From positions 32,001-96,000 of the IMG/VR virus record IMGVR_UViG_3300021400_000020: DNA of 64,000 bases, one strand, 5' to 3'. Position numbers and translations under genes: made by a program. Of this stretch, positions 1 through 64,000 are shown one piece after another. The notes under the pieces were generated by a model. It saw only the letters and a list, made by a program, of their open reading frames with translations. It did not search any database and was not told where the DNA came from. The DNA comes from a virus. Position 1 is the first letter of the stretch. The number at the start of each line of letters is the position of its first letter.

Positions 1-1478
1 AACGATTGATGAAATTCGCTAAGGGTGGCAATTCCTCACTCATCTATCGTCCATTCCTCACCGACAAGCAACAAAAGGCAAGGATGCTCATCGCTACCGA
101 TGCAGCACGCAAGATGGCACTCGACATGCGCTTGATTGAGCCAACCATCTTCGAGGATGATCCGAACAACAAGGCATCACACTGCGCTCAGATGATAGCA
201 CACTATTACCACAAGTACGAGGAACAGAAAGGAACTCAGTTCGTGTTTTCCGACCTCTCCACTTGGCACTCCAACGACGAGTGGAATATCTACAACGAAA
301 TCCGTCACAAACTCGAAGTGGAGTATGGCATCCCACGCTCCGAAATCAAGTTCATCCAGGAATGCAAGGGTGAAGCGGCAAGAACGAAAGTCATTCAGCA
401 GATGAACGAGGGAAAGGTTCGCGTACTCTTCGGCTCCACGTCCATGCTCGGCACGGGTGTCAACGCTCAGCAACGGGCAGTGGCAGTACACCACCTCGAC
501 ACACCTTGGCGACCATCAGACCTCGAACAGCGAAACGGACGTGCTGTCCGCAAGGGAAACCTCGTGGCAAAACAGTTCGCTAACAATCAGGTGGACGTCA
601 TCATCTACGCCGTGGAACGCTCACTCGACTCCTACAAATTTAACCTCCTCCACCTCAAGCAGACCTTCATCCACCAGCTGAAGAGTGGCACACTCGCCAC
701 ACGAACCATCGACGAGGGCGCAATGGACGAGAAATCGGGAATGAACTTCTCGGAATACATGGCAATCCTCTCTGGCAACACCGACCTGTTGGACCGCGCA
801 AAGCTCGAACGCAAGGTGGCTGCACTCATGGCGGAGCGCAAGACCTACCAGCGCACCATGCACGAGGCTGCCGTGGAGCAAATCACCAAGCAGGAGAAAC
901 TCAACACCAACGAAGAGCGCATAGCATCCATGCAGCGAGACCTCGACATCGTGAATGCCATCCCTCCATGCAAGGAAGGTGAAACCATCCTCCGCATCGA
1001 CGGATGTAAGGAGACCGACGAGAAGTCAATGGGTGAGCGCATCATCAAGTACGTTGAGAAAGCCAACACCAACGGAGCCTACATCCCAATCGGTTCCTAC
1101 GGGCAGTTCCCTGTCGTAGTCAAGTCGGAAACCGTCACCAACTCAACAGGAGACACACACACCGTCACTCGTATGTTTGTTCGTGGCGAAACAACTTACT
1201 ACTGCACCAACAACGGAAACGTGCCTATATCTCCTATCTATGCAGCACGTCAGCCACAGCAGTCACTCACCAAGATTCCGGCACTCATTGCCAAACTGAC
1301 TGAGGAAAACGTTCAGCTGGCTCGATCCATCGAAGAACTCACTCCAATCATCAACAAGCCTTGGCATAAGGAAGACGAACTGAAGAAGCTGCGCAATGAA
1401 CTTGCACAACTCGACAAGAAAATCGCAAGCTCCCTCAATGCACAAGAGCGTGAGATGTCCACGGAGGAAGAGGACTAA
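1..1478 (+). CDS. SF2/SNF2-type helicase C-terminal domain protein; 3' part of a larger gene cut by the window edge (possible DarB-like methylase-helicase)
   Basis: ORF open to the window start (track 6..1478). Motifs VLFGSTSMLGTGVNAQ (helicase motif V-like) and QRNGRAVRKGN (motif VI QRxGRxxR). Coiled-coil C-terminus. Confidence 0.7.
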   Translation, partial: RLMKFAKGGNSSLIYRPFLTDKQQKARMLIATDAARKMALDMRLIEPTIFEDDPNNKASHCAQMIAHYYHKYEEQKGTQFVFSDLSTWHSNDEWNIYNEIRHKLEVEYGIPRSEIKFIQECKGEAARTKVIQQMNEGKVRVLFGSTSMLGTGVNAQQRAVAVHHLDTPWRPSDLEQRNGRAVRKGNLVAKQFANNQVDVIIYAVERSLDSYKFNLLHLKQTFIHQLKSGTLATRTIDEGAMDEKSGMNFSEYMAILSGNTDLLDRAKLERKVAALMAERKTYQRTMHEAAVEQITKQEKLNTNEERIASMQRDLDIVNAIPPCKEGETILRIDGCKETDEKSMGERIIKYVEKANTNGAYIPIGSYGQFPVVVKSETVTNSTGDTHTVTRMFVRGETTYYCTNNGNVPISPIYAARQPQQSLTKIPALIAKLTEENVQLARSIEELTPIINKPWHKEDELKKLRNELAQLDKKIASSLNAQEREMSTEEED

Positions 1479-1489
1479 ACTCAACCATC

Positions 1490-1522
1490 GGTTTGCGGAA
1501 TGACTCACACATTCCGCAAACC
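1490..1522 (+). terminator. Perfect 13-bp stem-loop just after the helicase stop (no T-run)
   Basis: GGTTTGCGGAATG actcaca CATTCCGCAAACC, 12 nt downstream of the stop at 1478. Confidence 0.45.
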
Positions 1523-1583
1523 TCCATCCAAAGATAACTAACTTAACAAGGGAGTAGCACCTGCCCTGAGTGGTGCGCTGAAT

Positions 1584-2036
1584 ATGAGTTGTTTTATTAT
1601 TGACAAGATTGAGTATGTGAAGGCAGCTGGACTTCTCTACGGCGTCACAGAACAAGACGAAGACATGCTTCACTCGCGTTTCCTGGCAAACATCCGAGAG
1701 AACTTCATGGATGCCTACAAGAAGAACGTGCAAAGCGTTAACGAACGCTACAACGAAAACACCAAACCCGAAGAAGAGGAATACGATGAGATGTTTGAAG
1801 TCTATCGGGTGTTGGGACATGAGATTGGTACCAACACGAACGCCACCATGAACATGGAACAGTTCCGATGGAGCCTGTATCACTTCTTTGGCTCGGTCCT
1901 CTACCAAATCGAGAACCAACAACTGCACATGGAAGTGTCCGCATACTTCTACCAGGTAATGACAAACCTCTTCTATAAAAAGATTCACCAATCTGGAACT
2001 TGGTGGGGTGAAGTCTCCGTTGATGCTAATGCCTAA
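1584..2036 (+). CDS. hypothetical protein (150 aa)
   Basis: ATG-initiated ORF in a co-oriented gene string. No recognisable motif. Confidence 0.7.
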   Translation: MSCFIIDKIEYVKAAGLLYGVTEQDEDMLHSRFLANIRENFMDAYKKNVQSVNERYNENTKPEEEEYDEMFEVYRVLGHEIGTNTNATMNMEQFRWSLYHFFGSVLYQIENQQLHMEVSAYFYQVMTNLFYKKIHQSGTWWGEVSVDANA

Positions 2037-2049
2037 TATATAATAAGGT

Positions 2050-2433
2050 GTGATAAGTGAAAAGCAAAAATTCAAAATCGCAATGGGAACAAAAAGAAAA
2101 CCAAACTATAGTGCAAAGATTGCCAACATGAACCGCGCTATGATTAACGAAATGTGGAACATCATAGGACAGCGGGCTAAGACCGATGACCGTTATAAAG
2201 CATCGAATCAATTTTGCGAGCGCACTTTCGAGAGCGAACATGAAGTTTGCGAGGTGTCGTTTGGCGGGCATGACTATGGTGTGACAGGCATTCGCATTGA
2301 AGAACATTGGAAATGGGGTAGAAGTGTTAGTATCACAGCGCATGATGGTTATGATTACTCAGGTCTTGATACTGAAAGTTTGTGCGTTTTGCTCTCTGCT
2401 TTGCGCCGCCAGCGTTGCAGAAAGGTAGCTTGA
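2050..2433 (+). CDS. hypothetical protein; start uncertain (GTG 2050 or ATG 2083)
   Basis: ORF follows a TAATATATAATAAGGT motif that recurs upstream of the next small ORF. Confidence 0.6.
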   Translation: MISEKQKFKIAMGTKRKPNYSAKIANMNRAMINEMWNIIGQRAKTDDRYKASNQFCERTFESEHEVCEVSFGGHDYGVTGIRIEEHWKWGRSVSITAHDGYDYSGLDTESLCVLLSALRRQRCRKVA

Positions 2434-2503
2434 CAATTCCGTTACTCCTTAACTCCGTAGATATAAAATCAAAATCAGTTGTAATATAATAAGGTATAAG
2501 ACT

Positions 2504-2683
2504 ATGGCAAAGAAAACAACGAAAGCAGAACTCAGACACGCCATCTTTAAATTCAAAGATGCGATCCGTGAAGAACTCGTCAACAACTATGCAAAGTACG
2601 GAGAGAACCCTCCGAACATCGAACTTTGGAAGAAGATGCACGACATCTGGAACGAAATGAACGAGTATTGCAAATCCATCTAA
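2504..2683 (+). CDS. small hypothetical protein (59 aa, below the ORF-track cutoff)
   Basis: Manual translation MAKKTTKAELRHAIFKFKDAIREEL...EYCKSI stop. Preceded by GTAATATAATAAGGTAT, like the previous gene. Followed by a 14-bp hairpin. Confidence 0.5.
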   Translation: MAKKTTKAELRHAIFKFKDAIREELVNNYAKYGENPPNIELWKKMHDIWNEMNEYCKSI

Positions 2684-2689
2684 TCTCAA

Positions 2690-2723
2690 AACCTGCTGCA
2701 CAACATATTTTGTGCGGCAGGTT
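2690..2723 (+). terminator. 14-bp stem-loop after the small ORF
   Basis: AACCTGCTGCACAA catatt TTGTGCGGCAGGTT (one G-U pair). Confidence 0.45.
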
Positions 2724-2803
2724 AATCCAAGAAACCCGTGTAACTTTGCATGGGATAGTCACTAACTAAAACAGCCCTCGACAACACGGTTAAGTCATGA
2801 ATC

Positions 2804-3490
2804 ATGAAAAAAGTATTCGATTCCATTAACCTTGACATTCCTGAAGTGGAATCCTTTATCGAAGAACAAGGTCTTTCGTTCGTATGTAATGACAAGATGC
2901 AGGTGGAAGCATCAGAAGAGGATTTTGAAACCCTCTTGGAACGTTTCCCTTTCATCGACTATGTGGAAGCAGAAGAAAAATCCTTGCAAGATATTGCAGA
3001 CGAGAATGACTTGTTAGTCGTTGAAACAACCAGCTCGCGCAATGGTTACCCATCGAATCTACGTAAGGCAATCACAGGATTCAGCGGCTTTGAAGAAGCA
3101 AAACGTATTGCAAGTGAGAACGGACTGACACTTGTCTGGCTTGATTTGCGTGAAGGTTGGAAACTCTGGCATCGTGGCGACACCGCCACTGAACCGATGA
3201 CCATCACCAGCAACGACTTCGGAGACGACTACAACTTTGAGGACAACAGCGAAGAAATCATGCAGTGTGCTTACGATGTGATAGCAGACTTAGCTAACCA
3301 AGGTGCATCGTTTGACGACATTCGTTCCTACATGGCGAAGGTGGAAAAGATAACAGATGCTATCAAGAAGGCAGACTACCGCCAAGTGGTTGTAACCTAT
3401 AAAGGTGAATACTACGACACCATCGAGGAGCACCCTATCTATTTCCACTTCGATTCCAAGTACACACAACTTGCCGCAATAGAATCATAG
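2804..3490 (+). CDS. hypothetical acidic protein (228 aa)
   Basis: Clean ATG ORF, strongly acidic composition, no recognised motif. Confidence 0.75.
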   Translation: MKKVFDSINLDIPEVESFIEEQGLSFVCNDKMQVEASEEDFETLLERFPFIDYVEAEEKSLQDIADENDLLVVETTSSRNGYPSNLRKAITGFSGFEEAKRIASENGLTLVWLDLREGWKLWHRGDTATEPMTITSNDFGDDYNFEDNSEEIMQCAYDVIADLANQGASFDDIRSYMAKVEKITDAIKKADYRQVVVTYKGEYYDTIEEHPIYFHFDSKYTQLAAIES

Positions 3491-3499
3491 CGAATCATA

Positions 3500-3527
3500 T
3501 TAACCCCATAAACCCCATTACCCCATG
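3500..3527 (+). repeat. AACCCCAT leader repeats running into the ATG at 3525
   Basis: TTAACCCCATAAACCCCATTACCCCATG. Confidence 0.8.
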
Positions 3528-3944
3528 AAAAAAATAATCACCCTGATAGCACTCTTGTGCATCACCATCACACTCTCCGCACAGAACAACAACCCTCGTC
3601 CAGACGACATCTATTCCCTTGCCAATGGTTATAACGAGAAAGTCCAAAAGGAAAAAATCAATCAGGAACGCATGGCGAAAGTAGAAGCCAACAAGAACGC
3701 CATCTTTGCAGCTGGCACAGCACTCAAGTCATCCGCCAACTGGCAATGGGTAGCTTTCGGCAGTGCAGCCGTCGGTGGAGCAACATTAGCCATCGGCTTC
3801 GACCAGAAAGAGGATGCACTGAAAATCGTCGGTTACACCTGCATGGGCTTCGCACTCGTCTCGCAAGTCGTTTCCATCACCAAGAAATACAAGGCAGGAA
3901 AACAACTCCAAATCGGTGCAGGAAAAATTACCTACACCTTCTAA
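3525..3944 (+). CDS. secreted or membrane protein with N-terminal signal peptide
   Basis: MKKIITLIALLCITITLSAQ signal-like N-terminus plus C-terminal hydrophobic segments. Start abutted by AACCCCAT repeats. Confidence 0.75.
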   Translation: MKKIITLIALLCITITLSAQNNNPRPDDIYSLANGYNEKVQKEKINQERMAKVEANKNAIFAAGTALKSSANWQWVAFGSAAVGGATLAIGFDQKEDALKIVGYTCMGFALVSQVVSITKKYKAGKQLQIGAGKITYTF

Positions 3945-4131
3945 ATGCCATCCGATATAATCGACTGAACCATCGCGCTCACCACGTTCCGACGAATGGT
4001 GAGCCACATCGGGTAGGGGATGCTCGACAGTCCTCTACCCACTCCTTCACCCATCTTGGGTGACGTGTTTCATGTTGTTGCACATTTTTAGTTGCGCACA
4101 TGATGTATTTAAAAGTTTGAAAATTTTTTGG

Positions 4132-4165
4132 AGTGGCTGCCCGTGAGGGTCGCCACTTTTTCTTT
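4132..4165 (+). terminator. Rho-independent terminator
   Basis: About 11-bp GC-rich stem (AGTGGCtGCCC / GGGTcGCCACT) with a GTGA tetraloop, followed by TTTTTCTTT. Confidence 0.75.
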
Positions 4166-4444
4166 CGAAAATTATGTTCTACAACATATTTCCCAAAATA
4201 ATTAGAAAATAATTTGGCAGTTCAAACCGAAAACCATACATTTGCACTGTCAAAACCAGAATTGCGGTACGAAATGGATGCCGCCCAACAGCGGCTATTT
4301 TTGTATCTGCCAACATTGTAATAAACCTATTATATCCTATAGGCAATAATGAGTCGGGTAGTGGTGACACCCCGAAAGTTTCCGCAGTTTTGGACTTTGA
4401 CAACTCTTATTGCCTATTTTTTATTTTGTCAAAACCAAAACTTT

Positions 4445-4891
4445 ATGAGTAAAAGAATCAAAGCCCTTACAAATCAGCAGCGTGACTATGCCAAGATGCT
4501 GAAGGAGTATTTCAGCTTCCATCTTCGAGGCATGGAAGTGAAGGAAGAAGGCGGCCAGGTACAGGCGCAAGTCATCTACAGCGATTACAAGCACATCGAC
4601 ACCGTTCGACACGAACTCGCACAGATGATGCCAGAAGTGGAATTCACAAAGCTTCGACGCGACTTTTCCGATTCGGCAAAGATGTGGGCGTTGCGAAGCA
4701 TCTTATGGGAAGACTGCCCTGTGCCTGTCATCTACGTGCAGCGTGGAGAAACGCTCGTCCAAACCACACTCCGAGACATCGCCATCAGCGAACTCCGACA
4801 ACTGGAACTCGAAGACGGCGACATCCAGTATCAGGATTACGAGACAAAGCATCTCGACAACGAACGACTCGAAGAAAACTCTTGGAATTAA
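4445..4891 (+). CDS. hypothetical protein (148 aa)
   Basis: ATG at 4445 (MSKRIKALTNQQRDY...) inside track ORF 4349..4891. Stop is immediately followed by an A-type hairpin. Confidence 0.7.
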   Translation: MSKRIKALTNQQRDYAKMLKEYFSFHLRGMEVKEEGGQVQAQVIYSDYKHIDTVRHELAQMMPEVEFTKLRRDFSDSAKMWALRSILWEDCPVPVIYVQRGETLVQTTLRDIAISELRQLELEDGDIQYQDYETKHLDNERLEENSWN

Positions 4892-4920
4892 CCACCGTGC
4901 CCGAAAGTTCTGCTTTCGGG
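4892..4920 (+). repeat. A-type hairpin (CCACCGTG CCCGAAAG ttctg CTTTCGGG)
   Basis: Starts 1 nt after the stop codon at 4891. Confidence 0.9.
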
Positions 4921-4922
4921 AT

Positions 4923-4959
4923 TCCCATTCATCAACCCCATCAACCCCATTTTCCCATG
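4923..4959 (+). repeat. AACCCCAT leader repeats running into the ATG at 4957
   Basis: TCCCATTCATCAACCCCATCAACCCCATTTTCCCATG. Confidence 0.8.
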
Positions 4960-5121
4960 ATTCTACTACTTATCATCGGCTCCCTCGTCTCAGCCATTAT
5001 CGACATCCTCTTGAAGAGACGTAACGGCTTCACGACCGAAGAGCAAGCCCTGCTCCAGTCGAACAGCATCAACGAGGACGAACTCCGAGAACTCCGCAAG
5101 AACCTCTCCAACTTCAGGTAA
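4957..5121 (+). CDS. small membrane protein (54 aa)
   Basis: MILLLIIGSLVSAIIDILL... starts right after AACCCCAT repeats. The longer track ORF 4684..5121 overlaps the previous gene. Confidence 0.55.
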   Translation: MILLLIIGSLVSAIIDILLKRRNGFTTEEQALLQSNSINEDELRELRKNLSNFR

Positions 5122-5125
5122 TCCA

Positions 5126-5191
5126 CCACCGTTCCCGAAAGTTCTGCTTTCGGGTATTGTCCTTCTCAGTACCCGAAAGTTCCGCTTTCGG
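5126..5191 (+). repeat. A + B hairpin pair
   Basis: CCACCGTTCCCGAAAGTTCTGCTTTCGGG, then CCTTCTCAGTACCCGAAAGTTCCGCTTTCGG. Confidence 0.9.
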
Positions 5192-5227
5192 TTCCCCATC
5201 AACCCCATTAACCCCATCAACCCCATG
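5192..5227 (+). repeat. Four CCCCAT units (C4 runs spaced 5 nt apart) running into the ATG at 5225
   Basis: TTCCCCATCAACCCCATTAACCCCATCAACCCCATG. Confidence 0.85.
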
Positions 5228-5521
5228 CTTACACTCAACGATATCCGCAAACTGCAAGGTCCAGACTCCGACATCGAATGGACTTGCACCTCCATCAGCG
5301 AGGAACTGTCAGAGACATGCAGGAACTTCTTCACCCTGCCCATCCTCCTCACACTCTTTTTCAAGTTCGAAGTAGAGTGGGAGGGACACCTGCTCGAAAT
5401 GCAGCAGAACGCATCCAACGTAAAGCTGCGACTCGACAACCGAACTGCCACCATCCCCGTCAACACCCGTGGCTACGTCACCTCCTCCGACTACGCTCAA
5501 GCATTTGCCTCCCTTGTCTAA
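5225..5521 (+). CDS. hypothetical protein (98 aa)
   Basis: ATG directly preceded by four CCCCAT units. Confidence 0.65.
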   Translation: MLTLNDIRKLQGPDSDIEWTCTSISEELSETCRNFFTLPILLTLFFKFEVEWEGHLLEMQQNASNVKLRLDNRTATIPVNTRGYVTSSDYAQAFASLV

Positions 5522-5553
5522 TTCCGTTGTTTCCCTGCAATCCTTTTTCTCTC

Positions 5554-5619
5554 GCCACCGTCCCCGAAAGTTTCGCTTTCGGTCTTTGATTTCTCAGTAC
5601 CCGAAAGTTTTGCTTTCGG
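5554..5619 (+). repeat. A + B hairpin pair in the convergent gap
   Basis: GCCACCGTCCCCGAAAGTTTCGCTTTCGG, then TTTCTCAGTACCCGAAAGTTTTGCTTTCGG. Confidence 0.9.
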
Positions 5620-5622
5620 CAC

Positions 5623-5668
5623 AAAAGCGAGGAAGTGACAACAACCGTTGCCACTTCCCTGCTTTTTC
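5623..5668. terminator. Bidirectional intrinsic terminator between convergent genes
   Basis: GGAAGTG/CACTTCC stem plus inner CAAC/GTTG stem. Flanked by AAAA on the 5' side and TTTTT on the 3' side. Confidence 0.65.
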
Positions 5669-5679
5669 GTGTTTGTCAA

Positions 5680-8600
5680 CTATCCTCTACCTCTGCGTTG
5701 CATGAACCTTTCAGCCTTCTTCATCCGCTGACGAACTCCATTGTCGCCATACATGTCCACGTGGGCATCAATGCCAGCTTCCAACTGTGCATGAAGGGCT
5801 TTGAGCATCGCGGTATTCGCGGCAATCAAAGACTGCATACCTTCCATGCTGTCACCACCATCGTCCACCGCTGCACCCGCATCGGTCGTTGTGCCAATCT
5901 CGTCAAGATTGCCATCCGCATAAGTGGCAACACCTCGTTGCTTCCTCCGCTTCGGATAGTTAGGAATGACACCCGTCTTACTGAGCACTTGAATGTTGTC
6001 CCAGATTTCAGGGTAGTTCAGAACCAGCTTCTGCGTCGTTGGTCCATCAATCACGGCTTCAGGCATCTTCTCTGAGAAGATACCATAATGCGCACCACCT
6101 CGGTAAATCTTCGTCTGTAGCTTGTCCTCGCGCTTAGCCATGTAAGTCTCACCATCTGCACCCAACACAGGATAACGACCTTCAGCATAGGTGAGGAAAC
6201 CTGCTTTCAACTGTCCCGAACTGGCTCCCGTGGCAGCGGCTACCTCGCTCTTGCTCTTATTGATAGCACCTAAAGCGAGTCCTAACAGCGAACTCAAAGC
6301 AAGACTGATGGCAGCACCGATGGCGAGACCCAGCCAGCCTTTCTTGGCAACTTCTTGCGATGTTCCTTTTATGCCACCAACGGCTGCTTCTGCCGTGCTC
6401 GTACTGCCTTCCACTTCCAGCTCGGCAATCTTCTTAGCACCGTAGTCCGCTAAGCTCTTTTGACGAAGGGCTTGTATCTGCGTTTGCTTCTGCGCTTCAA
6501 GTTGCACCTCCATCTGGTCCACCGTGCGCTTGGTGCTGACTTGTATCAGATACTGCTGAACCAAGTTCTTGGTCGTCGTCAACACGTCGGTCAACAACTG
6601 CTTGGCGGCATTCTGGCGGTCTTCCTTGCTACCAAATACACCCTCGCCGAAACTCTGGGCAAAACTGCTCATCTCATTGCTGTATTCCTGCAAGGTGTCG
6701 AAGTCTCGTGCTGCACGCTCCACCATCTTCTGCATATACTTCTCTTGCAAATCGGTCATGGCAGTGTAGCTGTCACTCAGAGCGATATTCTGCTCCTCCT
6801 GCAACTCCCTCACCGACATCTGCAAGCTGGCGCGACGTGCCTCTAACGACTGAATCTCGTTCTCGGCTGCCTTGCGCTCTTCGTCGGACATAGAACTGCT
6901 GCGACGGGCATAGTCCAACTCCTTGGCGGCAAGACGGGCAGTCGTCTCGGCTTCCTGAGCCTTCATGTTCTCGATGTGCTTGTCTGTCTCCTGCTGCAAG
7001 AGGGCGATATAGGCTTTCTTGGCTTCCATCTGAGCATAAATCACGTCTATCTCAGCATTGGCGGAAACCAACTCACCACCAAAGCCCCAACTGCTGGCAT
7101 AGTTCGCGGCAGTCTGCCCCGACTGGCTTCTGCGCTCTCGGTCTTCGGCTAACTCGCTCTGAGTCCTGCCACCAAGTCCCTCTTCCCTGCGACCTGTCCA
7201 AATCTTGTCAGCCACACGGGTGTACTCCTTGGCTGCCTTGCGCTCGGCATCGATGATGTCGTCGGAATACTGCTGGAGCTTCTGAAGAAAGGCGGTCAAC
7301 TCGGCATCGGCATTGTCTCCTAAGCCCTCAAACCACACGTGGTAGATATTATCCTCCTTGCGCATGGCTTCTTTCAGCTGCTCGATGGTCAGGGAATAGG
7401 CATCCCTCGCCCATGTCTGCAACTGCGCCAGACGCTTCTCGGCTAATGCCTTCGTGCGCTCCTCGGCTTCTTCGTTGATACCGAAGATAAAACCGATGGT
7501 GTCCATCGACCGACGAAACTCTTCACGCACCTTGCCGGTGAAGTCACCCTCAAGAAGTATCTTCTCGATGGCATCCTTGTGCTTGTGAATAATCTCCTGT
7601 ATCTTGGTAGCATCCTCCTGCATCTTACGGGTGGCTCCGTCATACTCACTGCGCACATCATACATGAACTTCTGAATCAGGCTCCAATTCGCCTTTCTCA
7701 ACTTCAGTTCATTGTTCCAGTGCTCCACAAACTGCTTGCTCTCCGTGGCGTTGAGCTGCTTCGTCCACTGCTTTCTCAACTTCATCCTGTCAGCCAACCA
7801 GACAAGTTCATTCTCGTTGTTCCTGCGCTCGGCTTCCTCCTCGGTAATGGATTCCTCGGCTAACCGCTGCTTGATAAGGGCTTCACGCTCCTGGTAGTAG
7901 GCATCCAACTGCGCGAGAGTGGCATCACGCTCGTCTTTTGCCTCACGCTTCCATTTGTCCTTGTCACGATCGCTATTCTTGTCACTCTTATAGTTGCCTT
8001 GAATTGTGTCGTGGCGACGGTCAAGCTCTGCCTTCACCTTGTCATACTCTTCCTTCACACTTCTCTGAGCATCCTCCATGCTCATACTGTCATCAAGCAC
8101 TCCCTTCTTCACGAGGTCGGCATAAATCTTGCTGAATTGCTGCCCCACTTTCAAGCCGTTCTCAACCACGCTGTCCAGATAATCAGCATAGTTCTTCAAG
8201 GTCTCGGTATCCATTTTGTCAAGGGTGGTACCATTCTTTCCCCATACATTCGGATGGGCAATGTCCTCCCACTGATTACGTACCTGTCCTTGCAGATAGC
8301 GGTTGTTGTTCTCCACACGCTGAAGCACCTGACCGCTCATCCGTGGACCTGCCTGATGAGCAAGGTTCTGATAGTCGGCTGAGAGTTCAACGAGACGCTG
8401 GGCTAACTGCTGACGTTCTTTCTTGTCGGTACTGCCATTGAACTGCTTCTGCAAGTTCTGAATCTCCTTGAGGGTGCTATTCAGCATCTTCAAGGTGTCT
8501 TGGTAGCTACGGGTGACAGCTTCGTCCATCTGAGCACCTGTACTCTCTGCAAGACGCACACGCTCACCACGCTCCTTCACAAGGTCGTTCCACAACTTCT

Positions 8601-11600
8601 TGATGTCGTCGAAATTATCATAGATGGCATCCTTGGCAGTCTTGTTCAGCTTCAAGCCACTCTGCGTAATGAGATATTCCATCATGTTACCTTGACGCAT
8701 GTTCTGAACGCCCCAGTTGTCCTGGCTGTTTTTCAACTCCGACTTAGGAAGGGCATCCACCAGTCGCTGCATCGTCCTACGAAGCGCACTCTCAATGACA
8801 CTCGTATTGCGGTCGCCTACTTCCTCGGTCAACTTGTCGCGCACGCCCGTCCAACGGTTTTCACGAGTCGTTCCATACTTCTCTTCCAACAGCTTTTCAG
8901 CGGCTTCCTGCTTCTTCAGCACGATAGTTTCACGAATCTTGCTGTTCAGGAGGTCACGGGCTTGCGTCTGGTTCTTTAATAGGTTCGTCTCGCTAAGTTG
9001 AAAACCGAGGTAGCTCTGCATCACGCCATTTAAGTCGTTAATCGTCTTCTTCAACTCTCGATGGCTATCTACATTCTGCTCATTGTTCTTGGTGAGCTGG
9101 GAAATACGATCCGAGAGTTGACGACTCTTTGCAATCATCTCGTCCTCCTCCTTGGCGGCGGCAGCGATGGCTTCGTTAAACTCCTTTGTGGCTTCTACTC
9201 CCTTGCGGATGTACTGAATCAACTTAATGATACCATCAAGCACAGCGAATACAATAAAGGTCTTGAGTGCCGACTTCAATCCTTCTATCGCCACCTTGAA
9301 TGTCTGTGCAGCTCCTTGGGCTGCAACCAGCCGCTGCCAGAACTGCTTGAGGGCTCTGCTACCATGTTCCAAGGCTTGACGAAACTTCGTGCCGATATTC
9401 AACTGAAGGGAAATCAACGTAAGAATAAGCGCCTTGATGGTGGATTGCCACGAGACGATACTCTGAGAACCTTTCTGCATCCACGAAAGGAAATTGCCCA
9501 AGCCCTTGATGATACCATTGAAGAAGTCATAGATAACACTGTTGGTAAACAGCTCATTGAAGGCATTTCTCAGTCGGGCAAGACTACCTGCGGCATTATC
9601 CTGCACCTTCGTGAACTCACGCGACATCACACTCACATTGCCCATACCGACGGTGGCACTCTCATAACCCTCACTGGCATACTGCAAGGCATCACCCAAG
9701 GCAGCGGTATTTGTCGCCAGAGAACTGAGCGTCATCGCCAGTCCTGCACTCTGTTTCATGCGTCCTGTACCCACGGCATTCATCACCTCCTGCACCTTAC
9801 CTGCCCTGTCTTCGGCATCCTCAATCTTTTCCAACACGGCAACCAAGGCTTCATAGCTCTTGCCCTCGTCAATCAGACTTTGCAGATAGGTAGGAGCCAG
9901 CTCTGCGGCTTTCGCCATCTCGAAGGTGTGGTTCATCACGCCACGAATCAAGTGTATCAAGGCGGTACTGCCCTGCTCTGCACTGATACCGACGGCATCC
10001 AAACGTCCTCCCAAGGCAATCAGTTGGGGCATGGTCATCTTGGCTGTAGCACCCACTGCGCCAAGTCTTCTCACGTACTCCATGATACCCTGATAGCTGG
10101 CGGCGGTATTGTTACCGAGGTTCAGAATGGAACTACCTGCGGCATCCAAGGCTTCGCCAACATCGTCACCATGTTTTTTCGTCTCACCCAGCACGTCATT
10201 CACCTTTGCCAGTCCTGCAATGGCTTCCGCTCCACCAATATCTTCACCAAGGGTGGCATTGATACGTTCACCCATCTCCACGAAACCCTTCATGCCTTCA
10301 AGCCCATGCTCGGTATAGATACCTAACTTACCTGCTTGCGTGGCAAACTCCATCAGGTCGTGGGTGGTGGTGCGGGTGTCGAGGTCCTGCAAGCTCTTCG
10401 ACAAGCGGCGCACCTCCTCAGTCGTCATGTTCGTTACCTTCTGCACATTCGTCATCTGGTCACTGAGTTCCATGATATGCCCGAACTGCTTGCGTACCTC
10501 GTTCATGATGGCATTGAAGCCCAGATAGACGGCGATATAGCTTTTGAGTCGGTTGATGGCGCCACGAATACCACTTTGATGATGTGTCCAAGTTTCTGTC
10601 AACTCCTTCATCTGCTTGTCAATGGCTTTCATCTGCGCCGCCTTCGCTATATACTCGTCCTGCGTCAGTTCTGTATTGTTGATTTCGAATTTCAGACGCT
10701 TATACGCCATCCTCAATTCGTCGATATTCTTCACACCCTTTGGGTTTTTAAGAATTTCATCAAACCGCTCGGCAGTCAAGGTGGCAGTCTCCTGCAACAT
10801 GTCGAGACGCTGTAACTCGCGCTCAACGGCAATGATTTTTTCTTGTCCGTCCTTGCTCGTCACGTCAAGCGTACTCTTATAGGCACGGAGTCCATTGCGT
10901 AAGCGGTCGAGGTCGGTCAACGTACCCTTGAAGCCATTGCCGCTGTTCACATTCTCCAAGTATTTCTTGGCTTCCAGCACACGGTCATTGGCTTGCTGCA
11001 AGTCGGCAGTCATCTTGCGGATAGTTTCATCAACCCTCGATAAACCTCCCTCATTGGTGGTCTCCAAGTTCTCCCTGTACTGCTGCAAGAGCTTGATATT
11101 CTCCTGAATCTTGGTGGTACTCTGCGACCCCGATGTGTAGTTCATCGCTTGCTGGGCTTTGTCTTCCAACGAGGTCTGCGCACGATGCTGGATGGTGTCG
11201 TTGATGGCTTCCAACTGGTTCTTCACCCGCTCAAGCACCCGCTCTTCCATGTTTCCGGCATCCACCATGCCCTGCAAGAAACGTTGCACATCCGACAACT
11301 GCTTGTCGGTGGCGTTGCCGATGTCGGCAAGGACATTTCCTCCACCTGTCTTCATCCAGTTACTGAACTTAACGCTGTTGATGCGCTTCTCATAAATCGC
11401 CCATTGCGATTGGGTCTTGGCAAGGGTCTGCTGCTCCTGCTTCAGCACCTCAATCACACGCAAATTCGTGGCAACACTGTTGTTGGAGGCGTTCTCGCTG
11501 GTTTGCCAGACAGATTGAAAACCTGCCTTCAGTTCGTTCAAGCGGTTCTTGATGAGCTGCATCACCTCCGACTTACGGGCAAACTCCTCGGCGGAAACGC

Positions 11601-12957
11601 CCGACTTCTGAACCTCGAAACTCAGACGCTCGTAGGCTTGCTCCAACTCCTTCACACTGCGCCAACTCCTTGGGTCGCCGACAATCTCACGGTAATGCTC
11701 GGCGGTCAGCGAAGCGGTCTTTTCCAGCACCGTCAGACGTTGGAACTCCTCTTCCACACGGGCAATCTCCTTCACACCATCGTCCGTGGTGGCATCGATG
11801 GTTTTGCGGTATTCGGTTAAGCCCGTCTTCAGCCGCTCAATGTCCTTCACACTGTTGGCAAAACCCGAACCACCCTCGGCAATACTGCTAATATGCCCTT
11901 TGGCTTCCAAAATGCGCTCGTTGGCTTGCTGCAAGTCGGCGGTCATCTTGCGGATGGTCTCGTCCACACGCATCAAGCTACTGGCGTCAGTCGTTGCCAG
12001 ACTCTCCCTGTACTGCTGCAAGAGTTTGATGCTCTCCTGCAACTGGGTACTGTTCAAACCTGTGGTTGGAGGAGCACCTGCGGCACTCAATGCCTGACGT
12101 GCGGCGGTAGCTTGCTCATAGCTCTGCATGATACCACCAGCCCGCTCGCTCAGCGAGGTCTGAGCACGCTGCTGAATGGTGTCGTTCACACTTTGCAAAC
12201 TGGCTTTGACCTTTTCAAGCACCTTGGCTTCCAGATTGCCTGCATCCACCATACCCTGCAAGAAACGCTGCATATCCGACAGCTGCTTGTCGGTGGCGGC
12301 ACTCAGGTCCTTCAAGAGGGTGTCACCACCTGCCTTCTTGAAATTCTCAAAGGTGATGGCGTTGATGCGTTGGGTAATCTTCGTCCACTCCTTGCTGTTC
12401 TTCGACAAGACGTCGCGCTGCTCGGTCAAGACACGCTTCAGACGCTCGTTTTCATCAAGACTACCCTTCGTATAGTTGCTGCTCTGCTTCCAAGCATCGG
12501 CAAATCCAGCCTTCAATTCCTTAATGCGCACCTCTAACTGGGAAATATGGTTGGCTAACCGACGGAAAGACTCCATGTCCTCGTCGGTCATCGTACTCTT
12601 GCCAAATTTGCGCATCTCGTTCCTCGCCTGACTTAATGCCGTGGTCAGGTCGCGCACCGACATGCCCGTCATATTCGTCAGACTCTCTTGCAGACGGTTT
12701 AGATTCTCACGGCTCTGCTTGATAAGGCGGTTCTGCGTCTTGAGTTGTTCCTCCGTTTGTTTCATCTGCACCTGTAAGTCCTTTCCCTTAGTTCCTGCCT
12801 TCTCTGCTTCGCTAAGGGACTCGTACTGCGCTTGGAGACTCTTCAGTTCTTCCTCCAACTTATGAGCGGTATCGGTCAGCAACTTAATCTGCTTGTTAGA
12901 TTCCTTCGTCGTAACATGCACCTGCACATTACTCACATAACTTGATATTCCTGGCAT
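5680..12957 (-). CDS. tail tape measure protein (2425 aa)
   Basis: Long coiled-coil N-terminal half. Core region ...FATQAGKLGI...GGAEAIAGLAKVNDVLGE...GSSILNLGNNTAASYQGIMEYVRRLGAVGATAKMTMPQLIALGGRLDAVGISAEQGSTAL... matches my recollection of the TP901-type TMP core. Hydrophobic segments are also present. Confidence 0.9.
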   Translation of the reverse strand: MPGISSYVSNVQVHVTTKESNKQIKLLTDTAHKLEEELKSLQAQYESLSEAEKAGTKGKDLQVQMKQTEEQLKTQNRLIKQSRENLNRLQESLTNMTGMSVRDLTTALSQARNEMRKFGKSTMTDEDMESFRRLANHISQLEVRIKELKAGFADAWKQSSNYTKGSLDENERLKRVLTEQRDVLSKNSKEWTKITQRINAITFENFKKAGGDTLLKDLSAATDKQLSDMQRFLQGMVDAGNLEAKVLEKVKASLQSVNDTIQQRAQTSLSERAGGIMQSYEQATAARQALSAAGAPPTTGLNSTQLQESIKLLQQYRESLATTDASSLMRVDETIRKMTADLQQANERILEAKGHISSIAEGGSGFANSVKDIERLKTGLTEYRKTIDATTDDGVKEIARVEEEFQRLTVLEKTASLTAEHYREIVGDPRSWRSVKELEQAYERLSFEVQKSGVSAEEFARKSEVMQLIKNRLNELKAGFQSVWQTSENASNNSVATNLRVIEVLKQEQQTLAKTQSQWAIYEKRINSVKFSNWMKTGGGNVLADIGNATDKQLSDVQRFLQGMVDAGNMEERVLERVKNQLEAINDTIQHRAQTSLEDKAQQAMNYTSGSQSTTKIQENIKLLQQYRENLETTNEGGLSRVDETIRKMTADLQQANDRVLEAKKYLENVNSGNGFKGTLTDLDRLRNGLRAYKSTLDVTSKDGQEKIIAVERELQRLDMLQETATLTAERFDEILKNPKGVKNIDELRMAYKRLKFEINNTELTQDEYIAKAAQMKAIDKQMKELTETWTHHQSGIRGAINRLKSYIAVYLGFNAIMNEVRKQFGHIMELSDQMTNVQKVTNMTTEEVRRLSKSLQDLDTRTTTHDLMEFATQAGKLGIYTEHGLEGMKGFVEMGERINATLGEDIGGAEAIAGLAKVNDVLGETKKHGDDVGEALDAAGSSILNLGNNTAASYQGIMEYVRRLGAVGATAKMTMPQLIALGGRLDAVGISAEQGSTALIHLIRGVMNHTFEMAKAAELAPTYLQSLIDEGKSYEALVAVLEKIEDAEDRAGKVQEVMNAVGTGRMKQSAGLAMTLSSLATNTAALGDALQYASEGYESATVGMGNVSVMSREFTKVQDNAAGSLARLRNAFNELFTNSVIYDFFNGIIKGLGNFLSWMQKGSQSIVSWQSTIKALILTLISLQLNIGTKFRQALEHGSRALKQFWQRLVAAQGAAQTFKVAIEGLKSALKTFIVFAVLDGIIKLIQYIRKGVEATKEFNEAIAAAAKEEDEMIAKSRQLSDRISQLTKNNEQNVDSHRELKKTINDLNGVMQSYLGFQLSETNLLKNQTQARDLLNSKIRETIVLKKQEAAEKLLEEKYGTTRENRWTGVRDKLTEEVGDRNTSVIESALRRTMQRLVDALPKSELKNSQDNWGVQNMRQGNMMEYLITQSGLKLNKTAKDAIYDNFDDIKKLWNDLVKERGERVRLAESTGAQMDEAVTRSYQDTLKMLNSTLKEIQNLQKQFNGSTDKKERQQLAQRLVELSADYQNLAHQAGPRMSGQVLQRVENNNRYLQGQVRNQWEDIAHPNVWGKNGTTLDKMDTETLKNYADYLDSVVENGLKVGQQFSKIYADLVKKGVLDDSMSMEDAQRSVKEEYDKVKAELDRRHDTIQGNYKSDKNSDRDKDKWKREAKDERDATLAQLDAYYQEREALIKQRLAEESITEEEAERRNNENELVWLADRMKLRKQWTKQLNATESKQFVEHWNNELKLRKANWSLIQKFMYDVRSEYDGATRKMQEDATKIQEIIHKHKDAIEKILLEGDFTGKVREEFRRSMDTIGFIFGINEEAEERTKALAEKRLAQLQTWARDAYSLTIEQLKEAMRKEDNIYHVWFEGLGDNADAELTAFLQKLQQYSDDIIDAERKAAKEYTRVADKIWTGRREEGLGGRTQSELAEDRERRSQSGQTAANYASSWGFGGELVSANAEIDVIYAQMEAKKAYIALLQQETDKHIENMKAQEAETTARLAAKELDYARRSSSMSDEERKAAENEIQSLEARRASLQMSVRELQEEQNIALSDSYTAMTDLQEKYMQKMVERAARDFDTLQEYSNEMSSFAQSFGEGVFGSKEDRQNAAKQLLTDVLTTTKNLVQQYLIQVSTKRTVDQMEVQLEAQKQTQIQALRQKSLADYGAKKIAELEVEGSTSTAEAAVGGIKGTSQEVAKKGWLGLAIGAAISLALSSLLGLALGAINKSKSEVAAATGASSGQLKAGFLTYAEGRYPVLGADGETYMAKREDKLQTKIYRGGAHYGIFSEKMPEAVIDGPTTQKLVLNYPEIWDNIQVLSKTGVIPNYPKRRKQRGVATYADGNLDEIGTTTDAGAAVDDGGDSMEGMQSLIAANTAMLKALHAQLEAGIDAHVDMYGDNGVRQRMKKAERFMQRRGRG
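10600..12540 (-). repeat. Diverged internal tandem duplication (about 0.93-0.98 kb unit, two copies) inside the tape measure gene
   Basis: Protein pairs LKAGFADAWKQSS/LKAGFQSVWQTSE, ATDKQLSDMQRFLQGMVDAGN/ATDKQLSDVQRFLQGMVDAGN and IKLLQQYRESL...RVDETIRKMTADLQQANERILEAK/IKLLQQYRENL...RVDETIRKMTADLQQANDRVLEAK. The nucleotide offset is 984 nt at one landmark and 933 nt at another. Coordinates are approximate. Confidence 0.8.
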
Positions 12958-12972
12958 GGCTATATATTGTTA

Positions 12973-13000
12973 TTTTCACTTTGCACTCTTCACTTTTCAC
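12973..13000 (-). repeat. 28-nt element, copy 1 (mRNA sense GTGAAAAGTGAAGAGTGCAAAGTGAAAA), upstream of the TMP start
   Basis: 27 of 28 nt identical to 16430..16457. Ends 15 nt before the ATG at 12957. Confidence 0.7.
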
Positions 13001-13017
13001 TTCTCACTTTTCCCTTC

Positions 13018-13545
13018 TCACGTCCAGTTCCTCGTCGTCTGACGCTTGTAGCCATTGCTACGGAGGAACTGTCCTTGTGTGGTGGCATTCGCCACACTCT
13101 GCATGATGACAACACTGCCCGTATAAGCATACTGCCGAGCAAGCCTATCCATCAGCATCCTGGCGTGAAGACGAATTTCACTCATCATAAACGGCTTCGC
13201 CATACGAGGCTTGCCGTCAGGACGAGGGATAGGTCTGAGCGGCTTACCCGTCGTCAGCTGGGGAATAGTCATGTATTTCATGCCCTTGCCAACCGCCATC
13301 TCCACATACTGAGCATAGTTCATGTAATAAAACTGAATCAGGGCTTCGTCACCATTCGCATTGTTGTGGATGTCGGCATGGATGCTGCGCTCCAAGTCAC
13401 CCGAAAACTTTTTGCCGTAGGGACTAATCTCTAAGTCCTGCATGTTCTGAAGAATCTGCTCCGTCGTTTCAAGGGCGAAATAATGAATGCGTTGCTGAAC
13501 CTTTTTGTTCATCAACGCAAATTCATCTATCACTTGCTTTGCCAT
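13018..13545 (-). CDS. hypothetical protein upstream of the TMP (175 aa from ATG 13545; the track TTG start is at 13581)
   Basis: ORF in the late (-) string. The position would fit a tail assembly chaperone, but no motif or slippery site was identified. Confidence 0.65.
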   Translation of the reverse strand: MAKQVIDEFALMNKKVQQRIHYFALETTEQILQNMQDLEISPYGKKFSGDLERSIHADIHNNANGDEALIQFYYMNYAQYVEMAVGKGMKYMTIPQLTTGKPLRPIPRPDGKPRMAKPFMMSEIRLHARMLMDRLARQYAYTGSVVIMQSVANATTQGQFLRSNGYKRQTTRNWT

Positions 13546-13619
13546 CGTAATTCCTTTTCTCGCAAAGTTAGTGATAGACAACCAAAATCATAAGGACAAA
13601 TTTCTTAGTCATCCCTGTC

Positions 13620-13649
13620 TTTCTCCGTATGCGAAAGTTCCGCTTTCGC
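13620..13649 (+). repeat. B-type element (TTTCTCCGTA + hairpin GCGAAAG/CTTTCGC)
   Basis: Read directly from the sequence. Confidence 0.8.
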
Positions 13650-13654
13650 CTTTC

Positions 13655-13681
13655 ATCCTCCCCCGAAAGTTCTGCTTTCGG
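13655..13681 (+). repeat. A-like hairpin lacking the CCACCGT flank
   Basis: CCGAAAG ttctg CTTTCGG. Confidence 0.7.
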
Positions 13682-13688
13682 TCCTTAG

Positions 13689-13718
13689 TTTCTCCGTATC
13701 TGAAAGCTCTGCTTTCAG
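13689..13718 (+). repeat. B-type element with covarying stem (CTGAAAG/CTTTCAG)
   Basis: TTTCTCCGTAT CTGAAAG ctctg CTTTCAG. Confidence 0.8.
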
Positions 13719-13866
13719 CCATCAAAGAAACAAGGTTTCCACGCTCTCGTGAAAACCTTGAACTTTTGAGTCTCAATTCACGCAAAAAAATTGAAACTCC
13801 ATCTTTAAATCATGGCAAAGATACGACTTTCATCGTTCCCCTCAAAATCTTTCCGTCAATTTCTGC

Positions 13867-13940
13867 ACCACCGTCCACGAAAGTTCCTGCCACCGTTCCC
13901 GAAAGTTCCTGCCACCGTTCCCGAAAGTTCCGCTTTCGGG
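13867..13940 (+). repeat. 22-nt tandem array of A-type 5' half-sites (three units); only the last unit completes the hairpin
   Basis: ACCACCGTCCACGAAAGTTCCT / GCCACCGTTCCCGAAAGTTCCT / GCCACCGTTCCCGAAAGTTCCGCTTTCGGG. Confidence 0.85.
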
Positions 13941-13982
13941 TAAAAAGAAAGTTCCGCTTTCGGTTTAGCTTTCAGCCCTTGC

Positions 13983-14012
13983 TTTCTCCGTACCCGAAAG
14001 TTCCGCTTTCGG
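13983..14012 (+). repeat. B-type element (TTTCTCCGTA + CCGAAAG/CTTTCGG hairpin)
   Basis: Read directly from the sequence. Confidence 0.8.
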
Positions 14013-14014
14013 CT

Positions 14015-14560
14015 TCAGTCCTCCTCTCCGAACAGCATCCCGTTCACATACTCATCCTCCACCACGCAGATATTGTACTGTTCCGGCAGATGAATCGTCA
14101 GATACACTGCCACCCATCCGTCATAAAACGGAGCTTGCGTCTTGTACTCTATATCACTAAAGTCCATCCTGCGAAGGAACTTCGGACAGCGTTGCTTATC
14201 ATGCTGCAACTTGTTCAGCCAGTTCAGGAAATTGCGCATGTGTTCCTTGGCTTCTTTCTTCGCATCCCTATTCGCGTGACCGTCACCTGCGTCCGTACTT
14301 CGCACACAGAAGTGGATGGTAAAACTCTGCTTGTCGTAGGCAAACTGCTCTATCTCGCCCTCCAGGTTACTCTCCATGATGACACACGGACTCATCCGCA
14401 CGTTCATTCCCTGCATAAAGTTCTGCAGGTCCCAGTAACTGTTGCAGAAATAAAACCTACGACGTTCGGAATTCTTGGCGAAGTTATGTTGCATCTTCTT
14501 ATAGATGCTACACCAGAACTCTACTAACTGAGGATAGTCACTGACTTCACTTAATTTCAT
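14015..14560 (-). CDS. hypothetical protein (181 aa from ATG 14560)
   Basis: Track ORF 14015..14590 starts at TTG inside a repeat. ATG at 14560 (MKLSEVSDYPQLVEF...) is more plausible. Confidence 0.7.
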   Translation of the reverse strand: MKLSEVSDYPQLVEFWCSIYKKMQHNFAKNSERRRFYFCNSYWDLQNFMQGMNVRMSPCVIMESNLEGEIEQFAYDKQSFTIHFCVRSTDAGDGHANRDAKKEAKEHMRNFLNWLNKLQHDKQRCPKFLRRMDFSDIEYKTQAPFYDGWVAVYLTIHLPEQYNICVVEDEYVNGMLFGEED

Positions 14561-14620
14561 GTTTTCGTTATTGTTTTCGTTATCGTTCAAGAAATCCCTT
14601 CAAATCCTTTAAATCCTTGA
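14561..14620 (+). repeat. C-family repeat, copy 1 (GTTTTCGTTATCGTT-CAAGAAATCCCTTCAAATCCTTTAAATCCTTGA)
   Basis: About 50-60 nt direct repeat of 14658..14734. Confidence 0.75.
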
Positions 14621-14657
14621 TTTTTATCTACGGAGTCTCGGAGTAAAGGAATTTCCT

Positions 14658-14734
14658 GTTTCCGTTTTCGTTATCGTTATCGTCCAAGAAATCCTTTCAA
14701 ATCCTTAAAATCCCTGACCTCTTTAAATCCCTGA
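14658..14734 (+). repeat. C-family repeat, copy 2, with an extra TTTAAATCCCTGA unit
   Basis: ...CGTTTTCGTTATCGTTATCGTCCAAGAAATCCTTTCAAATCCTTAAAATCCCTGACCTCTTTAAATCCCTGA. Confidence 0.75.
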
Positions 14735-15280
14735 TGGGGCTTTCACATGACAAAAAGCATGTAGCTTCCTCATGCTGCGCTCATACAAGTTCGTGTCACG
14801 CGAAAGCAAAAGCATCTCGCTACTCCTGCTTCGACTTTGATTAAGAGAACCAGTCAACAAGAGGTTCCCTTTTTCGTTTCCGATACACAGACAACGGAAA
14901 GCAATGTCCCTTTCGGCTATCGTGACAACGGAATAGCGGGCATGATGAGCGAGGTACTTCTCGATACGCTCACGGCTCTTGCGAGGCTGGACAATGATAT
15001 TCAGTTTCCGAATCAGCCAGTCACTCTTGCCATCATCCATGACAGCCATCCTACCGAGCAAGCTATGAAGCATGTCTAACGTACTGTCTTCTATGTGGAC
15101 CAAGGCAACGGTGACTTCCGAACCAGGCAACCACCACACCATCTGACCGAGGAATTCGGACAACTGGGTTTCACTGTTTGTAAAGAATACCTCGGTACCA
15201 CTCTTAGGCATATTGCCCCAAATCGCACTAATCTCGGTCTTGTAACAGCATGGCTCCACCTGCATCACATTCTCTGACAT
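14723..15280 (-). CDS. hypothetical protein (185 aa)
   Basis: ATG ORF in the late (-) string. Confidence 0.7.
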   Translation of the reverse strand: MSENVMQVEPCCYKTEISAIWGNMPKSGTEVFFTNSETQLSEFLGQMVWWLPGSEVTVALVHIEDSTLDMLHSLLGRMAVMDDGKSDWLIRKLNIIVQPRKSRERIEKYLAHHARYSVVTIAERDIAFRCLCIGNEKGNLLLTGSLNQSRSRSSEMLLLSRDTNLYERSMRKLHAFCHVKAPSGI

Positions 15281-15295
15281 CGGCTCCCTCCTTTC

Positions 15296-16417
15296 TTAAA
15301 ATCGTCTAACACCCTTCACGAAAGGAGCAAAGACACTGTTGCATGGGTTCTTAGGGTCGTAGTCATTGGAAGGAGGACAGTGCTTAGGGCATTGCTGCTG
15401 TCTGTTCAGACGCTTCTGCTCTTCTTCTGGCAACGCATTCCCGTCCTCGTCATACCACAAGCCGTCATCACCGAGGGTGGGAGGTGCTGGCACATAGAGA
15501 GGAGAGGTTTTCACGTAAGGGCGGAAAGAATCCTGATGTGCGACGATACACCTCTTGGCTAAGGCAAGCTGCATGTCTCCACGCTCCACACTGTCCTTGC
15601 GACCCTCGCCCGAAAGGGATTCAGCATAGCGCACCAACGCACGACGTAGGTAATTCTTTGCTTTCTTGCGCCAGATATAATGTTCCACCTGACTTGCTGC
15701 ATCCTCACCATCATTCCCATCCGACCCATTATCCCCATCATGCCACTCATGAACAAAAGCAGAAAACAACTCCTCACCGATGGCTGGTTCCAGATATACG
15801 CTCTGAGCCTCCTGAAGATTCGGGAACATCTCAATGAACTGCTTCCTGCCATCCTTCAGAGTCGTGTAGTTTCTGAGTTCATGGGCTGTCGTAAATAGCA
15901 AGTCAGCCTTATAGTAGAAGAACTCGCTTTCCTTCCATTCTGTCTGATACAACGGTTCTTTAGACTCCGCATCCAACTCTAAAAGGGTCAGCAAATTGTC
16001 CTCGCTTTGCCGCGCTTTACGCCAAGCATCACGCTCGAAGCGGTCCAAGGCTTTCTGCTCTGCCGATTCGTAGTAGTCTGCAGACATCTGATTAAAACCA
16101 CCTCCCTCATTGAAACTCAACGCATACACACCTGCATTGTCTGCCAACGTGTAGTAGAGGGCGATGCGCTGACACTGGCGGAGAATCCTGATATTCAAGT
16201 CTCTGTTATTGAATGTGGCGTTTGTCAAGCCTGTGTCCTGCAAGTTCTCCACAAGACTGTCATACTCGGTGGCGAGCTTATCCAACAAGGCATCACCCAA
16301 GAGGGGCGTGAGGCGGACATTCACTTCATTGTCGATGTCACTAATCAAGCGGTCGAGGTTCGTCCACTTACTCTGAGGATAGATAGCTTCTATCTCTTTG
16401 ATATTACAGAAAAACAT
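15296..16417 (-). CDS. hypothetical virion-module protein (373 aa) with an acidic low-complexity insert (DGDNGSDGNDGED)
   Basis: ATG ORF immediately downstream of the portal-like gene and preceded by the 28-nt GTGAAAAG element. Confidence 0.75.
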   Translation of the reverse strand: MFFCNIKEIEAIYPQSKWTNLDRLISDIDNEVNVRLTPLLGDALLDKLATEYDSLVENLQDTGLTNATFNNRDLNIRILRQCQRIALYYTLADNAGVYALSFNEGGGFNQMSADYYESAEQKALDRFERDAWRKARQSEDNLLTLLELDAESKEPLYQTEWKESEFFYYKADLLFTTAHELRNYTTLKDGRKQFIEMFPNLQEAQSVYLEPAIGEELFSAFVHEWHDGDNGSDGNDGEDAASQVEHYIWRKKAKNYLRRALVRYAESLSGEGRKDSVERGDMQLALAKRCIVAHQDSFRPYVKTSPLYVPAPPTLGDDGLWYDEDGNALPEEEQKRLNRQQQCPKHCPPSNDYDPKNPCNSVFAPFVKGVRRF

Positions 16418-16429
16418 ATTTCATTCTAT

Positions 16430-16457
16430 TTTTCACTTTTCACTCTTCACTTTTCAC
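16430..16457 (-). repeat. 28-nt element, copy 2 (mRNA sense GTGAAAAGTGAAGAGTGAAAAGTGAAAA)
   Basis: 27 of 28 nt identical to 12973..13000. Ends 12 nt before the ATG at 16417. Confidence 0.7.
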
Positions 16458-16460
16458 TTT

Positions 16461-18227
16461 TTATTTGCTCTCCGTTGATACAACCCCCGTCTTGCTGTTG
16501 TCCAGCGTCGTGAGGTTCTGCTGTTCTATCACCCATTTCAAGTGCTTGTCACAGTCATTGAAGGTGGAAATCATGTCCAAGAGCCATAGGTAACGACGCT
16601 GACTTGGACTCACCTGCTGCTCCTTCAGCAAATGCAACTCACGCTGGAACGTGCCTCCCTTACCAGAACTACCAGGACGTGAGCCGATCAGTTCGGGATG
16701 AACACCCATTGCAAAGAAGATGATACTGCTCACTTCCTCCAACTCGGCTTTTAAGTCCTTGGCGTTCTGAGGTTGTGGCACATCTACAATCTCAATCGAC
16801 TTCACGAGCGTCTTCTCATCTTGGCTCAGATAGGCATCCAATGCAACGGTCTTACCGTTATTGTCGCGCTTCTTCAGGAATTGGTTGATGTCGTTAATCA
16901 GACCCGTCTTGATAGCATCCTGCTCGTCCTCGTTCGTCGCTCCCATCTGGTCGTAGAGTTTCTGAAGGTAGTTGAGATTGATGTAGATGATTTTTCCCCA
17001 CATCGTAGAGTTGTTCCTCGCCGCTGCCTTGTCGAACATCATTGTATAGGCATAGTTATACACATAGCTCAGGAAGATACTCCACCACATAGGCTGTGGA
17101 TAGTAAGGGCGGAGTATGTTCGCACGTTTCAGAGGGATGCAGAACCATGCCGTGCGCTCATTCACCTTCTGACGTTGTTGACGCGATACCCACGAATTCA
17201 ATTCTTCAATGGCACTGTCGGAATTGATGACAGGGTAGGCGATGACCTCGCCAAATTGCAAGTCGGGAGTGCATTCCTTGCGCCAACGCTCGGCATAGAA
17301 GACATTCTCAATCTTCAAGTCCTTGCTCATCTCCTCGTAACGGGTGCAGACACAAGGCAGAAAACCGAGTTTCACAATCTTAGGATTCCACTTGCCGCTC
17401 TTACCTCGCGACAAGCCAATCGTAGGAAAGGCGATGTTCATGTGGGCATCGTCAGTACAATACTTCTCATAATGCTCACAGAGATTGTTGTTCTCAAGGA
17501 ACTCACGAAGCCATTGACTTGTGCTTTCCCATTTTTCATAGTCTTTGACAAGCTGATCGATTTCCTTGTCAAGGTACTCTTTGAGACGAGTATGCTTGCC
17601 ACCCTTACGCGGACCTTCCTCGCCACCGTTCCCGAAAATTTGGTTTTCGGGTAAAAGGTTACCGTTCCCGAAGGTTCTGCCTTCGGATTCCCCGTTCACC
17701 CCATCATCCTGCGACTCATCATCATCCAAGGCATCTCGTCGTGAAGATAACTCTATAAGTCTATTCAGAATCAGCGTACCAGCAAGAGGGTAGGGGATGC
17801 TCTCTTCCTTGACCGTCCCTCCAGCGTATCGTGCCCATACGTAAGTGGGTTTGGGACCATGCCCTTGCGTGAGGTTGATGATGTATTCCATAGCAGCAGC
17901 AGTGTAGGGGAGGGCTGCCACTAACTGCGCAATCCTGTTCGGCTGGTCGTTGGCACTGCCCCAGGCGATATACTTGCCTTTGACGGTCTTGCTATCCACA
18001 CTGATTGCCTGTATTTGCTTACCGTCGGGAATGAGGTTGCTGCCCGTACCAAGCATCGACTTGTTCGCCCATTCCGCGCAGCCACTCACCACCGAAGGGT
18101 CGTTATTCTTGCTGTTGCCAAACCCTGTCACCGTGATGGGAATATAACCACGTTTCTGCAAGCTCTGAATCTTGCTGAAGGCTTTATCAACGGTTTTTTT
18201 AAACTGATTCTTCTGATTCTTTGCCAT
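16461..18227 (-). CDS. portal-like protein (588 aa)
   Basis: Size and position fit a portal. C-terminal region ...YPQPMWWSIF...AMGVHPELIGSRPGSSGKGGTFQRELHLLKEQQVSPSQRRY... resembles portal stem/tunnel regions as I recall them. Not verified by search. Confidence 0.6.
   Translation of the reverse strand: MAKNQKNQFKKTVDKAFSKIQSLQKRGYIPITVTGFGNSKNNDPSVVSGCAEWANKSMLGTGSNLIPDGKQIQAISVDSKTVKGKYIAWGSANDQPNRIAQLVAALPYTAAAMEYIINLTQGHGPKPTYVWARYAGGTVKEESIPYPLAGTLILNRLIELSSRRDALDDDESQDDGVNGESEGRTFGNGNLLPENQIFGNGGEEGPRKGGKHTRLKEYLDKEIDQLVKDYEKWESTSQWLREFLENNNLCEHYEKYCTDDAHMNIAFPTIGLSRGKSGKWNPKIVKLGFLPCVCTRYEEMSKDLKIENVFYAERWRKECTPDLQFGEVIAYPVINSDSAIEELNSWVSRQQRQKVNERTAWFCIPLKRANILRPYYPQPMWWSIFLSYVYNYAYTMMFDKAAARNNSTMWGKIIYINLNYLQKLYDQMGATNEDEQDAIKTGLINDINQFLKKRDNNGKTVALDAYLSQDEKTLVKSIEIVDVPQPQNAKDLKAELEEVSSIIFFAMGVHPELIGSRPGSSGKGGTFQRELHLLKEQQVSPSQRRYLWLLDMISTFNDCDKHLKWVIEQQNLTTLDNSKTGVVSTESK
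17623..17651 (+). repeat. A-type hairpin inside the portal ORF (stem CCCGAAAA/TTTTCGGG, compensatory change)
   Basis: CCACCGTT CCCGAAAA tttgg TTTTCGGG. Translated in frame as ...NQIFGNGG... Confidence 0.85.
17659..17686 (+). repeat. A-type hairpin inside the portal ORF (stem CCGAAGG/CCTTCGG, compensatory change)
   Basis: TTACCGTTC CCGAAGG ttctg CCTTCGG. Translated in frame as ...EGRTFGNG... Confidence 0.85.
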
Positions 18228-18308
18228 GATGATTTGTTTTCGTTACTTAGGCAAAGTTAATATCTCCCCACCAAAATCAAGCGGACATTTTTCTCCCCCG
18301 CCCCTCCT

Positions 18309-18349
18309 GCCACCGTCCCTGCCACCGTCCCCGAAAGTTCCGCTTTCGG
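18309..18349 (+). repeat. A-type element with duplicated GCCACCGTCCC flank
   Basis: GCCACCGTCCCT GCCACCGTCCCCGAAAGTTCCGCTTTCGG. Confidence 0.8.
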
Positions 18350-18456
18350 TTTCCAGTTTCTCCGTATGCAGCGGTTTTGCCGCTGCCCCTTCCCCTGTTC
18401 CGCTTTCGGCTTTCAGTTTCTCCGTATGCAGCGGTTTTACCGCTGTCCCTTCCTCC
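18337..18456 (+). repeat. 60-nt direct repeat, two copies, each ending in a B-type element with stem GCAGCGG/CCGCTGC
   Basis: GTTCCGCTTTCGG(T/C)TT(C/T)CAGTTTCTCCGTATGCAGCGGTTTT(G/A)CCGCTG(C/T)CCCTTCC. Copies start at 18337 and 18397. Confidence 0.85.
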
Positions 18457-18550
18457 TGTTTCTATTTCTGCTTTCCCCTCCCCATCTTTTTTGTCCTTTC
18501 CTCTGTCATAGATTCCTCCTATCTTTGTTCAAAGCAAAGACACTTACTCC

Positions 18551-21500
18551 ATGAACCAGTTAGCTCTCTATATCGACTCCATCCCCGTCTGTCTGGATGA
18601 CGACCAATCAATCAAAATAGAATGGATTTCTCCTGTCTGGAACCCCGAATCTAACGGACTGTTTTCTTACAACTTCCTGCTGAGCTGCGAGGCAAACCGC
18701 GAACTCTTCGGCAATATAGATGAACTGCACGGACAGTCCATCTATGAACGACTGCACGAGAAGCCGTTCTCGCTATACGTCAAAGGACTGCCTTTCTGCA
18801 CGGGAAAGGTAGAGGTGGAAGCGGAGGTGGAGATAGAAGAGGGTCATATCCCCATCGCGCTCGTCTCCAACGGTCAGGAGCTGTCTAAACTCATAGATGG
18901 TATGAACTGCCAGGATGTACCAGTCAAGGACAAGATACCCGTGGGAACGGTGTTCGACCATCTGGAGTGCGCATTACAATACGAACTGGAAGGAGACTAC
19001 TCCGACACAAACGCATTCATACGATTCGTCACGCATGTCGAGGAAAGGAACGGACATACATATCCTATCACCTATTCGGAGATGGAAGAGGATTTCGACA
19101 TCGCCATCCCTGAAAACGTGTTTGCCATCAACCGACATTCCATGAGTGGACGGGAACAGGACTTCGAACACATGGTGTCGGACATCAACGTGTCGTTGCC
19201 ATACCCTGCCGCCAAGTTCTGCAACGTGCGAACCTGCATACAGCGAAGGGTCAAGGATGAAGAGTCGAACTCGTGGAAGTCTGTTCGACAATACGATGTG
19301 TTCGACCCCGTACTCGACGAGGAAAATGCTCTTCAGCCTACGGAAGAGGACATCGAGACAGCACGTAACTCCAGAATACCGCTCTACGGCACTTGCTTCT
19401 ATGTGCCTTATTTTTTCGACTGCCTCTTTCAGCATATCAACGTCTATGTCAAGTCGAACCGACTCACGGACATGGACGACTACAACCGACTGGCGTTCTT
19501 CACGACGCAGTGCAACTACGACAAAGGGACGGCTCGCGTGGTGTTTCGCTCTCAGGAGAGATTTGCAGACAGGTACGGACTCGAAATCAAGGAAGTGGCA
19601 AGCGCCATCCGAGAGACGCATTTACAGTACGTAGCAGTCGGCAATACGGTCTATGCCAACTCGAAGAACTTCCCGAATAAGGATGTGAAGGAGGTGATGG
19701 AATCCATACAGAACGCCTTCTGCGCACGATTCGACTATTCCAGCGATGAGCAAGCCATCGAAATGTACTACGTAAAAGACATCCTCGAAGATAACCAGCA
19801 GCACGACCTCAATATCGAGGTGAGCGAGGTGCACAAGGGCGAGAACCTGGTGCGTGGCTTCAGACTCAGGTACGGAGGTGACGACGGAGACACATCCTAC
19901 AACTACCAAGACTTCTTCAAGTCACAGCTACAGTCCTACAAGTACATATCGGCATCGGTTAACGACGACACATGCTACATTGATCCGACAACGGGCAACG
20001 CTTACCGAACCAAAATCAACGAGGAAGCAGAGGACGTGGATGAACTCTACCCTGTACTCGTCGAAGTGGGACAATACAACGCCGCAGAGGACGGAGACTG
20101 CACGGACAGCGACTACGTGGAGGAACTGACGATAGGCTTCGCGCCCGCCATCGTGAATGCAGTCGTATTCAGCGAGGACGACGACGAATCAAAGTCTTCT
20201 GGTAGGACTGCCAACAGGACTTCGAGCCAGGGGGAGAGGGAAGAGAGTCATAGCACAACGCGATATGCGGTGCTGATAGCAGAGGAAATAAACGGACTTG
20301 AGGAAAAGACAGTGCCTGTGAAATACCTCACCACCTATGGACCGAAGCGCACCATCGACGGCAGGGTTTTTTATGATACGATGACTTACCGCTGTAGCTA
20401 TACCTTCAAGGCTCGCTACTCCTACCGTGAGGCTTATCTGAAAAAACTGGATGAAGCCTACAGCGCACGCGACGGACGCTCCTACGACGCTAACGGAAAC
20501 AGAGAGCAGACATCGCAACGCACCATCAACAAATACACGACATTCTTCACGCCTTACGAGGATTCCCCTTTCCAGAACTATGACGCAGGATTCACGCTCG
20601 GCATCATGCGAGGACCTGGCAACGCGGGCGGCGTGGAAATCTTCGATACCAACTATGACGGTGAAGGAAACAGCAAATGGAATACCGTACCAAAGGACTA
20701 TGCCTTTCATATCGACACGCTCGACTACGAGGGCAGTGTTTTCGACTATAACGGTACGGAGGAATCCATCGGTGGCGAACTGGAAAACCGCTTCTCGCTC
20801 AAACTCAGGGCGGAGAAACAAACCCCTGCTGGCATCTACCATCAGCGTACCATGCACACCGTCGAAAGCCAAAGCGACGCAATCGACTTGCTCAACACGT
20901 ACTTCTCGGACGGGAATATCACGACACACACGGGCGTACACCAGACATTCTACAACGAAATGCTGCTGGCAGGATGGTCAATGTCGGAATACTCAGGACA
21001 ACGCACCTTCGCTACGCTACTGACAACAAGGGATAAGAAGAATCGCGAGAGACGACTGCTCATCACACCTATCATATCTTCTACCCTCGTACTCACACCA
21101 GCGGAATTGGAGGATTACGTGAACGAGCATATCCGCTATGCAGAGGATTTTCTCGCTGCCGACACACAAGGACTCATCATCCGCGTGGATGCAGACTTCA
21201 TCGATGCAGCCACATACATACAACTCGCCAATATCGCTTACGGCATTACTGACGTGTCGGAGGTGAGCGGACGAAGCAGGAGAGTGACGAACATCGCCAT
21301 CGCACAGAAGATAGAGTCCGACTACTACCCTGTCGAACCGACAATAGCAGCTTACCGTGGACTCATGGACAAGTTTTATTCGGCGTATTCCTACTGGATT
21401 CGACACCGAAATACGGCATTCATCACGGGACACATGGAAATAGCCGACCTTATCAACATCGATTTCAAGAAGAAATACAAAATAAACGACCTCGTGGGAC

Positions 21501-21580
21501 TCATCAACCGCATCCTCTTTTCCCTCGATAACAAAAAGGGACTCTCGGATGTGAATATCGAACTCTACTACATCTCTTAA
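18551..21580 (+). CDS. large hypothetical protein (1009 aa), possibly virion or tail-tip associated
   Basis: Long clean ORF with no catalytic motif recognised. The structural role is a guess based on size and neighbourhood. Confidence 0.8.
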   Translation: MNQLALYIDSIPVCLDDDQSIKIEWISPVWNPESNGLFSYNFLLSCEANRELFGNIDELHGQSIYERLHEKPFSLYVKGLPFCTGKVEVEAEVEIEEGHIPIALVSNGQELSKLIDGMNCQDVPVKDKIPVGTVFDHLECALQYELEGDYSDTNAFIRFVTHVEERNGHTYPITYSEMEEDFDIAIPENVFAINRHSMSGREQDFEHMVSDINVSLPYPAAKFCNVRTCIQRRVKDEESNSWKSVRQYDVFDPVLDEENALQPTEEDIETARNSRIPLYGTCFYVPYFFDCLFQHINVYVKSNRLTDMDDYNRLAFFTTQCNYDKGTARVVFRSQERFADRYGLEIKEVASAIRETHLQYVAVGNTVYANSKNFPNKDVKEVMESIQNAFCARFDYSSDEQAIEMYYVKDILEDNQQHDLNIEVSEVHKGENLVRGFRLRYGGDDGDTSYNYQDFFKSQLQSYKYISASVNDDTCYIDPTTGNAYRTKINEEAEDVDELYPVLVEVGQYNAAEDGDCTDSDYVEELTIGFAPAIVNAVVFSEDDDESKSSGRTANRTSSQGEREESHSTTRYAVLIAEEINGLEEKTVPVKYLTTYGPKRTIDGRVFYDTMTYRCSYTFKARYSYREAYLKKLDEAYSARDGRSYDANGNREQTSQRTINKYTTFFTPYEDSPFQNYDAGFTLGIMRGPGNAGGVEIFDTNYDGEGNSKWNTVPKDYAFHIDTLDYEGSVFDYNGTEESIGGELENRFSLKLRAEKQTPAGIYHQRTMHTVESQSDAIDLLNTYFSDGNITTHTGVHQTFYNEMLLAGWSMSEYSGQRTFATLLTTRDKKNRERRLLITPIISSTLVLTPAELEDYVNEHIRYAEDFLAADTQGLIIRVDADFIDAATYIQLANIAYGITDVSEVSGRSRRVTNIAIAQKIESDYYPVEPTIAAYRGLMDKFYSAYSYWIRHRNTAFITGHMEIADLINIDFKKKYKINDLVGLINRILFSLDNKKGLSDVNIELYYIS

Positions 21581-21585
21581 TTAAC

Positions 21586-22677
21586 ATGGCATCATTCGGA
21601 CCTCTCACTCAAGGCGAAGGACTGAACTTCGCACATTCTCCCATTATCGTGCAAGTGGTGGCGGGCACATTCCCTGCTACTGCATACCTCTGCAAGGTAA
21701 AGCTCAGAGTGGCTTGCACATTCCTGCTCTATGATGAAAACGGTGACTACACGGCGGTCACTTCTGAACATCCGTTCTCTGCCGAAGCTGCATCGGGACA
21801 GTCAATTCCGTTCGATATTTCGTCGGCAATACGCTCGGCACTGGCTCCGTTCATCCCAGATGCCAACGAGATATTGCAAAGCGGTGCGTCATTCACCTAC
21901 CCATTCATCAAATACCACCTCTACGCCAAGGATGAATACATGCTGAAAAACGTGCGCTACGACTCGCCCGAAGCCATCTTTGGAGGATACGTCAACGAAC
22001 AGCCTGCCGTCAACGGAATTGGCGTGGCTGGAGGATTGTCGGCATTCGAGCGGTACAAAACCGCTCACTTCCCTTCGGAATACCCAATCAGCTTTTCTGA
22101 CCTAACTCGCAAACCTGCCAACGGAGAGGTGTATGCTGTGGGCGACATCATTACTCATGCCTATTTCGATACGCAACTCAAACGGGTGGTAGCAACAAAC
22201 GCGACCATCATCCAAGGGATGAACACGTACTTCGACGGAATGCGACGGGTATTCGGAGAGACAAACGCTGATAGACGACTCTTCGCCTTCGTGAATGCCT
22301 TCGGAGTGGTAGAGACGGTTTCTGCACTGTCAAAGGAAAGTCTTGAATGGGAATCGGAAAGTGAAGAAACAAACCTCTCACAAACCCCATCGTTTCATCC
22401 TGCTCCTGTTCGAACCATGATACAGGCGGAAGGCACGGAGTTCTACGGATGCTCGTCTGGACCTCAGACAAGGGAATGGATTGCATGGTGGGCAACGGAA
22501 TTTCTCTCGGCGAAGCACTTCTGGATGATGATGGAAGGACTATGGGTTCCTTGCACCATCAAACCAACCGATGAGAAAGTCACCATCTACGATAAGAAAA
22601 CTCAGAATCTTCAGTCGGTGGACTTCGACGTGACTCCTGCCCTGAACGGATCATCCATCACATCATTCGTCCTTTGA
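21586..22677 (+). CDS. hypothetical protein (363 aa)
   Basis: ATG 5 nt after the previous stop, so probably co-transcribed with the 1009 aa gene. Confidence 0.8.
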   Translation: MASFGPLTQGEGLNFAHSPIIVQVVAGTFPATAYLCKVKLRVACTFLLYDENGDYTAVTSEHPFSAEAASGQSIPFDISSAIRSALAPFIPDANEILQSGASFTYPFIKYHLYAKDEYMLKNVRYDSPEAIFGGYVNEQPAVNGIGVAGGLSAFERYKTAHFPSEYPISFSDLTRKPANGEVYAVGDIITHAYFDTQLKRVVATNATIIQGMNTYFDGMRRVFGETNADRRLFAFVNAFGVVETVSALSKESLEWESESEETNLSQTPSFHPAPVRTMIQAEGTEFYGCSSGPQTREWIAWWATEFLSAKHFWMMMEGLWVPCTIKPTDEKVTIYDKKTQNLQSVDFDVTPALNGSSITSFVL

Positions 22678-23319
22678 CTCTTCTCGCGTATAGGCACTCT
22701 TCAGAATACGAGCACGTAAGGCTTTATTCTCCTTCTGCATCTCCTCGATTTTCTCCTCCAGCTTGCTAATCTGAACACGCAACAAGCCTATCGTGATATT
22801 TGTTTCTCCCTGCTTCTGGTAGTCCAAACTCTTATAGATGTCTTTCACGGGGGAATTCTTGTCTATCAGATACTTACTCGGATTCAAAGAGAAAGCATCG
22901 CACAAACGTAAGAATTCTCCTACCCATATATTCGAAGGCTTGTCGTCCTTCGGCGGAAACCACTGGTCGAAAGTGACTTGATTCGTTCCAAGCACTTTCC
23001 TTAGCTTGATTTTACTTGACACACCTGGACGGGAAAGCAAGTCACTCAGCAACGTCTGGATGTCAAAGGTGATGTCCGTCCACTTCCCTTTAAACACCTT
23101 GTAGTCGTTCTCTCCCTCACCATCGGGCGTGATAAATGCACTCGTCCCAATCCAGTAGCGGTTGCAGTAGTAGATAAGTGTGGAAAGACGTACTCGCTTC
23201 CTACGCTTCATCTTCTGCAACTCGTCACTGTCTTCCTCTATCAACTTTCGAACCTCCAAAAGATTCTTACTCGTCAGCAAGGGAAAGAGCTGAAGCAGTT
23301 TCTGATTGAACTTATACAT
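22663..23319 (-). CDS. putative DNA-binding regulator with C-terminal coiled coil (218 aa from ATG 23319)
   Basis: Sits divergent from the early operon. Central segment ...VLGTNQVTFDQWF...VGEFLRLCDAFSLNPSKYL... is HTH-like. C-terminal heptads LRVQISKLEEKIEEMQKENKALRARI. The functional call is weak. Confidence 0.55.
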   Translation of the reverse strand: MYKFNQKLLQLFPLLTSKNLLEVRKLIEEDSDELQKMKRRKRVRLSTLIYYCNRYWIGTSAFITPDGEGENDYKVFKGKWTDITFDIQTLLSDLLSRPGVSSKIKLRKVLGTNQVTFDQWFPPKDDKPSNIWVGEFLRLCDAFSLNPSKYLIDKNSPVKDIYKSLDYQKQGETNITIGLLRVQISKLEEKIEEMQKENKALRARILKSAYTREESKDE

Positions 23320-23337
23320 GTGTGTTTTATTTTTGTG

Positions 23338-23368
23338 CAAATATAATAAAAATTTTATCCTACACAAA
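23338..23368 (-). promoter_or_regulatory. Bacteroidota-type promoter (TTTG-N19-TATATTTG) for the regulator-like gene
   Basis: Minus-strand reading TTTG tgtaggataaaatttttat TATATTTG. The -7 box ends 16 nt before the ATG at 23319. Confidence 0.55.
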
Positions 23369-23439
23369 AATTATTTTGAGGTAAAAATTTATTTGTGTGA
23401 AAATATTTTAGGCAATTCGTAATTTTTTGCATAAAAATT

Positions 23440-23470
23440 TTTGTTGATAAAAATTTATCTGCTATATTTG
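23440..23470 (+). promoter_or_regulatory. Bacteroidota-type promoter (TTTG-N19-TATATTTG) for the early (+) operon
   Basis: TTTG ttgataaaaatttatctgc TATATTTG. Same -7 octamer and spacing as the divergent partner. Confidence 0.55.
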
Positions 23471-23543
23471 CAAGCGAATTTTAAAGAGATAAAATTTTTT
23501 ACAAATCCATTTTCGCACCCTCTGCGAATCTACTTTCCAAAAA

Positions 23544-23611
23544 CCACCGTTCCCGAAAGTTCTGCTTTCGGGTTCAGAAAAAACCACCGTTCCCGAAAGT
23601 TCTGCTTTCGG
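23544..23611 (+). repeat. Two A-type hairpins in tandem (40-nt period)
   Basis: AAACCACCGTTCCCGAAAGTTCTGCTTTCGG occurs twice (23544-23572 and 23584-23611). Confidence 0.9.
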
Positions 23612-23632
23612 TCATCAGAAAGAAAGAAATCT

Positions 23633-25303
23633 ATGAGCTCCTGTCCTTACCTATTATATATAGACCTCTTCTGTGGGGCTGGTGGAACGTCCACTGGCGT
23701 TGAACATGCAACCATCAACGGCTCTAAATGCGCCAAGGTGATTGCTTGTGTCAACCATGATGCCAATGCCATCCTCTCGCACCAGGCTAACCATCCCGAC
23801 GCCCTGCACTTCATGGAGGATATTCGCACACTGGAACTCACTCCGCTCATCGAGCACCTGCACAAGATGAAGAGCCTATACCCTGACGCACGCGTCGTAC
23901 TGTGGGCATCGCTGGAATGCACGAACTTCTCGAAGGCAAAGGGAGGACAGCCAAGGGATGCGGACAGCCGCACACTCGCTGAACACCTGTTCCGCTATAT
24001 CAAAACCATCAAACCCAACTATATCCAAATAGAGAATGTGGAGGAATTCATGTCGTGGGGAAAACTCGACGAGAACGGACACCCACTATCTCGGTTCAAC
24101 GGCGCGGATTATGTCCGATGGGTGAAGCAGGTGAACGCCTATGGCTATGAATTCGATTACCGCATCCTCAATGCCGCTGACTTTGGCGCATACACTTCAA
24201 GGAAAAGGTTCTTCGGACTCTTCGCACAAATCGGACTACCCATCGCTTTCCCTATACCTACATACGCCAAGGATGGCGACTCTGGCATGTTCCTCACCTA
24301 CAAGAAATGGAAAGCCGTCCGCGATGTGCTCGACCTCCAAGAGGAAGGGACAAGCATATTTCAACGTAAGAAGCCGCTCTGCGAGAAAACACTTCAGCGC
24401 ATCTATGCAGGACTGGTGAAGTTCGTGGCAGGTGGAAAGGACAAGCACGACGCTTGGATTCTCAAGTACAATTCCATGAACCAGTCCGCACAGCATAACG
24501 CACCCTCCATCGACGAGCCTTGTCCCACCGTGGCGGTACAGAACCGCCTCGGATTGGTCAAACTGAATTTTCTCAGTAAGCAGTTTTCAGGTGAACCGAT
24601 GAGCAAGAATCAAAGCATCGAACAGCCAGCGGGCACAGTCACGTGCGTGGATCATCACGCTCTGGTATCTGCACGTTTCATCTCTGAGTATTATGGTGGT
24701 AACGAGCATAATCATTCTCTCAACGTACCAGCTTCTACCATCACCACAAAGGACCGACACGCTTTCGTGACTGCCTATTTCGGAAATGGCTACAACAGCT
24801 CTATCGATGAACCCAACCCTACCATCACCACCAAGGAGCGACACGCCCTCGTAAGTATCGACATGGATGCTCCCATGCCAGACGTGCCTTTCGACAAGCT
24901 AAGATTAGCGTCATCTCAGTACCTAATGAATCCGTATTCGTTCCAAAGCGATGGAGGAAGCATCGAAAAGCCTTGTTTCACACTCATTGCACGGATGGAC
25001 AAGATGCCTCCTTACCTGGTCAGCACGGAACAAGGCGACCTCGCCATCGAAATCTATGAGCACGACTCACCCATGACTCGACAAATCAAGGAATTCATGG
25101 CAATGTACGGCATCATCGACATCAAAATGCGAATGCTCACAGTAATGGAACTGAAACGCATCATGGGATTCCCTTCCGACTACATCCTCATTGGTACTCA
25201 GGCGGAACAAAAGAAATTCATTGGCAACGCGGTAGAGGTGGGCATGGCACAGAAGCTGTGTGAAGCACTCTGCACGAAACTACTCAACGAGAAATGGCTG
25301 TAG
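23633..25303 (+). CDS. DNA (cytosine-5) methyltransferase-like protein (556 aa)
   Basis: Motif I DLFCGAGG, motif IV-like SLECTNFS, ENV motif IQIENVEEF, RKRFFGLF, and motif X IGNAVEV. Start moved to ATG 23633 because the upstream part of the track ORF translates hairpin repeats. Confidence 0.75.
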   Translation: MSSCPYLLYIDLFCGAGGTSTGVEHATINGSKCAKVIACVNHDANAILSHQANHPDALHFMEDIRTLELTPLIEHLHKMKSLYPDARVVLWASLECTNFSKAKGGQPRDADSRTLAEHLFRYIKTIKPNYIQIENVEEFMSWGKLDENGHPLSRFNGADYVRWVKQVNAYGYEFDYRILNAADFGAYTSRKRFFGLFAQIGLPIAFPIPTYAKDGDSGMFLTYKKWKAVRDVLDLQEEGTSIFQRKKPLCEKTLQRIYAGLVKFVAGGKDKHDAWILKYNSMNQSAQHNAPSIDEPCPTVAVQNRLGLVKLNFLSKQFSGEPMSKNQSIEQPAGTVTCVDHHALVSARFISEYYGGNEHNHSLNVPASTITTKDRHAFVTAYFGNGYNSSIDEPNPTITTKERHALVSIDMDAPMPDVPFDKLRLASSQYLMNPYSFQSDGGSIEKPCFTLIARMDKMPPYLVSTEQGDLAIEIYEHDSPMTRQIKEFMAMYGIIDIKMRMLTVMELKRIMGFPSDYILIGTQAEQKKFIGNAVEVGMAQKLCEALCTKLLNEKWL

Positions 25304-25512
25304 CATCAAAGAAAACAAAGAAACAACAGACGGGCGTCTGCTGCATGGACTGCAAACACGCCATCTGTATGAGGCGAGTCAAAGAAAACCCTATTATAGC
25401 GGAATGCAAAATCACCAAAGAAAGGTTTGTGGCACGATACAAAAAATGCTGTAACGAATACGAACCAAGAATCGGAGCACTCCGACTTTCTCAATGGGTC
25501 GATGCCACTTAA
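25294..25512 (+). CDS. small Cys-rich (zinc-binding?) protein (72 aa)
   Basis: Start overlaps the methyltransferase stop (ATGGCTGTAG). Cysteine pairs CCMDC...C...C...CC. Confidence 0.6.
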   Translation: MAVASKKTKKQQTGVCCMDCKHAICMRRVKENPIIAECKITKERFVARYKKCCNEYEPRIGALRLSQWVDAT

Positions 25513-25521
25513 CCCCTCCAG

Positions 25522-25661
25522 CCACCGTCCCCCGAAATTTTGTTTCGGGTTTCAAAAGCCACCGTTCTCAAAAGTTTCGCTTTCAGGTTCCCCTCTCCAC
25601 CGTCCCCGAAAGTTCTGCTTTCAGTCCTTCGTTTCTCCGTACCTCTCGGCTCAGCCGAGAG
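25522..25661 (+). repeat. Composite cassette: three A-type hairpins plus one B-type hairpin (stem CTCTCGG/CCGAGAG)
   Basis: A at 25522-25549, 25558-25587 (degenerate) and 25597-25624. B at 25632-25661. Confidence 0.85.
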
Positions 25662-25673
25662 CCCACTCATAAA

Positions 25674-25706
25674 AACCATTAACCCCATAAACCCCAAAAA
25701 CAAATG
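25674..25706 (+). repeat. AACCCCAT-type leader repeats running into the ATG at 25704
   Basis: AACCATTAACCCCATAAACCCCAAAAACAAATG. Confidence 0.7.
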
Positions 25707-26225
25707 GCAAACACTTACCTCAAAGAACCCTACGTTCACCCCAAAATCGAGCTGAACGAATCAGACTACAAGCGAATCCTCAGTCTGGCACGAGCAAACG
25801 CCAAGCAGATTGAGAAACGAGCGCGAGAACTATACGAGCAATACGGCGTGTTCGAAGTCCGCATCCGTGCAGAAGTCAGAAAAACAAACATCGGTTGCGA
25901 TGACCTGAAACACTCTTACGAACTGGACTGCAAGCCATCCTCTCTCTATATCTATGCCCCATCGATGGATGACAACACCGACAAGCCACTCGTCTTGCTG
26001 TCTGAGGAAGAGAGAAGAAGAATTTCAGTCTTTGCTACTAATTACGTGAGAAGCTTGTTCGATACTTGCTTTGGCGAAAACCTTGCCAGCATCAATAAGG
26101 CACATTCATACGAGCGTTCGGCTCGACGCACATGGAAAATCACCTTCCTCTTCACCATCTTAGGATGGCTCGTAGCATTCGCATTCTTCGTTTTCTTATT
26201 TCAAGTTTACTTTCATGGGAACTAA
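25704..26225 (+). CDS. hypothetical protein with C-terminal transmembrane segment (173 aa)
   Basis: C-terminus WKITFLFTILGWLVAFAFFVFLF. Confidence 0.7.
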   Translation: MANTYLKEPYVHPKIELNESDYKRILSLARANAKQIEKRARELYEQYGVFEVRIRAEVRKTNIGCDDLKHSYELDCKPSSLYIYAPSMDDNTDKPLVLLSEEERRRISVFATNYVRSLFDTCFGENLASINKAHSYERSARRTWKITFLFTILGWLVAFAFFVFLFQVYFHGN

Positions 26226-26556
26226 TACTTTCGCACCTGTCTGCATGGCAGAAGAATATTGGGCAAACACTTACTTTTCCATCGCCCGACATACAGGTGA
26301 AGTTAAAATCGGCTCACATGAGTACATCATCGTGAACAAGGAAGGAAAGGACATCTACGAATGCTCCATCGAAGCGGAAAAGGCTGGGCGTGAAAAAGCC
26401 ATCGAACCAGGCGAACCCGCCGACCTCTGCCGCAAGGACTTCGTAAAATTCTACCGCGCCCTGGGACGTGAGAAATTCCTGAACGTACTCAAGGAACACC
26501 AACATGCCTCCGACAAGGAACTCATCCAAATCTACCAAAAACTCACCAAGAAATGA
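26215..26556 (+). CDS. hypothetical protein (113 aa; alternative start at 26245)
   Basis: 11-nt overlap with the previous gene. Confidence 0.6.
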   Translation: MGTNTFAPVCMAEEYWANTYFSIARHTGEVKIGSHEYIIVNKEGKDIYECSIEAEKAGREKAIEPGEPADLCRKDFVKFYRALGREKFLNVLKEHQHASDKELIQIYQKLTKK

Positions 26557-26560
26557 CATC

Positions 26561-26962
26561 ATGAGCCGGAAACAAACGCCTTACTTCACACCCTACAACC
26601 TAAGCATCGGCGACTGGGTGATGATAAACAAGCAAAAAGAAAAAGTAAGATTCATCGACGATTACGGCAACGTAGGATTATCCGACGAGAAACCTTGTCT
26701 GATAAGCGAACTGCGCCCCATTCCACTCACCTCCGAAATCCTCATGAAGAACGGATTCAAGCACACAGGTATTGGCTTTATCATCGCTGACATCAACTTT
26801 GCCAATATCGAAGGTGGTGGACAACTGATTTGGGATGGTGGACGCATAGAGACCTTCGTCCATTTCAGCAAACACGAATTTGCTGTATGCCAATGTAAAT
26901 ACGTACACTTGCTCCAGCACTTCCTACAAGTAATCGGCATAGAAAAAGACATCGAACTTTAA
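26561..26962 (+). CDS. hypothetical protein (133 aa), paralog of the next gene
   Basis: ATG 26561 (MSRKQTPYF...). C-terminus CKYVHLLQHFLQVIGIEKDIEL compares with the neighbour's VCYVHELQHALNLFGLSKELEL. Confidence 0.65.
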   Translation: MSRKQTPYFTPYNLSIGDWVMINKQKEKVRFIDDYGNVGLSDEKPCLISELRPIPLTSEILMKNGFKHTGIGFIIADINFANIEGGGQLIWDGGRIETFVHFSKHEFAVCQCKYVHLLQHFLQVIGIEKDIEL

Positions 26963-26972
26963 TATCTTAATC

Positions 26973-27362
26973 ATGGAAATAACAGGCTTGACTATAGGTG
27001 ATAAGCTGCTGCTGAATGGACACCCTCACACCATTCAAGGACTGCAAATGAAGGATGGCAACTGGCTGTTCTTCTCGAAGGAACTGCAAACATGGTGCTC
27101 TGTTATGGATGCCTTCCCCATCTTCATCACACAGACATTCTTGGCTAAGAACTTCGACGAGAAAAACGGAGGATTCAAGTACGGCATATTCGAGGATTAC
27201 TTCGACCTCTCCATCGAGGAATACAACGACGGCACTTACTCCATCGAATACCACATCACGGAAATGTCACTGCCTGATACCGTCATCTCCAACGTCTGTT
27301 ATGTCCACGAACTCCAGCACGCCCTCAACCTCTTCGGACTCTCCAAGGAACTGGAACTTTAA
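26973..27362 (+). CDS. hypothetical protein (129 aa), paralog of the previous gene
   Basis: Shared N-terminal xIGDxxxxN and C-terminal YVHxLQHxLxxxGxxKxxEL pattern. Confidence 0.7.
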   Translation: MEITGLTIGDKLLLNGHPHTIQGLQMKDGNWLFFSKELQTWCSVMDAFPIFITQTFLAKNFDEKNGGFKYGIFEDYFDLSIEEYNDGTYSIEYHITEMSLPDTVISNVCYVHELQHALNLFGLSKELEL

Positions 27363-27364
27363 AA

Positions 27365-27480
27365 GCCACCGTTCCTGCCACCGTTCCCAAAAGTTTCGCT
27401 TTCGGGTTCCCCTCTCCACCGTCCCTGAAACTTCTGCTTTCAGTCCTTCGTTTCTCCGTACCTCTCGGCTCAGCCGAGAG
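27365..27480 (+). repeat. Composite cassette (A, A, B), about 90 percent identical to 25558-25661
   Basis: A at 27365-27406 (duplicated flank) and 27416-27443 (stem CTGAAA/TTTCAG). B at 27451-27480. Confidence 0.85.
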
Positions 27481-27490
27481 CTTTCTCACC

Positions 27491-27523
27491 AAACCCATTA
27501 ACCCCATCAACCAAAAAACTATG
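27491..27523 (+). repeat. AACCCCAT-type leader running into the ATG at 27521
   Basis: AAACCCATTAACCCCATCAACCAAAAAACTATG. Confidence 0.7.
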
Positions 27524-27796
27524 ACACCTGCAACCATCATTCTCACAGTCTTCCTGATACTGGCGGTTTTTGTTGCTGCACAGCTCGACGACAAACTTCT
27601 CAAGGAACGCCACGTCACTAAGGGACTACTCGAACAACTGGGACAAGCCAAGGCTCAGACGAAAGACCTTGAAAAACGTCTTCAAGAAGCCAACACAACC
27701 ATTCAGAAGCTCAATCACAAGCTCGAAGCTTGTGGAATCGATTACGACAGACTCCTGACCGACTACCACCGTTTGGAAAACGAAAATCTAAAATGA
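27521..27796 (+). CDS. small membrane-anchored coiled-coil protein (91 aa)
   Basis: N-terminal hydrophobic helix ATIILTVFLILAVFVAA, then heptad-rich sequence. Confidence 0.65.
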   Translation: MTPATIILTVFLILAVFVAAQLDDKLLKERHVTKGLLEQLGQAKAQTKDLEKRLQEANTTIQKLNHKLEACGIDYDRLLTDYHRLENENLK

Positions 27797-27797
27797 T

Positions 27798-28046
27798 ATG
27801 GCAAGAATCTCCAGAGTTATCAAACTAAAACTGGGACCAGACACGCACATCATCAAGAAGAATGCTGCCGACAAACAAGGTACTCAGGCTTGCCAGCAAT
27901 GCTCTTTGCGAAGCCTCTGCTTCGAAATCGGAAAGACAGAGCGAAAACGACTCTGCGACGCTATCCTCATAGAAGTTTATGACTCACCATCAGACTTCTC
28001 TCCCTACGGCGGACACTTCGAAGTCTCCAGCCATAACCCAGTCTAA
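27798..28046 (+). CDS. hypothetical protein (82 aa)
   Basis: ATG 1 nt after the previous stop. Confidence 0.6.
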   Translation: MARISRVIKLKLGPDTHIIKKNAADKQGTQACQQCSLRSLCFEIGKTERKRLCDAILIEVYDSPSDFSPYGGHFEVSSHNPV

Positions 28047-28066
28047 ATCCCTTTTCTCCATCCCCA

Positions 28067-28094
28067 CCACCGTCCCCGAAAGTTCCGCTTTCGG
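28067..28094 (+). repeat. A-type hairpin
   Basis: CCACCGTCCCCGAAAGTTCCGCTTTCGG. Confidence 0.85.
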
Positions 28095-28113
28095 TCAAAA
28101 CAACCCATCAACA

Positions 28114-28755
28114 ATGAATAACGAAAAAGCCCTGCTCTACCTCTTTGTCTCAGCCGACGAACACCGACCTTCCATCACGGCACCATTCCTTCAGCATGGC
28201 AAGGTATGTGCCACAGACGGACGTAATCTCATCCGCATCAATGCAGCACTATGCGAAAATACATATCCCGAAACCGTCAACGACCGCACACCTCCTAATA
28301 CGGAAACAGTGATTCCTGCACCCACACGCAACGAAAAACTGACACAGAAAATGCTATCGGACGCATTTGCAAAAGCACCGGAAAAAGAAAAAGACCGTAC
28401 CTGCCCTGAATGCGGAGGGAACGGAGAGGTATATTGGCATTACCACGATAGGGACGGTAAACATTATACTCATTGGTACGGTTGTCCCGTGTGCGAAGGA
28501 ACAGGAGACATTTCCGGCTACAAACCAATCACATGTCAGTTCACTATCAACGGCTGTTATCTGGCTTACGGACACATCAAACTCCTGTCAAACGTTATGA
28601 AATACCTTGAAGTGGACACACTGATACTTCGACACGCGGAAATGCTCGAACACAGAGTCACACCCATGCTATTGGGCGTTGAAGACAAAGACATTGAAAT
28701 AGTCATAATGCCCCTATGCCCTGGTGAAGACATCGAAGAAATCACCATTCTCTAA
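28114..28755 (+). CDS. hypothetical protein with a DnaJ-type double CxxCxGxG zinc finger (213 aa)
   Basis: CPECGGNGE...CPVCEGTG. N-terminal ...HGKVCATDGRNLIRI resembles the ATDGHRL motif of sliding clamps (weak). Confidence 0.65.
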   Translation: MNNEKALLYLFVSADEHRPSITAPFLQHGKVCATDGRNLIRINAALCENTYPETVNDRTPPNTETVIPAPTRNEKLTQKMLSDAFAKAPEKEKDRTCPECGGNGEVYWHYHDRDGKHYTHWYGCPVCEGTGDISGYKPITCQFTINGCYLAYGHIKLLSNVMKYLEVDTLILRHAEMLEHRVTPMLLGVEDKDIEIVIMPLCPGEDIEEITIL

Positions 28756-28759
28756 CCCA

Positions 28760-28824
28760 CCACCGTTCCTGAAAGTTCTGCTTTCAGTCTTTCGTTTCTC
28801 CGTACCTCTCGGCTCAGCCGAGAG
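28760..28824 (+). repeat. A + B cassette
   Basis: CCACCGTTCCTGAAAGTTCTGCTTTCAG then TTTCTCCGTACCTCTCGGCTCAGCCGAGAG. Confidence 0.85.
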
Positions 28825-28834
28825 CCTTCTCACC

Positions 28835-28867
28835 AACCCCATTAACCCCATCCCCCCCCCCATCATG
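28835..28867 (+). repeat. AACCCCAT leader containing a C10 homopolymer (28852-28861), 3 nt before the ATG at 28865
   Basis: AACCCCATTAACCCCATCCCCCCCCCCATCATG. Confidence 0.8.
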
Positions 28868-29287
28868 GAAATAGCAATCATCATCGCATTCGCTGTCGTC
28901 TTACTCCAAGCCATCGTTATCTTCGGACTTGGAAAGCGATACACCCAAGCAATCAAGCAAATCAAAGAGATGGAACTTGACCTTCAAGACCATATCACTG
29001 GCAGCGACAAGGACGCACGAACCATCACCGCCCTCAGACGTACCATCAATGAAATAAAGACATTCCCTAACGATTATCCTCCTATGGAGTGGACTCAAAA
29101 GGACGAATCTATATGTAATTCCATCCTCTCCGATTTGGATCAAGAACTTAAACAGGCAATAATAAAAGGGTACGACGCTGTTTGTAAAGAGAAATTGGAC
29201 TGGCTTCAGTCCATCAGAGAAAGGATTAGACTCCAAATGAATCTCTACACAGACATAAAGAATTCCCAAACCTCCAATCATCCGTAG
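28865..29287 (+). CDS. membrane-anchored hypothetical protein (140 aa)
   Basis: MEIAIIIAFAVVLLQAIVIFGLG N-terminal transmembrane segment. The upstream part of the track ORF translates repeats. Confidence 0.65.
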   Translation: MEIAIIIAFAVVLLQAIVIFGLGKRYTQAIKQIKEMELDLQDHITGSDKDARTITALRRTINEIKTFPNDYPPMEWTQKDESICNSILSDLDQELKQAIIKGYDAVCKEKLDWLQSIRERIRLQMNLYTDIKNSQTSNHP

Positions 29288-29305
29288 AAAAAACTCAATA
29301 GAACC

Positions 29306-29875
29306 ATGAAGAAAGCTTATTTCAGCAAGAGGTACGGACTTCGGCAAGCCGTTTTGAAAAGACGAAAGACCAAGACTCGGCGCATCATCAAAGGCGACTT
29401 CGAGAACGTGACCGCGTACCATGCAAATGGAGTTTGGCACTTTATCGCAGACACAAAGGATGGCGACTCAATCGAATTGAAACCAGCCTTTCAAATTGGC
29501 GAAGTGGTTGCCGTGGCGCAAAGCTATGCGAGTGCTATCAATCCTCTTGATTGGGCAAATAGATTGATATACAAAGACACACCTGGCTGGAACAATGCTT
29601 TATACACCCGTCCCGACCTCATGCCCCATTGCATCCGCATCACCGACATCAAATGTGAGCGCTTGCAGGACATCAGCGACGAGGATTGCATCAAGGAAGG
29701 ATTGCTTGTAGGCGAAACAGACCCAAAGATGTATGGTTTCAAGGTTGGGAAGCACGTTAATAGTTATATGTCTCCTCGCGAAGCCTACGCTGTCCTCATC
29801 GACCGCATCTGTGGCAAAGGCACATGGAACCGCAACCCTTGGGTATTCGCTTACGGTTTTGAACTCATAGAATAA
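29306..29875 (+). CDS. possible ASCH/PUA-like domain protein (189 aa)
   Basis: N-terminal ...AVLKRRKTKTRRII resembles the GxKTxxxR signature of ASCH domains. Weak call. Confidence 0.6.
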   Translation: MKKAYFSKRYGLRQAVLKRRKTKTRRIIKGDFENVTAYHANGVWHFIADTKDGDSIELKPAFQIGEVVAVAQSYASAINPLDWANRLIYKDTPGWNNALYTRPDLMPHCIRITDIKCERLQDISDEDCIKEGLLVGETDPKMYGFKVGKHVNSYMSPREAYAVLIDRICGKGTWNRNPWVFAYGFELIE

Positions 29876-29901
29876 TTCACCCCATTATCCCCGTCAACCC
29901 A

Positions 29902-30324
29902 ATGGAAAGAAGACTACTCCCTGTCTATTACGGATGGGCAAAACTTAACAAGATAGCCAAGCGTGAGGCTTTGACGGTCGTCTTTCTTAATGACTTCACA
30001 TCGCCACGCACCAACAAGGACGGCTACGATGGTGTGACACGATACATCGACGTGTGCGCCATGAGATACCAGACGGATGCAGAACGGGAGGATGCAAAGC
30101 TCTGCAACCGCATCTACACCGTCTATAGCATCTTCATGGATGACAAGCACATCCGTGGAAGTTTGGCAGCCGCCCTCCATGCCAACTTCATGGCTGACAA
30201 GAACAACGTCAGCGAGAAGGACAGAAAGGAAATCATGGAGAAGCTGAAGACTCACTACATAGCAACCCATCGAGGCTACAGAGAGCCAAGAGGCTACCAA
30301 CTAAGTATTGAATTTGAAGATTAA
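29902..30324 (+). CDS. hypothetical protein (140 aa)
   Basis: ATG preceded by degenerate CCCCAT units. Confidence 0.7.
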   Translation: MERRLLPVYYGWAKLNKIAKREALTVVFLNDFTSPRTNKDGYDGVTRYIDVCAMRYQTDAEREDAKLCNRIYTVYSIFMDDKHIRGSLAAALHANFMADKNNVSEKDRKEIMEKLKTHYIATHRGYREPRGYQLSIEFED

Positions 30325-30336
30325 AAAGATTTGACT

Positions 30337-30921
30337 ATGAAACTATACGAAGGAACTGCCCCATGCCCAGGATGCGGGCGAACGGGTGAAGAGGTGGCAC
30401 GTAGTAGTAAAGATTCGCTGTGCCATGACTGCATGAACGCATTGGAAATAGGCAAAGCTATCGTCAAGGAAAGGAACCTTGACCGTAACAATTACATAAT
30501 GGATGACCTCAGAATAGGACTATTAACGTGGTACACCATTCCTATTAGAAAAATTGAAAATGCTTTGACCGACTTACTCTCTACATTCTCTCAGTTCGAC
30601 AGCAAGCATGTAGTAACGAAAGACGGTTTTGATGGGAGCATTCTGGCAGGAAGGCTTGAAGCAGCTACAGCAAGAGATAGGTTTGTTTTGCCTGATATAA
30701 CTTTTGACGCTGCAAAACGGTTGTGTGAGTCTCTAAGAGAGGCTTGTTTGCAATTGAAGAATGACCGTGATAATTACAAAAATGAGCTCGACAAAAAACT
30801 GAACGAGGAACGTAATCGCATCTATAATGATGGTGTAGCACACGGTCGTAACCTTCTGATGCAATTAAATAGTGGCGAAATCGGTGTCAACGACTTCGAG
30901 AAGCCTGTCAAGAAATTCTGA
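30337..30921 (+). CDS. hypothetical protein with N-terminal zinc ribbon (CPGC...CHDC)
   Basis: ATG at 30337 (the track TTG start is at 30331). Confidence 0.7.
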   Translation: MKLYEGTAPCPGCGRTGEEVARSSKDSLCHDCMNALEIGKAIVKERNLDRNNYIMDDLRIGLLTWYTIPIRKIENALTDLLSTFSQFDSKHVVTKDGFDGSILAGRLEAATARDRFVLPDITFDAAKRLCESLREACLQLKNDRDNYKNELDKKLNEERNRIYNDGVAHGRNLLMQLNSGEIGVNDFEKPVKKF

Positions 30922-30956
30922 ATTGCAAACTAAACAATGATTAAACAGATGTAATC

Positions 30957-31169
30957 ATGAACAAACGAATAGCAAGAAAGGTGCTGAACAGAGACAGTTT
31001 TCATTGGCAATGGTACAGGAGAGGTCCACTCATATCTCTTGCACCCATCCACTCTGAGCTGTACTTCAGAGCCTGCAAAAGACTCCACGAAAAGCCATAC
31101 TACGACAGAACGTGGTTGGCAAAAATCCAAAGATGGAGAAAAGAATCAAAGGTAACCATCAGACGTTAA
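30957..31169 (+). CDS. small basic hypothetical protein (70 aa)
   Basis: ATG ORF at the start of the AT-rich island. Confidence 0.5.
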   Translation: MNKRIARKVLNRDSFHWQWYRRGPLISLAPIHSELYFRACKRLHEKPYYDRTWLAKIQRWRKESKVTIRR

Positions 31170-31211
31170 CCTCCTAAATTAAACAAAACAAAAACTTATT
31201 CAAGAACTGAA

Positions 31212-31217
31212 AGGAGG
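31212..31217 (+). promoter_or_regulatory. Canonical Shine-Dalgarno AGGAGG, 6 nt before the ATG at 31224
   Basis: gaaAGGAGGtaaagaATG. I saw no comparable SD at other genes in the window. Confidence 0.6.
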
Positions 31218-31223
31218 TAAAGA

Positions 31224-31484
31224 ATGAAAAAGATTATAATATTTGTACTTGCTGCCTTTATGATGGTGGCATGCGACTATAGAACAGAAGCTGAAATAGA
31301 AGAGGCAAAGCGTTTAAAAGGTTGTAACATTATTGTTATTGATAGTTGTGAGTATCTTAAAAATGATATGGCTAATGGTAATCAAGGATTCGGACATTTC
31401 GCCCACAAAGGCAACTGCCGTTTTTGCAAAGAACGCAGACAAAAAGAATTAGAATGGTTGATAATCAAATTAAAAGAAAAATAA
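31224..31484 (+). CDS. putative lipoprotein (86 aa)
   Basis: MKKIIIFVLAAFMMVAC lipobox-like signal. AT-rich codon usage. Confidence 0.7.
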   Translation: MKKIIIFVLAAFMMVACDYRTEAEIEEAKRLKGCNIIVIDSCEYLKNDMANGNQGFGHFAHKGNCRFCKERRQKELEWLIIKLKEK

Positions 31485-31487
31485 GTT

Positions 31488-31694
31488 ATGCACATCTTTC
31501 ATAATCATTTTAAGTATAATGATAGTTGGATGTGGTGTGATTGGGTAAGACATCAGCCTTTATTCGGAATGCCACACCTTCACATTGCATGCACAAGATT
31601 TGACATGTATTTCATTTTTGAAATTATATGGGGAAAACTTCATTGGTATTGGACTACTGGGAATGTAAAATATAAAGCACGAAAAGAACACTAA
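31488..31694 (+). CDS. hypothetical protein (68 aa), Trp/His-rich
   Basis: ATG 3 nt after the previous stop. AT-rich island. Confidence 0.5.
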   Translation: MHIFHNHFKYNDSWMWCDWVRHQPLFGMPHLHIACTRFDMYFIFEIIWGKLHWYWTTGNVKYKARKEH

Positions 31695-31700
31695 TCAATC

Positions 31701-31856
31701 ATGAAACTAAAAGACGAAAACTCCCTTATTGATAAAATTGAATTTGCGGTTGCAGATTATTGCAGTGATTGTAATGATAACGACTTTAATATTATCTTGT
31801 CTGTATCAGCTTCAGATGGGTGGGTTAAAGTAAAAATAGAAAAAGAAAACAACTAA
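31701..31856 (+). CDS. small hypothetical protein (51 aa, below the track cutoff)
   Basis: Manual translation MKLKDENSLIDKIEFAVADYCSDCNDNDFNIILSVSASDGWVKVKIEKENN stop. Confidence 0.4.
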   Translation: MKLKDENSLIDKIEFAVADYCSDCNDNDFNIILSVSASDGWVKVKIEKENN

Positions 31857-31957
31857 CGATTATGAGAACAATAAAATTCAGAGGCAAAGATGTGACGATT
31901 ATAAAACTATCAAAACATAATCTCATTTAATTATAGAAAAAACGAAAAAATGGAACT

Positions 31958-32419
31958 ATGAACGAATTTCCAATGACTTACGATGATGCACTGGCCGTGA
32001 TTACGGCTTGTTGCAATGGTGCCAGAAACAAGCATCTGAAAGGAGCATTGCAAGTAGCACAGCGTGCCCTCCGCACCGAGATTGGACGGGGCCGAAGGTT
32101 CGACACAGACCTGGAAAGTGCTGAGAGCGACTACGTGAGAGACATTGCCTACGGGCAAGGCTTGGAAGGTGAGAGTGCTGACGATTTCTTCGGAGATGTA
32201 AAGGCCGACGGCTACGACTTGATGGAGGCTTTCCATGATGGAGCAGAATGGCAGCACGACCACAACGTCAGAAATGACAGATGGAAGGACTTCGACCATG
32301 TGAAGGGAATCCTGCGTTTGGTTCTGGAGAGCCACATGCACGGTGGTGAGTCTGACGAGGTGCTGGCAGAATTGGATCAGCAAGTACGCGATGCGTGGAT
32401 AGTGAATACTACGAATTAA
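31958..32419 (+). CDS. hypothetical acidic protein (153 aa)
   Basis: ATG ORF. GC content returns to the phage average. Confidence 0.7.
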   Translation: MNEFPMTYDDALAVITACCNGARNKHLKGALQVAQRALRTEIGRGRRFDTDLESAESDYVRDIAYGQGLEGESADDFFGDVKADGYDLMEAFHDGAEWQHDHNVRNDRWKDFDHVKGILRLVLESHMHGGESDEVLAELDQQVRDAWIVNTTN

Positions 32420-32486
32420 ACGAGTTTCACGGATGGCACGAAAATCCTTTCCGTAGGATATAAAAAAAACAAAGCATTGAATTTGA

Positions 32487-32515
32487 TTAACCCCATTAAA
32501 CCCATAAACCCCATG
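32487..32515 (+). repeat. AACCCCAT leader running into the ATG at 32513
   Basis: TTAACCCCATTAAACCCATAAACCCCATG. Confidence 0.75.
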
Positions 32516-32938
32516 AGCCAACCCATAATCGACAGGAACCAGCGTCGATACGAAATCGCAAAGGAAATGCTGCCTACCATCATGCGAACAGCATCCGCAA
32601 TATTAGCCTGTGGACACGAACTCGGACCCGAAGCAGAAGGAAAGACGCTTGCAGAATACTGTGCCGAATCCGCATGTGCGTATGCGGATGCACTTATCGC
32701 AGAACTAAAGAAGTCAACGGAAAACTTGACGCCAGTCGTAACGGACACCAAAGAAGTTGCCATTGGACAGGTCATAGAATTCGATGGCGTAAAACTGATA
32801 TGTGTAGAATTGCCAGAGGGAGTACATGAGTGTACGGGATGCGCATTCTATAACTCAGGCAGCTGCAGATACAAAGGTCCATGTAGTTTCACAACCCGCA
32901 CCGATGGCAAGGAAGTGATATTCATTCACAAAACTTAG
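32513..32938 (+). CDS. hypothetical protein (141 aa)
   Basis: ATG 32513 directly after the leader repeats (MSQPIIDRNQ...). C-terminal Cys cluster CTGCAFYNSGSCRYKGPC. Confidence 0.65.
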   Translation: MSQPIIDRNQRRYEIAKEMLPTIMRTASAILACGHELGPEAEGKTLAEYCAESACAYADALIAELKKSTENLTPVVTDTKEVAIGQVIEFDGVKLICVELPEGVHECTGCAFYNSGSCRYKGPCSFTTRTDGKEVIFIHKT

Positions 32939-32950
32939 AACTAATCAATC

Positions 32951-33433
32951 ATGAAACGAGCAGGAGAAAGCCAGTTGCAGCGCATCATCCGCAAGACTGG
33001 ACGCAAACCGATTCAATGCAAGTGCAAGCAATGCCAGCAGCAGTGCCACACACCGTGCCTGGCAACCCCACAGGACATCCTGAAACTGATTAAGGCTGGC
33101 TATGCCGACCGTTTGGCATGGACTGACTGGTATGCTGGAATGCTCATCGGAGTCACCGACCACATCATCGGAATGGTACAAGCAACAACCGTAGGAGATT
33201 GGTGTACCTTCTTCCATGACGGACTCTGTGAGCTGCACGACAAGGGACTGAAGCCAACAGAAGGACGCTTGTCGCATCATTCCATGAAGATAGACAACTG
33301 GACACCGAAAAAGTCCATCTCTTGGAATGTGGCGAAGGAATGGGAAGACGCTGACAACACTCCCGTACTGGAAGAAATCATCAAAGAATTAAAAAAAACA
33401 AAGCACCATGATGAAAAAGAAAACCGACACTAA
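32951..33433 (+). CDS. Cys-cluster protein, possibly YkgJ/UPF0153-like zinc/iron-binding (160 aa)
   Basis: CKCKQCQQQCHTPC and WCTFFHDGLCELHDKGLKPTEGR resemble the CxxCxxCC family. Weak call. Confidence 0.6.
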   Translation: MKRAGESQLQRIIRKTGRKPIQCKCKQCQQQCHTPCLATPQDILKLIKAGYADRLAWTDWYAGMLIGVTDHIIGMVQATTVGDWCTFFHDGLCELHDKGLKPTEGRLSHHSMKIDNWTPKKSISWNVAKEWEDADNTPVLEEIIKELKKTKHHDEKENRH

Positions 33434-33842
33434 GAACGACAAACTGTTTGTGACCGACGTGGTGTCCCTCTTCAAGCAGCTCAAGCACCAAGAAGAGTAT
33501 AACATCATCTCTAACATCCGAGAGAAGTTCCAGCACCTGATACTGGTGGATGGTATCAACGGAGTCAAAGAAGAGTGCCAGAAAGTCATCGACGAAGTAA
33601 CCAACGGACAGCCCATCAAGGGTCACATCAGTTATTTCGCTGAGTATTCCGAAGAGAACTGCCAGAATATCGAGATAGTCAGATACGCACACGGAGGTGG
33701 TCAGAATATTGCCAAGCGTACCAACGGAGGTGTGGTGATAGCAACACTTGTCATCGTCAAAATCAAAGGCGAGTATTCACGCATCATGGGATTCACTTGG
33801 TATCATCCAGAACAATTCGACCCCTTCGCCCATCTAATCTAA
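33408..33842 (+). CDS. hypothetical protein (144 aa)
   Basis: ATGATG start overlapping the previous gene by 26 nt. Confidence 0.65.
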   Translation: MMKKKTDTKNDKLFVTDVVSLFKQLKHQEEYNIISNIREKFQHLILVDGINGVKEECQKVIDEVTNGQPIKGHISYFAEYSEENCQNIEIVRYAHGGGQNIAKRTNGGVVIATLVIVKIKGEYSRIMGFTWYHPEQFDPFAHLI

Positions 33843-33855
33843 TCCAAGAACTCCG

Positions 33856-34077
33856 ATGATATATATCTATAGAACTCTTTGGGCGATATTCTATATCCCC
33901 ATCTTCCTGATGGAATGCGTGGCATTCGTAATAGGCTGTCTTTCTTACCCATTTATTGCTTTTGTTTACTATGTCAAGCATGGCTCAACCATAGGTCTGA
34001 AATGGGCAGGTGACACAATAGCATTTTGGATCGAGAAAAAATATCAGAACCTAAGAACATACATCGAAACATTATGA
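33856..34077 (+). CDS. small membrane protein (73 aa)
   Basis: Two hydrophobic helices. Stop overlaps the next start (ATGA). Confidence 0.6.
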   Translation: MIYIYRTLWAIFYIPIFLMECVAFVIGCLSYPFIAFVYYVKHGSTIGLKWAGDTIAFWIEKKYQNLRTYIETL

Positions 34078-34961
34078 AAATCCTATCAAAAACCAAAGGC
34101 AATGCAGAAGAGTACGGACGATGGAGCGTAAACCCCTACATCGGCTGCTCAAACGGTTGCACATATTGCTACTTGAAGTCGGGACCATCAGGCAAATACC
34201 TCGGACAGAACAAACCCGTACTGAAGAAGGGAATCATTGATGACGAACATGCCTTCTATCTCGCTATGGCGGAAATCCTCGAAAACCGCAAACAAATCCA
34301 TAAGGATGGTGGTGTGTTTATGAGTTTTGTGACTGACCCTATGCTTGAAGAATGTCAGCGTTTGTCCTATCGCATAGCAGCAGAATGTGTGAAATATGAA
34401 ATACCTGTCACATTCCTAACGAAACGCCTTGCCTATTATCTTGACTCAGCAATCGAAGAATATCAAAACCTCTGGAAACTCGATAATACGCTTGTCGCTT
34501 ATGGCTTCACGTTGACAGGACACGACGAGCTGGAACCCAATGCACACGACAATCGCGCAAGGATAGCTACGATGCGTGCATTGCGCCGTGCTACATACTT
34601 TCACGTTTGGGCGTCAATAGAACCCATCATCGACTTCCCATCCTCCTTCCGTATGATCCAGCAAGCACTCGATGCAGGGTGTGAGCATTTCAAAATTGGT
34701 TTGATGACCAAGAACACAAAAGTATGTCGTGACAAGTACGACGTATCAGAATGCCTTTCCTTTATTCAGGACGTGATGGTAGCGACAAAAGACAAAGCAA
34801 CGGTCTATTGGAAGCAATCAGTCCGTGACTTCATCGGAGGTACACCAACCCATCGCCGTTTCTCCGACAAAGAACTACACAAAATTCTCGACGACTACCC
34901 TCACGCCGTCAGCAAGAACTGGAGCATCTTCACACAAAGTAACCTCCATACAGAGGATTGA
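34074..34961 (+). CDS. radical SAM protein (SplB/DNA-photolyase-like family by N-terminal motif)
   Basis: NPYIGCSNGCTYCY is a CX3CX2C motif in the NPYxGCxxxCxYC context I associate with COG1533-type radical SAM enzymes. Confidence 0.7.
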   Translation: MKILSKTKGNAEEYGRWSVNPYIGCSNGCTYCYLKSGPSGKYLGQNKPVLKKGIIDDEHAFYLAMAEILENRKQIHKDGGVFMSFVTDPMLEECQRLSYRIAAECVKYEIPVTFLTKRLAYYLDSAIEEYQNLWKLDNTLVAYGFTLTGHDELEPNAHDNRARIATMRALRRATYFHVWASIEPIIDFPSSFRMIQQALDAGCEHFKIGLMTKNTKVCRDKYDVSECLSFIQDVMVATKDKATVYWKQSVRDFIGGTPTHRRFSDKELHKILDDYPHAVSKNWSIFTQSNLHTED

Positions 34962-35077
34962 AAAAGAAATAATTTTATAAAGAGCCATACGGGGGCTGTG
35001 CGTGACAGTCCGCTAACAGTATAATCTGCCAGACACAGGTGCAACTCCTGTAGCCCTCGTTTAATATCAAAAAAACT

Positions 35078-35368
35078 ATGAACGAAAAGATTTATGCAGT
35101 ACCTAACCCAATGTGGTTATCGGACACTTTTGTGTTTCGCAAGCATGAAGACAAGAAACTTGGTACAGTTTACATAAAGCTGAACCACGAAAACAAAATA
35201 GAGGAAGTCGGCATTAATATTGAAGATAGGATGCACAACACACCTCTGGAAAGTATTCTGACAGAGAAGAGTTGTCAAGAGGCTAACGAACTTCAGAAAA
35301 CAATCCTCAATAGTATCGGTGATGAGTATTGGTATGGAGTTCTGAATCGTAAAAGGAGATTCTCTTGA
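35078..35368 (+). CDS. hypothetical protein (96 aa)
   Basis: ATG ORF. Confidence 0.6.
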   Translation: MNEKIYAVPNPMWLSDTFVFRKHEDKKLGTVYIKLNHENKIEEVGINIEDRMHNTPLESILTEKSCQEANELQKTILNSIGDEYWYGVLNRKRRFS

Positions 35369-35416
35369 TAAAGATAACATCAAACATCCGAACAATCAAC
35401 CAACGAATAGAGGACT

Positions 35417-35845
35417 ATGACAGAGAAAGAACGAAAGGCAAGAATAATGAATGGAGCCAGTAATTATATGACTGGAAGGGCGATGGCACTCTCCTTTAAA
35501 CCGCTTTCATTACAAGATGTGAAGGATGCTTATATAAGCGGAGCTTACGACATGGAACAACTGATCGACTCATCGATGTGGTGGAAGATTGCAGACGACG
35601 AACTACCCAAGATAAACAGAGAAGTGATAGTTCTTACGTCTGACGGGACATTAGCATACGCTCATCGTCCACAAGAATCATTTAAGGGGAGGACTATTGC
35701 TTCAGGCATAGATGAAATAATCACCCCTACACGATACGGAAGAGGACAATGGAATATCCCCAACGTCCTATTCTGGCTCGACATCGAAATTCCTGACATC
35801 AAAGACTACTTGGAGAGAACAAAACAATCCTTCCAAATCCTTTAA
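35417..35845 (+). CDS. hypothetical protein (142 aa), possibly DUF551-like
   Basis: WWKIADDELPKINREVIVLTSDG resembles the DUF551 pattern. Weak call. Confidence 0.6.
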   Translation: MTEKERKARIMNGASNYMTGRAMALSFKPLSLQDVKDAYISGAYDMEQLIDSSMWWKIADDELPKINREVIVLTSDGTLAYAHRPQESFKGRTIASGIDEIITPTRYGRGQWNIPNVLFWLDIEIPDIKDYLERTKQSFQIL

Positions 35846-35880
35846 ATCCCTGATAAAATTAAATCCCAGATTAAGACAAT
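35828..35880 (+). repeat. C-family repeat (TCCTTCCAAATCCTTTAAATCCCTGATAAAATTAAATCCCAGATTAAGACAAT)
   Basis: Near-identical copy at 36972..37026. Confidence 0.85.
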
Positions 35881-35993
35881 AGCAGCATTGGAACAGTGCG
35901 CAACTTCTGCGAAGCTAACCATACAGACACGCTCATTATAACAGGCGAAGGAGACAAGGTGCTTTTCGAAGCAATACTAAAAGACAAGGAATC

Positions 35994-36236
35994 ATGACTA
36001 AAAGACAAAGAAATAATTTGAACAGATTGCGAGAATTGGTTGCTGATTTTCAGCCATACATTCCTTATGTGCATGATAGCACTGTTATAGAGATATTCAA
36101 TTATATTGGGACTGTGCTGTATGGCGTTCTTGTAGATTGTCCTGAAAATGAAGAGTTAGAGTATAATCTTGAACAAATAGAAAAATCTCTACAAGAGTTT
36201 GAGAAATTATTAAAACATGAAAAAAGCATTGGATAA
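35994..36236 (+). CDS. hypothetical protein (80 aa)
   Basis: ATG ORF. Confidence 0.55.
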   Translation: MTKRQRNNLNRLRELVADFQPYIPYVHDSTVIEIFNYIGTVLYGVLVDCPENEELEYNLEQIEKSLQEFEKLLKHEKSIG

Positions 36237-36324
36237 ATGGTATGAGTGTTTTCGACTCTGTTTTAAAAAGTGATAAGGGCTTTGAGTGGAAATTAAACAA
36301 TTTAAACTATAGATAGAACGTGTT

Positions 36325-36903
36325 ATGGATTTAATAAAATGTAAATGTATAAGAACTGCAAGGGTAAATGGATTAACATTTGTTCCTGATGAAGTTTACT
36401 ACCTCGAAGAGCAGGTATTTACTAAGGAATATAAACCTGCCATACATCCTCAGCCTGCTCGTGGTTATCTCATCCGCTACAAACGCTATAAGGTCGCATT
36501 ACCAACAGAGGAACCACTGTTAGAAGACGATGATGATTTGTACCGTATGGTAAATGTACGAATAGCATATTTCTACGACCGCTCTTACTGCGAGCACCAC
36601 GATTGGAAAGATGAACGAGGATGTGATACAGAATGCTTTGAGGACCATTTCGTTACCATTAGGCCCACTCAAGATAGCGTTGTGCCTAAGTTTAAGAGCA
36701 AACTCTATACAAAACCATTGACAAGAAAGTTAAATAACATTCCTATGGAATTTGTAAAAGAGGACATCACAGGTTATATGAGACGAAACTGGCAGGAGCA
36801 GATGTATGCAAAGTTCGGCGGCATGAGTCCTGAAGACTGGGATTTCGATACCTTCATGCAAAGAATTGGTGAATACACGATGAATACGAAACAAAATAAA
36901 TAA
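36325..36903 (+). CDS. hypothetical protein (192 aa)
   Basis: ATG ORF. Confidence 0.7.
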   Translation: MDLIKCKCIRTARVNGLTFVPDEVYYLEEQVFTKEYKPAIHPQPARGYLIRYKRYKVALPTEEPLLEDDDDLYRMVNVRIAYFYDRSYCEHHDWKDERGCDTECFEDHFVTIRPTQDSVVPKFKSKLYTKPLTRKLNNIPMEFVKEDITGYMRRNWQEQMYAKFGGMSPEDWDFDTFMQRIGEYTMNTKQNK

Positions 36904-36971
36904 CCTCTACGGAGGAAAGGAGTTGTTTTTAGTGAGGAATTTTTACTTTTTACTTTTTCATTCAAAATCAT

Positions 36972-37026
36972 TCCTTCCAAATCCTTTAAATCCCTGATAA
37001 AATTATAAATCCCAGATTAAGACAAT
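36972..37026 (+). repeat. C-family repeat whose last bases supply the ATG of the next gene
   Basis: ...AAATCCCAGATTAAGACAATG. The other copy reads GACAATA at the same place. Confidence 0.85.
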
Positions 37027-37477
37027 GGCACGAATCCACCGCAATGGCAACATGCTTATCAGACTTGATAGCATCGTAGCAGTATCATCCGACATGGACA
37101 AACCTAAAGAATTGGCGATTTTCACCAACTCACCAGGAATATTCAAAATCCATTTTGAAAAAGACGAGGAAGTAACCAAATACATCGACGACCTGCAAGC
37201 AAGAATCGAGAAGGAACTTCCCGATTCTATAACCATGAGCAAAAAAGAGAAGACCAACAAAGACTTAACAAGTAAAATAATCCGCTCTACTTTCATCCGA
37301 GGAGAGGAGGACGGCAAGAAGGACATGCTGGACGCTGCCTGTGACTACCTCGAAAGCATCGAGATAGACGTGTATTTCAACGCGAACAAAGAGAAGCCAG
37401 ACTTCGACTATGAGCGATTCGTCAATGACTTCCGCACCTCCCTCACCAAAAAACTCCTGTCTCCAAACACTCTTTAA
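37025..37477 (+). CDS. hypothetical protein (150 aa)
   Basis: ATG ORF. Confidence 0.7.
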   Translation: MARIHRNGNMLIRLDSIVAVSSDMDKPKELAIFTNSPGIFKIHFEKDEEVTKYIDDLQARIEKELPDSITMSKKEKTNKDLTSKIIRSTFIRGEEDGKKDMLDAACDYLESIEIDVYFNANKEKPDFDYERFVNDFRTSLTKKLLSPNTL

Positions 37478-37480
37478 AGA

Positions 37481-37717
37481 ATGACCTACCAGGAATACAT
37501 ACAGCGACATATCATTGCAGCTGATTACAAAGAGCAGAATAACCAATGCGAAGCCGTTCCCATGATTTCAAAAGAGAATGCAGAGAAGGCTTGTGAGTTG
37601 GCAGTGTGCAACTTCGCTCAGGACCTACTACCGCTCTGCGAGTCCGCAAGAAAAGAACTATTGAAAAAAGTAATCATCGATTTCAAAACAAAATATGGCA
37701 ACAGAGAAATGCTTTGA
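37481..37717 (+). CDS. hypothetical protein (78 aa)
   Basis: ATG 3 nt after the previous stop. Confidence 0.6.
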   Translation: MTYQEYIQRHIIAADYKEQNNQCEAVPMISKENAEKACELAVCNFAQDLLPLCESARKELLKKVIIDFKTKYGNREML

Positions 37718-37952
37718 CTTAGACAGCATCCGCCGAAGCTGTCCGCACGGTTCCAGCGTTAACTTTCCAGTCGGCACCGTCATGCACGTCAAAATCGGCG
37801 ACATGAACTGCATCAAATGCCCCTGCTTTGGAGGAGCCGACGAATCAAATCCAAGCAACCAAAAGGAGATGGCAATCATCTGTCACTACCCACACTTCAG
37901 TCAACCAATGAAAACATTTCAACAAAATGAATCGAGTCCACCAAAAACATAA
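37695..37952 (+). CDS. small Cys-containing hypothetical protein (85 aa)
   Basis: Overlaps the previous gene by 23 nt. CPHG...CIKCPC. Confidence 0.5.
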   Translation: MATEKCFDLDSIRRSCPHGSSVNFPVGTVMHVKIGDMNCIKCPCFGGADESNPSNQKEMAIICHYPHFSQPMKTFQQNESSPPKT

Positions 37953-38090
37953 TAGCCGATGAATCATCAACCTCCTTTCATCAAAAAAGGGAATAAATTG
38001 GGAAATATTTAAAATTGCAAATCAACCGATGTAGCATAACGAATGCGAGGCTCATCCCCTGATGGTGGTTCCAACCCACCCATCGGTTTT

Positions 38091-38159
38091 TCAGTTTTTC
38101 CGAACCAAGTTCCGCTTTCGGTCCTCCCTCTCCACCGTTCCCCGAAATTTTGTTTCGGG
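38091..38159 (+). repeat. B-like plus A-type hairpins
   Basis: ...CCGAACCAAGTTCCGCTTTCGG then CCACCGTTCCCCGAAATTTTGTTTCGGG (stem CCCGAAA/TTTCGGG). Confidence 0.8.
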
Positions 38160-38163
38160 TTTC

Positions 38164-38191
38164 ATCAACCCCATAAACCCATCAACAAATG
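38164..38191 (+). repeat. AACCCCAT leader running into the ATG at 38189
   Basis: ATCAACCCCATAAACCCATCAACAAATG. Confidence 0.7.
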
Positions 38192-38779
38192 TCCTCACCA
38201 AACACCCAAACAACCCAAGACACCCTCATTTCCCGCCCCACATTCAAATACAATATCGGGGATATACTCAAAATAAACAACATTAGTAGTTTTGTTTCTT
38301 CTGACCTAAACAAAGAGTACAACGACAACCTGCAGGTTATTTTCCGATTCTATGATGGAAACAACAATAACGTCTATATAGTGGAATGCGAAGACGGCTT
38401 TGCTTTCACACTCTGTGAGCAAGAAGCAGACTTGGTTAAACATTCCACAGTCCCGAACACACCACCTGACAACAAACCAGTGAATAGCCGTCAACTCGAC
38501 GAGGAAACCTACCAGGCACTGAGACGTTTGGGTGTGCTCGACACATCTGTCCGTTCCTACAACCGAGGCAAAAGCGACTATTCGCGCCACATCATCCAAC
38601 CGTGGAGCATCTGGCAAGAATACAACTTGAACCCGTGGGATGCCGACATCGTGAAGCGCATCCTCCGTACCAAACAAGGGGACAGCCGACGACTCGACTA
38701 CGAGAAAATCATCCACATCTGCGAAGAACGCATCCGACAAATAGAATGCGAAGCAGAGAATCCACAGCATAAGCATTGA
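38189..38779 (+). CDS. DUF3310-like protein (196 aa)
   Basis: C-terminal ...DYSRHIIQPWSIWQEYNLNPWDADIVKRILRTK... matches my recollection of the DUF3310 core. Confidence 0.65.
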   Translation: MSSPNTQTTQDTLISRPTFKYNIGDILKINNISSFVSSDLNKEYNDNLQVIFRFYDGNNNNVYIVECEDGFAFTLCEQEADLVKHSTVPNTPPDNKPVNSRQLDEETYQALRRLGVLDTSVRSYNRGKSDYSRHIIQPWSIWQEYNLNPWDADIVKRILRTKQGDSRRLDYEKIIHICEERIRQIECEAENPQHKH

Positions 38780-38792
38780 TGAATCCATCGGC

Positions 38793-38822
38793 TTTCTCCG
38801 TACCTCTCGGTTCTGCCGAGAG
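38793..38822 (+). repeat. B-type element (stem CTCTCGG/CCGAGAG, loop ttctg) followed by an orphan CAACCCCAT unit
   Basis: TTTCTCCGTACCTCTCGGTTCTGCCGAGAG. Confidence 0.85.
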
Positions 38823-39088
38823 CCTACTCATCAACCCCATAAGAAAGCATTATAGATTTCTTCATAATTCAGTTCGGACTTGTCTGCGAAGATAGGAACG
38901 AACGCCTCGCATAACCCTTGCCATTGAGCAAACAACATATCTCTCAGGCTTACCACAGCCCGCAGAGGGGATAATGGTACTAAACAGGATTCCCCTCCAT
39001 TTCAGAAATCCCTTCAAACCCTAAAAATCACAGACACATACGTCCCCGTGGTGTTTGGCAGCTGGGAAGGGGTAGCAGCCTCGGACTA

Positions 39089-39097
39089 CCCCCCCCC
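39089..39097 (+). repeat. C9 homopolymer, 22 nt upstream of the ATG at 39119
   Basis: ggactaCCCCCCCCCagtttt. Confidence 0.8.
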
Positions 39098-39118
39098 AGT
39101 TTTAATACACAACTTCAC

Positions 39119-39370
39119 ATGGTAATCATCGACGGAAGAAAAATATATGAACAACCTGCGTGCTGCGGACAATGCCCGTTCCTCTTCGACTACTCCACAC
39201 ACATGACCCCAGCCAAAGGACCATTGCCCTGCACACTCTTCAACGAAATGCACAGATACATGACCACCCCTCCACGCCGCTGCCAAAAACTCTTTAAGAA
39301 GGCATTCGAGTATTTCAACGACAGCGGCATCGACCTCTCCATCGTCAAAAACCAAAACAAAGAACAATGA
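39119..39370 (+). CDS. small Cys-rich hypothetical protein (83 aa)
   Basis: ATG ORF. CCGQCP...C. Confidence 0.6.
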   Translation: MVIIDGRKIYEQPACCGQCPFLFDYSTHMTPAKGPLPCTLFNEMHRYMTTPPRRCQKLFKKAFEYFNDSGIDLSIVKNQNKEQ

Positions 39371-39753
39371 AACTCTATATCTCCACACCCATCAACGCAC
39401 GTTCGGAAGCTACCTTCCAAGAGAAGTACGAGACAGCTCGGAAACGTGTGGAAGAAATCAAGGAACAACTGCCATCCATCTACCAGGAATGCTACGACAT
39501 CGTTTCCTCCTTCGACCTGAACCCACTCGGAACCTACACCGAAGCGGAAGCAATGGGAAGATGTATCCAAGCCGTCATGGAGTCCGACGCCATCCTGCTC
39601 GACGATGGTTGGGTGACATCCCAAGGATGCTGTCTTGAATTCCGCACAGCGGAAATCTACAACAAAATCATCTATTCCACCAGCCCCAACAACCCCATCA
39701 ATCCCATGAACCCCATCCTCCCAGATGGATTTCACAACAAATCTTATGTTTAA
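39367..39753 (+). CDS. DUF4406 / nucleoside 2-deoxyribosyltransferase-like protein (128 aa)
   Basis: MKLYISTPIN...SDAILLDDGWVTSQGCCLEFRTAEIY matches the DUF4406 pattern as I recall it. ATGA overlap with the previous gene. Confidence 0.6.
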   Translation: MKLYISTPINARSEATFQEKYETARKRVEEIKEQLPSIYQECYDIVSSFDLNPLGTYTEAEAMGRCIQAVMESDAILLDDGWVTSQGCCLEFRTAEIYNKIIYSTSPNNPINPMNPILPDGFHNKSYV

Positions 39754-39770
39754 TTGACCCCATCCACTAC

Positions 39771-39806
39771 AAAAAAAACGGTCCTTGCCTCACGACAAGA
39801 AACCGT
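39771..39806 (-). terminator. Intrinsic terminator for the (-) lysis operon in the convergent gap
   Basis: Minus-strand reading ACGGTttCTTG tcgtgagg CAAGgACCGT followed by T8. Confidence 0.55.
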
Positions 39807-39838
39807 CCAACGTAATTCAAAAACTAACTAACTTTTAA

Positions 39839-40387
39839 CTAAAATAATCTATAGTACACGCCTACCCCAACAAACGGCTCGGCGTTTTTGTTCTTCATTC
39901 CAAGACCAACACCACCCATCACACCAACACCCCAACGCGGATATTTCTTGATAGTAATTGTCTGTGTGTTGGTAATGATCGTCGTTCGCATCCTCAGTTC
40001 AATGGAGTCCAGCTTTGCATGATAGCCACTGACCCAAGCCCTATATAGACTATCCTCATAGATTGTCTGCTCAATCGGTATCTCCACCTGAACACTGTCC
40101 ATCATCTTATTGGCGTCAATAAGATGGTCGTCTTTCTCAGTAAGTGTCGGTTCTGCCGACACCTTCAGATACCCCACTTCGGTCCTTACCTGCATACTGT
40201 CCGTCGGTACGGGCTCGCGCACCCTCACGGTGTCATGCACCGTCACCGTGTCACTCACCGTCACCGTGTCCCTCGTCTCCTTGAACACAACACTCGGCTC
40301 ATAACAACTGCGCACACAAATCACAGCCAGCACAATCACAGCCAGCACCCCAATCGCACAGAGCTGCATCTTTGCTATATCCTTCAT
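39839..40387 (-). CDS. membrane-anchored lysis-cassette protein (182 aa), spanin-like candidate
   Basis: N-terminal transmembrane segment LCAIGVLAVIVLAVICV. Gly-rich beta-like C-terminus ending YYRLF. Lies directly downstream of the endolysin. Confidence 0.65.
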   Translation of the reverse strand: MKDIAKMQLCAIGVLAVIVLAVICVRSCYEPSVVFKETRDTVTVSDTVTVHDTVRVREPVPTDSMQVRTEVGYLKVSAEPTLTEKDDHLIDANKMMDSVQVEIPIEQTIYEDSLYRAWVSGYHAKLDSIELRMRTTIITNTQTITIKKYPRWGVGVMGGVGLGMKNKNAEPFVGVGVYYRLF

Positions 40388-40403
40388 AACATCTTGCTTT
40401 TAG

Positions 40404-40453
40404 TTACCGTTCCCGAAAGTTCTGCTTTCGGGTAAAAGAAAGTTCCGTTTTCG
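40404..40453 (+). repeat. A-type hairpin plus half-site (TAAAAGAAAGTTCCGTTTTCG)
   Basis: TTACCGTTCCCGAAAGTTCTGCTTTCGG, in (+) polarity although the flanking genes are on (-). Confidence 0.85.
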
Positions 40454-40458
40454 TTCTA

Positions 40459-40938
40459 TCAAACCGACAAACGCCGATAAATCGTTTTGCCTTCTTTGTT
40501 TCTGAACGCTTCAAGAACTTCATTCCTCTTTGCCGTTCTACCGTCTTGGTAGCTTACATGTATCCAGTCATAGTCGTATTCGTTGATAATCTGCTTGACA
40601 CCTATCTCTCCGTTCTTCATCATCTTCACAAGCAGGTCAAACAGAGCCTTGTTATCGGCTCTTGAATCGCTCTGGCTTCGAATGTCGGCGGCATTACCGT
40701 AGAGATGGTCACTGGTAGAAGCTCCACCAACAACCTTGTTCAACCTCGGACAACGATACCCACAGGTGACGACAATACTTCTATTATACTTGTTACGTAG
40801 TGGCTGGAGAACTTTCCTGCATAACGTCGCAAGTTTATTCTTGACAACAACACTGGGCGTATTGTCGATACCTAACCTTTGCGCTGTAGCTGATTTTATC
40901 AGCTCCTCAAGCGTGAAATTATCACTCAGTTTCATCAT
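40459..40938 (-). CDS. endolysin, peptidase M15 (VanY/L-alanyl-D-glutamate peptidase-like)
   Basis: FTLEELIKS..., SDHLYGNAADI (HxxxxxxD zinc motif) and DWIHVSY (distal His). Confidence 0.8.
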   Translation of the reverse strand: MMKLSDNFTLEELIKSATAQRLGIDNTPSVVVKNKLATLCRKVLQPLRNKYNRSIVVTCGYRCPRLNKVVGGASTSDHLYGNAADIRSQSDSRADNKALFDLLVKMMKNGEIGVKQIINEYDYDWIHVSYQDGRTAKRNEVLEAFRNKEGKTIYRRLSV

Positions 40939-41398
40939 GCTCCTTGTTTTCTTTGTTTTCCAATACTGAAAGCACCCTGTCTTTAAGGTCCTGGTTCTTT
41001 GCTATCTCTCTAAGTATGCGGATGAAATCCTCTTGCGCCTTCTTCTCCTTAACATTCGATGGCTCTACAATACTCTTCACCTCCACAAAGGAAATGTAGA
41101 ACGTACCGAGAAGCGTAAACAAGGGAACCATAGGAATATCATAGCGATACTCATGCCAAAGAAAGAATATCAGCCCGATTTGGACAGCATCCACAAAGGT
41201 CAATGCGATAAGCATGTTGTAATACTTGTTCAGCTTGTCGATGGTTCTGCGATATGCCTCGCTCGTCCTCATTTCACCTCGCTTCTTTGCCTTACGAACG
41301 CCGCTCCATAAATCAGCACCAATCAGTCCGAAGACGATGACATAGAACAACACCACCAGACAACCAACTATAATCAATGTTACTTCTCTTCCTTCCAT
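40922..41398 (-). CDS. holin-like membrane protein (158 aa)
   Basis: Three or more hydrophobic helices. Overlaps the endolysin start by 17 nt. Confidence 0.65.
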   Translation of the reverse strand: MEGREVTLIIVGCLVVLFYVIVFGLIGADLWSGVRKAKKRGEMRTSEAYRRTIDKLNKYYNMLIALTFVDAVQIGLIFFLWHEYRYDIPMVPLFTLLGTFYISFVEVKSIVEPSNVKEKKAQEDFIRILREIAKNQDLKDRVLSVLENKENKEHDETE

Positions 41399-41419
41399 TT
41401 TTTTTCTACATAATAATGA

Positions 41420-41689
41420 TTAAAGTACCATCAGAATGAATGCCTGGACAATAGCACCAATTCCGCTCCATTTCACATAGTTCTTCAAATCCTCTCGTTC
41501 CAATACACCGCTTTTCTTTTCCTGAGCCAACTCACGATATACGGCAAGCATACAAGCAAGTCCGCTAATCAAGAGACCCAAGACAAAAAAGACAATAGCA
41601 CCCACCTTGTTCCTGTCAACTGCCTTCAAACTATCAAGCCATTTCATATTACATTGTTTTTTAGTGTTACCAAATATTACCCCACTCAT
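41420..41689 (-). CDS. small two-TM membrane protein (start at 41689 or 41647)
   Basis: VGAIVFFVLGLLISGLACMLAV and GIGAIVQAFILMVL. Confidence 0.6.
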   Translation of the reverse strand: MSGVIFGNTKKQCNMKWLDSLKAVDRNKVGAIVFFVLGLLISGLACMLAVYRELAQEKKSGVLEREDLKNYVKWSGIGAIVQAFILMVL

Positions 41690-41828
41690 CCTCTTTCTCC
41701 GTATGTGAAGGCTCTGCCTTTACCTGTGGAGTTGCACAACCCTCGTGATAGGAATAGAACTGCGCATAGTCTGCATCTAATTCAGTTTCACGAGTTATCA
41801 TTGCTGGTTTTAAATATTCCTTTTTCAT
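41667..41828 (-). CDS. possible small protein (53 aa) coupled by ATGA overlap to the upstream gene
   Basis: MKKEYLKPAMITRETELD... taken from the internal ATG of track ORF 41667..42044. Confidence 0.35.
   Translation of the reverse strand: MKKEYLKPAMITRETELDADYAQFYSYHEGCATPQVKAEPSHTEKEDEWGNIW
41694..41723 (+). repeat. B-like element (TTTCTCCGTAT + GTGAAGGC/GCCTTTAC)
   Basis: Read directly from the sequence. Confidence 0.6.
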
Positions 41829-42082
41829 TGCTCTGTCAATAATTGAATAATTCCTTGTCCTACTACGGAGCACAAGAAAGTTAATATCATTGTCCACCAA
41901 CTGTGGTCTTTCTTGTACTCGACACGAAAGTAAACCACGTAAAAGATACTCATAATCACTCCCGAATGTGCGGCATTGTACCAGTTGCACGAACTCAATC
42001 CTACCACCAAACCCGCCAACATCCATGCCCAGCGAGTTTTCCACTTGAAAATTCTGCCGATAAATTTAATAATTTCTTTCAT
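41825..42082 (-). CDS. small membrane protein (85 aa)
   Basis: Hydrophobic helices WAWMLAGLVVGL and WWTMILTFLCSVV. Confidence 0.6.
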   Translation of the reverse strand: MKEIIKFIGRIFKWKTRWAWMLAGLVVGLSSCNWYNAAHSGVIMSIFYVVYFRVEYKKDHSWWTMILTFLCSVVGQGIIQLLTEQ

Positions 42083-42144
42083 ATTCCTTCTTGTTATTTG
42101 GGGTTAATACTAAAATATTGATAAAAAGTCTCAATTTCCAAAAC

Positions 42145-43239
42145 CTATTCCACCGCTTTCGCGTACCTTGGAATCGAAGCGAGGTGCCATAAGCACTGAG
42201 TAAGCGATTCGATACACAGATACACAACGCCCTCGTCAAGATAATACAAGCCTTCCACCAGCTCCATGTTTATACTGAAAGGAATAGGATTTTCCAATGT
42301 GCCTTCATCAGCACCACCCTTCACAACTTGGGTGAACAACGATGTGGCAACTCTTGGATTCCAGTTGTCTTGTGCCGTATGTGTCTGCACCACCTTCCAG
42401 AGCGCATCATCATAGTAGTAACGCTCATCTTTCTTCAGCTCCTTACCAAGCATCGACTCCCAAGATGGAAAGAGTTCAATACACTCCAAAGCGGCATCAT
42501 CATCTCGCTCCACCACCGTTGGCAACACCATCTTCTTTAAAGCAGCGACTACATCCTTGGCGGTTGGCTCCTTCTTCACGTAGGTAAATATCTCGTCACC
42601 GAAGGAAAGCGGTTCAGGATAGCCGTCTTGATAGTCGTATTCATGGACAGCCGCGTAAGTCTCCAAGCCTTCAATCGACAACTGATGACTGTTAGTCATG
42701 TCGTAGCACTCAGCGGCATACACCTCCAAGTCCTTCAGCATCGACCTCGCACTCGCAATCGGCACGTTGAACAAATGACAATTCCCAAAGGAGAGATTGG
42801 TGGTTCTCTTGCCTTTCTCTTCTTCTGCGTCAAGCCTCGAAAGAATACTGGTACGTGTGGTTTTGTCTATCCAGCAGTTCTTGTCCTCATAGCGGAAGAC
42901 ATTGACATCCTCCGACGATCCGTAAGCCGAGTTAAGTGCGAACAACAACTTCTTAGATGCCTCAAACAGCTCATCGTCTTCTACATGCACATTGAAAGTA
43001 TGGACAAGCGCATTACTGACACCTTCAAGCTCCTGAACACTACACAGCCTTCCCGACCCAATGATGGCATCGGCAACCTCCGTGATGGTAGGCACTTCCT
43101 CTGACTTGAACTGCACACTGTCTGCTTCCCATTCTCCATCATCAGACGGGGCGACATTATAGTTCAAAGTAATATAAATCACTTGTGGACCTACACTCGT
43201 CACCATCTGACTTGGCTTCTCTGTAAATTTCTGTTTCAT
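42145..43239 (-). CDS. hypothetical protein downstream of the DGR RT (364 aa from ATG 43239)
   Basis: Track ORF 42145..43272 would overlap the RT stop. ATG 43239 (MKQKFTEKP...) avoids the overlap. Confidence 0.75.
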   Translation of the reverse strand: MKQKFTEKPSQMVTSVGPQVIYITLNYNVAPSDDGEWEADSVQFKSEEVPTITEVADAIIGSGRLCSVQELEGVSNALVHTFNVHVEDDELFEASKKLLFALNSAYGSSEDVNVFRYEDKNCWIDKTTRTSILSRLDAEEEKGKRTTNLSFGNCHLFNVPIASARSMLKDLEVYAAECYDMTNSHQLSIEGLETYAAVHEYDYQDGYPEPLSFGDEIFTYVKKEPTAKDVVAALKKMVLPTVVERDDDAALECIELFPSWESMLGKELKKDERYYYDDALWKVVQTHTAQDNWNPRVATSLFTQVVKGGADEGTLENPIPFSINMELVEGLYYLDEGVVYLCIESLTQCLWHLASIPRYAKAVE

Positions 43240-43249
43240 TTTTTTGATT

Positions 43250-44743
43250 TTATAAATTAAGTTTGAATACATTCTTCATGTGGATACTCTCATAGTGACC
43301 CTGCACATAGAAATACGTCCAAAAGATTTCACCCATCAACGCAATCATCTCCTTCCGATAATGATAGGTTCGCTTCCTCCGACAAAATCCAAGATAGGAA
43401 TTCACGACCTGCTCAATACGCTTGCAGTCCAGATACGTCAAATCCTTCTTTGCCTCCATCAGACGACGGAACCCGATAGCACGCTCCTTGAATCGAGCCA
43501 GCGTCCTGTTCGAAAGATACAGTCTGCAAGGCTTGATATAAGTACCGACAAACAACACGCCATGACTCACTGGCTGCAAGTATCTCTCTTCGTGCATCTC
43601 CAGCTGAAGATGGGTCTTGAGGAACTTTTCCATCTTCACAATCGCACCCTTCAGGAAATCGAGGTCGTCACACTGACAGACGAAATCATCCACGAACCGC
43701 TCGTAGGAGAACGAATGGTGACGGAAAAGGAAAAGCACATACATGTCGAAATACGACATCAAGAAGTTGGCAAACAACTGAGTCGTGAGATTACCGATAG
43801 GCTCACCCTTGGTTTTCTCACAACCAAACAAGGACTTGTTAGGCGATAACCGCTCCCAAAGATGCACGGGCGAATTCAGCACACAATTCTCTTCTGGACG
43901 ATGCAACACAACTGTCTTCGTGGTATGGATAAGCACGTCCCAGAACATCTCTGGCATACGCTGCATACCAAGACGAACAAGGACATCGGGAGAAACCGAC
44001 TCGAAGCCCTTGCGCTCCATGCGCTTCCTCCATCGGTTGATGAACCTCTCCATGAAGTACCACAAAACCAACTTGTCTATACTCATGAAGAAGCCTACAA
44101 TATCACCCTTGAATAGCCATGCCTTACGATGATAATGCCCAGTGATACGCTCCATGCCTTCAGCACAATGTGCAACACATTTGTCTGTACCGAAACCCTT
44201 ACGGCAATTGAAACTGACATTGCCCTGCGACACAAAACGCTCCTCAAACAACGGCTCTAACCGTAAGCAAATCCAATGGTGAACAATCCTGTCACGAAAG
44301 CTGGCGGCAAACACCTCCCTCGGTTTGGGATAGAGAACCATAAAGCAGGTGGATGTGCCTGGTTGATATGTCTTGCTCCACAACTCGTATGCCAAGGCGG
44401 GAATATCCTCTATGGCTTTAGACATGTACTCGATGGCTTGCTTGGAACGGAACTTGCCGTGCATACAGTCTTTGTACGCCGCCCAAACAGAGTCAAGAAA
44501 GGCTTGCGGCACGGAGCTATAATCGTGGAACGCTGTGACCGCCCTGACAACATACGAATTATACTTGTTGTTGTTGTTCACATTACCATTCTGGAAATTC
44601 ACGTTGTACGAATTCGTGGTATTGTTCTCGGACGCGGACCAGAAGTTACTGTCTTTTTGCGATTCTGCATCTTCGTAGCTAACACATCTTGAGAATGTGT
44701 TAGCGAATCGCCCGTTCAACGGATTATAGGATGCTCTAACCAT
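43250..44743 (-). CDS. DGR reverse transcriptase; the true start is uncertain because the 5' ~215 nt of this ORF contains the TR
   Basis: WAAYKDCMHGKFRSKQAIEY (N-terminal DGR-RT-like), FKGDIVGFFMSID (motif A), GEPIGNLTTQLFANFLMSYFD (the IGNLTSQ signature typical of DGR RTs) and YERFVDDFV (YxDD). Confidence 0.9.
   Translation of the reverse strand: MVRASYNPLNGRFANTFSRCVSYEDAESQKDSNFWSASENNTTNSYNVNFQNGNVNNNNKYNSYVVRAVTAFHDYSSVPQAFLDSVWAAYKDCMHGKFRSKQAIEYMSKAIEDIPALAYELWSKTYQPGTSTCFMVLYPKPREVFAASFRDRIVHHWICLRLEPLFEERFVSQGNVSFNCRKGFGTDKCVAHCAEGMERITGHYHRKAWLFKGDIVGFFMSIDKLVLWYFMERFINRWRKRMERKGFESVSPDVLVRLGMQRMPEMFWDVLIHTTKTVVLHRPEENCVLNSPVHLWERLSPNKSLFGCEKTKGEPIGNLTTQLFANFLMSYFDMYVLFLFRHHSFSYERFVDDFVCQCDDLDFLKGAIVKMEKFLKTHLQLEMHEERYLQPVSHGVLFVGTYIKPCRLYLSNRTLARFKERAIGFRRLMEAKKDLTYLDCKRIEQVVNSYLGFCRRKRTYHYRKEMIALMGEIFWTYFYVQGHYESIHMKNVFKLNL
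44528..44652 (-). repeat. DGR template repeat (TR), 125 nt
   Basis: 114 of 125 nt identical to the VR. Asn (AAC)-rich in the coding frame: ENNTTNSYNVNFQNGNVNNNNKYNSYVV. Confidence 0.9.
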
Positions 44744-44749
44744 AATTGC

Positions 44750-45178
44750 TTATGAATTACCCTGACCACTGGTATAATCTCGCAACGCTATTGCTTGCGC
44801 GACGATGCCCCGTGTCAGCTGCCTTATCTTGTTCTCTGTGTCCTTACTGATATGATTCATCTTGTGCAAAATCTTGATGTCGTCCTGAACATCTTCAACG
44901 AAGATATGGACCATATCAAGATACTCTATCCTCATGGCGGAGTCACGAGTCGCATGTGCCAATCCTACACATTTCTTCGCCTCGCTCACAGTCAGCAAGA
45001 TACTGTCTATGTAGCGAGTGAACTTCCTCGGAACTCGTTCATAAAGACATACCACGAAATACTTCAAGTTCGCAATGTCACGATAAATCGGCATCTGACG
45101 AAGTGTCCTGTGCTGACGCTTCTTCTGCTCACTGTCTTGTATCGTTGCTTGTGGAATGACTACACCATTTGTGCTCAT
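44750..45178 (-). CDS. avd: DGR accessory variability determinant (Avd-like four-helix-bundle protein)
   Basis: 142 aa and basic, lying between the VR and TR. ...IYRDIANLKYFVVCLYERVPRKFTRY...SEAKKCVGLA... fits the Avd / four-helix-bundle family pattern. Confidence 0.7.
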   Translation of the reverse strand: MSTNGVVIPQATIQDSEQKKRQHRTLRQMPIYRDIANLKYFVVCLYERVPRKFTRYIDSILLTVSEAKKCVGLAHATRDSAMRIEYLDMVHIFVEDVQDDIKILHKMNHISKDTENKIRQLTRGIVAQAIALRDYTSGQGNS

Positions 45179-45247
45179 ATCATTGTTGTTAAATCATTTG
45201 TGTATCCTTGGGCGACGGCTTGAATGCCGTCGCTATAAGTAAAAAGT

Positions 45248-45263
45248 GACACGCTAAAGCGTG
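45248..45263 (-). promoter_or_regulatory. GC-rich hairpin (6-bp stem, 4-nt loop) 4 nt 3' of the VR, overlapping the target stop codon
   Basis: Coding-strand ACACGC TTTA GCGTGT. Its position matches the hairpin/cruciform that supports homing in characterised DGRs. Confidence 0.55.
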
Positions 45264-48200
45264 TAGGTGAACGCTGTGACCGCCCTGACAACATACGAAT
45301 TATACTTGAGGTTGCTGCCCACACTACCATTCTGGAAACCCACGTTGTACGAATACGCGGTATTGTACTCGGACGCGGACCAGAAGTTACTGTTACCCCA
45401 CCAAGTAAATATTGAAGAGGTCTCTCCTGCATCCTCCAATCTTTTCAGAATGTTCGCCATCAGTGGATAATCAACATCTTGAACTCCTTCTTGGGCTTCA
45501 TTCGCGTATTGCGCACTAATAGTACCACCACTTACCTTATTACGGGAAGCATGGTACATACCGTAAATCTTGTTGACCATACCACAGGCAGGAAGCATCC
45601 AATTTTCTCGCGCATAGCGAGCGTCCAATACTTCACCTTCTTTAACAGCTGGTTCATACAACTTGCATGCGTATGCAGCAGGATAGAACAACTGATAGAA
45701 TCTTGTCGAGTTTGTTGTACCTAACGCGTTTTGCAAATAGCTCAAAGCCACCATCATATCTGCAAGCTCTGTTCTATTATTAGGGCGAGAGTTTGACGAA
45801 GATCGTTCTTTTGCCCACCGCATCAACCCGTATTGCGATGGTGTTAGCAAACTCCATGACGAAGTGTCGAATGTCCCAGTAGTTGATACTGCCTTGCACA
45901 TATACAAAGCACTACTATAGCGAACGACATTTCCACTCGCGTAAGTATTTTCAGTATTATAAGCAGGTGGCGTTTCTGGTAAATCATAATTTCCCCAGAC
46001 ATAACGAATCCAACCTGAAAGGATTTCGTTTGCTCGATCAACCATAGCCGCGGACTTTACTGCAGTAGAGAAGTCACCCGAACCACTACCAGTCGTTGCA
46101 AAAGAATGAAGAGTTACATTTCTACTATGTTCTCGGATTGCAGCTTGAATATCAGAGTTAAAGCCATTAGCATCAGTTGATGGATAAATACCCCACGGTA
46201 ATGAAGCAGTGTTGTTGATAGTACCATCAGAACTTTTTAGGTTGGCATTCTCTTTCGCAACAACATCGATAGTTCGTGTTGAACCAGCACCACCACTACC
46301 AGAAACCCGAACAACAAAGCCAACAACCGTTTTATCGTATCGGTACTCATCATCAAACGTACCGTCCGCAAAGGCGAAGTCGCCTCTTTGTGGCTTGCGG
46401 TTGAAGAAACCAATATTCCAATAAGCACTAATCGTAGTGTCATTCAGCAGCTCAGCAGTCACCTTCAGACGATAGCGGGTCGTGTCTCCAGAAGCAGCCA
46501 AACGAATGACATTGGCAATACCTGCAACATCGTCAACAAACTGCATATAGGAAGAGGCATCAAGGTCTTCCACCTCATTTCCACCGCTATCTGTCTTGAC
46601 AAATCGCCACTGCAACACAGGCTTTCCATCCACAAACTTCAGATTGTTTCCTGCATCGGTAGCAACACCAAACTGAGTCTGACCTAAAGCAGTAAAATAC
46701 TTCTGACCTGTGATAGACAAACGCTCAATCAGCACAGGCACATAATCGATATACAAATCATTCGACTCGCTCCGAATATTGCCATACTTGCCAAACAGAT
46801 ACGTCAAGTCAGACAACGAGAGATTGGCAGCCGTGTGCATCGTAATCCTACCCGTCAAAGTACAAGACTCTAACGACGTAATCCACATCAGGAAGTCACG
46901 ACGTACCGACTCCCAGAGAATATTGGTCAAGGTCAGCACCTCCAACGGAGCATTCTCTTCATGGCATTGCTCTACCAACGCACGTCCCAGACTACCTACA
47001 CCGCGCAAAATCAAAGTTCTCAACTCATACGTGTGTATGACTCTGAGCGTCGTGAGGTTAGGCAAGTTGTTCAGTGTCAGATTAACCAAGCGACTGCCCA
47101 GCTCCACACTCGTCATCAGCAAACTGGATGGTAACTGAATGCCGACGATACCACCCGAAACATTGCCGTTGCCGTCATCAATGCCGTCGCAGCCCATCGT
47201 ATTGACACTACGCAAGCGAATGCAGTTCGACAAGTTCAACGTGCCACCAATCCCTGCACTACCCTCCAAGTCAAGATGCTCTATCAACGGACAGTTAAGC
47301 ACAATCTCAGACGGCTTGAAAGCAGGGTTCGACGGACTCGACGGATTGGAAACGAACTCAGTCAAATGCTGAGCGGTTAGCGTGAATCGGGAAGCGGAAC
47401 TGATATGAAGGTCGCCCACATTACCAAAGGAACGATAGTAATTGGCAGCGTAAAGGGCAATAGCGGTATCGACACCATCAACAGGAGAACCACCCGTCAT
47501 GTCAAAGACAACAGGAACACCTGGCTTGCATCTCTGACGCATGGAGATATTCGTCTGTCCAATACGACCGCATGGATAGATATACTGATGCGGAACCAAA
47601 CCATTGAACACAATAAGATCTCCACCGTTCAAACCAAATACGTTCTCAAGGTCTGAAAAACCGACATTTCCAGACGACAGGCTGAAATCACCCCATTCGG
47701 CATAACTCGCCAGCAATACCAACCTGCGCTTCATGTACTGCACCTCCGCTTCTAATTGGTCACCCATCGACTGCGTGATAGGGTCAACACCTCGCTCGGA
47801 AATGAAATGGACGGAAGCAGGGTATTCATAGCGAATACGGGCAGCCTCGTTATAGGCAACGGCAGGAATGTATTGCTGAATCTTGAAGAAGTATTTCCAC
47901 ATGCAACCCCACGGCGTAGTCTTCTGATTGTTGCTCAATGGCAAATCATCCGACACACTAACAAGCCCGCTCATGGTGGTAAAGATACGCTGGAACATAC
48001 TGCGCAACTCGCCATTGCCCTCATACAACTCTTCTGTCAAATTGAAAAGCACATTGGCATTACCACGATAGAGACTTTCAGTCGAGCCTTCAGCGCAAGG
48101 ATGCAGACGGTCGATATAGTACGGCTTGGTCTGGAAACCGCTATTATCAGTTTTGAAAATAGTATCTTGGTCGTCCTGATGCAACTCCCACTTCCACGTC

Positions 48201-51200
48201 CACGTACTCTTGTCAGCAGAAGCATCACCATACGGAACAAGGCAATAGTAAGTATTCTTCGAACAGTTATCAGAACCGCAAATCATCCAGTTCGTGAAGC
48301 AATAATGGAACTTCAGACTATCTACATTGATGATATTGCCAATCTTACTACGAGCATCTTCAACAACAGCTGCAATAAAACCTGCATTCATCGCCTCGAA
48401 ATTACCAGGATGACTGACATAGGCATTGCGATAGATACTACCAACAGCGGTCAAGTCACATTCCTCCACAACTTCATTGGTTTCATCCCAACCATAATCA
48501 ACCCACTTGCCTTCAAAGAAGTCATAGCGCATCAACTTGTAAGAACCTGCGCCTTCTGTCCACCAATAAAGGTAGTTGACATCATTGGCAGCTGCACTCG
48601 CCTCGAACTGCGTCTTCGTACCAGAAAAATATTTGATACGAGGGTTGTGCTTATAAAGGAAATTGACAAACTGCTTGATGTGGTTCAGAATCGTAGAAGA
48701 AGGTACTTCTACCTCATTACCATCAATCGTGATTGTCTGAGCGACGAACTTGTCAAGGTCAAGACTGGTATAGCCATTATAGATAAAGCCAGCAGCTTCT
48801 CCATCTTCTATCTCGTAACTGATTCTGTCACTCTGCCAAGGCACACGGAAATCGGTCAAAGGAAGGTCGTTATCGGCTCCTTCCAACATCACGAAATTAG
48901 GATGCTTCTTCTTGTTGAATCCCCAAGTACCGTCGTCCATCTTGCCAGGACCGAAAGTACAAGGTCCTTGATAAACAGCGGTGTCACCTTCTTGCAAGAA
49001 ATACAAGAACACATTCTGACACTTCGCCACACGTGCGCCAGCGGTCTGCACCTGCATCACATTCCTTCCGACGATGGCTTGATGCAAATCGTTGTAGAGG
49101 TTACAAGCACCCATCAGGTGACTCTGCATCGAGGATGCATAGTTGATTTTTGCGACGAGCTTTTGAGCGTATGGCACACCGTTCATCAACTTATACTGAG
49201 GACCACGATACATACCATTGCCATCAACCCAGCCGTCAGGGACAAAGGCATAGCCATTCCTTGCAGTAGATGGCGTGAAGTCACTGTAGTCTGGATGAAT
49301 CTTCGTAATTTCCACCCAGATACCATGCGGACAAAGCTCAGCGGTCTGCTCCAGCGTCACAGTCTCTGCGTCAAGCCCGTTCTTCGAAAGTTCCTTATCG
49401 TAAGCCTTCGCCACGTCCTTCAACTTGCTTTGCAGATTCCAATAGTAGTAAGTCTTGGCTGTGGAACCCTGACCTGTCTGCTCAACCGAAGCGGTTTCCC
49501 TACAAAGACTTCCGCTATAGTCTAACAACTCGTTACCATTGTCGTCGTATTGATGGATTTCCCACCAACCCGTTTTGGTAGCAGTGTCACCCTTTCGTAT
49601 CTGACCACCAGCACAGTGCCATATCAGACAGTTCTTCTTCCTCTCCTGACACTTGGTAAGACTAATCAAGCCTGTATTGCCAAGAAGGTCGTTCTCATCT
49701 CGCACACTGACCTTCTGAGCCGCCGTAGGCATCGTACTTCGATAGTTCTGCAAGATGTCGGCTGAATCAAGGGCTTGGTTCTTATACACACGCAAAGCAA
49801 AGATGTCAATATCAGCACCAGCCTGACCTATCACAATGGATGAACCACGACTATACCATGTGCCGGCAGTGTCCTTGTCAAAAATGAACTCACGATTGAT
49901 ACAACCATTGATAAAAACACGACACAAGGCAAGCGTACTGGCATTATTGTCGGTCGATGCTCGCAAAGCGGAAACGATATTGATAACGACATGAGTGCGC
50001 TCACCTTCCTGCCAAGAGAAATTCTGCTCCAGCTCGGTACGGTTCGATGAAGTCCAGACACTACCCTCCAATGGGCGCATCTTCAAACCGATAAAGCCGT
50101 CACCGTATCCTTCGCACGCCTGAAAAACAGGGTCGTCCTCATTAGTGACATTCCGAACCTTGAAATCCAACTCCAACGTGACATTGGCAGCGGCATTGTT
50201 GGCGAAAGGACTCAACCAGTCATAGTTAATAGTCAGTAACTGACCAGCAAGCACACGAAGGACACGCTGATTATCTTCATCCTGAACCCAAGCGTCGTTG
50301 ATAGCTCCGAAATTTGACCATGTGGATGGAACAAGGACATTGCCAACGGCATTCACAATGGAAAGTGGCGTACCCTCGGCATTACTTCGAGTCGAAGGAT
50401 TCAAATAGAAGTCTGCACCATTCGTAGGAGCGAAGTTCTCCTTGTTGTCAACAGTTATCACTTCACCGCTGGCGAAAGTATAAGTCGTTCCTCGGTCAAT
50501 GATATAGGCATAGAAATAGGCATAAAGGGTTAAGTCGGTGCTCTCAATACCCACACTACCATTCAAGTGATAAGGAGTACCAGGAGTTGCCAAGACTTCC
50601 ATATTCAGATAGTCCTGAGTCTGCGAATTGTTGCGGATGGCGAAACTGACAGCGATGGAATCCCTACCAGGCGCATAGACAGCGTAGGAACAAATCTCGG
50701 TCTGCACGTAGTTCTCCGTCGTCTTGATGAGATTCTGGATGAGCAAGCGAGGAGTGTCCGTCACATTACTGGTCACAACCATCAACTGATTGATGACATG
50801 ATCCGTAGAGTTCACGTCTTCTTGCGTACCGTCGGAATAGGTCAGCCATGCCTCAATCGTGATGATACCACCCGACAAGAAACCATAATATTGGGAAGCA
50901 TCAGCAACGGTGTCTGTGTCCTTCCAAGTGGAAAGATAATTGGTATATTCATTCGCACCAATGGAAAAGACATGCTCGTACTCACGGGTTCCGCCTGTAA
51001 TCCTGACATGTAACTTTCTCGCTACACTTCCCTTGAGGTGATAATTGAGAGGAATCACAGTCGGATTCGTCAGAGGCGCATTGTAGTCACCTGCAAATTC
51101 CAAACCCACCTCAGTATAGGTGACGGATGAGAAGGTGACATAACCCTGTGTGTTCATGGTTTGCATGTTGCCAGTCATATCCTCATAGTCAAAAGCAGCA

Positions 51201-51694
51201 CGCAACTGCACGACAACAGTTTCATCTTGCTTCAGATACGGTCCGATATTAACAGGATAATAGGAACTTGGATGCTCGTCATACTCCAACGAAGGAACAT
51301 CTAAAACAGCCTTGTCCTCACCATTGACCCTGACCGTCAAACGTCCATTGGCACCGTAGTTACGAGGAACGACTCCATCCATGTAGGCACCAGTGAACCT
51401 GACTCCAATCCAACAGTCCTTGGAGCTGACAACAATCGGGAGAGTAGGGTCTTGCTCCACCATCAAGTAAGCCTTGTATTCAGCACCTGACAAGTCAATG
51501 GTCAGACGAACCGTTCCTTCCGGATCTGGAGTCTGTGGCGTATTTCCATTCAAGGAAATGCCCATGACACTGTTCTGATTCTGCCTAACAGCACGGACCA
51601 ACCTAACAAACTCTTGAGCTGTTAGCTTACCCTCTGGGTCGTCAGGATGATTGTCGATTTTCGACAACAAGTCTGAAATATCTTCTTTCGCCAT
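45254..51694 (-). CDS. giant DGR target protein (2146 aa): putative tail fiber / receptor-binding protein with LRR-like region and C-terminal C-type-lectin/DUF1566-like variable domain
   Basis: Contains the VR at its 3' end. C-terminus ...WMLPACGMV...FWSASEYNTAYSYNVGFQNGSVGSNLKYNSYVVRAVTAF fits the DUF1566/CLec DGR target pattern. LRR-like LNLSNC..LTLNNLPNLTTLRV..LTLTNI. Confidence 0.9.
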   Translation of the reverse strand: MAKEDISDLLSKIDNHPDDPEGKLTAQEFVRLVRAVRQNQNSVMGISLNGNTPQTPDPEGTVRLTIDLSGAEYKAYLMVEQDPTLPIVVSSKDCWIGVRFTGAYMDGVVPRNYGANGRLTVRVNGEDKAVLDVPSLEYDEHPSSYYPVNIGPYLKQDETVVVQLRAAFDYEDMTGNMQTMNTQGYVTFSSVTYTEVGLEFAGDYNAPLTNPTVIPLNYHLKGSVARKLHVRITGGTREYEHVFSIGANEYTNYLSTWKDTDTVADASQYYGFLSGGIITIEAWLTYSDGTQEDVNSTDHVINQLMVVTSNVTDTPRLLIQNLIKTTENYVQTEICSYAVYAPGRDSIAVSFAIRNNSQTQDYLNMEVLATPGTPYHLNGSVGIESTDLTLYAYFYAYIIDRGTTYTFASGEVITVDNKENFAPTNGADFYLNPSTRSNAEGTPLSIVNAVGNVLVPSTWSNFGAINDAWVQDEDNQRVLRVLAGQLLTINYDWLSPFANNAAANVTLELDFKVRNVTNEDDPVFQACEGYGDGFIGLKMRPLEGSVWTSSNRTELEQNFSWQEGERTHVVINIVSALRASTDNNASTLALCRVFINGCINREFIFDKDTAGTWYSRGSSIVIGQAGADIDIFALRVYKNQALDSADILQNYRSTMPTAAQKVSVRDENDLLGNTGLISLTKCQERKKNCLIWHCAGGQIRKGDTATKTGWWEIHQYDDNGNELLDYSGSLCRETASVEQTGQGSTAKTYYYWNLQSKLKDVAKAYDKELSKNGLDAETVTLEQTAELCPHGIWVEITKIHPDYSDFTPSTARNGYAFVPDGWVDGNGMYRGPQYKLMNGVPYAQKLVAKINYASSMQSHLMGACNLYNDLHQAIVGRNVMQVQTAGARVAKCQNVFLYFLQEGDTAVYQGPCTFGPGKMDDGTWGFNKKKHPNFVMLEGADNDLPLTDFRVPWQSDRISYEIEDGEAAGFIYNGYTSLDLDKFVAQTITIDGNEVEVPSSTILNHIKQFVNFLYKHNPRIKYFSGTKTQFEASAAANDVNYLYWWTEGAGSYKLMRYDFFEGKWVDYGWDETNEVVEECDLTAVGSIYRNAYVSHPGNFEAMNAGFIAAVVEDARSKIGNIINVDSLKFHYCFTNWMICGSDNCSKNTYYCLVPYGDASADKSTWTWKWELHQDDQDTIFKTDNSGFQTKPYYIDRLHPCAEGSTESLYRGNANVLFNLTEELYEGNGELRSMFQRIFTTMSGLVSVSDDLPLSNNQKTTPWGCMWKYFFKIQQYIPAVAYNEAARIRYEYPASVHFISERGVDPITQSMGDQLEAEVQYMKRRLVLLASYAEWGDFSLSSGNVGFSDLENVFGLNGGDLIVFNGLVPHQYIYPCGRIGQTNISMRQRCKPGVPVVFDMTGGSPVDGVDTAIALYAANYYRSFGNVGDLHISSASRFTLTAQHLTEFVSNPSSPSNPAFKPSEIVLNCPLIEHLDLEGSAGIGGTLNLSNCIRLRSVNTMGCDGIDDGNGNVSGGIVGIQLPSSLLMTSVELGSRLVNLTLNNLPNLTTLRVIHTYELRTLILRGVGSLGRALVEQCHEENAPLEVLTLTNILWESVRRDFLMWITSLESCTLTGRITMHTAANLSLSDLTYLFGKYGNIRSESNDLYIDYVPVLIERLSITGQKYFTALGQTQFGVATDAGNNLKFVDGKPVLQWRFVKTDSGGNEVEDLDASSYMQFVDDVAGIANVIRLAASGDTTRYRLKVTAELLNDTTISAYWNIGFFNRKPQRGDFAFADGTFDDEYRYDKTVVGFVVRVSGSGGAGSTRTIDVVAKENANLKSSDGTINNTASLPWGIYPSTDANGFNSDIQAAIREHSRNVTLHSFATTGSGSGDFSTAVKSAAMVDRANEILSGWIRYVWGNYDLPETPPAYNTENTYASGNVVRYSSALYMCKAVSTTGTFDTSSWSLLTPSQYGLMRWAKERSSSNSRPNNRTELADMMVALSYLQNALGTTNSTRFYQLFYPAAYACKLYEPAVKEGEVLDARYARENWMLPACGMVNKIYGMYHASRNKVSGGTISAQYANEAQEGVQDVDYPLMANILKRLEDAGETSSIFTWWGNSNFWSASEYNTAYSYNVGFQNGSVGSNLKYNSYVVRAVTAFTYTL
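45268..45392 (-). repeat. DGR variable repeat (VR), 125 nt
   Basis: Eleven differences from the TR, all where the TR coding strand has A. Eight codons are changed (N>Y, T>A, N>Y, N>G, N>S, N>G, N>S, N>L). Confidence 0.9.
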
Positions 51695-51712
51695 AATTGT
51701 GTATTTTTGAAA

Positions 51713-52153
51713 TTAAAATGTAAACGGAAAAGTATAAGGGAACCCGACGCTTCCCGTTTCTCCACGAGATGCAATCAAAGTCGAACCTAAGTAAATCCTC
51801 TGCAAGACACCGACATTATTCGTAACAGCATACCAGCTCGCAGGGTTTTTCTCGGTCAACGCAGAGAACTCGGATTCTGTCAAACGAATAACGCCACCAC
51901 CCGAAGGGGACGAAGAGGAAGAAACCTCCTCCACCCACTCGCCACCAAGCCAACGATAAGTCTTCTGCTCGGCAACGACATAACAGGTACAGCCCTCCGT
52001 CAGTCGCTCAATAGGGATATTGTCTCGGTCAGCCAGTGTGGAGACTTCCTTGGAACCACCCTTGCCATAGAGACTGCTATGTGTCGGAAACCTGTCCTCT
52101 GTCGTAAACGGCGCAATCATCGCCGCTACATTTGTTCCTGGAATATTTGCCAT
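51713..52153 (-). CDS. putative tail-fiber-associated protein (146 aa)
   Basis: N-terminal IAPFTTEDRFPTHSSLYGKGGSKEVSTLADRDNIPIERL resembles an N-terminal motif common in phage fiber proteins. From recollection only. Confidence 0.65.
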   Translation of the reverse strand: MANIPGTNVAAMIAPFTTEDRFPTHSSLYGKGGSKEVSTLADRDNIPIERLTEGCTCYVVAEQKTYRWLGGEWVEEVSSSSSPSGGGVIRLTESEFSALTEKNPASWYAVTNNVGVLQRIYLGSTLIASRGETGSVGFPYTFPFTF

Positions 52154-52154
52154 A

Positions 52155-53114
52155 CTACTTCACTTGTAATGAAATTGAACTTCCTGTCTGAATATTACGC
52201 AAACGGTAAATGGTGTAGTTGGTCTGATTACCTGAACTATTGGTGACATCCATCGTACTCACCTCCCAGTCTGAGTTGGAGAATCCTCCTACACGAAAAT
52301 CCGGCAAGGAAGCAGGAGCTTTACTCGTAGGGATGATATAATAGATATACTTACCACCCGAACAGTTCATGCTTACTTCACCCATCGTATAACTATCTGC
52401 CCAAGCCTTCTGAAACGAGAGTATGTCGCTATTCGACAACGATGTCTTGGTACTCGTGCCATAATACTTCCTGAGCTTAAACAACACGGACACACTCTTG
52501 CTGAAGGACTTGCCCTTATACACTGCAACCAGCGTATAGGTCCTGTCACTGTTGACTGCCATATAGGTGAGCCTGCGCGTATTCGAAGGAGTTATATCAA
52601 CACCATTGATTTTCTGAGAATCGATTTCCTCAAAGGCGTAAGTCCAAGTCAATGTGATGTTCTGCGAAGAACCCAGTTCGTAAGTACCACCACCCGTAAA
52701 AGTCTTGATAGAGAACGGAAACAGGGCATCATACAACTCCTGTAATTGATCATCAACGGTGGGCTTCCACGAAACAAGCGCCTCAATCTGAGCAAGCAAA
52801 GCGGGGTCTATATCTGCAGACTCACCACCGCCGCCACTACTACCACCTCCTCCAGTGCCAATCTTTTTCTTTGCAGCAGCCCAACCAGCAGCAGCTTCAT
52901 GGGCAGCATCAACGGCGGACTGGGCATTAGCAACCGCCGCGTCAAGATATGCCACAATCATGCGAAATGGAACACTGACAAGTATCTGACGCTCTTCATC
53001 AACAGCAGGAAGCGACTTGATATGCTCAAGAGACGTCGCCTCTTCAAGGGAGTTGACATCACGCGCCTGCGTGAGAAGACGCTGAATCAGTTCCAAAAAT
53101 TCTGCATTAGTCAT
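52155..53114 (-). CDS. hypothetical virion protein (319 aa) with Gly/Ser linker
   Basis: Ala-rich helix, then GTGGGGSSGGGGES, then a beta-rich C-terminus. Confidence 0.75.
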   Translation of the reverse strand: MTNAEFLELIQRLLTQARDVNSLEEATSLEHIKSLPAVDEERQILVSVPFRMIVAYLDAAVANAQSAVDAAHEAAAGWAAAKKKIGTGGGGSSGGGGESADIDPALLAQIEALVSWKPTVDDQLQELYDALFPFSIKTFTGGGTYELGSSQNITLTWTYAFEEIDSQKINGVDITPSNTRRLTYMAVNSDRTYTLVAVYKGKSFSKSVSVLFKLRKYYGTSTKTSLSNSDILSFQKAWADSYTMGEVSMNCSGGKYIYYIIPTSKAPASLPDFRVGGFSNSDWEVSTMDVTNSSGNQTNYTIYRLRNIQTGSSISLQVK

Positions 53115-53126
53115 AATCGGTCTTTT

Positions 53127-56100
53127 TTATTGCGTGATGTTAGCCACCAAATTCAATCCTACACTTTGCGAACCGACGGCAAAAGCCGATAGGTTCTGGT
53201 CGGCGTCGCCATTTATTGTCAGGTCTATTCCTTTATAAGCGGTAACTGCATAAGCCTTGTCAGCGTCAACCATGCAAGCGTAATAGCCAAGTTCATCGGT
53301 ATCGCACTGAAATTCATCTTCTCCATTGTCAAAGGTAATCCGTGCTCCAGCAACTGCACTGTTCGACCTGTCAATCAGTCTTCCATAGACATAGATAACA
53401 GTATCACTACGAGAAGCAGAACGCTCAATCTCCCAATAGATACACTCCTTGCCGTTGAACTCTCCAAGACAGCATTGAAGAATGGCTATCTGGGACGTGC
53501 CAACAGAAGTGTAATCAATGCGACTGTATTGTGGAGAGACTGCGATAGGGTCTGTGTCTTCAACCTCATGGCTTGTATTACCAAACGAAACACCTCGACT
53601 CCTAACCTCGACCAAGAATCGGCTCTTTATATTCAACGCATACAGTAAATTGTTAGAGATATATGGGAAAAGATAGAACTTCTTTCCTATACACTGCCGT
53701 AAATCCTCACTCGTCATACCAGGAAACTCAACCAAATCCCTATCATTAAGGGCACTACACTCAATATGAACTACCCCATCAGAATCAGAATACAAGGAAG
53801 GAAGATATAACGTGTGAGAGGTGGAAGCTGTGAATTCAATGATACTGCCCCAGCGCAAAGGATTCAAAAACCAAACCTCACCTTCTGAAAGAACCTTCCT
53901 TTGTATCAAGTTGTTCAGTACGCCTGCAATCGTGCAGTTATTCATCTCGGCATTGCCTTCCTCATCTACCTTGAAATTGCCGTTGATAGTCGTATAGCCC
54001 TCAAGACGGATATTGTCAGCCTTAATCAACACACCTCCCTTGATAAAGTTGTTGCCGTATTCATCCTCGACGCGCTGACCTTTTGAATCCAGCTCATACT
54101 GAATATATGTGCTAATTTGAGAAGCAATCGTAAACTGACCATTCTTAATATAACCAGTAAACGTCGAAGCAAAGCCTTCCGTAGTCACAAAACCGCTCGT
54201 CAATGATTCTACATCAGATTCTGTTACATAATGATTCGAATTCAAATGATCACGAATAGAACTTAACAAAGAATCGGAATTGACATAGTGGTTCGAAACA
54301 TACTGGAGAATGTAGTTTTGAGTGAGAGATAGTAGAGAATTTCGCGTCATTGGAGTACCAGCAATACTATAAAGATGCAATGTGCCACCACTCACACGCA
54401 ACGTGATACCCTGCGCATAATCAAAATTCAACTCGATACTATCTTCAGCAAAACCGTCAGTTCCTATATACTCGAAGGACTGCGTAATATCTTTCCAGGA
54501 CTGAGCAGAATCGGTGGATTCCTTGGATTTGACTCGAACCTTTGCGTTTTCTGAGACAGATTCAAAAACACCTTTGAACCTAAAAGTAATGGCTTCACCA
54601 TCATATTCTTTAGCTGTTGGAAGTAAACCAAACTTCAACTCGATATATTCTGGATATACGGTCTCCTTAATACACAGGCAAGGCAAACCGCCAAAGATTT
54701 CTTCGTAGATATAACCTTCGGTCTCTTCTCCGTCGGCAGACCCATTGCCATTGTAATAATCAAAACTTCTATAGAGATTCGAGAATATCTTGTTGCCTGA
54801 CAGGGAAGAAACACGCATCTGAATAGCGTCAGCCGTTTGCCTGATTTCAGACGTGCTACTCTCCACGACTTCAAGAAGAGTGCCGACCGACGTTATCTTT
54901 TCGAGATAGAAAACCGTACCATCACAACGAATAGTGAAACTCCTACTATAGTCAAGCATGACAGGCACCACAACCTCGGTCAAGCCCTCCGTATCAGGGA
55001 ATACAAACAAAGGGTCATCCTGCAACTCGGAATAGAGCTGGGCAACACCCGAAGACTTGTGATAGGTAACACGAAGATGAATCTGCTCACCGTCAAGCTG
55101 ACTCGCACTCGGCAAGAGAGTGAAGCGGACATTGATACCAACCTGGTCGTCGTCAATCATCAAGACAGACTTGCCTTGGAAAGTGGTCTCTTGAATCAAC
55201 CAAGTGTCATGCTCAGGATAATCCGCTTCAAACGTATAACCTCCAACGAAAGGAGCAACAGGCGTAAGGAATATTTCCTTGGCAAGCTCCTTCTCAATCG
55301 TACTGCTGACCGTCGAGACGATACTATTGCTGAGCAACTCAATCGCCGCCGTATTGCTGGCAACATCGTTGCCAAGTTGTTGCAGACTCTCCACCTGAAG
55401 GGCAATCTCGTGGGCTGTCTGTGAGATGGAAGACTGGTATTCGCTGATAATATTGGTAGTATCATCGGACAAGGAACAGTCACGCAAGAAGACACCAGCA
55501 TACTCTATGCGGATGAAAAGTTGCGTAAAGCCCTGATGCGAACTGCTATTCTCGTAGGACCAACTGCTCTTGAAGCGAAGGGTGTTATACTTCGTGCTGT
55601 CTGCCACAAGAGACTGGACATAGAGAGTTCTCGTCGTACCATCATGGAACTTCTCACCAACAATAATCTTCGGAAGGACGGTTGCAGAGTTGAAGTTAGT
55701 AATGACAGTGCTACACTTATACGTCAATCTGAAGACAATAGGACGACTCGCGTGCTCAATCGGTTCAATCACATCAGGAACGACAGCCCTCGATATGCCA
55801 TCATCGCCACTTAATGCCTGAATATCGATAACGGTTCTACCACCATCTGTGGCAGCGGTAACATGACTACTCGATGTGTCCTCCTTGGAATCATCGTACT
55901 TGTGGCAATGGTAAAGCCCCTCAGAGAACAACGGGTCAAGTATATAATCGTTGGCATCCGTCGCGTTGATGTCTCGCGTACTGCTGACAGTGCTCGTAAT
56001 GCCGTCTGCTGTTTGCTCTACGGCTGACAACCTACCATTGAATCCGTTGACAGTCGAAGAAATACTATTGACAGTCTGCTTGATTTCTGAACGTGCAGAC

Positions 56101-59100
56101 TGAGCAAACGCAATGGCATTCGCACTGACACAGAAGTCGGTCAGATAAACCTGTGCAGCACTACCACTTGTCGCACCCTGGACACCAATATAAAGGTTCT
56201 CCCTTCCACATAGGAAAGTGGTACGCAAATAGACATAGGTCGTTGATTGGGAAAGTTCAAAACGCGCTATCTCAGTCGTGGTTTCAGCCGTATTGCCAAC
56301 GGCATCACCATTGCCTTTATGAAGAACAAGCAACGCACTGGCAGAAAGACATCTGACACCAATACGAATATAAGTCGGAAAATTGGTAATATCCGCACCG
56401 ACACTACTGTAGTCCATCTTCGGCTTGATACCACGCAACGAACCATTATCAGCATGGATATTGATGATATACTTGTTACCCGACGCTATCGATTGCACAT
56501 GGTTGCCTGAATCCTCTGTGTCGGACAACCACTTGGAATAGCCGTAGTCGCCACCCTCACCATACTCAAACAAAGGGTCAACAACATAGTCGTTGGCTTC
56601 CTTGGCAGATATGTTTCGGGTTTCTTCAACCGTACTGGTAATGGAATCGCTCAACTGCTGAATGGAGGAGGACTGATTTTGTAAACTACTATCAACATGA
56701 GATTTCCACCCAGAGTAAGTTTGCAAGAAAGAGGAAAAAGCTATCAAATTTCCATTAGCATCAAAAGCACTCACAATCCCTTGAATAGACTGAGCGGTTT
56801 GCTCCAACTGGGAAGAGAAACGGTTAATCAGAGCTTCATTCAAGTTCAGACTAACAACAAAACCAAAAATCCTAACGGCACGTCCGTTGGTGTAAATAGA
56901 GAAGTCACCCTGTCCGTCCCAGTTGAAAGAGGTGGCAACCTTGTTGTATTTGCCATCTGCCTTGATGCTCAGAGAGGTATCAACAGAACCCAGCACCAAC
57001 CGAACGGATGTGTCCGTGCTATTGCCAACAGGCTCCGCCATCGCATAGAACGAGACAGCAACCGTCTGAGGAATAATCTGCTGGTTCTCATCTCGCTCAA
57101 AAGTCGGCAAATTACGCATGTCAGCATTGAACTGAACAATACCGCGACTGTGCTCGTAGTCACCACAAATCTCAACGTACTTTCGACCGTTAGACTCACC
57201 CATACGGGTGTAATAAGCCGTACCACCATCACTAAGAATATTAGTGCTATCACCAATGAGATAGGCATTTCCATCGCTCTCATCGATACGGAAGAACTGA
57301 CCGCCAGCATAAATATTCCACTTGTCCCAACCATCAGCGAAAGCATTGTTGGAAATGAAGCCTTCGTCGGCTATCAAGTCCTCACGCAAGGCACTCACAG
57401 AGCTGCGGACAACACCATCCAACACCTGAAACAAAGTGCCTAAGTCCTGATACTCGTTATTGATTTTAACGATGAACTTACCCTTCAACCAGGCATTGTC
57501 GGAATAAAGTCCATAACCGTTAGGCTGCTCCAAACCGTTCCAAAAAGCATCATCGATACCATCCAAGCAACCCAAGCGACAACGAAGATTGCCACCACCT
57601 GCTTTGGAATTGCAGCCGTCCATAACGTCGATGCGAGGAACACCGTCCTCGGTAGCACTGATATAGATATAGTTCTGACGCTTCACATATTGAGTGTTAC
57701 CCATCAGCACACACTCATCATTCACCTGCGGTACAGAACCAGCATCCAGCATGGAGGTCTCGCCTGTCACGGGGTCAGTGTATTCAATCGGAGCACCAAA
57801 CTCGCTACAAGGCACAAGAATGTCATAGGCGGAAGAAAACTCAACCAAGACTTGTTGTTCCTGCTCATCTAACACGGGCTGCCACTCGTCGTCAAGGAGA
57901 TATAAAGGGCTTGGGGTTTCAGCATTGTCACTATTGGTGAAAGCGGAAGTGTCGGGATATGCCACTTCCACCCAATAGTATTGCATGGCATCCACATCTG
58001 GAAGGTCAGCGTCATCATCGTCCGTACCCATATTATACCTGCCATTATTCCAACGCTGGCAACGCATTAGGTCGTGACGCACAAAGTTATTGGTATCTTC
58101 AAATGTAATTTTGTAGTATTCTACATTGTTCGCAAGTACACGCTGCACTGCCTTGACCTTTCCTTGAGCTGCACTGACAATCAATATACCACCCACGGAA
58201 CGAATCTTCTGAATAACCAGCTCAAAGATATACATGATTCTGCGCACGGTAAGCGTGTCGAGTTCCATGTTCCAGCCAGTGTGTTCATCAAACCAAATCT
58301 TCGCACCATGACCGTTGAAACCACTCTGGAAAGATGCACCTACCTTCGTTTCTGGATCTGCACTGACCAATTCAGAAAAGACACCGTTCACAATCGTAGT
58401 GAGCTTGCGAACAAACAAATTGTCCAACTCCCCGCCCCATTCGTCATTGTTGCCCTTGACAAATCGACCTCCCACACCTTGAACACCACCTTCAAAACCA
58501 AGTTGAGAGCCAAGGAAAAGGGAACCAAGAATTTCAGCTACCGCACTTGCGTTAATGCCTAACTTCTCGGTAATCCTGACATTGGCATGGGTTTCAACAC
58601 CCGTATGACTCTCGTCGCCTGAATGGGATTCAACACCTCTATGCGTCTCTGCAGACTCATGAAACTCCTGACCCTTGAAAGTGGCAGTTCCCGTCTTGAA
58701 GACGACATTGCCGGAATGGGACTCGTCGTTCTGAAAATATACCTGACCTTCATGTACTTCCGTCCCACCATGCTCCTCCGCATCATGGAACGTAGCCAGC
58801 CCACTCACGTCAATGCCTGACTGAAAACTAATCTTTCCTGCCGCCGTGTCATTATGGACCTTACTCAAATACAAGTCATCAAGCTCTTCCAGCTTCTTCT
58901 TGATATACAATTTGATGTAGCCAGCCGTCGCTAACTGACTGTCATTCATGCCTGCATCATCCTCCAAGCCGCGAGCCATCGTCAACAAGGTAGATAACTC
59001 AACACCATCAAAAACGAACTTCTTGCCATTGCCAATCGTCAAGCCACCTAAAGCCATCAGCATACCACCAACAGACAAGGAACCGACAATCTCAAGCATC

Positions 59101-59630
59101 TTGACAGGATAATTGAAGACAAGGTTGCCTTCGACATCCAAGGAGAAATACTCGTTGCTCGCCTCTCGCTCTCCCCTATCCGTACCTAACAATCCAGAAT
59201 CATAGGAAATGACACGCTCACCCTCCGAAGGAGCAGACACCTGACCAATACGGACGTACCAGAAATCGGCATCCTCGACAGCCGATTCATCCGCCAACTC
59301 CCCTTGCTCGTTCAGGATACGACCATAGACATCGTACAGGTTGGGAGAATAAATCACCAAAGCCGTTCTGCCTACCTTCGTCAGACGGGCATAGATATAC
59401 AGCATCTTATTGGCATGGGCTGACGAGAAGGCAGTGGGATAGGCATAGAGAAGCCAACGGTCGTAACTGCCGTCTGCAGAGAAGCCAATGGGCGTTCCTG
59501 TATAAACAAGAATTTTTGTACCTTGCTGCAAGGAAACACTCACCTTCTCGGAGTCTCCCAGGGCATTCTCTGAGAAACTCAAAGCAAAAGGCGCAATGTA
59601 GTAAGTGTTGTTATTCTGAGTGCGAATCAT
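53127..59630 (-). CDS. giant tail/host-specificity-like protein (2167 aa) with repeated modules and a CarboxypepD_reg-like C-terminus
   Basis: Four or more repeats of an (S/E)xIxQTAxxI...STV motif followed by beta-rich units (for example ANDYVVDPLF and ANDYILDPLF, 642 nt apart). C-terminus YGRLIDRSNSAVAGARITFDNG...TDELGYY. Confidence 0.85.
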   Translation of the reverse strand: MIRTQNNNTYYIAPFALSFSENALGDSEKVSVSLQQGTKILVYTGTPIGFSADGSYDRWLLYAYPTAFSSAHANKMLYIYARLTKVGRTALVIYSPNLYDVYGRILNEQGELADESAVEDADFWYVRIGQVSAPSEGERVISYDSGLLGTDRGEREASNEYFSLDVEGNLVFNYPVKMLEIVGSLSVGGMLMALGGLTIGNGKKFVFDGVELSTLLTMARGLEDDAGMNDSQLATAGYIKLYIKKKLEELDDLYLSKVHNDTAAGKISFQSGIDVSGLATFHDAEEHGGTEVHEGQVYFQNDESHSGNVVFKTGTATFKGQEFHESAETHRGVESHSGDESHTGVETHANVRITEKLGINASAVAEILGSLFLGSQLGFEGGVQGVGGRFVKGNNDEWGGELDNLFVRKLTTIVNGVFSELVSADPETKVGASFQSGFNGHGAKIWFDEHTGWNMELDTLTVRRIMYIFELVIQKIRSVGGILIVSAAQGKVKAVQRVLANNVEYYKITFEDTNNFVRHDLMRCQRWNNGRYNMGTDDDDADLPDVDAMQYYWVEVAYPDTSAFTNSDNAETPSPLYLLDDEWQPVLDEQEQQVLVEFSSAYDILVPCSEFGAPIEYTDPVTGETSMLDAGSVPQVNDECVLMGNTQYVKRQNYIYISATEDGVPRIDVMDGCNSKAGGGNLRCRLGCLDGIDDAFWNGLEQPNGYGLYSDNAWLKGKFIVKINNEYQDLGTLFQVLDGVVRSSVSALREDLIADEGFISNNAFADGWDKWNIYAGGQFFRIDESDGNAYLIGDSTNILSDGGTAYYTRMGESNGRKYVEICGDYEHSRGIVQFNADMRNLPTFERDENQQIIPQTVAVSFYAMAEPVGNSTDTSVRLVLGSVDTSLSIKADGKYNKVATSFNWDGQGDFSIYTNGRAVRIFGFVVSLNLNEALINRFSSQLEQTAQSIQGIVSAFDANGNLIAFSSFLQTYSGWKSHVDSSLQNQSSSIQQLSDSITSTVEETRNISAKEANDYVVDPLFEYGEGGDYGYSKWLSDTEDSGNHVQSIASGNKYIINIHADNGSLRGIKPKMDYSSVGADITNFPTYIRIGVRCLSASALLVLHKGNGDAVGNTAETTTEIARFELSQSTTYVYLRTTFLCGRENLYIGVQGATSGSAAQVYLTDFCVSANAIAFAQSARSEIKQTVNSISSTVNGFNGRLSAVEQTADGITSTVSSTRDINATDANDYILDPLFSEGLYHCHKYDDSKEDTSSSHVTAATDGGRTVIDIQALSGDDGISRAVVPDVIEPIEHASRPIVFRLTYKCSTVITNFNSATVLPKIIVGEKFHDGTTRTLYVQSLVADSTKYNTLRFKSSWSYENSSSHQGFTQLFIRIEYAGVFLRDCSLSDDTTNIISEYQSSISQTAHEIALQVESLQQLGNDVASNTAAIELLSNSIVSTVSSTIEKELAKEIFLTPVAPFVGGYTFEADYPEHDTWLIQETTFQGKSVLMIDDDQVGINVRFTLLPSASQLDGEQIHLRVTYHKSSGVAQLYSELQDDPLFVFPDTEGLTEVVVPVMLDYSRSFTIRCDGTVFYLEKITSVGTLLEVVESSTSEIRQTADAIQMRVSSLSGNKIFSNLYRSFDYYNGNGSADGEETEGYIYEEIFGGLPCLCIKETVYPEYIELKFGLLPTAKEYDGEAITFRFKGVFESVSENAKVRVKSKESTDSAQSWKDITQSFEYIGTDGFAEDSIELNFDYAQGITLRVSGGTLHLYSIAGTPMTRNSLLSLTQNYILQYVSNHYVNSDSLLSSIRDHLNSNHYVTESDVESLTSGFVTTEGFASTFTGYIKNGQFTIASQISTYIQYELDSKGQRVEDEYGNNFIKGGVLIKADNIRLEGYTTINGNFKVDEEGNAEMNNCTIAGVLNNLIQRKVLSEGEVWFLNPLRWGSIIEFTASTSHTLYLPSLYSDSDGVVHIECSALNDRDLVEFPGMTSEDLRQCIGKKFYLFPYISNNLLYALNIKSRFLVEVRSRGVSFGNTSHEVEDTDPIAVSPQYSRIDYTSVGTSQIAILQCCLGEFNGKECIYWEIERSASRSDTVIYVYGRLIDRSNSAVAGARITFDNGEDEFQCDTDELGYYACMVDADKAYAVTAYKGIDLTINGDADQNLSAFAVGSQSVGLNLVANITQ

Positions 59631-59708
59631 AACGCGAATGGACGCTTTAAAAACATTTCAAAATTAAACAAACCACACCGACGACAAAAGGACATTATTG
59701 GTAATGAC

Positions 59709-59748
59709 AAAAAATGAGGGCACTAACCCATTGCGGATTAGCACCCTC
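59709..59748 (-). terminator. Intrinsic terminator after the 194 aa gene
   Basis: Minus-strand reading GAGGGTGCTAA tccgcaatggg TTAGTGCCCTC (2-nt internal mismatch) followed by ATTTTTTG. Confidence 0.55.
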
Positions 59749-59774
59749 GGCAGAGTGATTGGGTGGGGGAAATG

Positions 59775-60359
59775 CTACTGAGCGCTTGCGGAAGCGAGCC
59801 AATCGTCGAGCGAGCCTGTTGCTGGACCAGCCCAAGTCATGGCAGGGTACTTCATCTTGGCACAAGTACAAGTGACTGTGTGTCCGTGCTCGTCGTCTGG
59901 GTTCGCACCAGTGTCGCCCTCAAGCTGGAACTGTGCACTCGCATACTGGCTGAAAAGCACATAGCACTCGTTGCCGTTACCAGTCGGAATCAAAACACCG
60001 AAGTCGGTGGCGTTCATGGCACGTGCGAGGCGAGAGAACTTCTTCATGCCCTTGCTGACGATGAAACGACCAACGTTGGTGAAGCCGCCGCCATCTGGAG
60101 TGTTCGTCCAGGTGACCTGACCACTGTTAGGCTTGATGTCAACACCGACAAGCTTGCCTTGAAGATTGGCAAAACTACTTGCTGTATAAGCAGCATTATC
60201 AGTGTCAACCTCTGGATAGACGTACTTCTTCTCTGTCGAATCGTAGAGTTGACTCTTCTTGAAGAGATAGATGCGTTCTGCGGTTCCAGAGAAATTCTCC
60301 TCGCACTCGGCATCCTGATTCAGCACGTCGATAAAGTCACAAATATTAGATGCTGGCAT
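59775..60359 (-). CDS. abundant-looking virion protein (194 aa): head decoration or tail tube candidate
   Basis: Lies immediately downstream of the capsid gene and is followed by a terminator. No specific motif. Confidence 0.75.
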   Translation of the reverse strand: MPASNICDFIDVLNQDAECEENFSGTAERIYLFKKSQLYDSTEKKYVYPEVDTDNAAYTASSFANLQGKLVGVDIKPNSGQVTWTNTPDGGGFTNVGRFIVSKGMKKFSRLARAMNATDFGVLIPTGNGNECYVLFSQYASAQFQLEGDTGANPDDEHGHTVTCTCAKMKYPAMTWAGPATGSLDDWLASASAQ

Positions 60360-60491
60360 AATGAATATGGGTTTTAAGTGAGTTTCGAATTAATATGACT
60401 TGTAAGAATGGACTTTGGCACGACATCCGCTTTAGGGCTTAAAACAAACGCCAAAGCCAAAGCCAGTCTTCATGTTCGTAACGCCATGCGT

Positions 60492-61754
60492 TTAGGAGCG
60501 GATGTAATAAGCCTTCTGTGCGGTTACAGTCTCATCGTTCGTCAGAACGTAACCACCATTGCCGTCCGACTCATACCAACCGTTAGTCTTAGGGTTCGCA
60601 CCTGCTTCAGCAAGGGCTTCGGAACCTACAGGAGTATAAGTGTAGGTCGTCTCACCTCCACCGCCTCCGTCACCAGAGTCTCCGTCATCAGAGGAAGCGG
60701 AAATCGTAACTGCGTAGGCGCTCACGTCTTCATCCTCAAATGGAGTTGGCGTCAACGTACCTGTAGTGATGGCGAACGCACGGGAAAGCACGTCAAGCAC
60801 ACGAGTACCACAAGCCACCTGGATCTGATAACGAATCACATTCGCATCATTGTAGCTCTGAGCCAAGTCGATAAAAGCACTGTTGGCTTCACCATTGGAA
60901 GTCAGGTCTGCACCATACTCGAAGTTGTCAGGCTCTGTGAAAATGAGAACGTCACCTTCACCCATGATGTCGAGCGGTACAAACTGAACATTCTTCAAGC
61001 CGACAAAGCGGAACTCAGGGTTATAGACGGTCTCCTTCTGGAGTGACTGGTACTTGAGAAGATAGCCTTCGCAAATCAGACGATGGGTCTCTACAGTACA
61101 GTAGCAAAGCAGAAGAGGAAGACGACGAAGACGAGGGTCGAGCTGGTTGTAGGCAGTCACCACATTGTCGAAGTTGGCAATCTTGTCAGCCACAGTAGTA
61201 GCTGCTGCGATTGGCGACATGGCAATGAGGTTCTTGTTGGCAACACTGATGGTACCATCGGCGATGTCGTCAGTGATGTGCTTCAACCAACCATCGTAGG
61301 CATCCCAAGTGGTAGTCTTGGCAGTGTCACGCTTGGAAAAGAACAAAGCACAGTAGATATCTTCACCAAAAGTAGTGGCAACCTGACGAAGGTTGAACTC
61401 AATGTGCGGAGCATTCAGAGGACCACCAGAGCTGACACCTGCCATCGAAAGCGGCTCCTTCTCTCGGTAGTTCTGAACATTGTCGGGAACAAAGTTGAAC
61501 ACAGGAGCAACCTTCAGCTCGCGTGGCACAACCTTTCCAATCGTACTCGAAAGCTGCTTCTCCTGAACGTAGCTGGTGGCAGTACCACGCTTGCGCTTGA
61601 AGAGGTACTTGGTATTCGCATTCTCGATGTCGGTATGCACAACAGCGTGCATCTCTGCGAAGACGGCATGATTGACAATCGCTATGTCCTCCTTGAGGTC
61701 GCGCTCAATCTGGTTCTTCACATTCTGAACCAAAGTTAAATCGATTGCTGGCAT
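60492..61754 (-). CDS. major capsid protein candidate (420 aa, HK97-fold expected) with Gly/Asp-rich C-terminal extension
   Basis: Lies directly downstream of the protease-scaffold gene and has a fitting size. The DDGDSGDGGGGGE linker plus an extra C-terminal domain suggest a decoration-like appendage. Confidence 0.65.
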   Translation of the reverse strand: MPAIDLTLVQNVKNQIERDLKEDIAIVNHAVFAEMHAVVHTDIENANTKYLFKRKRGTATSYVQEKQLSSTIGKVVPRELKVAPVFNFVPDNVQNYREKEPLSMAGVSSGGPLNAPHIEFNLRQVATTFGEDIYCALFFSKRDTAKTTTWDAYDGWLKHITDDIADGTISVANKNLIAMSPIAAATTVADKIANFDNVVTAYNQLDPRLRRLPLLLCYCTVETHRLICEGYLLKYQSLQKETVYNPEFRFVGLKNVQFVPLDIMGEGDVLIFTEPDNFEYGADLTSNGEANSAFIDLAQSYNDANVIRYQIQVACGTRVLDVLSRAFAITTGTLTPTPFEDEDVSAYAVTISASSDDGDSGDGGGGGETTYTYTPVGSEALAEAGANPKTNGWYESDGNGGYVLTNDETVTAQKAYYIRS

Positions 61755-61789
61755 AAATTCGTTGGTTTTAAAAGGTTAATCTATTTGGG

Positions 61790-63358
61790 TTACACAGTCT
61801 TCAGAGAGTGCATACGTGCAGCACGAGCCTGGCGCTTCTCTTCTGCCGTCATGCCCTCCTTATAGATGGAATGGGCAGAGAGGTCGGTATGCGAAACAGC
61901 TGGACCACCATCACCTGCGGATGGAACAGGAACCTGGGGAGCACGCTTGGACACATCGTCCAACTCCTGCTGCTTGGCTGCAAGGTCTTGCTGCAACCGC
62001 TGAACCTGAGCTTTAGACGCATCAAGCTGAGAACGAAGAGCGTCAAGTTCTGTGTCCTTGGCGGAAAGCGCGTCCTGATGGGAAGCTGACAACTCCTGCA
62101 CCTTGGCATCCATCTCCTGCTGATGAGTGGATTTCAAAAGGTCCATCTCCTGCTGATGAGCGGAAACAGCGGAAGCAAGGTCGGTAGCCGACTTGTCACG
62201 CTCTTCCTGAACAAGCAGATTCAACTTGGTAATCTCATCCTGCTTGGCAGCAAGCGTCAACTTGGTGGTCTCGGCTTCAGCCAAAGACTTGTCGATACAC
62301 TCCGCGTAAGACTCGTTAAGATAGACTCCGTTCGTGGAATCGCTCTCCAACGCTTCCAAACCGAGTGCCTTCTGAATGTTTTCGTAATTCTTCATATTTA
62401 TTGAGGATTGTGAGGAGGACACCCTCCTCTGGTTACTATTGCTTCGAGAAAAGGATGCGGATGAGGAAACTGACATCAACTCATCAACACACCCTCGAAT
62501 GGTATTCTGACCATCCACTAAACTTCCGACAACATCTTTAACAACATAGACATCACCACTAAGCTGCTCTTCCTGAACGGAAGGACGACATGAACGTACC
62601 AACGACATGAACTCGTCGTCGCACTTGTCCAAATCCTTCTGAAGTGTCTCAAAATTGCCGTCTTTAACATCACGAATCAGCTTGTTCTTCAGACTGCTCT
62701 TGGAAGCGTATAACTCTACAAATTCCTCCTGAGTGATACTGTTCACATCACCATGACGCTGAATATAAAAAGCTGCAAAGACACCGATACTGCCTACCTT
62801 GTCGTTCGGATTCACAAAATAAATCTTGTCACACTGCGATGCTAAAGCATAACCAGCAGAACAACAGGAACCATCTATCAAAGCATAAACCTTCTGACCC
62901 TTAGAATGAGCATAATCGATCGCTATGCGAAAATCATACAAGGAATCAAAACTGCCACCCAACGTATTGATGATAAACAAATGACCACGACACTGACGGA
63001 AGTCGGCAATCTTCATCAACTGGTCACGCAAGTCCATGCTTCCGTAGGAACAGCCATCACCACCACGAGTGATAGGACCAGAGACCCGCAGAACATCTAT
63101 GACAGCATCCTCTTCCTCGAAATCTTTTTCGCTCCAATAACGACTACTGGTCAGATAAAGCTTCGACTGAAAATCATGGTGATGAGAAGAAAGCAAATAA
63201 CCAGGCTTCTTCTGACTCTTATAAACAGCTAAATCCACACGAGACGATACACCAAACTCGACGTCTTTGCGATAACCTCGCAAGGCATCTTGTTCCATCG
63301 CCCAAAACTTAGTTGTCAGTATTTCGTGTAAAAGCATGTCCGTGATAATTTTTCGCAA
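61790..63358 (-). CDS. prohead protease (S49/ClpP-like) fused to a coiled-coil scaffold domain; start at TTG 63358 or ATG 63337
   Basis: ...LIDGSCCSAGYALASQCDKIYFVNPNDKVGSIGVFAAF (SppA/S49-like Ser motif). C-terminal 200 aa are heptad-rich (QQEMDLLKSTHQQEMDAKVQEL...QRLQQDLAAKQQEL). Confidence 0.8.
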   Translation of the reverse strand: MRKIITDMLLHEILTTKFWAMEQDALRGYRKDVEFGVSSRVDLAVYKSQKKPGYLLSSHHHDFQSKLYLTSSRYWSEKDFEEEDAVIDVLRVSGPITRGGDGCSYGSMDLRDQLMKIADFRQCRGHLFIINTLGGSFDSLYDFRIAIDYAHSKGQKVYALIDGSCCSAGYALASQCDKIYFVNPNDKVGSIGVFAAFYIQRHGDVNSITQEEFVELYASKSSLKNKLIRDVKDGNFETLQKDLDKCDDEFMSLVRSCRPSVQEEQLSGDVYVVKDVVGSLVDGQNTIRGCVDELMSVSSSASFSRSNSNQRRVSSSQSSINMKNYENIQKALGLEALESDSTNGVYLNESYAECIDKSLAEAETTKLTLAAKQDEITKLNLLVQEERDKSATDLASAVSAHQQEMDLLKSTHQQEMDAKVQELSASHQDALSAKDTELDALRSQLDASKAQVQRLQQDLAAKQQELDDVSKRAPQVPVPSAGDGGPAVSHTDLSAHSIYKEGMTAEEKRQARAARMHSLKTV

Positions 63359-63392
63359 AGGTATCTACCCAAAGAAAAACTATCACGGACAT
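63336..63392 (-). promoter_or_regulatory. 12-bp perfect inverted repeat bracketing the protease start region
   Basis: ATGTCCGTGATA (63336-63347) and TATCACGGACAT (63381-63392). In the mRNA the 3' arm contains the ATG at 63337. Confidence 0.45.
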
Positions 63393-63484
63393 TTCCACAA
63401 CACACATAAAATCACGAATTTATGTGCAACACTCCCCTACCCCATCAATCACATTCACCCCATAAGACCCATCAAAAAACCAAA

Positions 63485-63946
63485 CTACAAACTCTCGTCA
63501 AACACACGCTGGGCTCCACAAGTATTCTGTATCACAAGCCGACAGGAATACACCTTGCCATCCTCCGTGAAGGAGAAATGGTAACTGTCACAAGTCGCAC
63601 GAACCCAGAACACGACACTGGAGAAATAGGTAGCCTCCAAATGAAACCAACCATCTTCCAAAACCTTCAATATATCAAGCACTTCACGCTCATTCTTCTT
63701 AGAAGAATCCCAACTAATCTCAACCGTCTTCACACGATGACCCTGCAACGTCTTGTCGGTAACATGAATCCTACCACTACCCTCGTCGAAAGGTATCTCT
63801 ATAGGACTGGCATTGCCAGATAAACCAAACTCATTACTACCCAAGTAGAATTTCTCTTTCTGAAACGGCAACTGAAATGTCACATCATCATCACGAAAAG
63901 CACGAAGACGAATCAAGTCACCAAACTCTAAACAATCGTCAAACAT
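63485..63946 (-). CDS. hypothetical protein (153 aa) upstream of the protease gene
   Basis: ATG ORF in the late (-) string. Confidence 0.7.
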   Translation of the reverse strand: MFDDCLEFGDLIRLRAFRDDDVTFQLPFQKEKFYLGSNEFGLSGNASPIEIPFDEGSGRIHVTDKTLQGHRVKTVEISWDSSKKNEREVLDILKVLEDGWFHLEATYFSSVVFWVRATCDSYHFSFTEDGKVYSCRLVIQNTCGAQRVFDESL

Positions 63947-64000
63947 AAGACACTGTATTTTTAATGGGGAACTGTATAAATTTTACATATAATGTAATAT

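Follow-up and report, generated by a model that had tools for sequence, protein, structure and literature searches.

Diversity-generating retroelements (DGRs) targeting tail proteins are known by the thousands from viruses (PMC8144416), and their prototype is the element mtd-avd-TR-brt of Bordetella phage BPP-1, with a target gene, avd, a template repeat (TR) and a reverse transcriptase (RT) gene. DGRs of Bacteroidaceae temperate phages with targets of about 2000 amino acids were described in 2025 from cultured phages (PMC12694917). Also, DUF1566/DUF823/Fib_succ_major domains form a known class of DGR targets, category 'd', which includes variable repeats (VRs) of the CLec2 type (PMC5758913). 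To this category belong the DUF1566/Fib_succ_major-type DGRs of Legionella pneumophila (LdtA) and of the Bacteroides uniformis Bacuni phages (PMC5758913, PMC8143477).

Here, we analyzed a locus in a 64-kb window, i.e. the whole stretch of 64,000 nucleotides under study, which matches part of an ENA scaffold of 97,040 bp at 100% identity and originates from a sheep-rumen metagenome. A preliminary description had proposed a canonical DGR architecture, and all components named there (target with VR, avd, TR and RT) were found. The locus is very probably a functional DGR of a large (~97 kb) rumen phage, presumably with a Bacteroidota host, which recodes the tip of a tail-fibre-like protein. As in BPP-1, target, avd, TR and RT follow each other in this order on one strand, the VR lies at the far 3′ end of a tail-fibre-type gene, and mutagenesis is adenine-specific with a TR built of AAY codons. 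Unlike in BPP-1, the target is a protein of 2146 amino acids with a DUF1566/CLec2-type domain and not of the Mtd type.

Another close system is that of the cultured Bacteroides phage BS-TP1 (PQ571274; gp27, gp26, gp25), which has a syntenic target-avd-TR-RT cassette with its own adenine-specific TR/VR pair and a TR within the annotated RT ORF, and whose RT is the closest among deposited phages (43.7% identity). Nevertheless, the relationship is distant, with 19% identity of the Avd proteins, no similarity at the DNA level and a different TR sequence, and BS-TP1 comes from human-gut/sewage Bacteroides rather than from rumen. With a homologous target of ~2000 aa and, after it, avd, TR and RT, all within a large phage genome, the DGR of the window belongs with the BS-TP1 type. 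The Legionella and Bacuni elements share the PF07603-class VR domain, and the RTs of Bacuni_F1, F2 and F4 are among the best phage matches (33-36% identity). However, instead of a 2146-aa fibre they diversify short lipoproteins or proteins resembling fimbrial tips, and in the Bacuni phages there are two targets, with the TR in an ORF that is annotated separately (PMC8143477).

Template repeat, variable repeat and natural VR alleles

Repeat alignment located the 125-nt TR at 44528..44652 and the 125-nt VR at 45269..45393, both on the minus strand. The TR had been placed correctly before, while the VR, given as 45268-45392 with a spacing of 740 nt, had to be shifted by one position to a spacing of 741 nt; taken literally, the former interval is out of register and yields 97 mismatches. 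At an offset of 741, the copies differ at 11 of 125 positions, and these are the same TR sites that had been listed earlier (44568, 44569, 44574, 44577, 44578, 44583, 44598, 44599, 44614, 44617 and 44626). At all 11, the TR carries plus-strand T, i.e. coding-strand A, and the VR carries plus-strand A, G or C; with the corrected offset, not a single mismatch falls on a non-adenine position of the TR, as had been claimed. The TR has 40 coding-strand adenines in 125 nt, in agreement with the earlier estimate of about 40, and the probability that all 11 mismatches hit adenines is 1.2e-6 (hypergeometric). The reported richness in AAC was confirmed, with 7 AAC and 6 AAT adding up to 13 AAY codons. 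In the target frame, 39 of the 40 TR adenines and all 11 mismatches are at codon positions 1 or 2. The homology ends sharply at both repeat borders, and a search of the 64-kb window that left all TR adenines free to vary detected no third copy.

Three more VR alleles were found on other metagenome contigs carrying the same Avd, and the TRs there are identical. Together, the four alleles from different metagenomes contain 45 substitutions at 24 positions, all 45 at TR adenines (chance ~1e-15 to 2e-15), and a fifth allele is known as protein (P0177). Polymorphism confined to positions matching TR adenines had been suggested as a population test of the VR; this test was run in part, and the alleles compared between metagenomes differ only at such positions. 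Variable VRs beside an invariant TR in different samples point to mutagenic retrohoming in nature. Five independent contigs carry the same TR. Among strains that are 1-4% apart in the flanking genes (avd, RT), the 222 nt made up of the TR and the preceding 97 nt contain 0 differences, indicating continuing constraint. Furthermore, different VR alleles occur in strains with identical Avd protein sequence; thus, VR turnover has been recent. Both observations bear on the reading that the cassette is a relic, whose VR was diversified in the past and which is inactive now in this genome. Such a relic would fit the identity of the VR in the window to that of the source ENA scaffold, which stems from the same assembly, but the constraint on the TR region and the recent turnover argue against it, as do the intact ORFs and the presence of the catalytic FVDD, and we regard it as very improbable.

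Reverse transcriptase and Avd-type protein

The RT ORF comprises up to 497 codons (43250..44743, minus strand), and its 5′ part includes, in frame, the TR and an RNA element described below. Homology to RTs sets in near 44509, approximately 20 nt past the TR, and candidate start codons are ATG 44743, GTG 44512 and ATG 44464. The protein matches phrog_1423 over residues 84-476 (E 6.7e-56) and has 5816 homologues; its sole PDB match is the Bordetella RT bRT (8ub7, E 8.5e-24). In common with the BPP-1 enzyme, PIGxLTxQLFAN is kept, while an insertion of about 60 amino acids between bRT residues 160 and 177 distinguishes the two. The best phage matches in tblastn were BS-TP1 and Bacuni_F1/F2/F4, all of which carry DGRs according to this analysis or the cited papers, and Bordetella phages were also among the matches.

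Both motifs named in the preliminary description are present, IGNLTTQ within PIGNLTTQLFAN (43766-43801) and FVDD at 43685-43696 with an intact catalytic box. The consensus of motif 4 in DGR RTs is [ILV]GxxxSQ, accompanied by a catalytic box of the YxDD type. In PIGNLTTQLFAN, Ile, Gly and Gln are retained and TQ stands in place of the usual SQ, which is also found in BPP-1. The residue in question is Ser in 126, Thr in 6 and Ala in 3 of 135 relatives, and the Thr variant is common to the closest representative relatives among the 135. By comparison of these sequences, Thr in motif 4 appears to be a conservative variant of the DGR-type motif.

The similarity searches group the enzyme with DGR RTs and not with those of group II introns, retrons or Abi/DRT systems, as had been predicted. 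With the NCBIfam models, no above-threshold match to group II, retron or DRT families was obtained. Weak matches to group II, Drt2 and retron models far under the cut-offs, together with a sub-threshold match to Pfam RVT_1, could be taken to mean that the repeats arose by ordinary duplication or gene conversion, next to an unrelated RT of a retron, group II intron or defence system. This reading is effectively refuted by the adenine-only mismatches in four independent alleles (chance ~1e-15), by the kinship to bRT as the sole solved relative, and by the related IMG/VR loci with RT relatives, 77 of 80 of which have the same target-avd-TR-RT arrangement with adenine-biased mismatches between TR and VR. 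Moreover, neither a group II intron RNA nor any other Rfam family was detected in the region. The probability left to it is negligible, and the RT is best read as that of a DGR.

An Avd-like gene had been noted beside the TR, and a protein of 142 amino acids (44750..45178, minus strand), encoded between target and TR, indeed has the Avd fold. Avd of BPP-1 is a pentamer of helical bundles. Sequence searches in Pfam, PHROG, NCBIfam and PDB gave no family match. The AlphaFold model (pLDDT 86.5) is helical, with a short N-terminal helix and four long helices, and was matched by Foldseek to 2gsc, 2rld, Bordetella Avd (4dwl) and chains B-E of 8ub7. Target-normalised TM scores to 4dwl and the Avd chains of 8ub7 were 0.78-0.86, with 0.86 and an rmsd of 1.9 on 4dwl. 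Thereby, the locus shares with BPP-1 both a homologous RT and the Avd fold.

Target protein and sequences following the variable repeat

The ORF list assigns 45254..51694 on the minus strand (stop codon included) to the target gene, which encodes a tail-fibre-like multidomain protein of 2146 amino acids. The VR had been described as forming the last codons of a long ORF; it is carried by the last ~45 codons and ends 4 codons (12 nt) before the stop. The protein is related to phrog_24896 (E 7e-66) and to gp27 of BS-TP1 (27% identity over ~2000 aa, E 8e-168). PF07603 (Lcl_C/DUF1566) matches 36 of 45 related C-terminal domains with a best E of 7e-12, whereas the match of the window's own domain is below threshold (E 0.0022); a profile of the domain family matches PDB 8q4e (E 2.8e-6). 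The DUF1566/Lcl_C domain is C-type-lectin-like, and from the literature on the Lcl C-terminal domain a C-type-lectin fold may be assumed for the VR domain (PMC11162425); for the C-terminal 218 amino acids, AlphaFold gave no confident fold from a 3-sequence alignment (pLDDT 36.8).

The preliminary description had called the diversified part a receptor-binding tip. The C-terminal position of the VR agrees with this, and a receptor-binding role is suggested by the PHROG and BS-TP1 homology and by the neighbouring tail genes. Alternatively, the DGR could be real and the diversified protein another virion or surface adhesin, recognizing mucus, glycans or non-host ligands. Consistent with the latter, no family of known function in Pfam, PHROG or NCBIfam covers the target, a second giant tail-fibre-like ORF (53127-59630) adjoins it, and DUF1566 domains elsewhere bind glycosaminoglycans (PMC11162425). 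Such a role is nonetheless unlikely, as viral DGR clades target mostly tail proteins (PMC8144416), tail-related roles are predicted for homologous 2000-aa targets in Bacteroidaceae phages (PMC12694917), and the target gene is surrounded by tail and lysis genes. We therefore retain the receptor-binding fibre as the probable target.

Comparison of TR, VR and alleles delimited a GC-rich, IMH-like VR 3′ end, CAGGGCGGTCACAGCG (45269..45293, minus strand), which is identical to the TR. Adenines in these last 25 nt are constant in all four alleles, and the most 3′ substitution is at TR position 100 of 125. An IMH role is proposed by analogy with BPP-1; no IMH/IMH* sequence difference was seen within the repeat, and TR and VR part only past its end. 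Four nucleotides 3′ of the VR, a candidate hairpin or cruciform (stem of 6 bp, loop of 4 nt), ACACGC-TTTA-GCGTGT (45249..45264, minus strand), includes the TAG stop codon of the target. Stems of 6 bp or more within 50 nt past the VR were present in 42 of 49 unique relatives, as compared with 2/49 past the TR and 1/49 in shuffled sequence, and pairing is kept in the relatives while stem sequences vary. BPP-1 likewise has a hairpin with a 4-nt loop a few nucleotides past the VR, which is required there (PMC3240598); loops in the window and its relatives are T-rich (TTTA, TTTT, TCCA) instead of GRNA. A second GC-rich hairpin, GCGACGGC-ATTCAA-GCCGTCGC (45212..45233, minus strand), is located between target gene and avd and may be a terminator or the counterpart of hairpins found 20-35 nt past the VR in relatives.

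The anatomy of the locus, the homology of all its parts, the adenine-only divergence and the natural VR alleles beside an invariant TR can be placed in a retrohoming model, with biochemical steps adopted from BPP-1. After transcription of the avd-TR-RT region, RT and the Avd-type helical-bundle protein would copy the 125-nt TR into cDNA with misincorporation opposite adenines. The cDNA would then take the place of the homologous VR, in the last part of the 2146-aa gene, with the GC-rich 3′ end common to both repeats as boundary and the hairpin 4 nt past the VR as an aid. Thereby, as many as 21 codons, including 13 AAY codons, could be recoded in the DUF1566/Lcl_C-type (C-type-lectin-like) C-terminal domain, giving a predicted repertoire of ~1e20 protein variants at almost no risk of stop codons. 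The likely purpose would be to switch the host surface ligands bound by the phage.

RNA element preceding the template repeat

A structured RNA element at 44659..44711 (minus strand), which ends 6 nt 5′ of the TR, was detected by RNAalifold on a plain MAFFT alignment. Its outer helix P1 (7 bp, 44711-44705 with 44665-44659) encloses the hairpin P2 (44704-44694 with 44688-44678; its loop is 44693-44689) as well as the conserved linker UACGAAGAUGCA of 12 nt (44677-44666). Pairing is kept in 91.5% of the alignment cells, and compensatory changes occur in 17 of the 18 pairs. Covariation scored 0.72, compared to 0.23 in shuffles, of which 0 of 500 reached this value, and to 0.09-0.19 in slid controls. 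The covariance model matched in 73 of 82 sources, once in each and always abutting the TR; in BS-TP1, too, a match is located right before the TR (L001 11745-11824). No Rfam family matched the element.

This covarying two-helix element 5′ of the TR sets the locus apart from BPP-1, where the DGR RNA primes in cis and a structured intergenic spacer 3′ of the TR is essential. Such a spacer, a trait of the BPP-1 mechanism rather than a defining one of DGRs, is missing here, and RNAalifold with 18 relatives predicted no conserved base pairing over the 130 nt following the TR; the priming mechanism of BPP-1 is therefore not simply transferable. The RT reading frame stays open across both RNA element and TR. 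We infer that the element could be a scaffold for binding of RT/Avd or for cDNA termination. Whether in a clade of Bacteroidota-phage DGRs the 5′ two-helix element replaces the 3′ spacer of BPP-1, with the RT mRNA serving as template RNA and the RT bearing a TR-encoded N-terminal extension, is a tentative idea that we consider possible, if somewhat doubtful.

As a DGR, the locus adds little to an already well-known type; less ordinary are the clade features, namely the 5′ RNA element and the open RT frame. It provides a clean natural example of several near-identical rumen phage strains in which the TR is invariant and the VR alleles differ from it at adenines only. If the 5′ element is a scaffold of the kind considered above, it could help in designing compact DGR-based diversification tools and improve DGR annotation of gut and rumen viromes. 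An element absent from Rfam combined with an RT frame open through the TR could inform on the DGR mechanism beyond Bordetella. If the clade-wide replacement of the 3′ spacer were true, these phages would have a different way to assemble, and perhaps to couple in cis, the DGR ribonucleoprotein and to halt cDNA synthesis once the 5′ end of the TR is reached.

Repeat pair and genes of the cassette

All genes of the cassette lie on the minus strand, in the order target, 142-aa ORF, template repeat (TR) and reverse transcriptase (RT) ORF. The TR (44528-44652, 125 nt) is located between the 142-aa ORF and the region of RT homology, and the variable repeat (VR; 45269-45393, 125 nt) ends four codons before the stop of the 2146-aa target ORF (45254-51694), i.e. 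in the last codons of a long ORF as proposed in the preliminary description. There, the repeat pair itself and the TR interval had been recognized correctly, but the second interval and the spacing of 740 nt were one base short; an in-register comparison gave a start-to-start spacing of 741 nt, while the literal coordinates yield 97 mismatches between the copies. With the offset of 741, 11 mismatches in 125 nt are obtained at exactly the TR positions listed previously, each of them a coding-strand A in the TR and G, T or C in the VR, and all 11 at codon position 1 or 2 of the target frame. Since the TR contains 40 adenines (39 at codon position 1 or 2; 13 AAY codons), the hypergeometric chance of 11/11 mismatches on adenines is 1.2e-6. 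No further copy of TR or VR was found in the 64-kb window, even with every TR adenine set to N.

The RT ORF (43250-44743) matched phrog_1423 (E 6.7e-56). Among PDB sequences its sole match was the RT of the Bordetella phage diversity-generating retroelement (DGR) in 8ub7 (E 8.5e-24), with PIGNLTTQLFAN aligned opposite PIGSLTSQLFAN. The best tblastn matches were to Bacteroides phage BS-TP1 (43.7%) and Bacuni phages, which are DGR carriers; others included Burkholderia, Pseudomonas and Bordetella phages. Scores for the group II, Drt and retron models stayed far under their cut-offs. The usual motif 4 signature of DGR RTs is SQ. In the window, this motif (43766-43801) reads IGNLTTQ with Thr replacing Ser; the residue is S in 126, T in 6 and A in 3 of 135 relatives, and the Thr variant is common to the six closest representatives. 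Compared with bRT, the RT of Bordetella phage BPP-1, the RT also carries an extra stretch of about 60 residues, which lies between bRT residues 160 and 177 in the 8ub7 alignment (window about 43840-44060; residues about 236-312 of the 497-codon ORF).

For the 142-aa protein (44750-45178), no match was obtained in Pfam, NCBIfam, PHROGs or PDB sequences, and a profile of its relatives gave only a marginal match to 2gsc (E 0.4), so that a fold search was needed to settle its identity. The helical model, built with 21 homologues (pLDDT 86.5), shows four long helices and a short one at the N-terminus. Its best structural matches were 2gsc, 2rld, 4dwl and the Avd chains of 8ub7, and the target-normalised TM score against Bordetella Avd 4dwl was 0.86. 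The gene described as Avd-like was therefore identified by its fold.

A 375-aa ORF (42145-43272, minus strand), which shares 23 nt with the RT 3′ end and matches phrog_27545 and phrog_30034 (function unknown in PHROGs), may be conserved alongside the cassette; the equivalent position in BS-TP1 is occupied by a DUF4376 protein. The genes around the cassette look like phage genes and include a second giant tail-fibre-like ORF (53127-59630, 2167 aa), a 2425-aa ORF with a weak tape-measure match (5680-12957), a head protease or major-head-like ORF (61790-63358), an endolysin (40459-40938, Peptidase_M15_3) and a DNA methyltransferase (23441-25303).

Relatives of the cassette and variation of the VR

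A megablast search with the cassette gave no match among 50,697 phage records. GTDB genomes were scanned for exact 21-mers, likewise without a match, and no prophage or host could therefore be assigned. The same cassette is present in BS-TP1 (111.7 kb; host Bacteroides salyersiae), where it consists of the 2187-aa gp27, which is homologous to the window target across about 2000 aa, the four-helix-bundle protein gp26 and the RT gp25, together with its own adenine-specific TR/VR pair. This pair (10984-11118 and 11819-11950) aligns in two blocks with spacings of 835 and 832, so that TR and VR differ in length by 3 nt within the repeat. A 2025 paper described the DGR of BS-TP1 as well as targets of approximately 2000 aa in comparable temperate phages of Bacteroidaceae (PMC12694917). 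In IMG/VR, a profile search revealed 80 loci, many of them on contigs near 100 kb in length, with RT identities of 37-95%. As 77 of these 80 show the arrangement VR-avd-TR-RT, with mismatches overwhelmingly on TR adenines, the element of the window is one member of a large phage DGR family that has already been sampled (cf. PMC8144416).

The window matches part of the 97,040-bp ENA scaffold SHIW14-1_SAMN02144230 scaffold_390, taken to be from a sheep-rumen metagenome, at 100% identity. An identical Avd protein is encoded on contigs from other samples, and an IMG contig carries a near-identical cassette. Besides SAMN02144230, the phage is present in ERZ28594114, ERZ27318003, ERZ27256871 and IMG 3300031867 and 3300031994. 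Besides the same IMG contig, the metagenome scan returned one second match, which was discarded on reading as a GC-rich chance match. The VRs of the strains were compared in register, as local pairwise alignment had mis-paired VR with TR. The TR was identical in 5/5 independent copies, and no difference was found in the 222 nt comprising the TR and the preceding 97 nt, whereas avd and RT of the same strains differ by 1-4%. The VR was present in four nucleotide alleles on contigs of different samples, each with 10-12 differences from the TR. Pooled, these amount to 45 substitutions at 24 positions, all of which are TR adenines at codon position 1 or 2; the chance of 24 distinct positions all being adenines is about 2e-15. 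Adenine-only VR alleles next to an invariant TR are the signature expected of mutagenic retrohoming, and the main prediction, namely diversification of the VR at TR adenines, therefore holds at the lineage level, with 45/45 substitutions on TR adenines across different samples.

The standard DGR model is best supported for this cassette: the avd-TR-RT transcript would be copied by the RT with Avd, TR adenines would be mis-copied during cDNA synthesis, and the cDNA would take the place of the VR. The 3′ 25 nt of the VR never vary among the four alleles and probably represent an IMH-like homing end, by analogy with BPP-1. Up to 21 codons are variable, corresponding to about 1e20 proteins, and only a single codon (AAG) can turn into a stop. 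The original finding is thus correct: this is a canonical type of DGR and a new member of a known family, in which it is closest to the BS-TP1-type DGRs of Bacteroidaceae phages.

Target protein and hairpins behind the VR

PF07603 (Lcl_C/DUF1566) matched 36 of 45 homologous C-terminal domains in the family alignment; the window's own domain remained sub-threshold (E 0.0022). A profile of this C-terminal family matched PDB 8q4e (E 2.8e-6). The AlphaFold model of the target C-terminus, based on a word-index homology search yielding three proteins only, was unusable at a pLDDT of 37. The Lcl C-terminal domain is C-type-lectin-like (PMC11162425), and DUF1566-type VRs are a recognised class of DGR targets (category 'd', including CLec2 VRs; PMC5758913).

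Four nt after the VR, a hairpin (ACACGC-TTTA-GCGTGT; 45249-45264, minus strand) contains the target stop codon, and a second GC-rich hairpin follows beyond it (45212-45233, minus strand). The structure of the first was kept in 42/49 relatives, compared with 2/49 after the TR and 1/49 in shuffled sequence, and the stem varies in sequence among relatives. This parallels BPP-1, in which the hairpin requirement is structure-dependent and sequence-independent (PMC3240598). The loops in the window and the related IMG/VR loci are mostly T-rich and 4 nt long on the sense strand (TTTA, TTTT, TCCA, TTTG), and the GRNA loop consensus of BPP-1-like phage DGRs (PMC3240598) is absent from them.

The target was also compared among strains over the window stretches 45769-46315 and 46463-51576. 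A stretch of about 550 nt that immediately precedes the VR domain lacks any DNA-level counterpart in two contigs of other strains (L002 and L008). In two others (L006 and L007), which encode an identical Avd protein, the target nevertheless aligns at the DNA level by its ends only; that of L006 comprises 2118 aa vs 2146 aa in the window. Given this mosaicism, the fibre seems to be subject to module exchange as well as to the DGR.

A conserved RNA element and an open RT frame across the TR

Directly 5′ of the TR (44659-44711, minus strand), a 7-bp helix P1 encloses a hairpin P2 of about 11 bp and a conserved 12-nt linker, UACGAAGAUGCA. The element was recovered by RNAalifold from a plain MAFFT alignment. 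For this structure, 91.5% of cells are paired, and compensatory changes occur in 17 of its 18 pairs. Its covariation score was 0.72 vs 0.23 in shuffles (0/500 reach 0.72) and 0.09-0.19 in slid controls. With a covariance model, 73 of the 82 sources, among them BS-TP1, gave one match each, which always abuts the TR, and no match was obtained elsewhere in 712 kb. No Rfam 15 family was found within 43200-45500, the element included. When the linker was searched for pairing with the TR 3′ end and the RNA downstream, the duplexes obtained were all short, GU-rich and inconsistent in position. The candidate RT N-terminal protein motifs 'LNGR' and 'SYEDA' were rejected, as the DNA shows them to be conserved single-stranded flanks of the RNA structure. 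We infer that the element may be a protein-binding or cDNA-termination scaffold, with a role comparable to that of the BPP-1 stop duplex.

On the other side of the TR, RT homology starts about 20 nt past the repeat without an intergenic spacer, and no conserved RNA structure was detected in the following 130 nt. In contrast, BPP-1 depends on a 140-nt structured spacer 3′ of its TR (bioRxiv 10.1101/2023.10.23.563531). Starting at an ATG that directly follows the avd stop, the RT frame runs without interruption through the RNA element and the TR, which is read in the VR frame, into the RT. It does so in 76/77 relatives, and the 84 nt before the TR are stop-free in this frame in 62/63 unique loci, compared with 6/63 and 13/63 in the other two. 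At least nine different lengths of the TR-to-RT junction were seen, every one in frame. In about half of the loci, ATG, GTG and TTG are missing between the TR and the first RT helix; in the window, a GTG at 44512 could be an alternative RT start besides the upstream ATG at 44743. Codon-position counts in the leader (131/125/175) show a weak coding signal. This open frame (window 44512-44743 and the related IMG/VR loci) suggests translation of the TR into an N-terminal extension of the RT, or at a minimum selection acting on the open frame. Architectures in which the TR overlaps the annotated RT ORF are already known as a class (group 3; PMC3521204), and no description of selection keeping the RT frame open across the TR was found in the literature. 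While the DGR itself is of modest interest, the conserved 5′ RNA element and the position of the TR inside the RT frame are worth pursuing.
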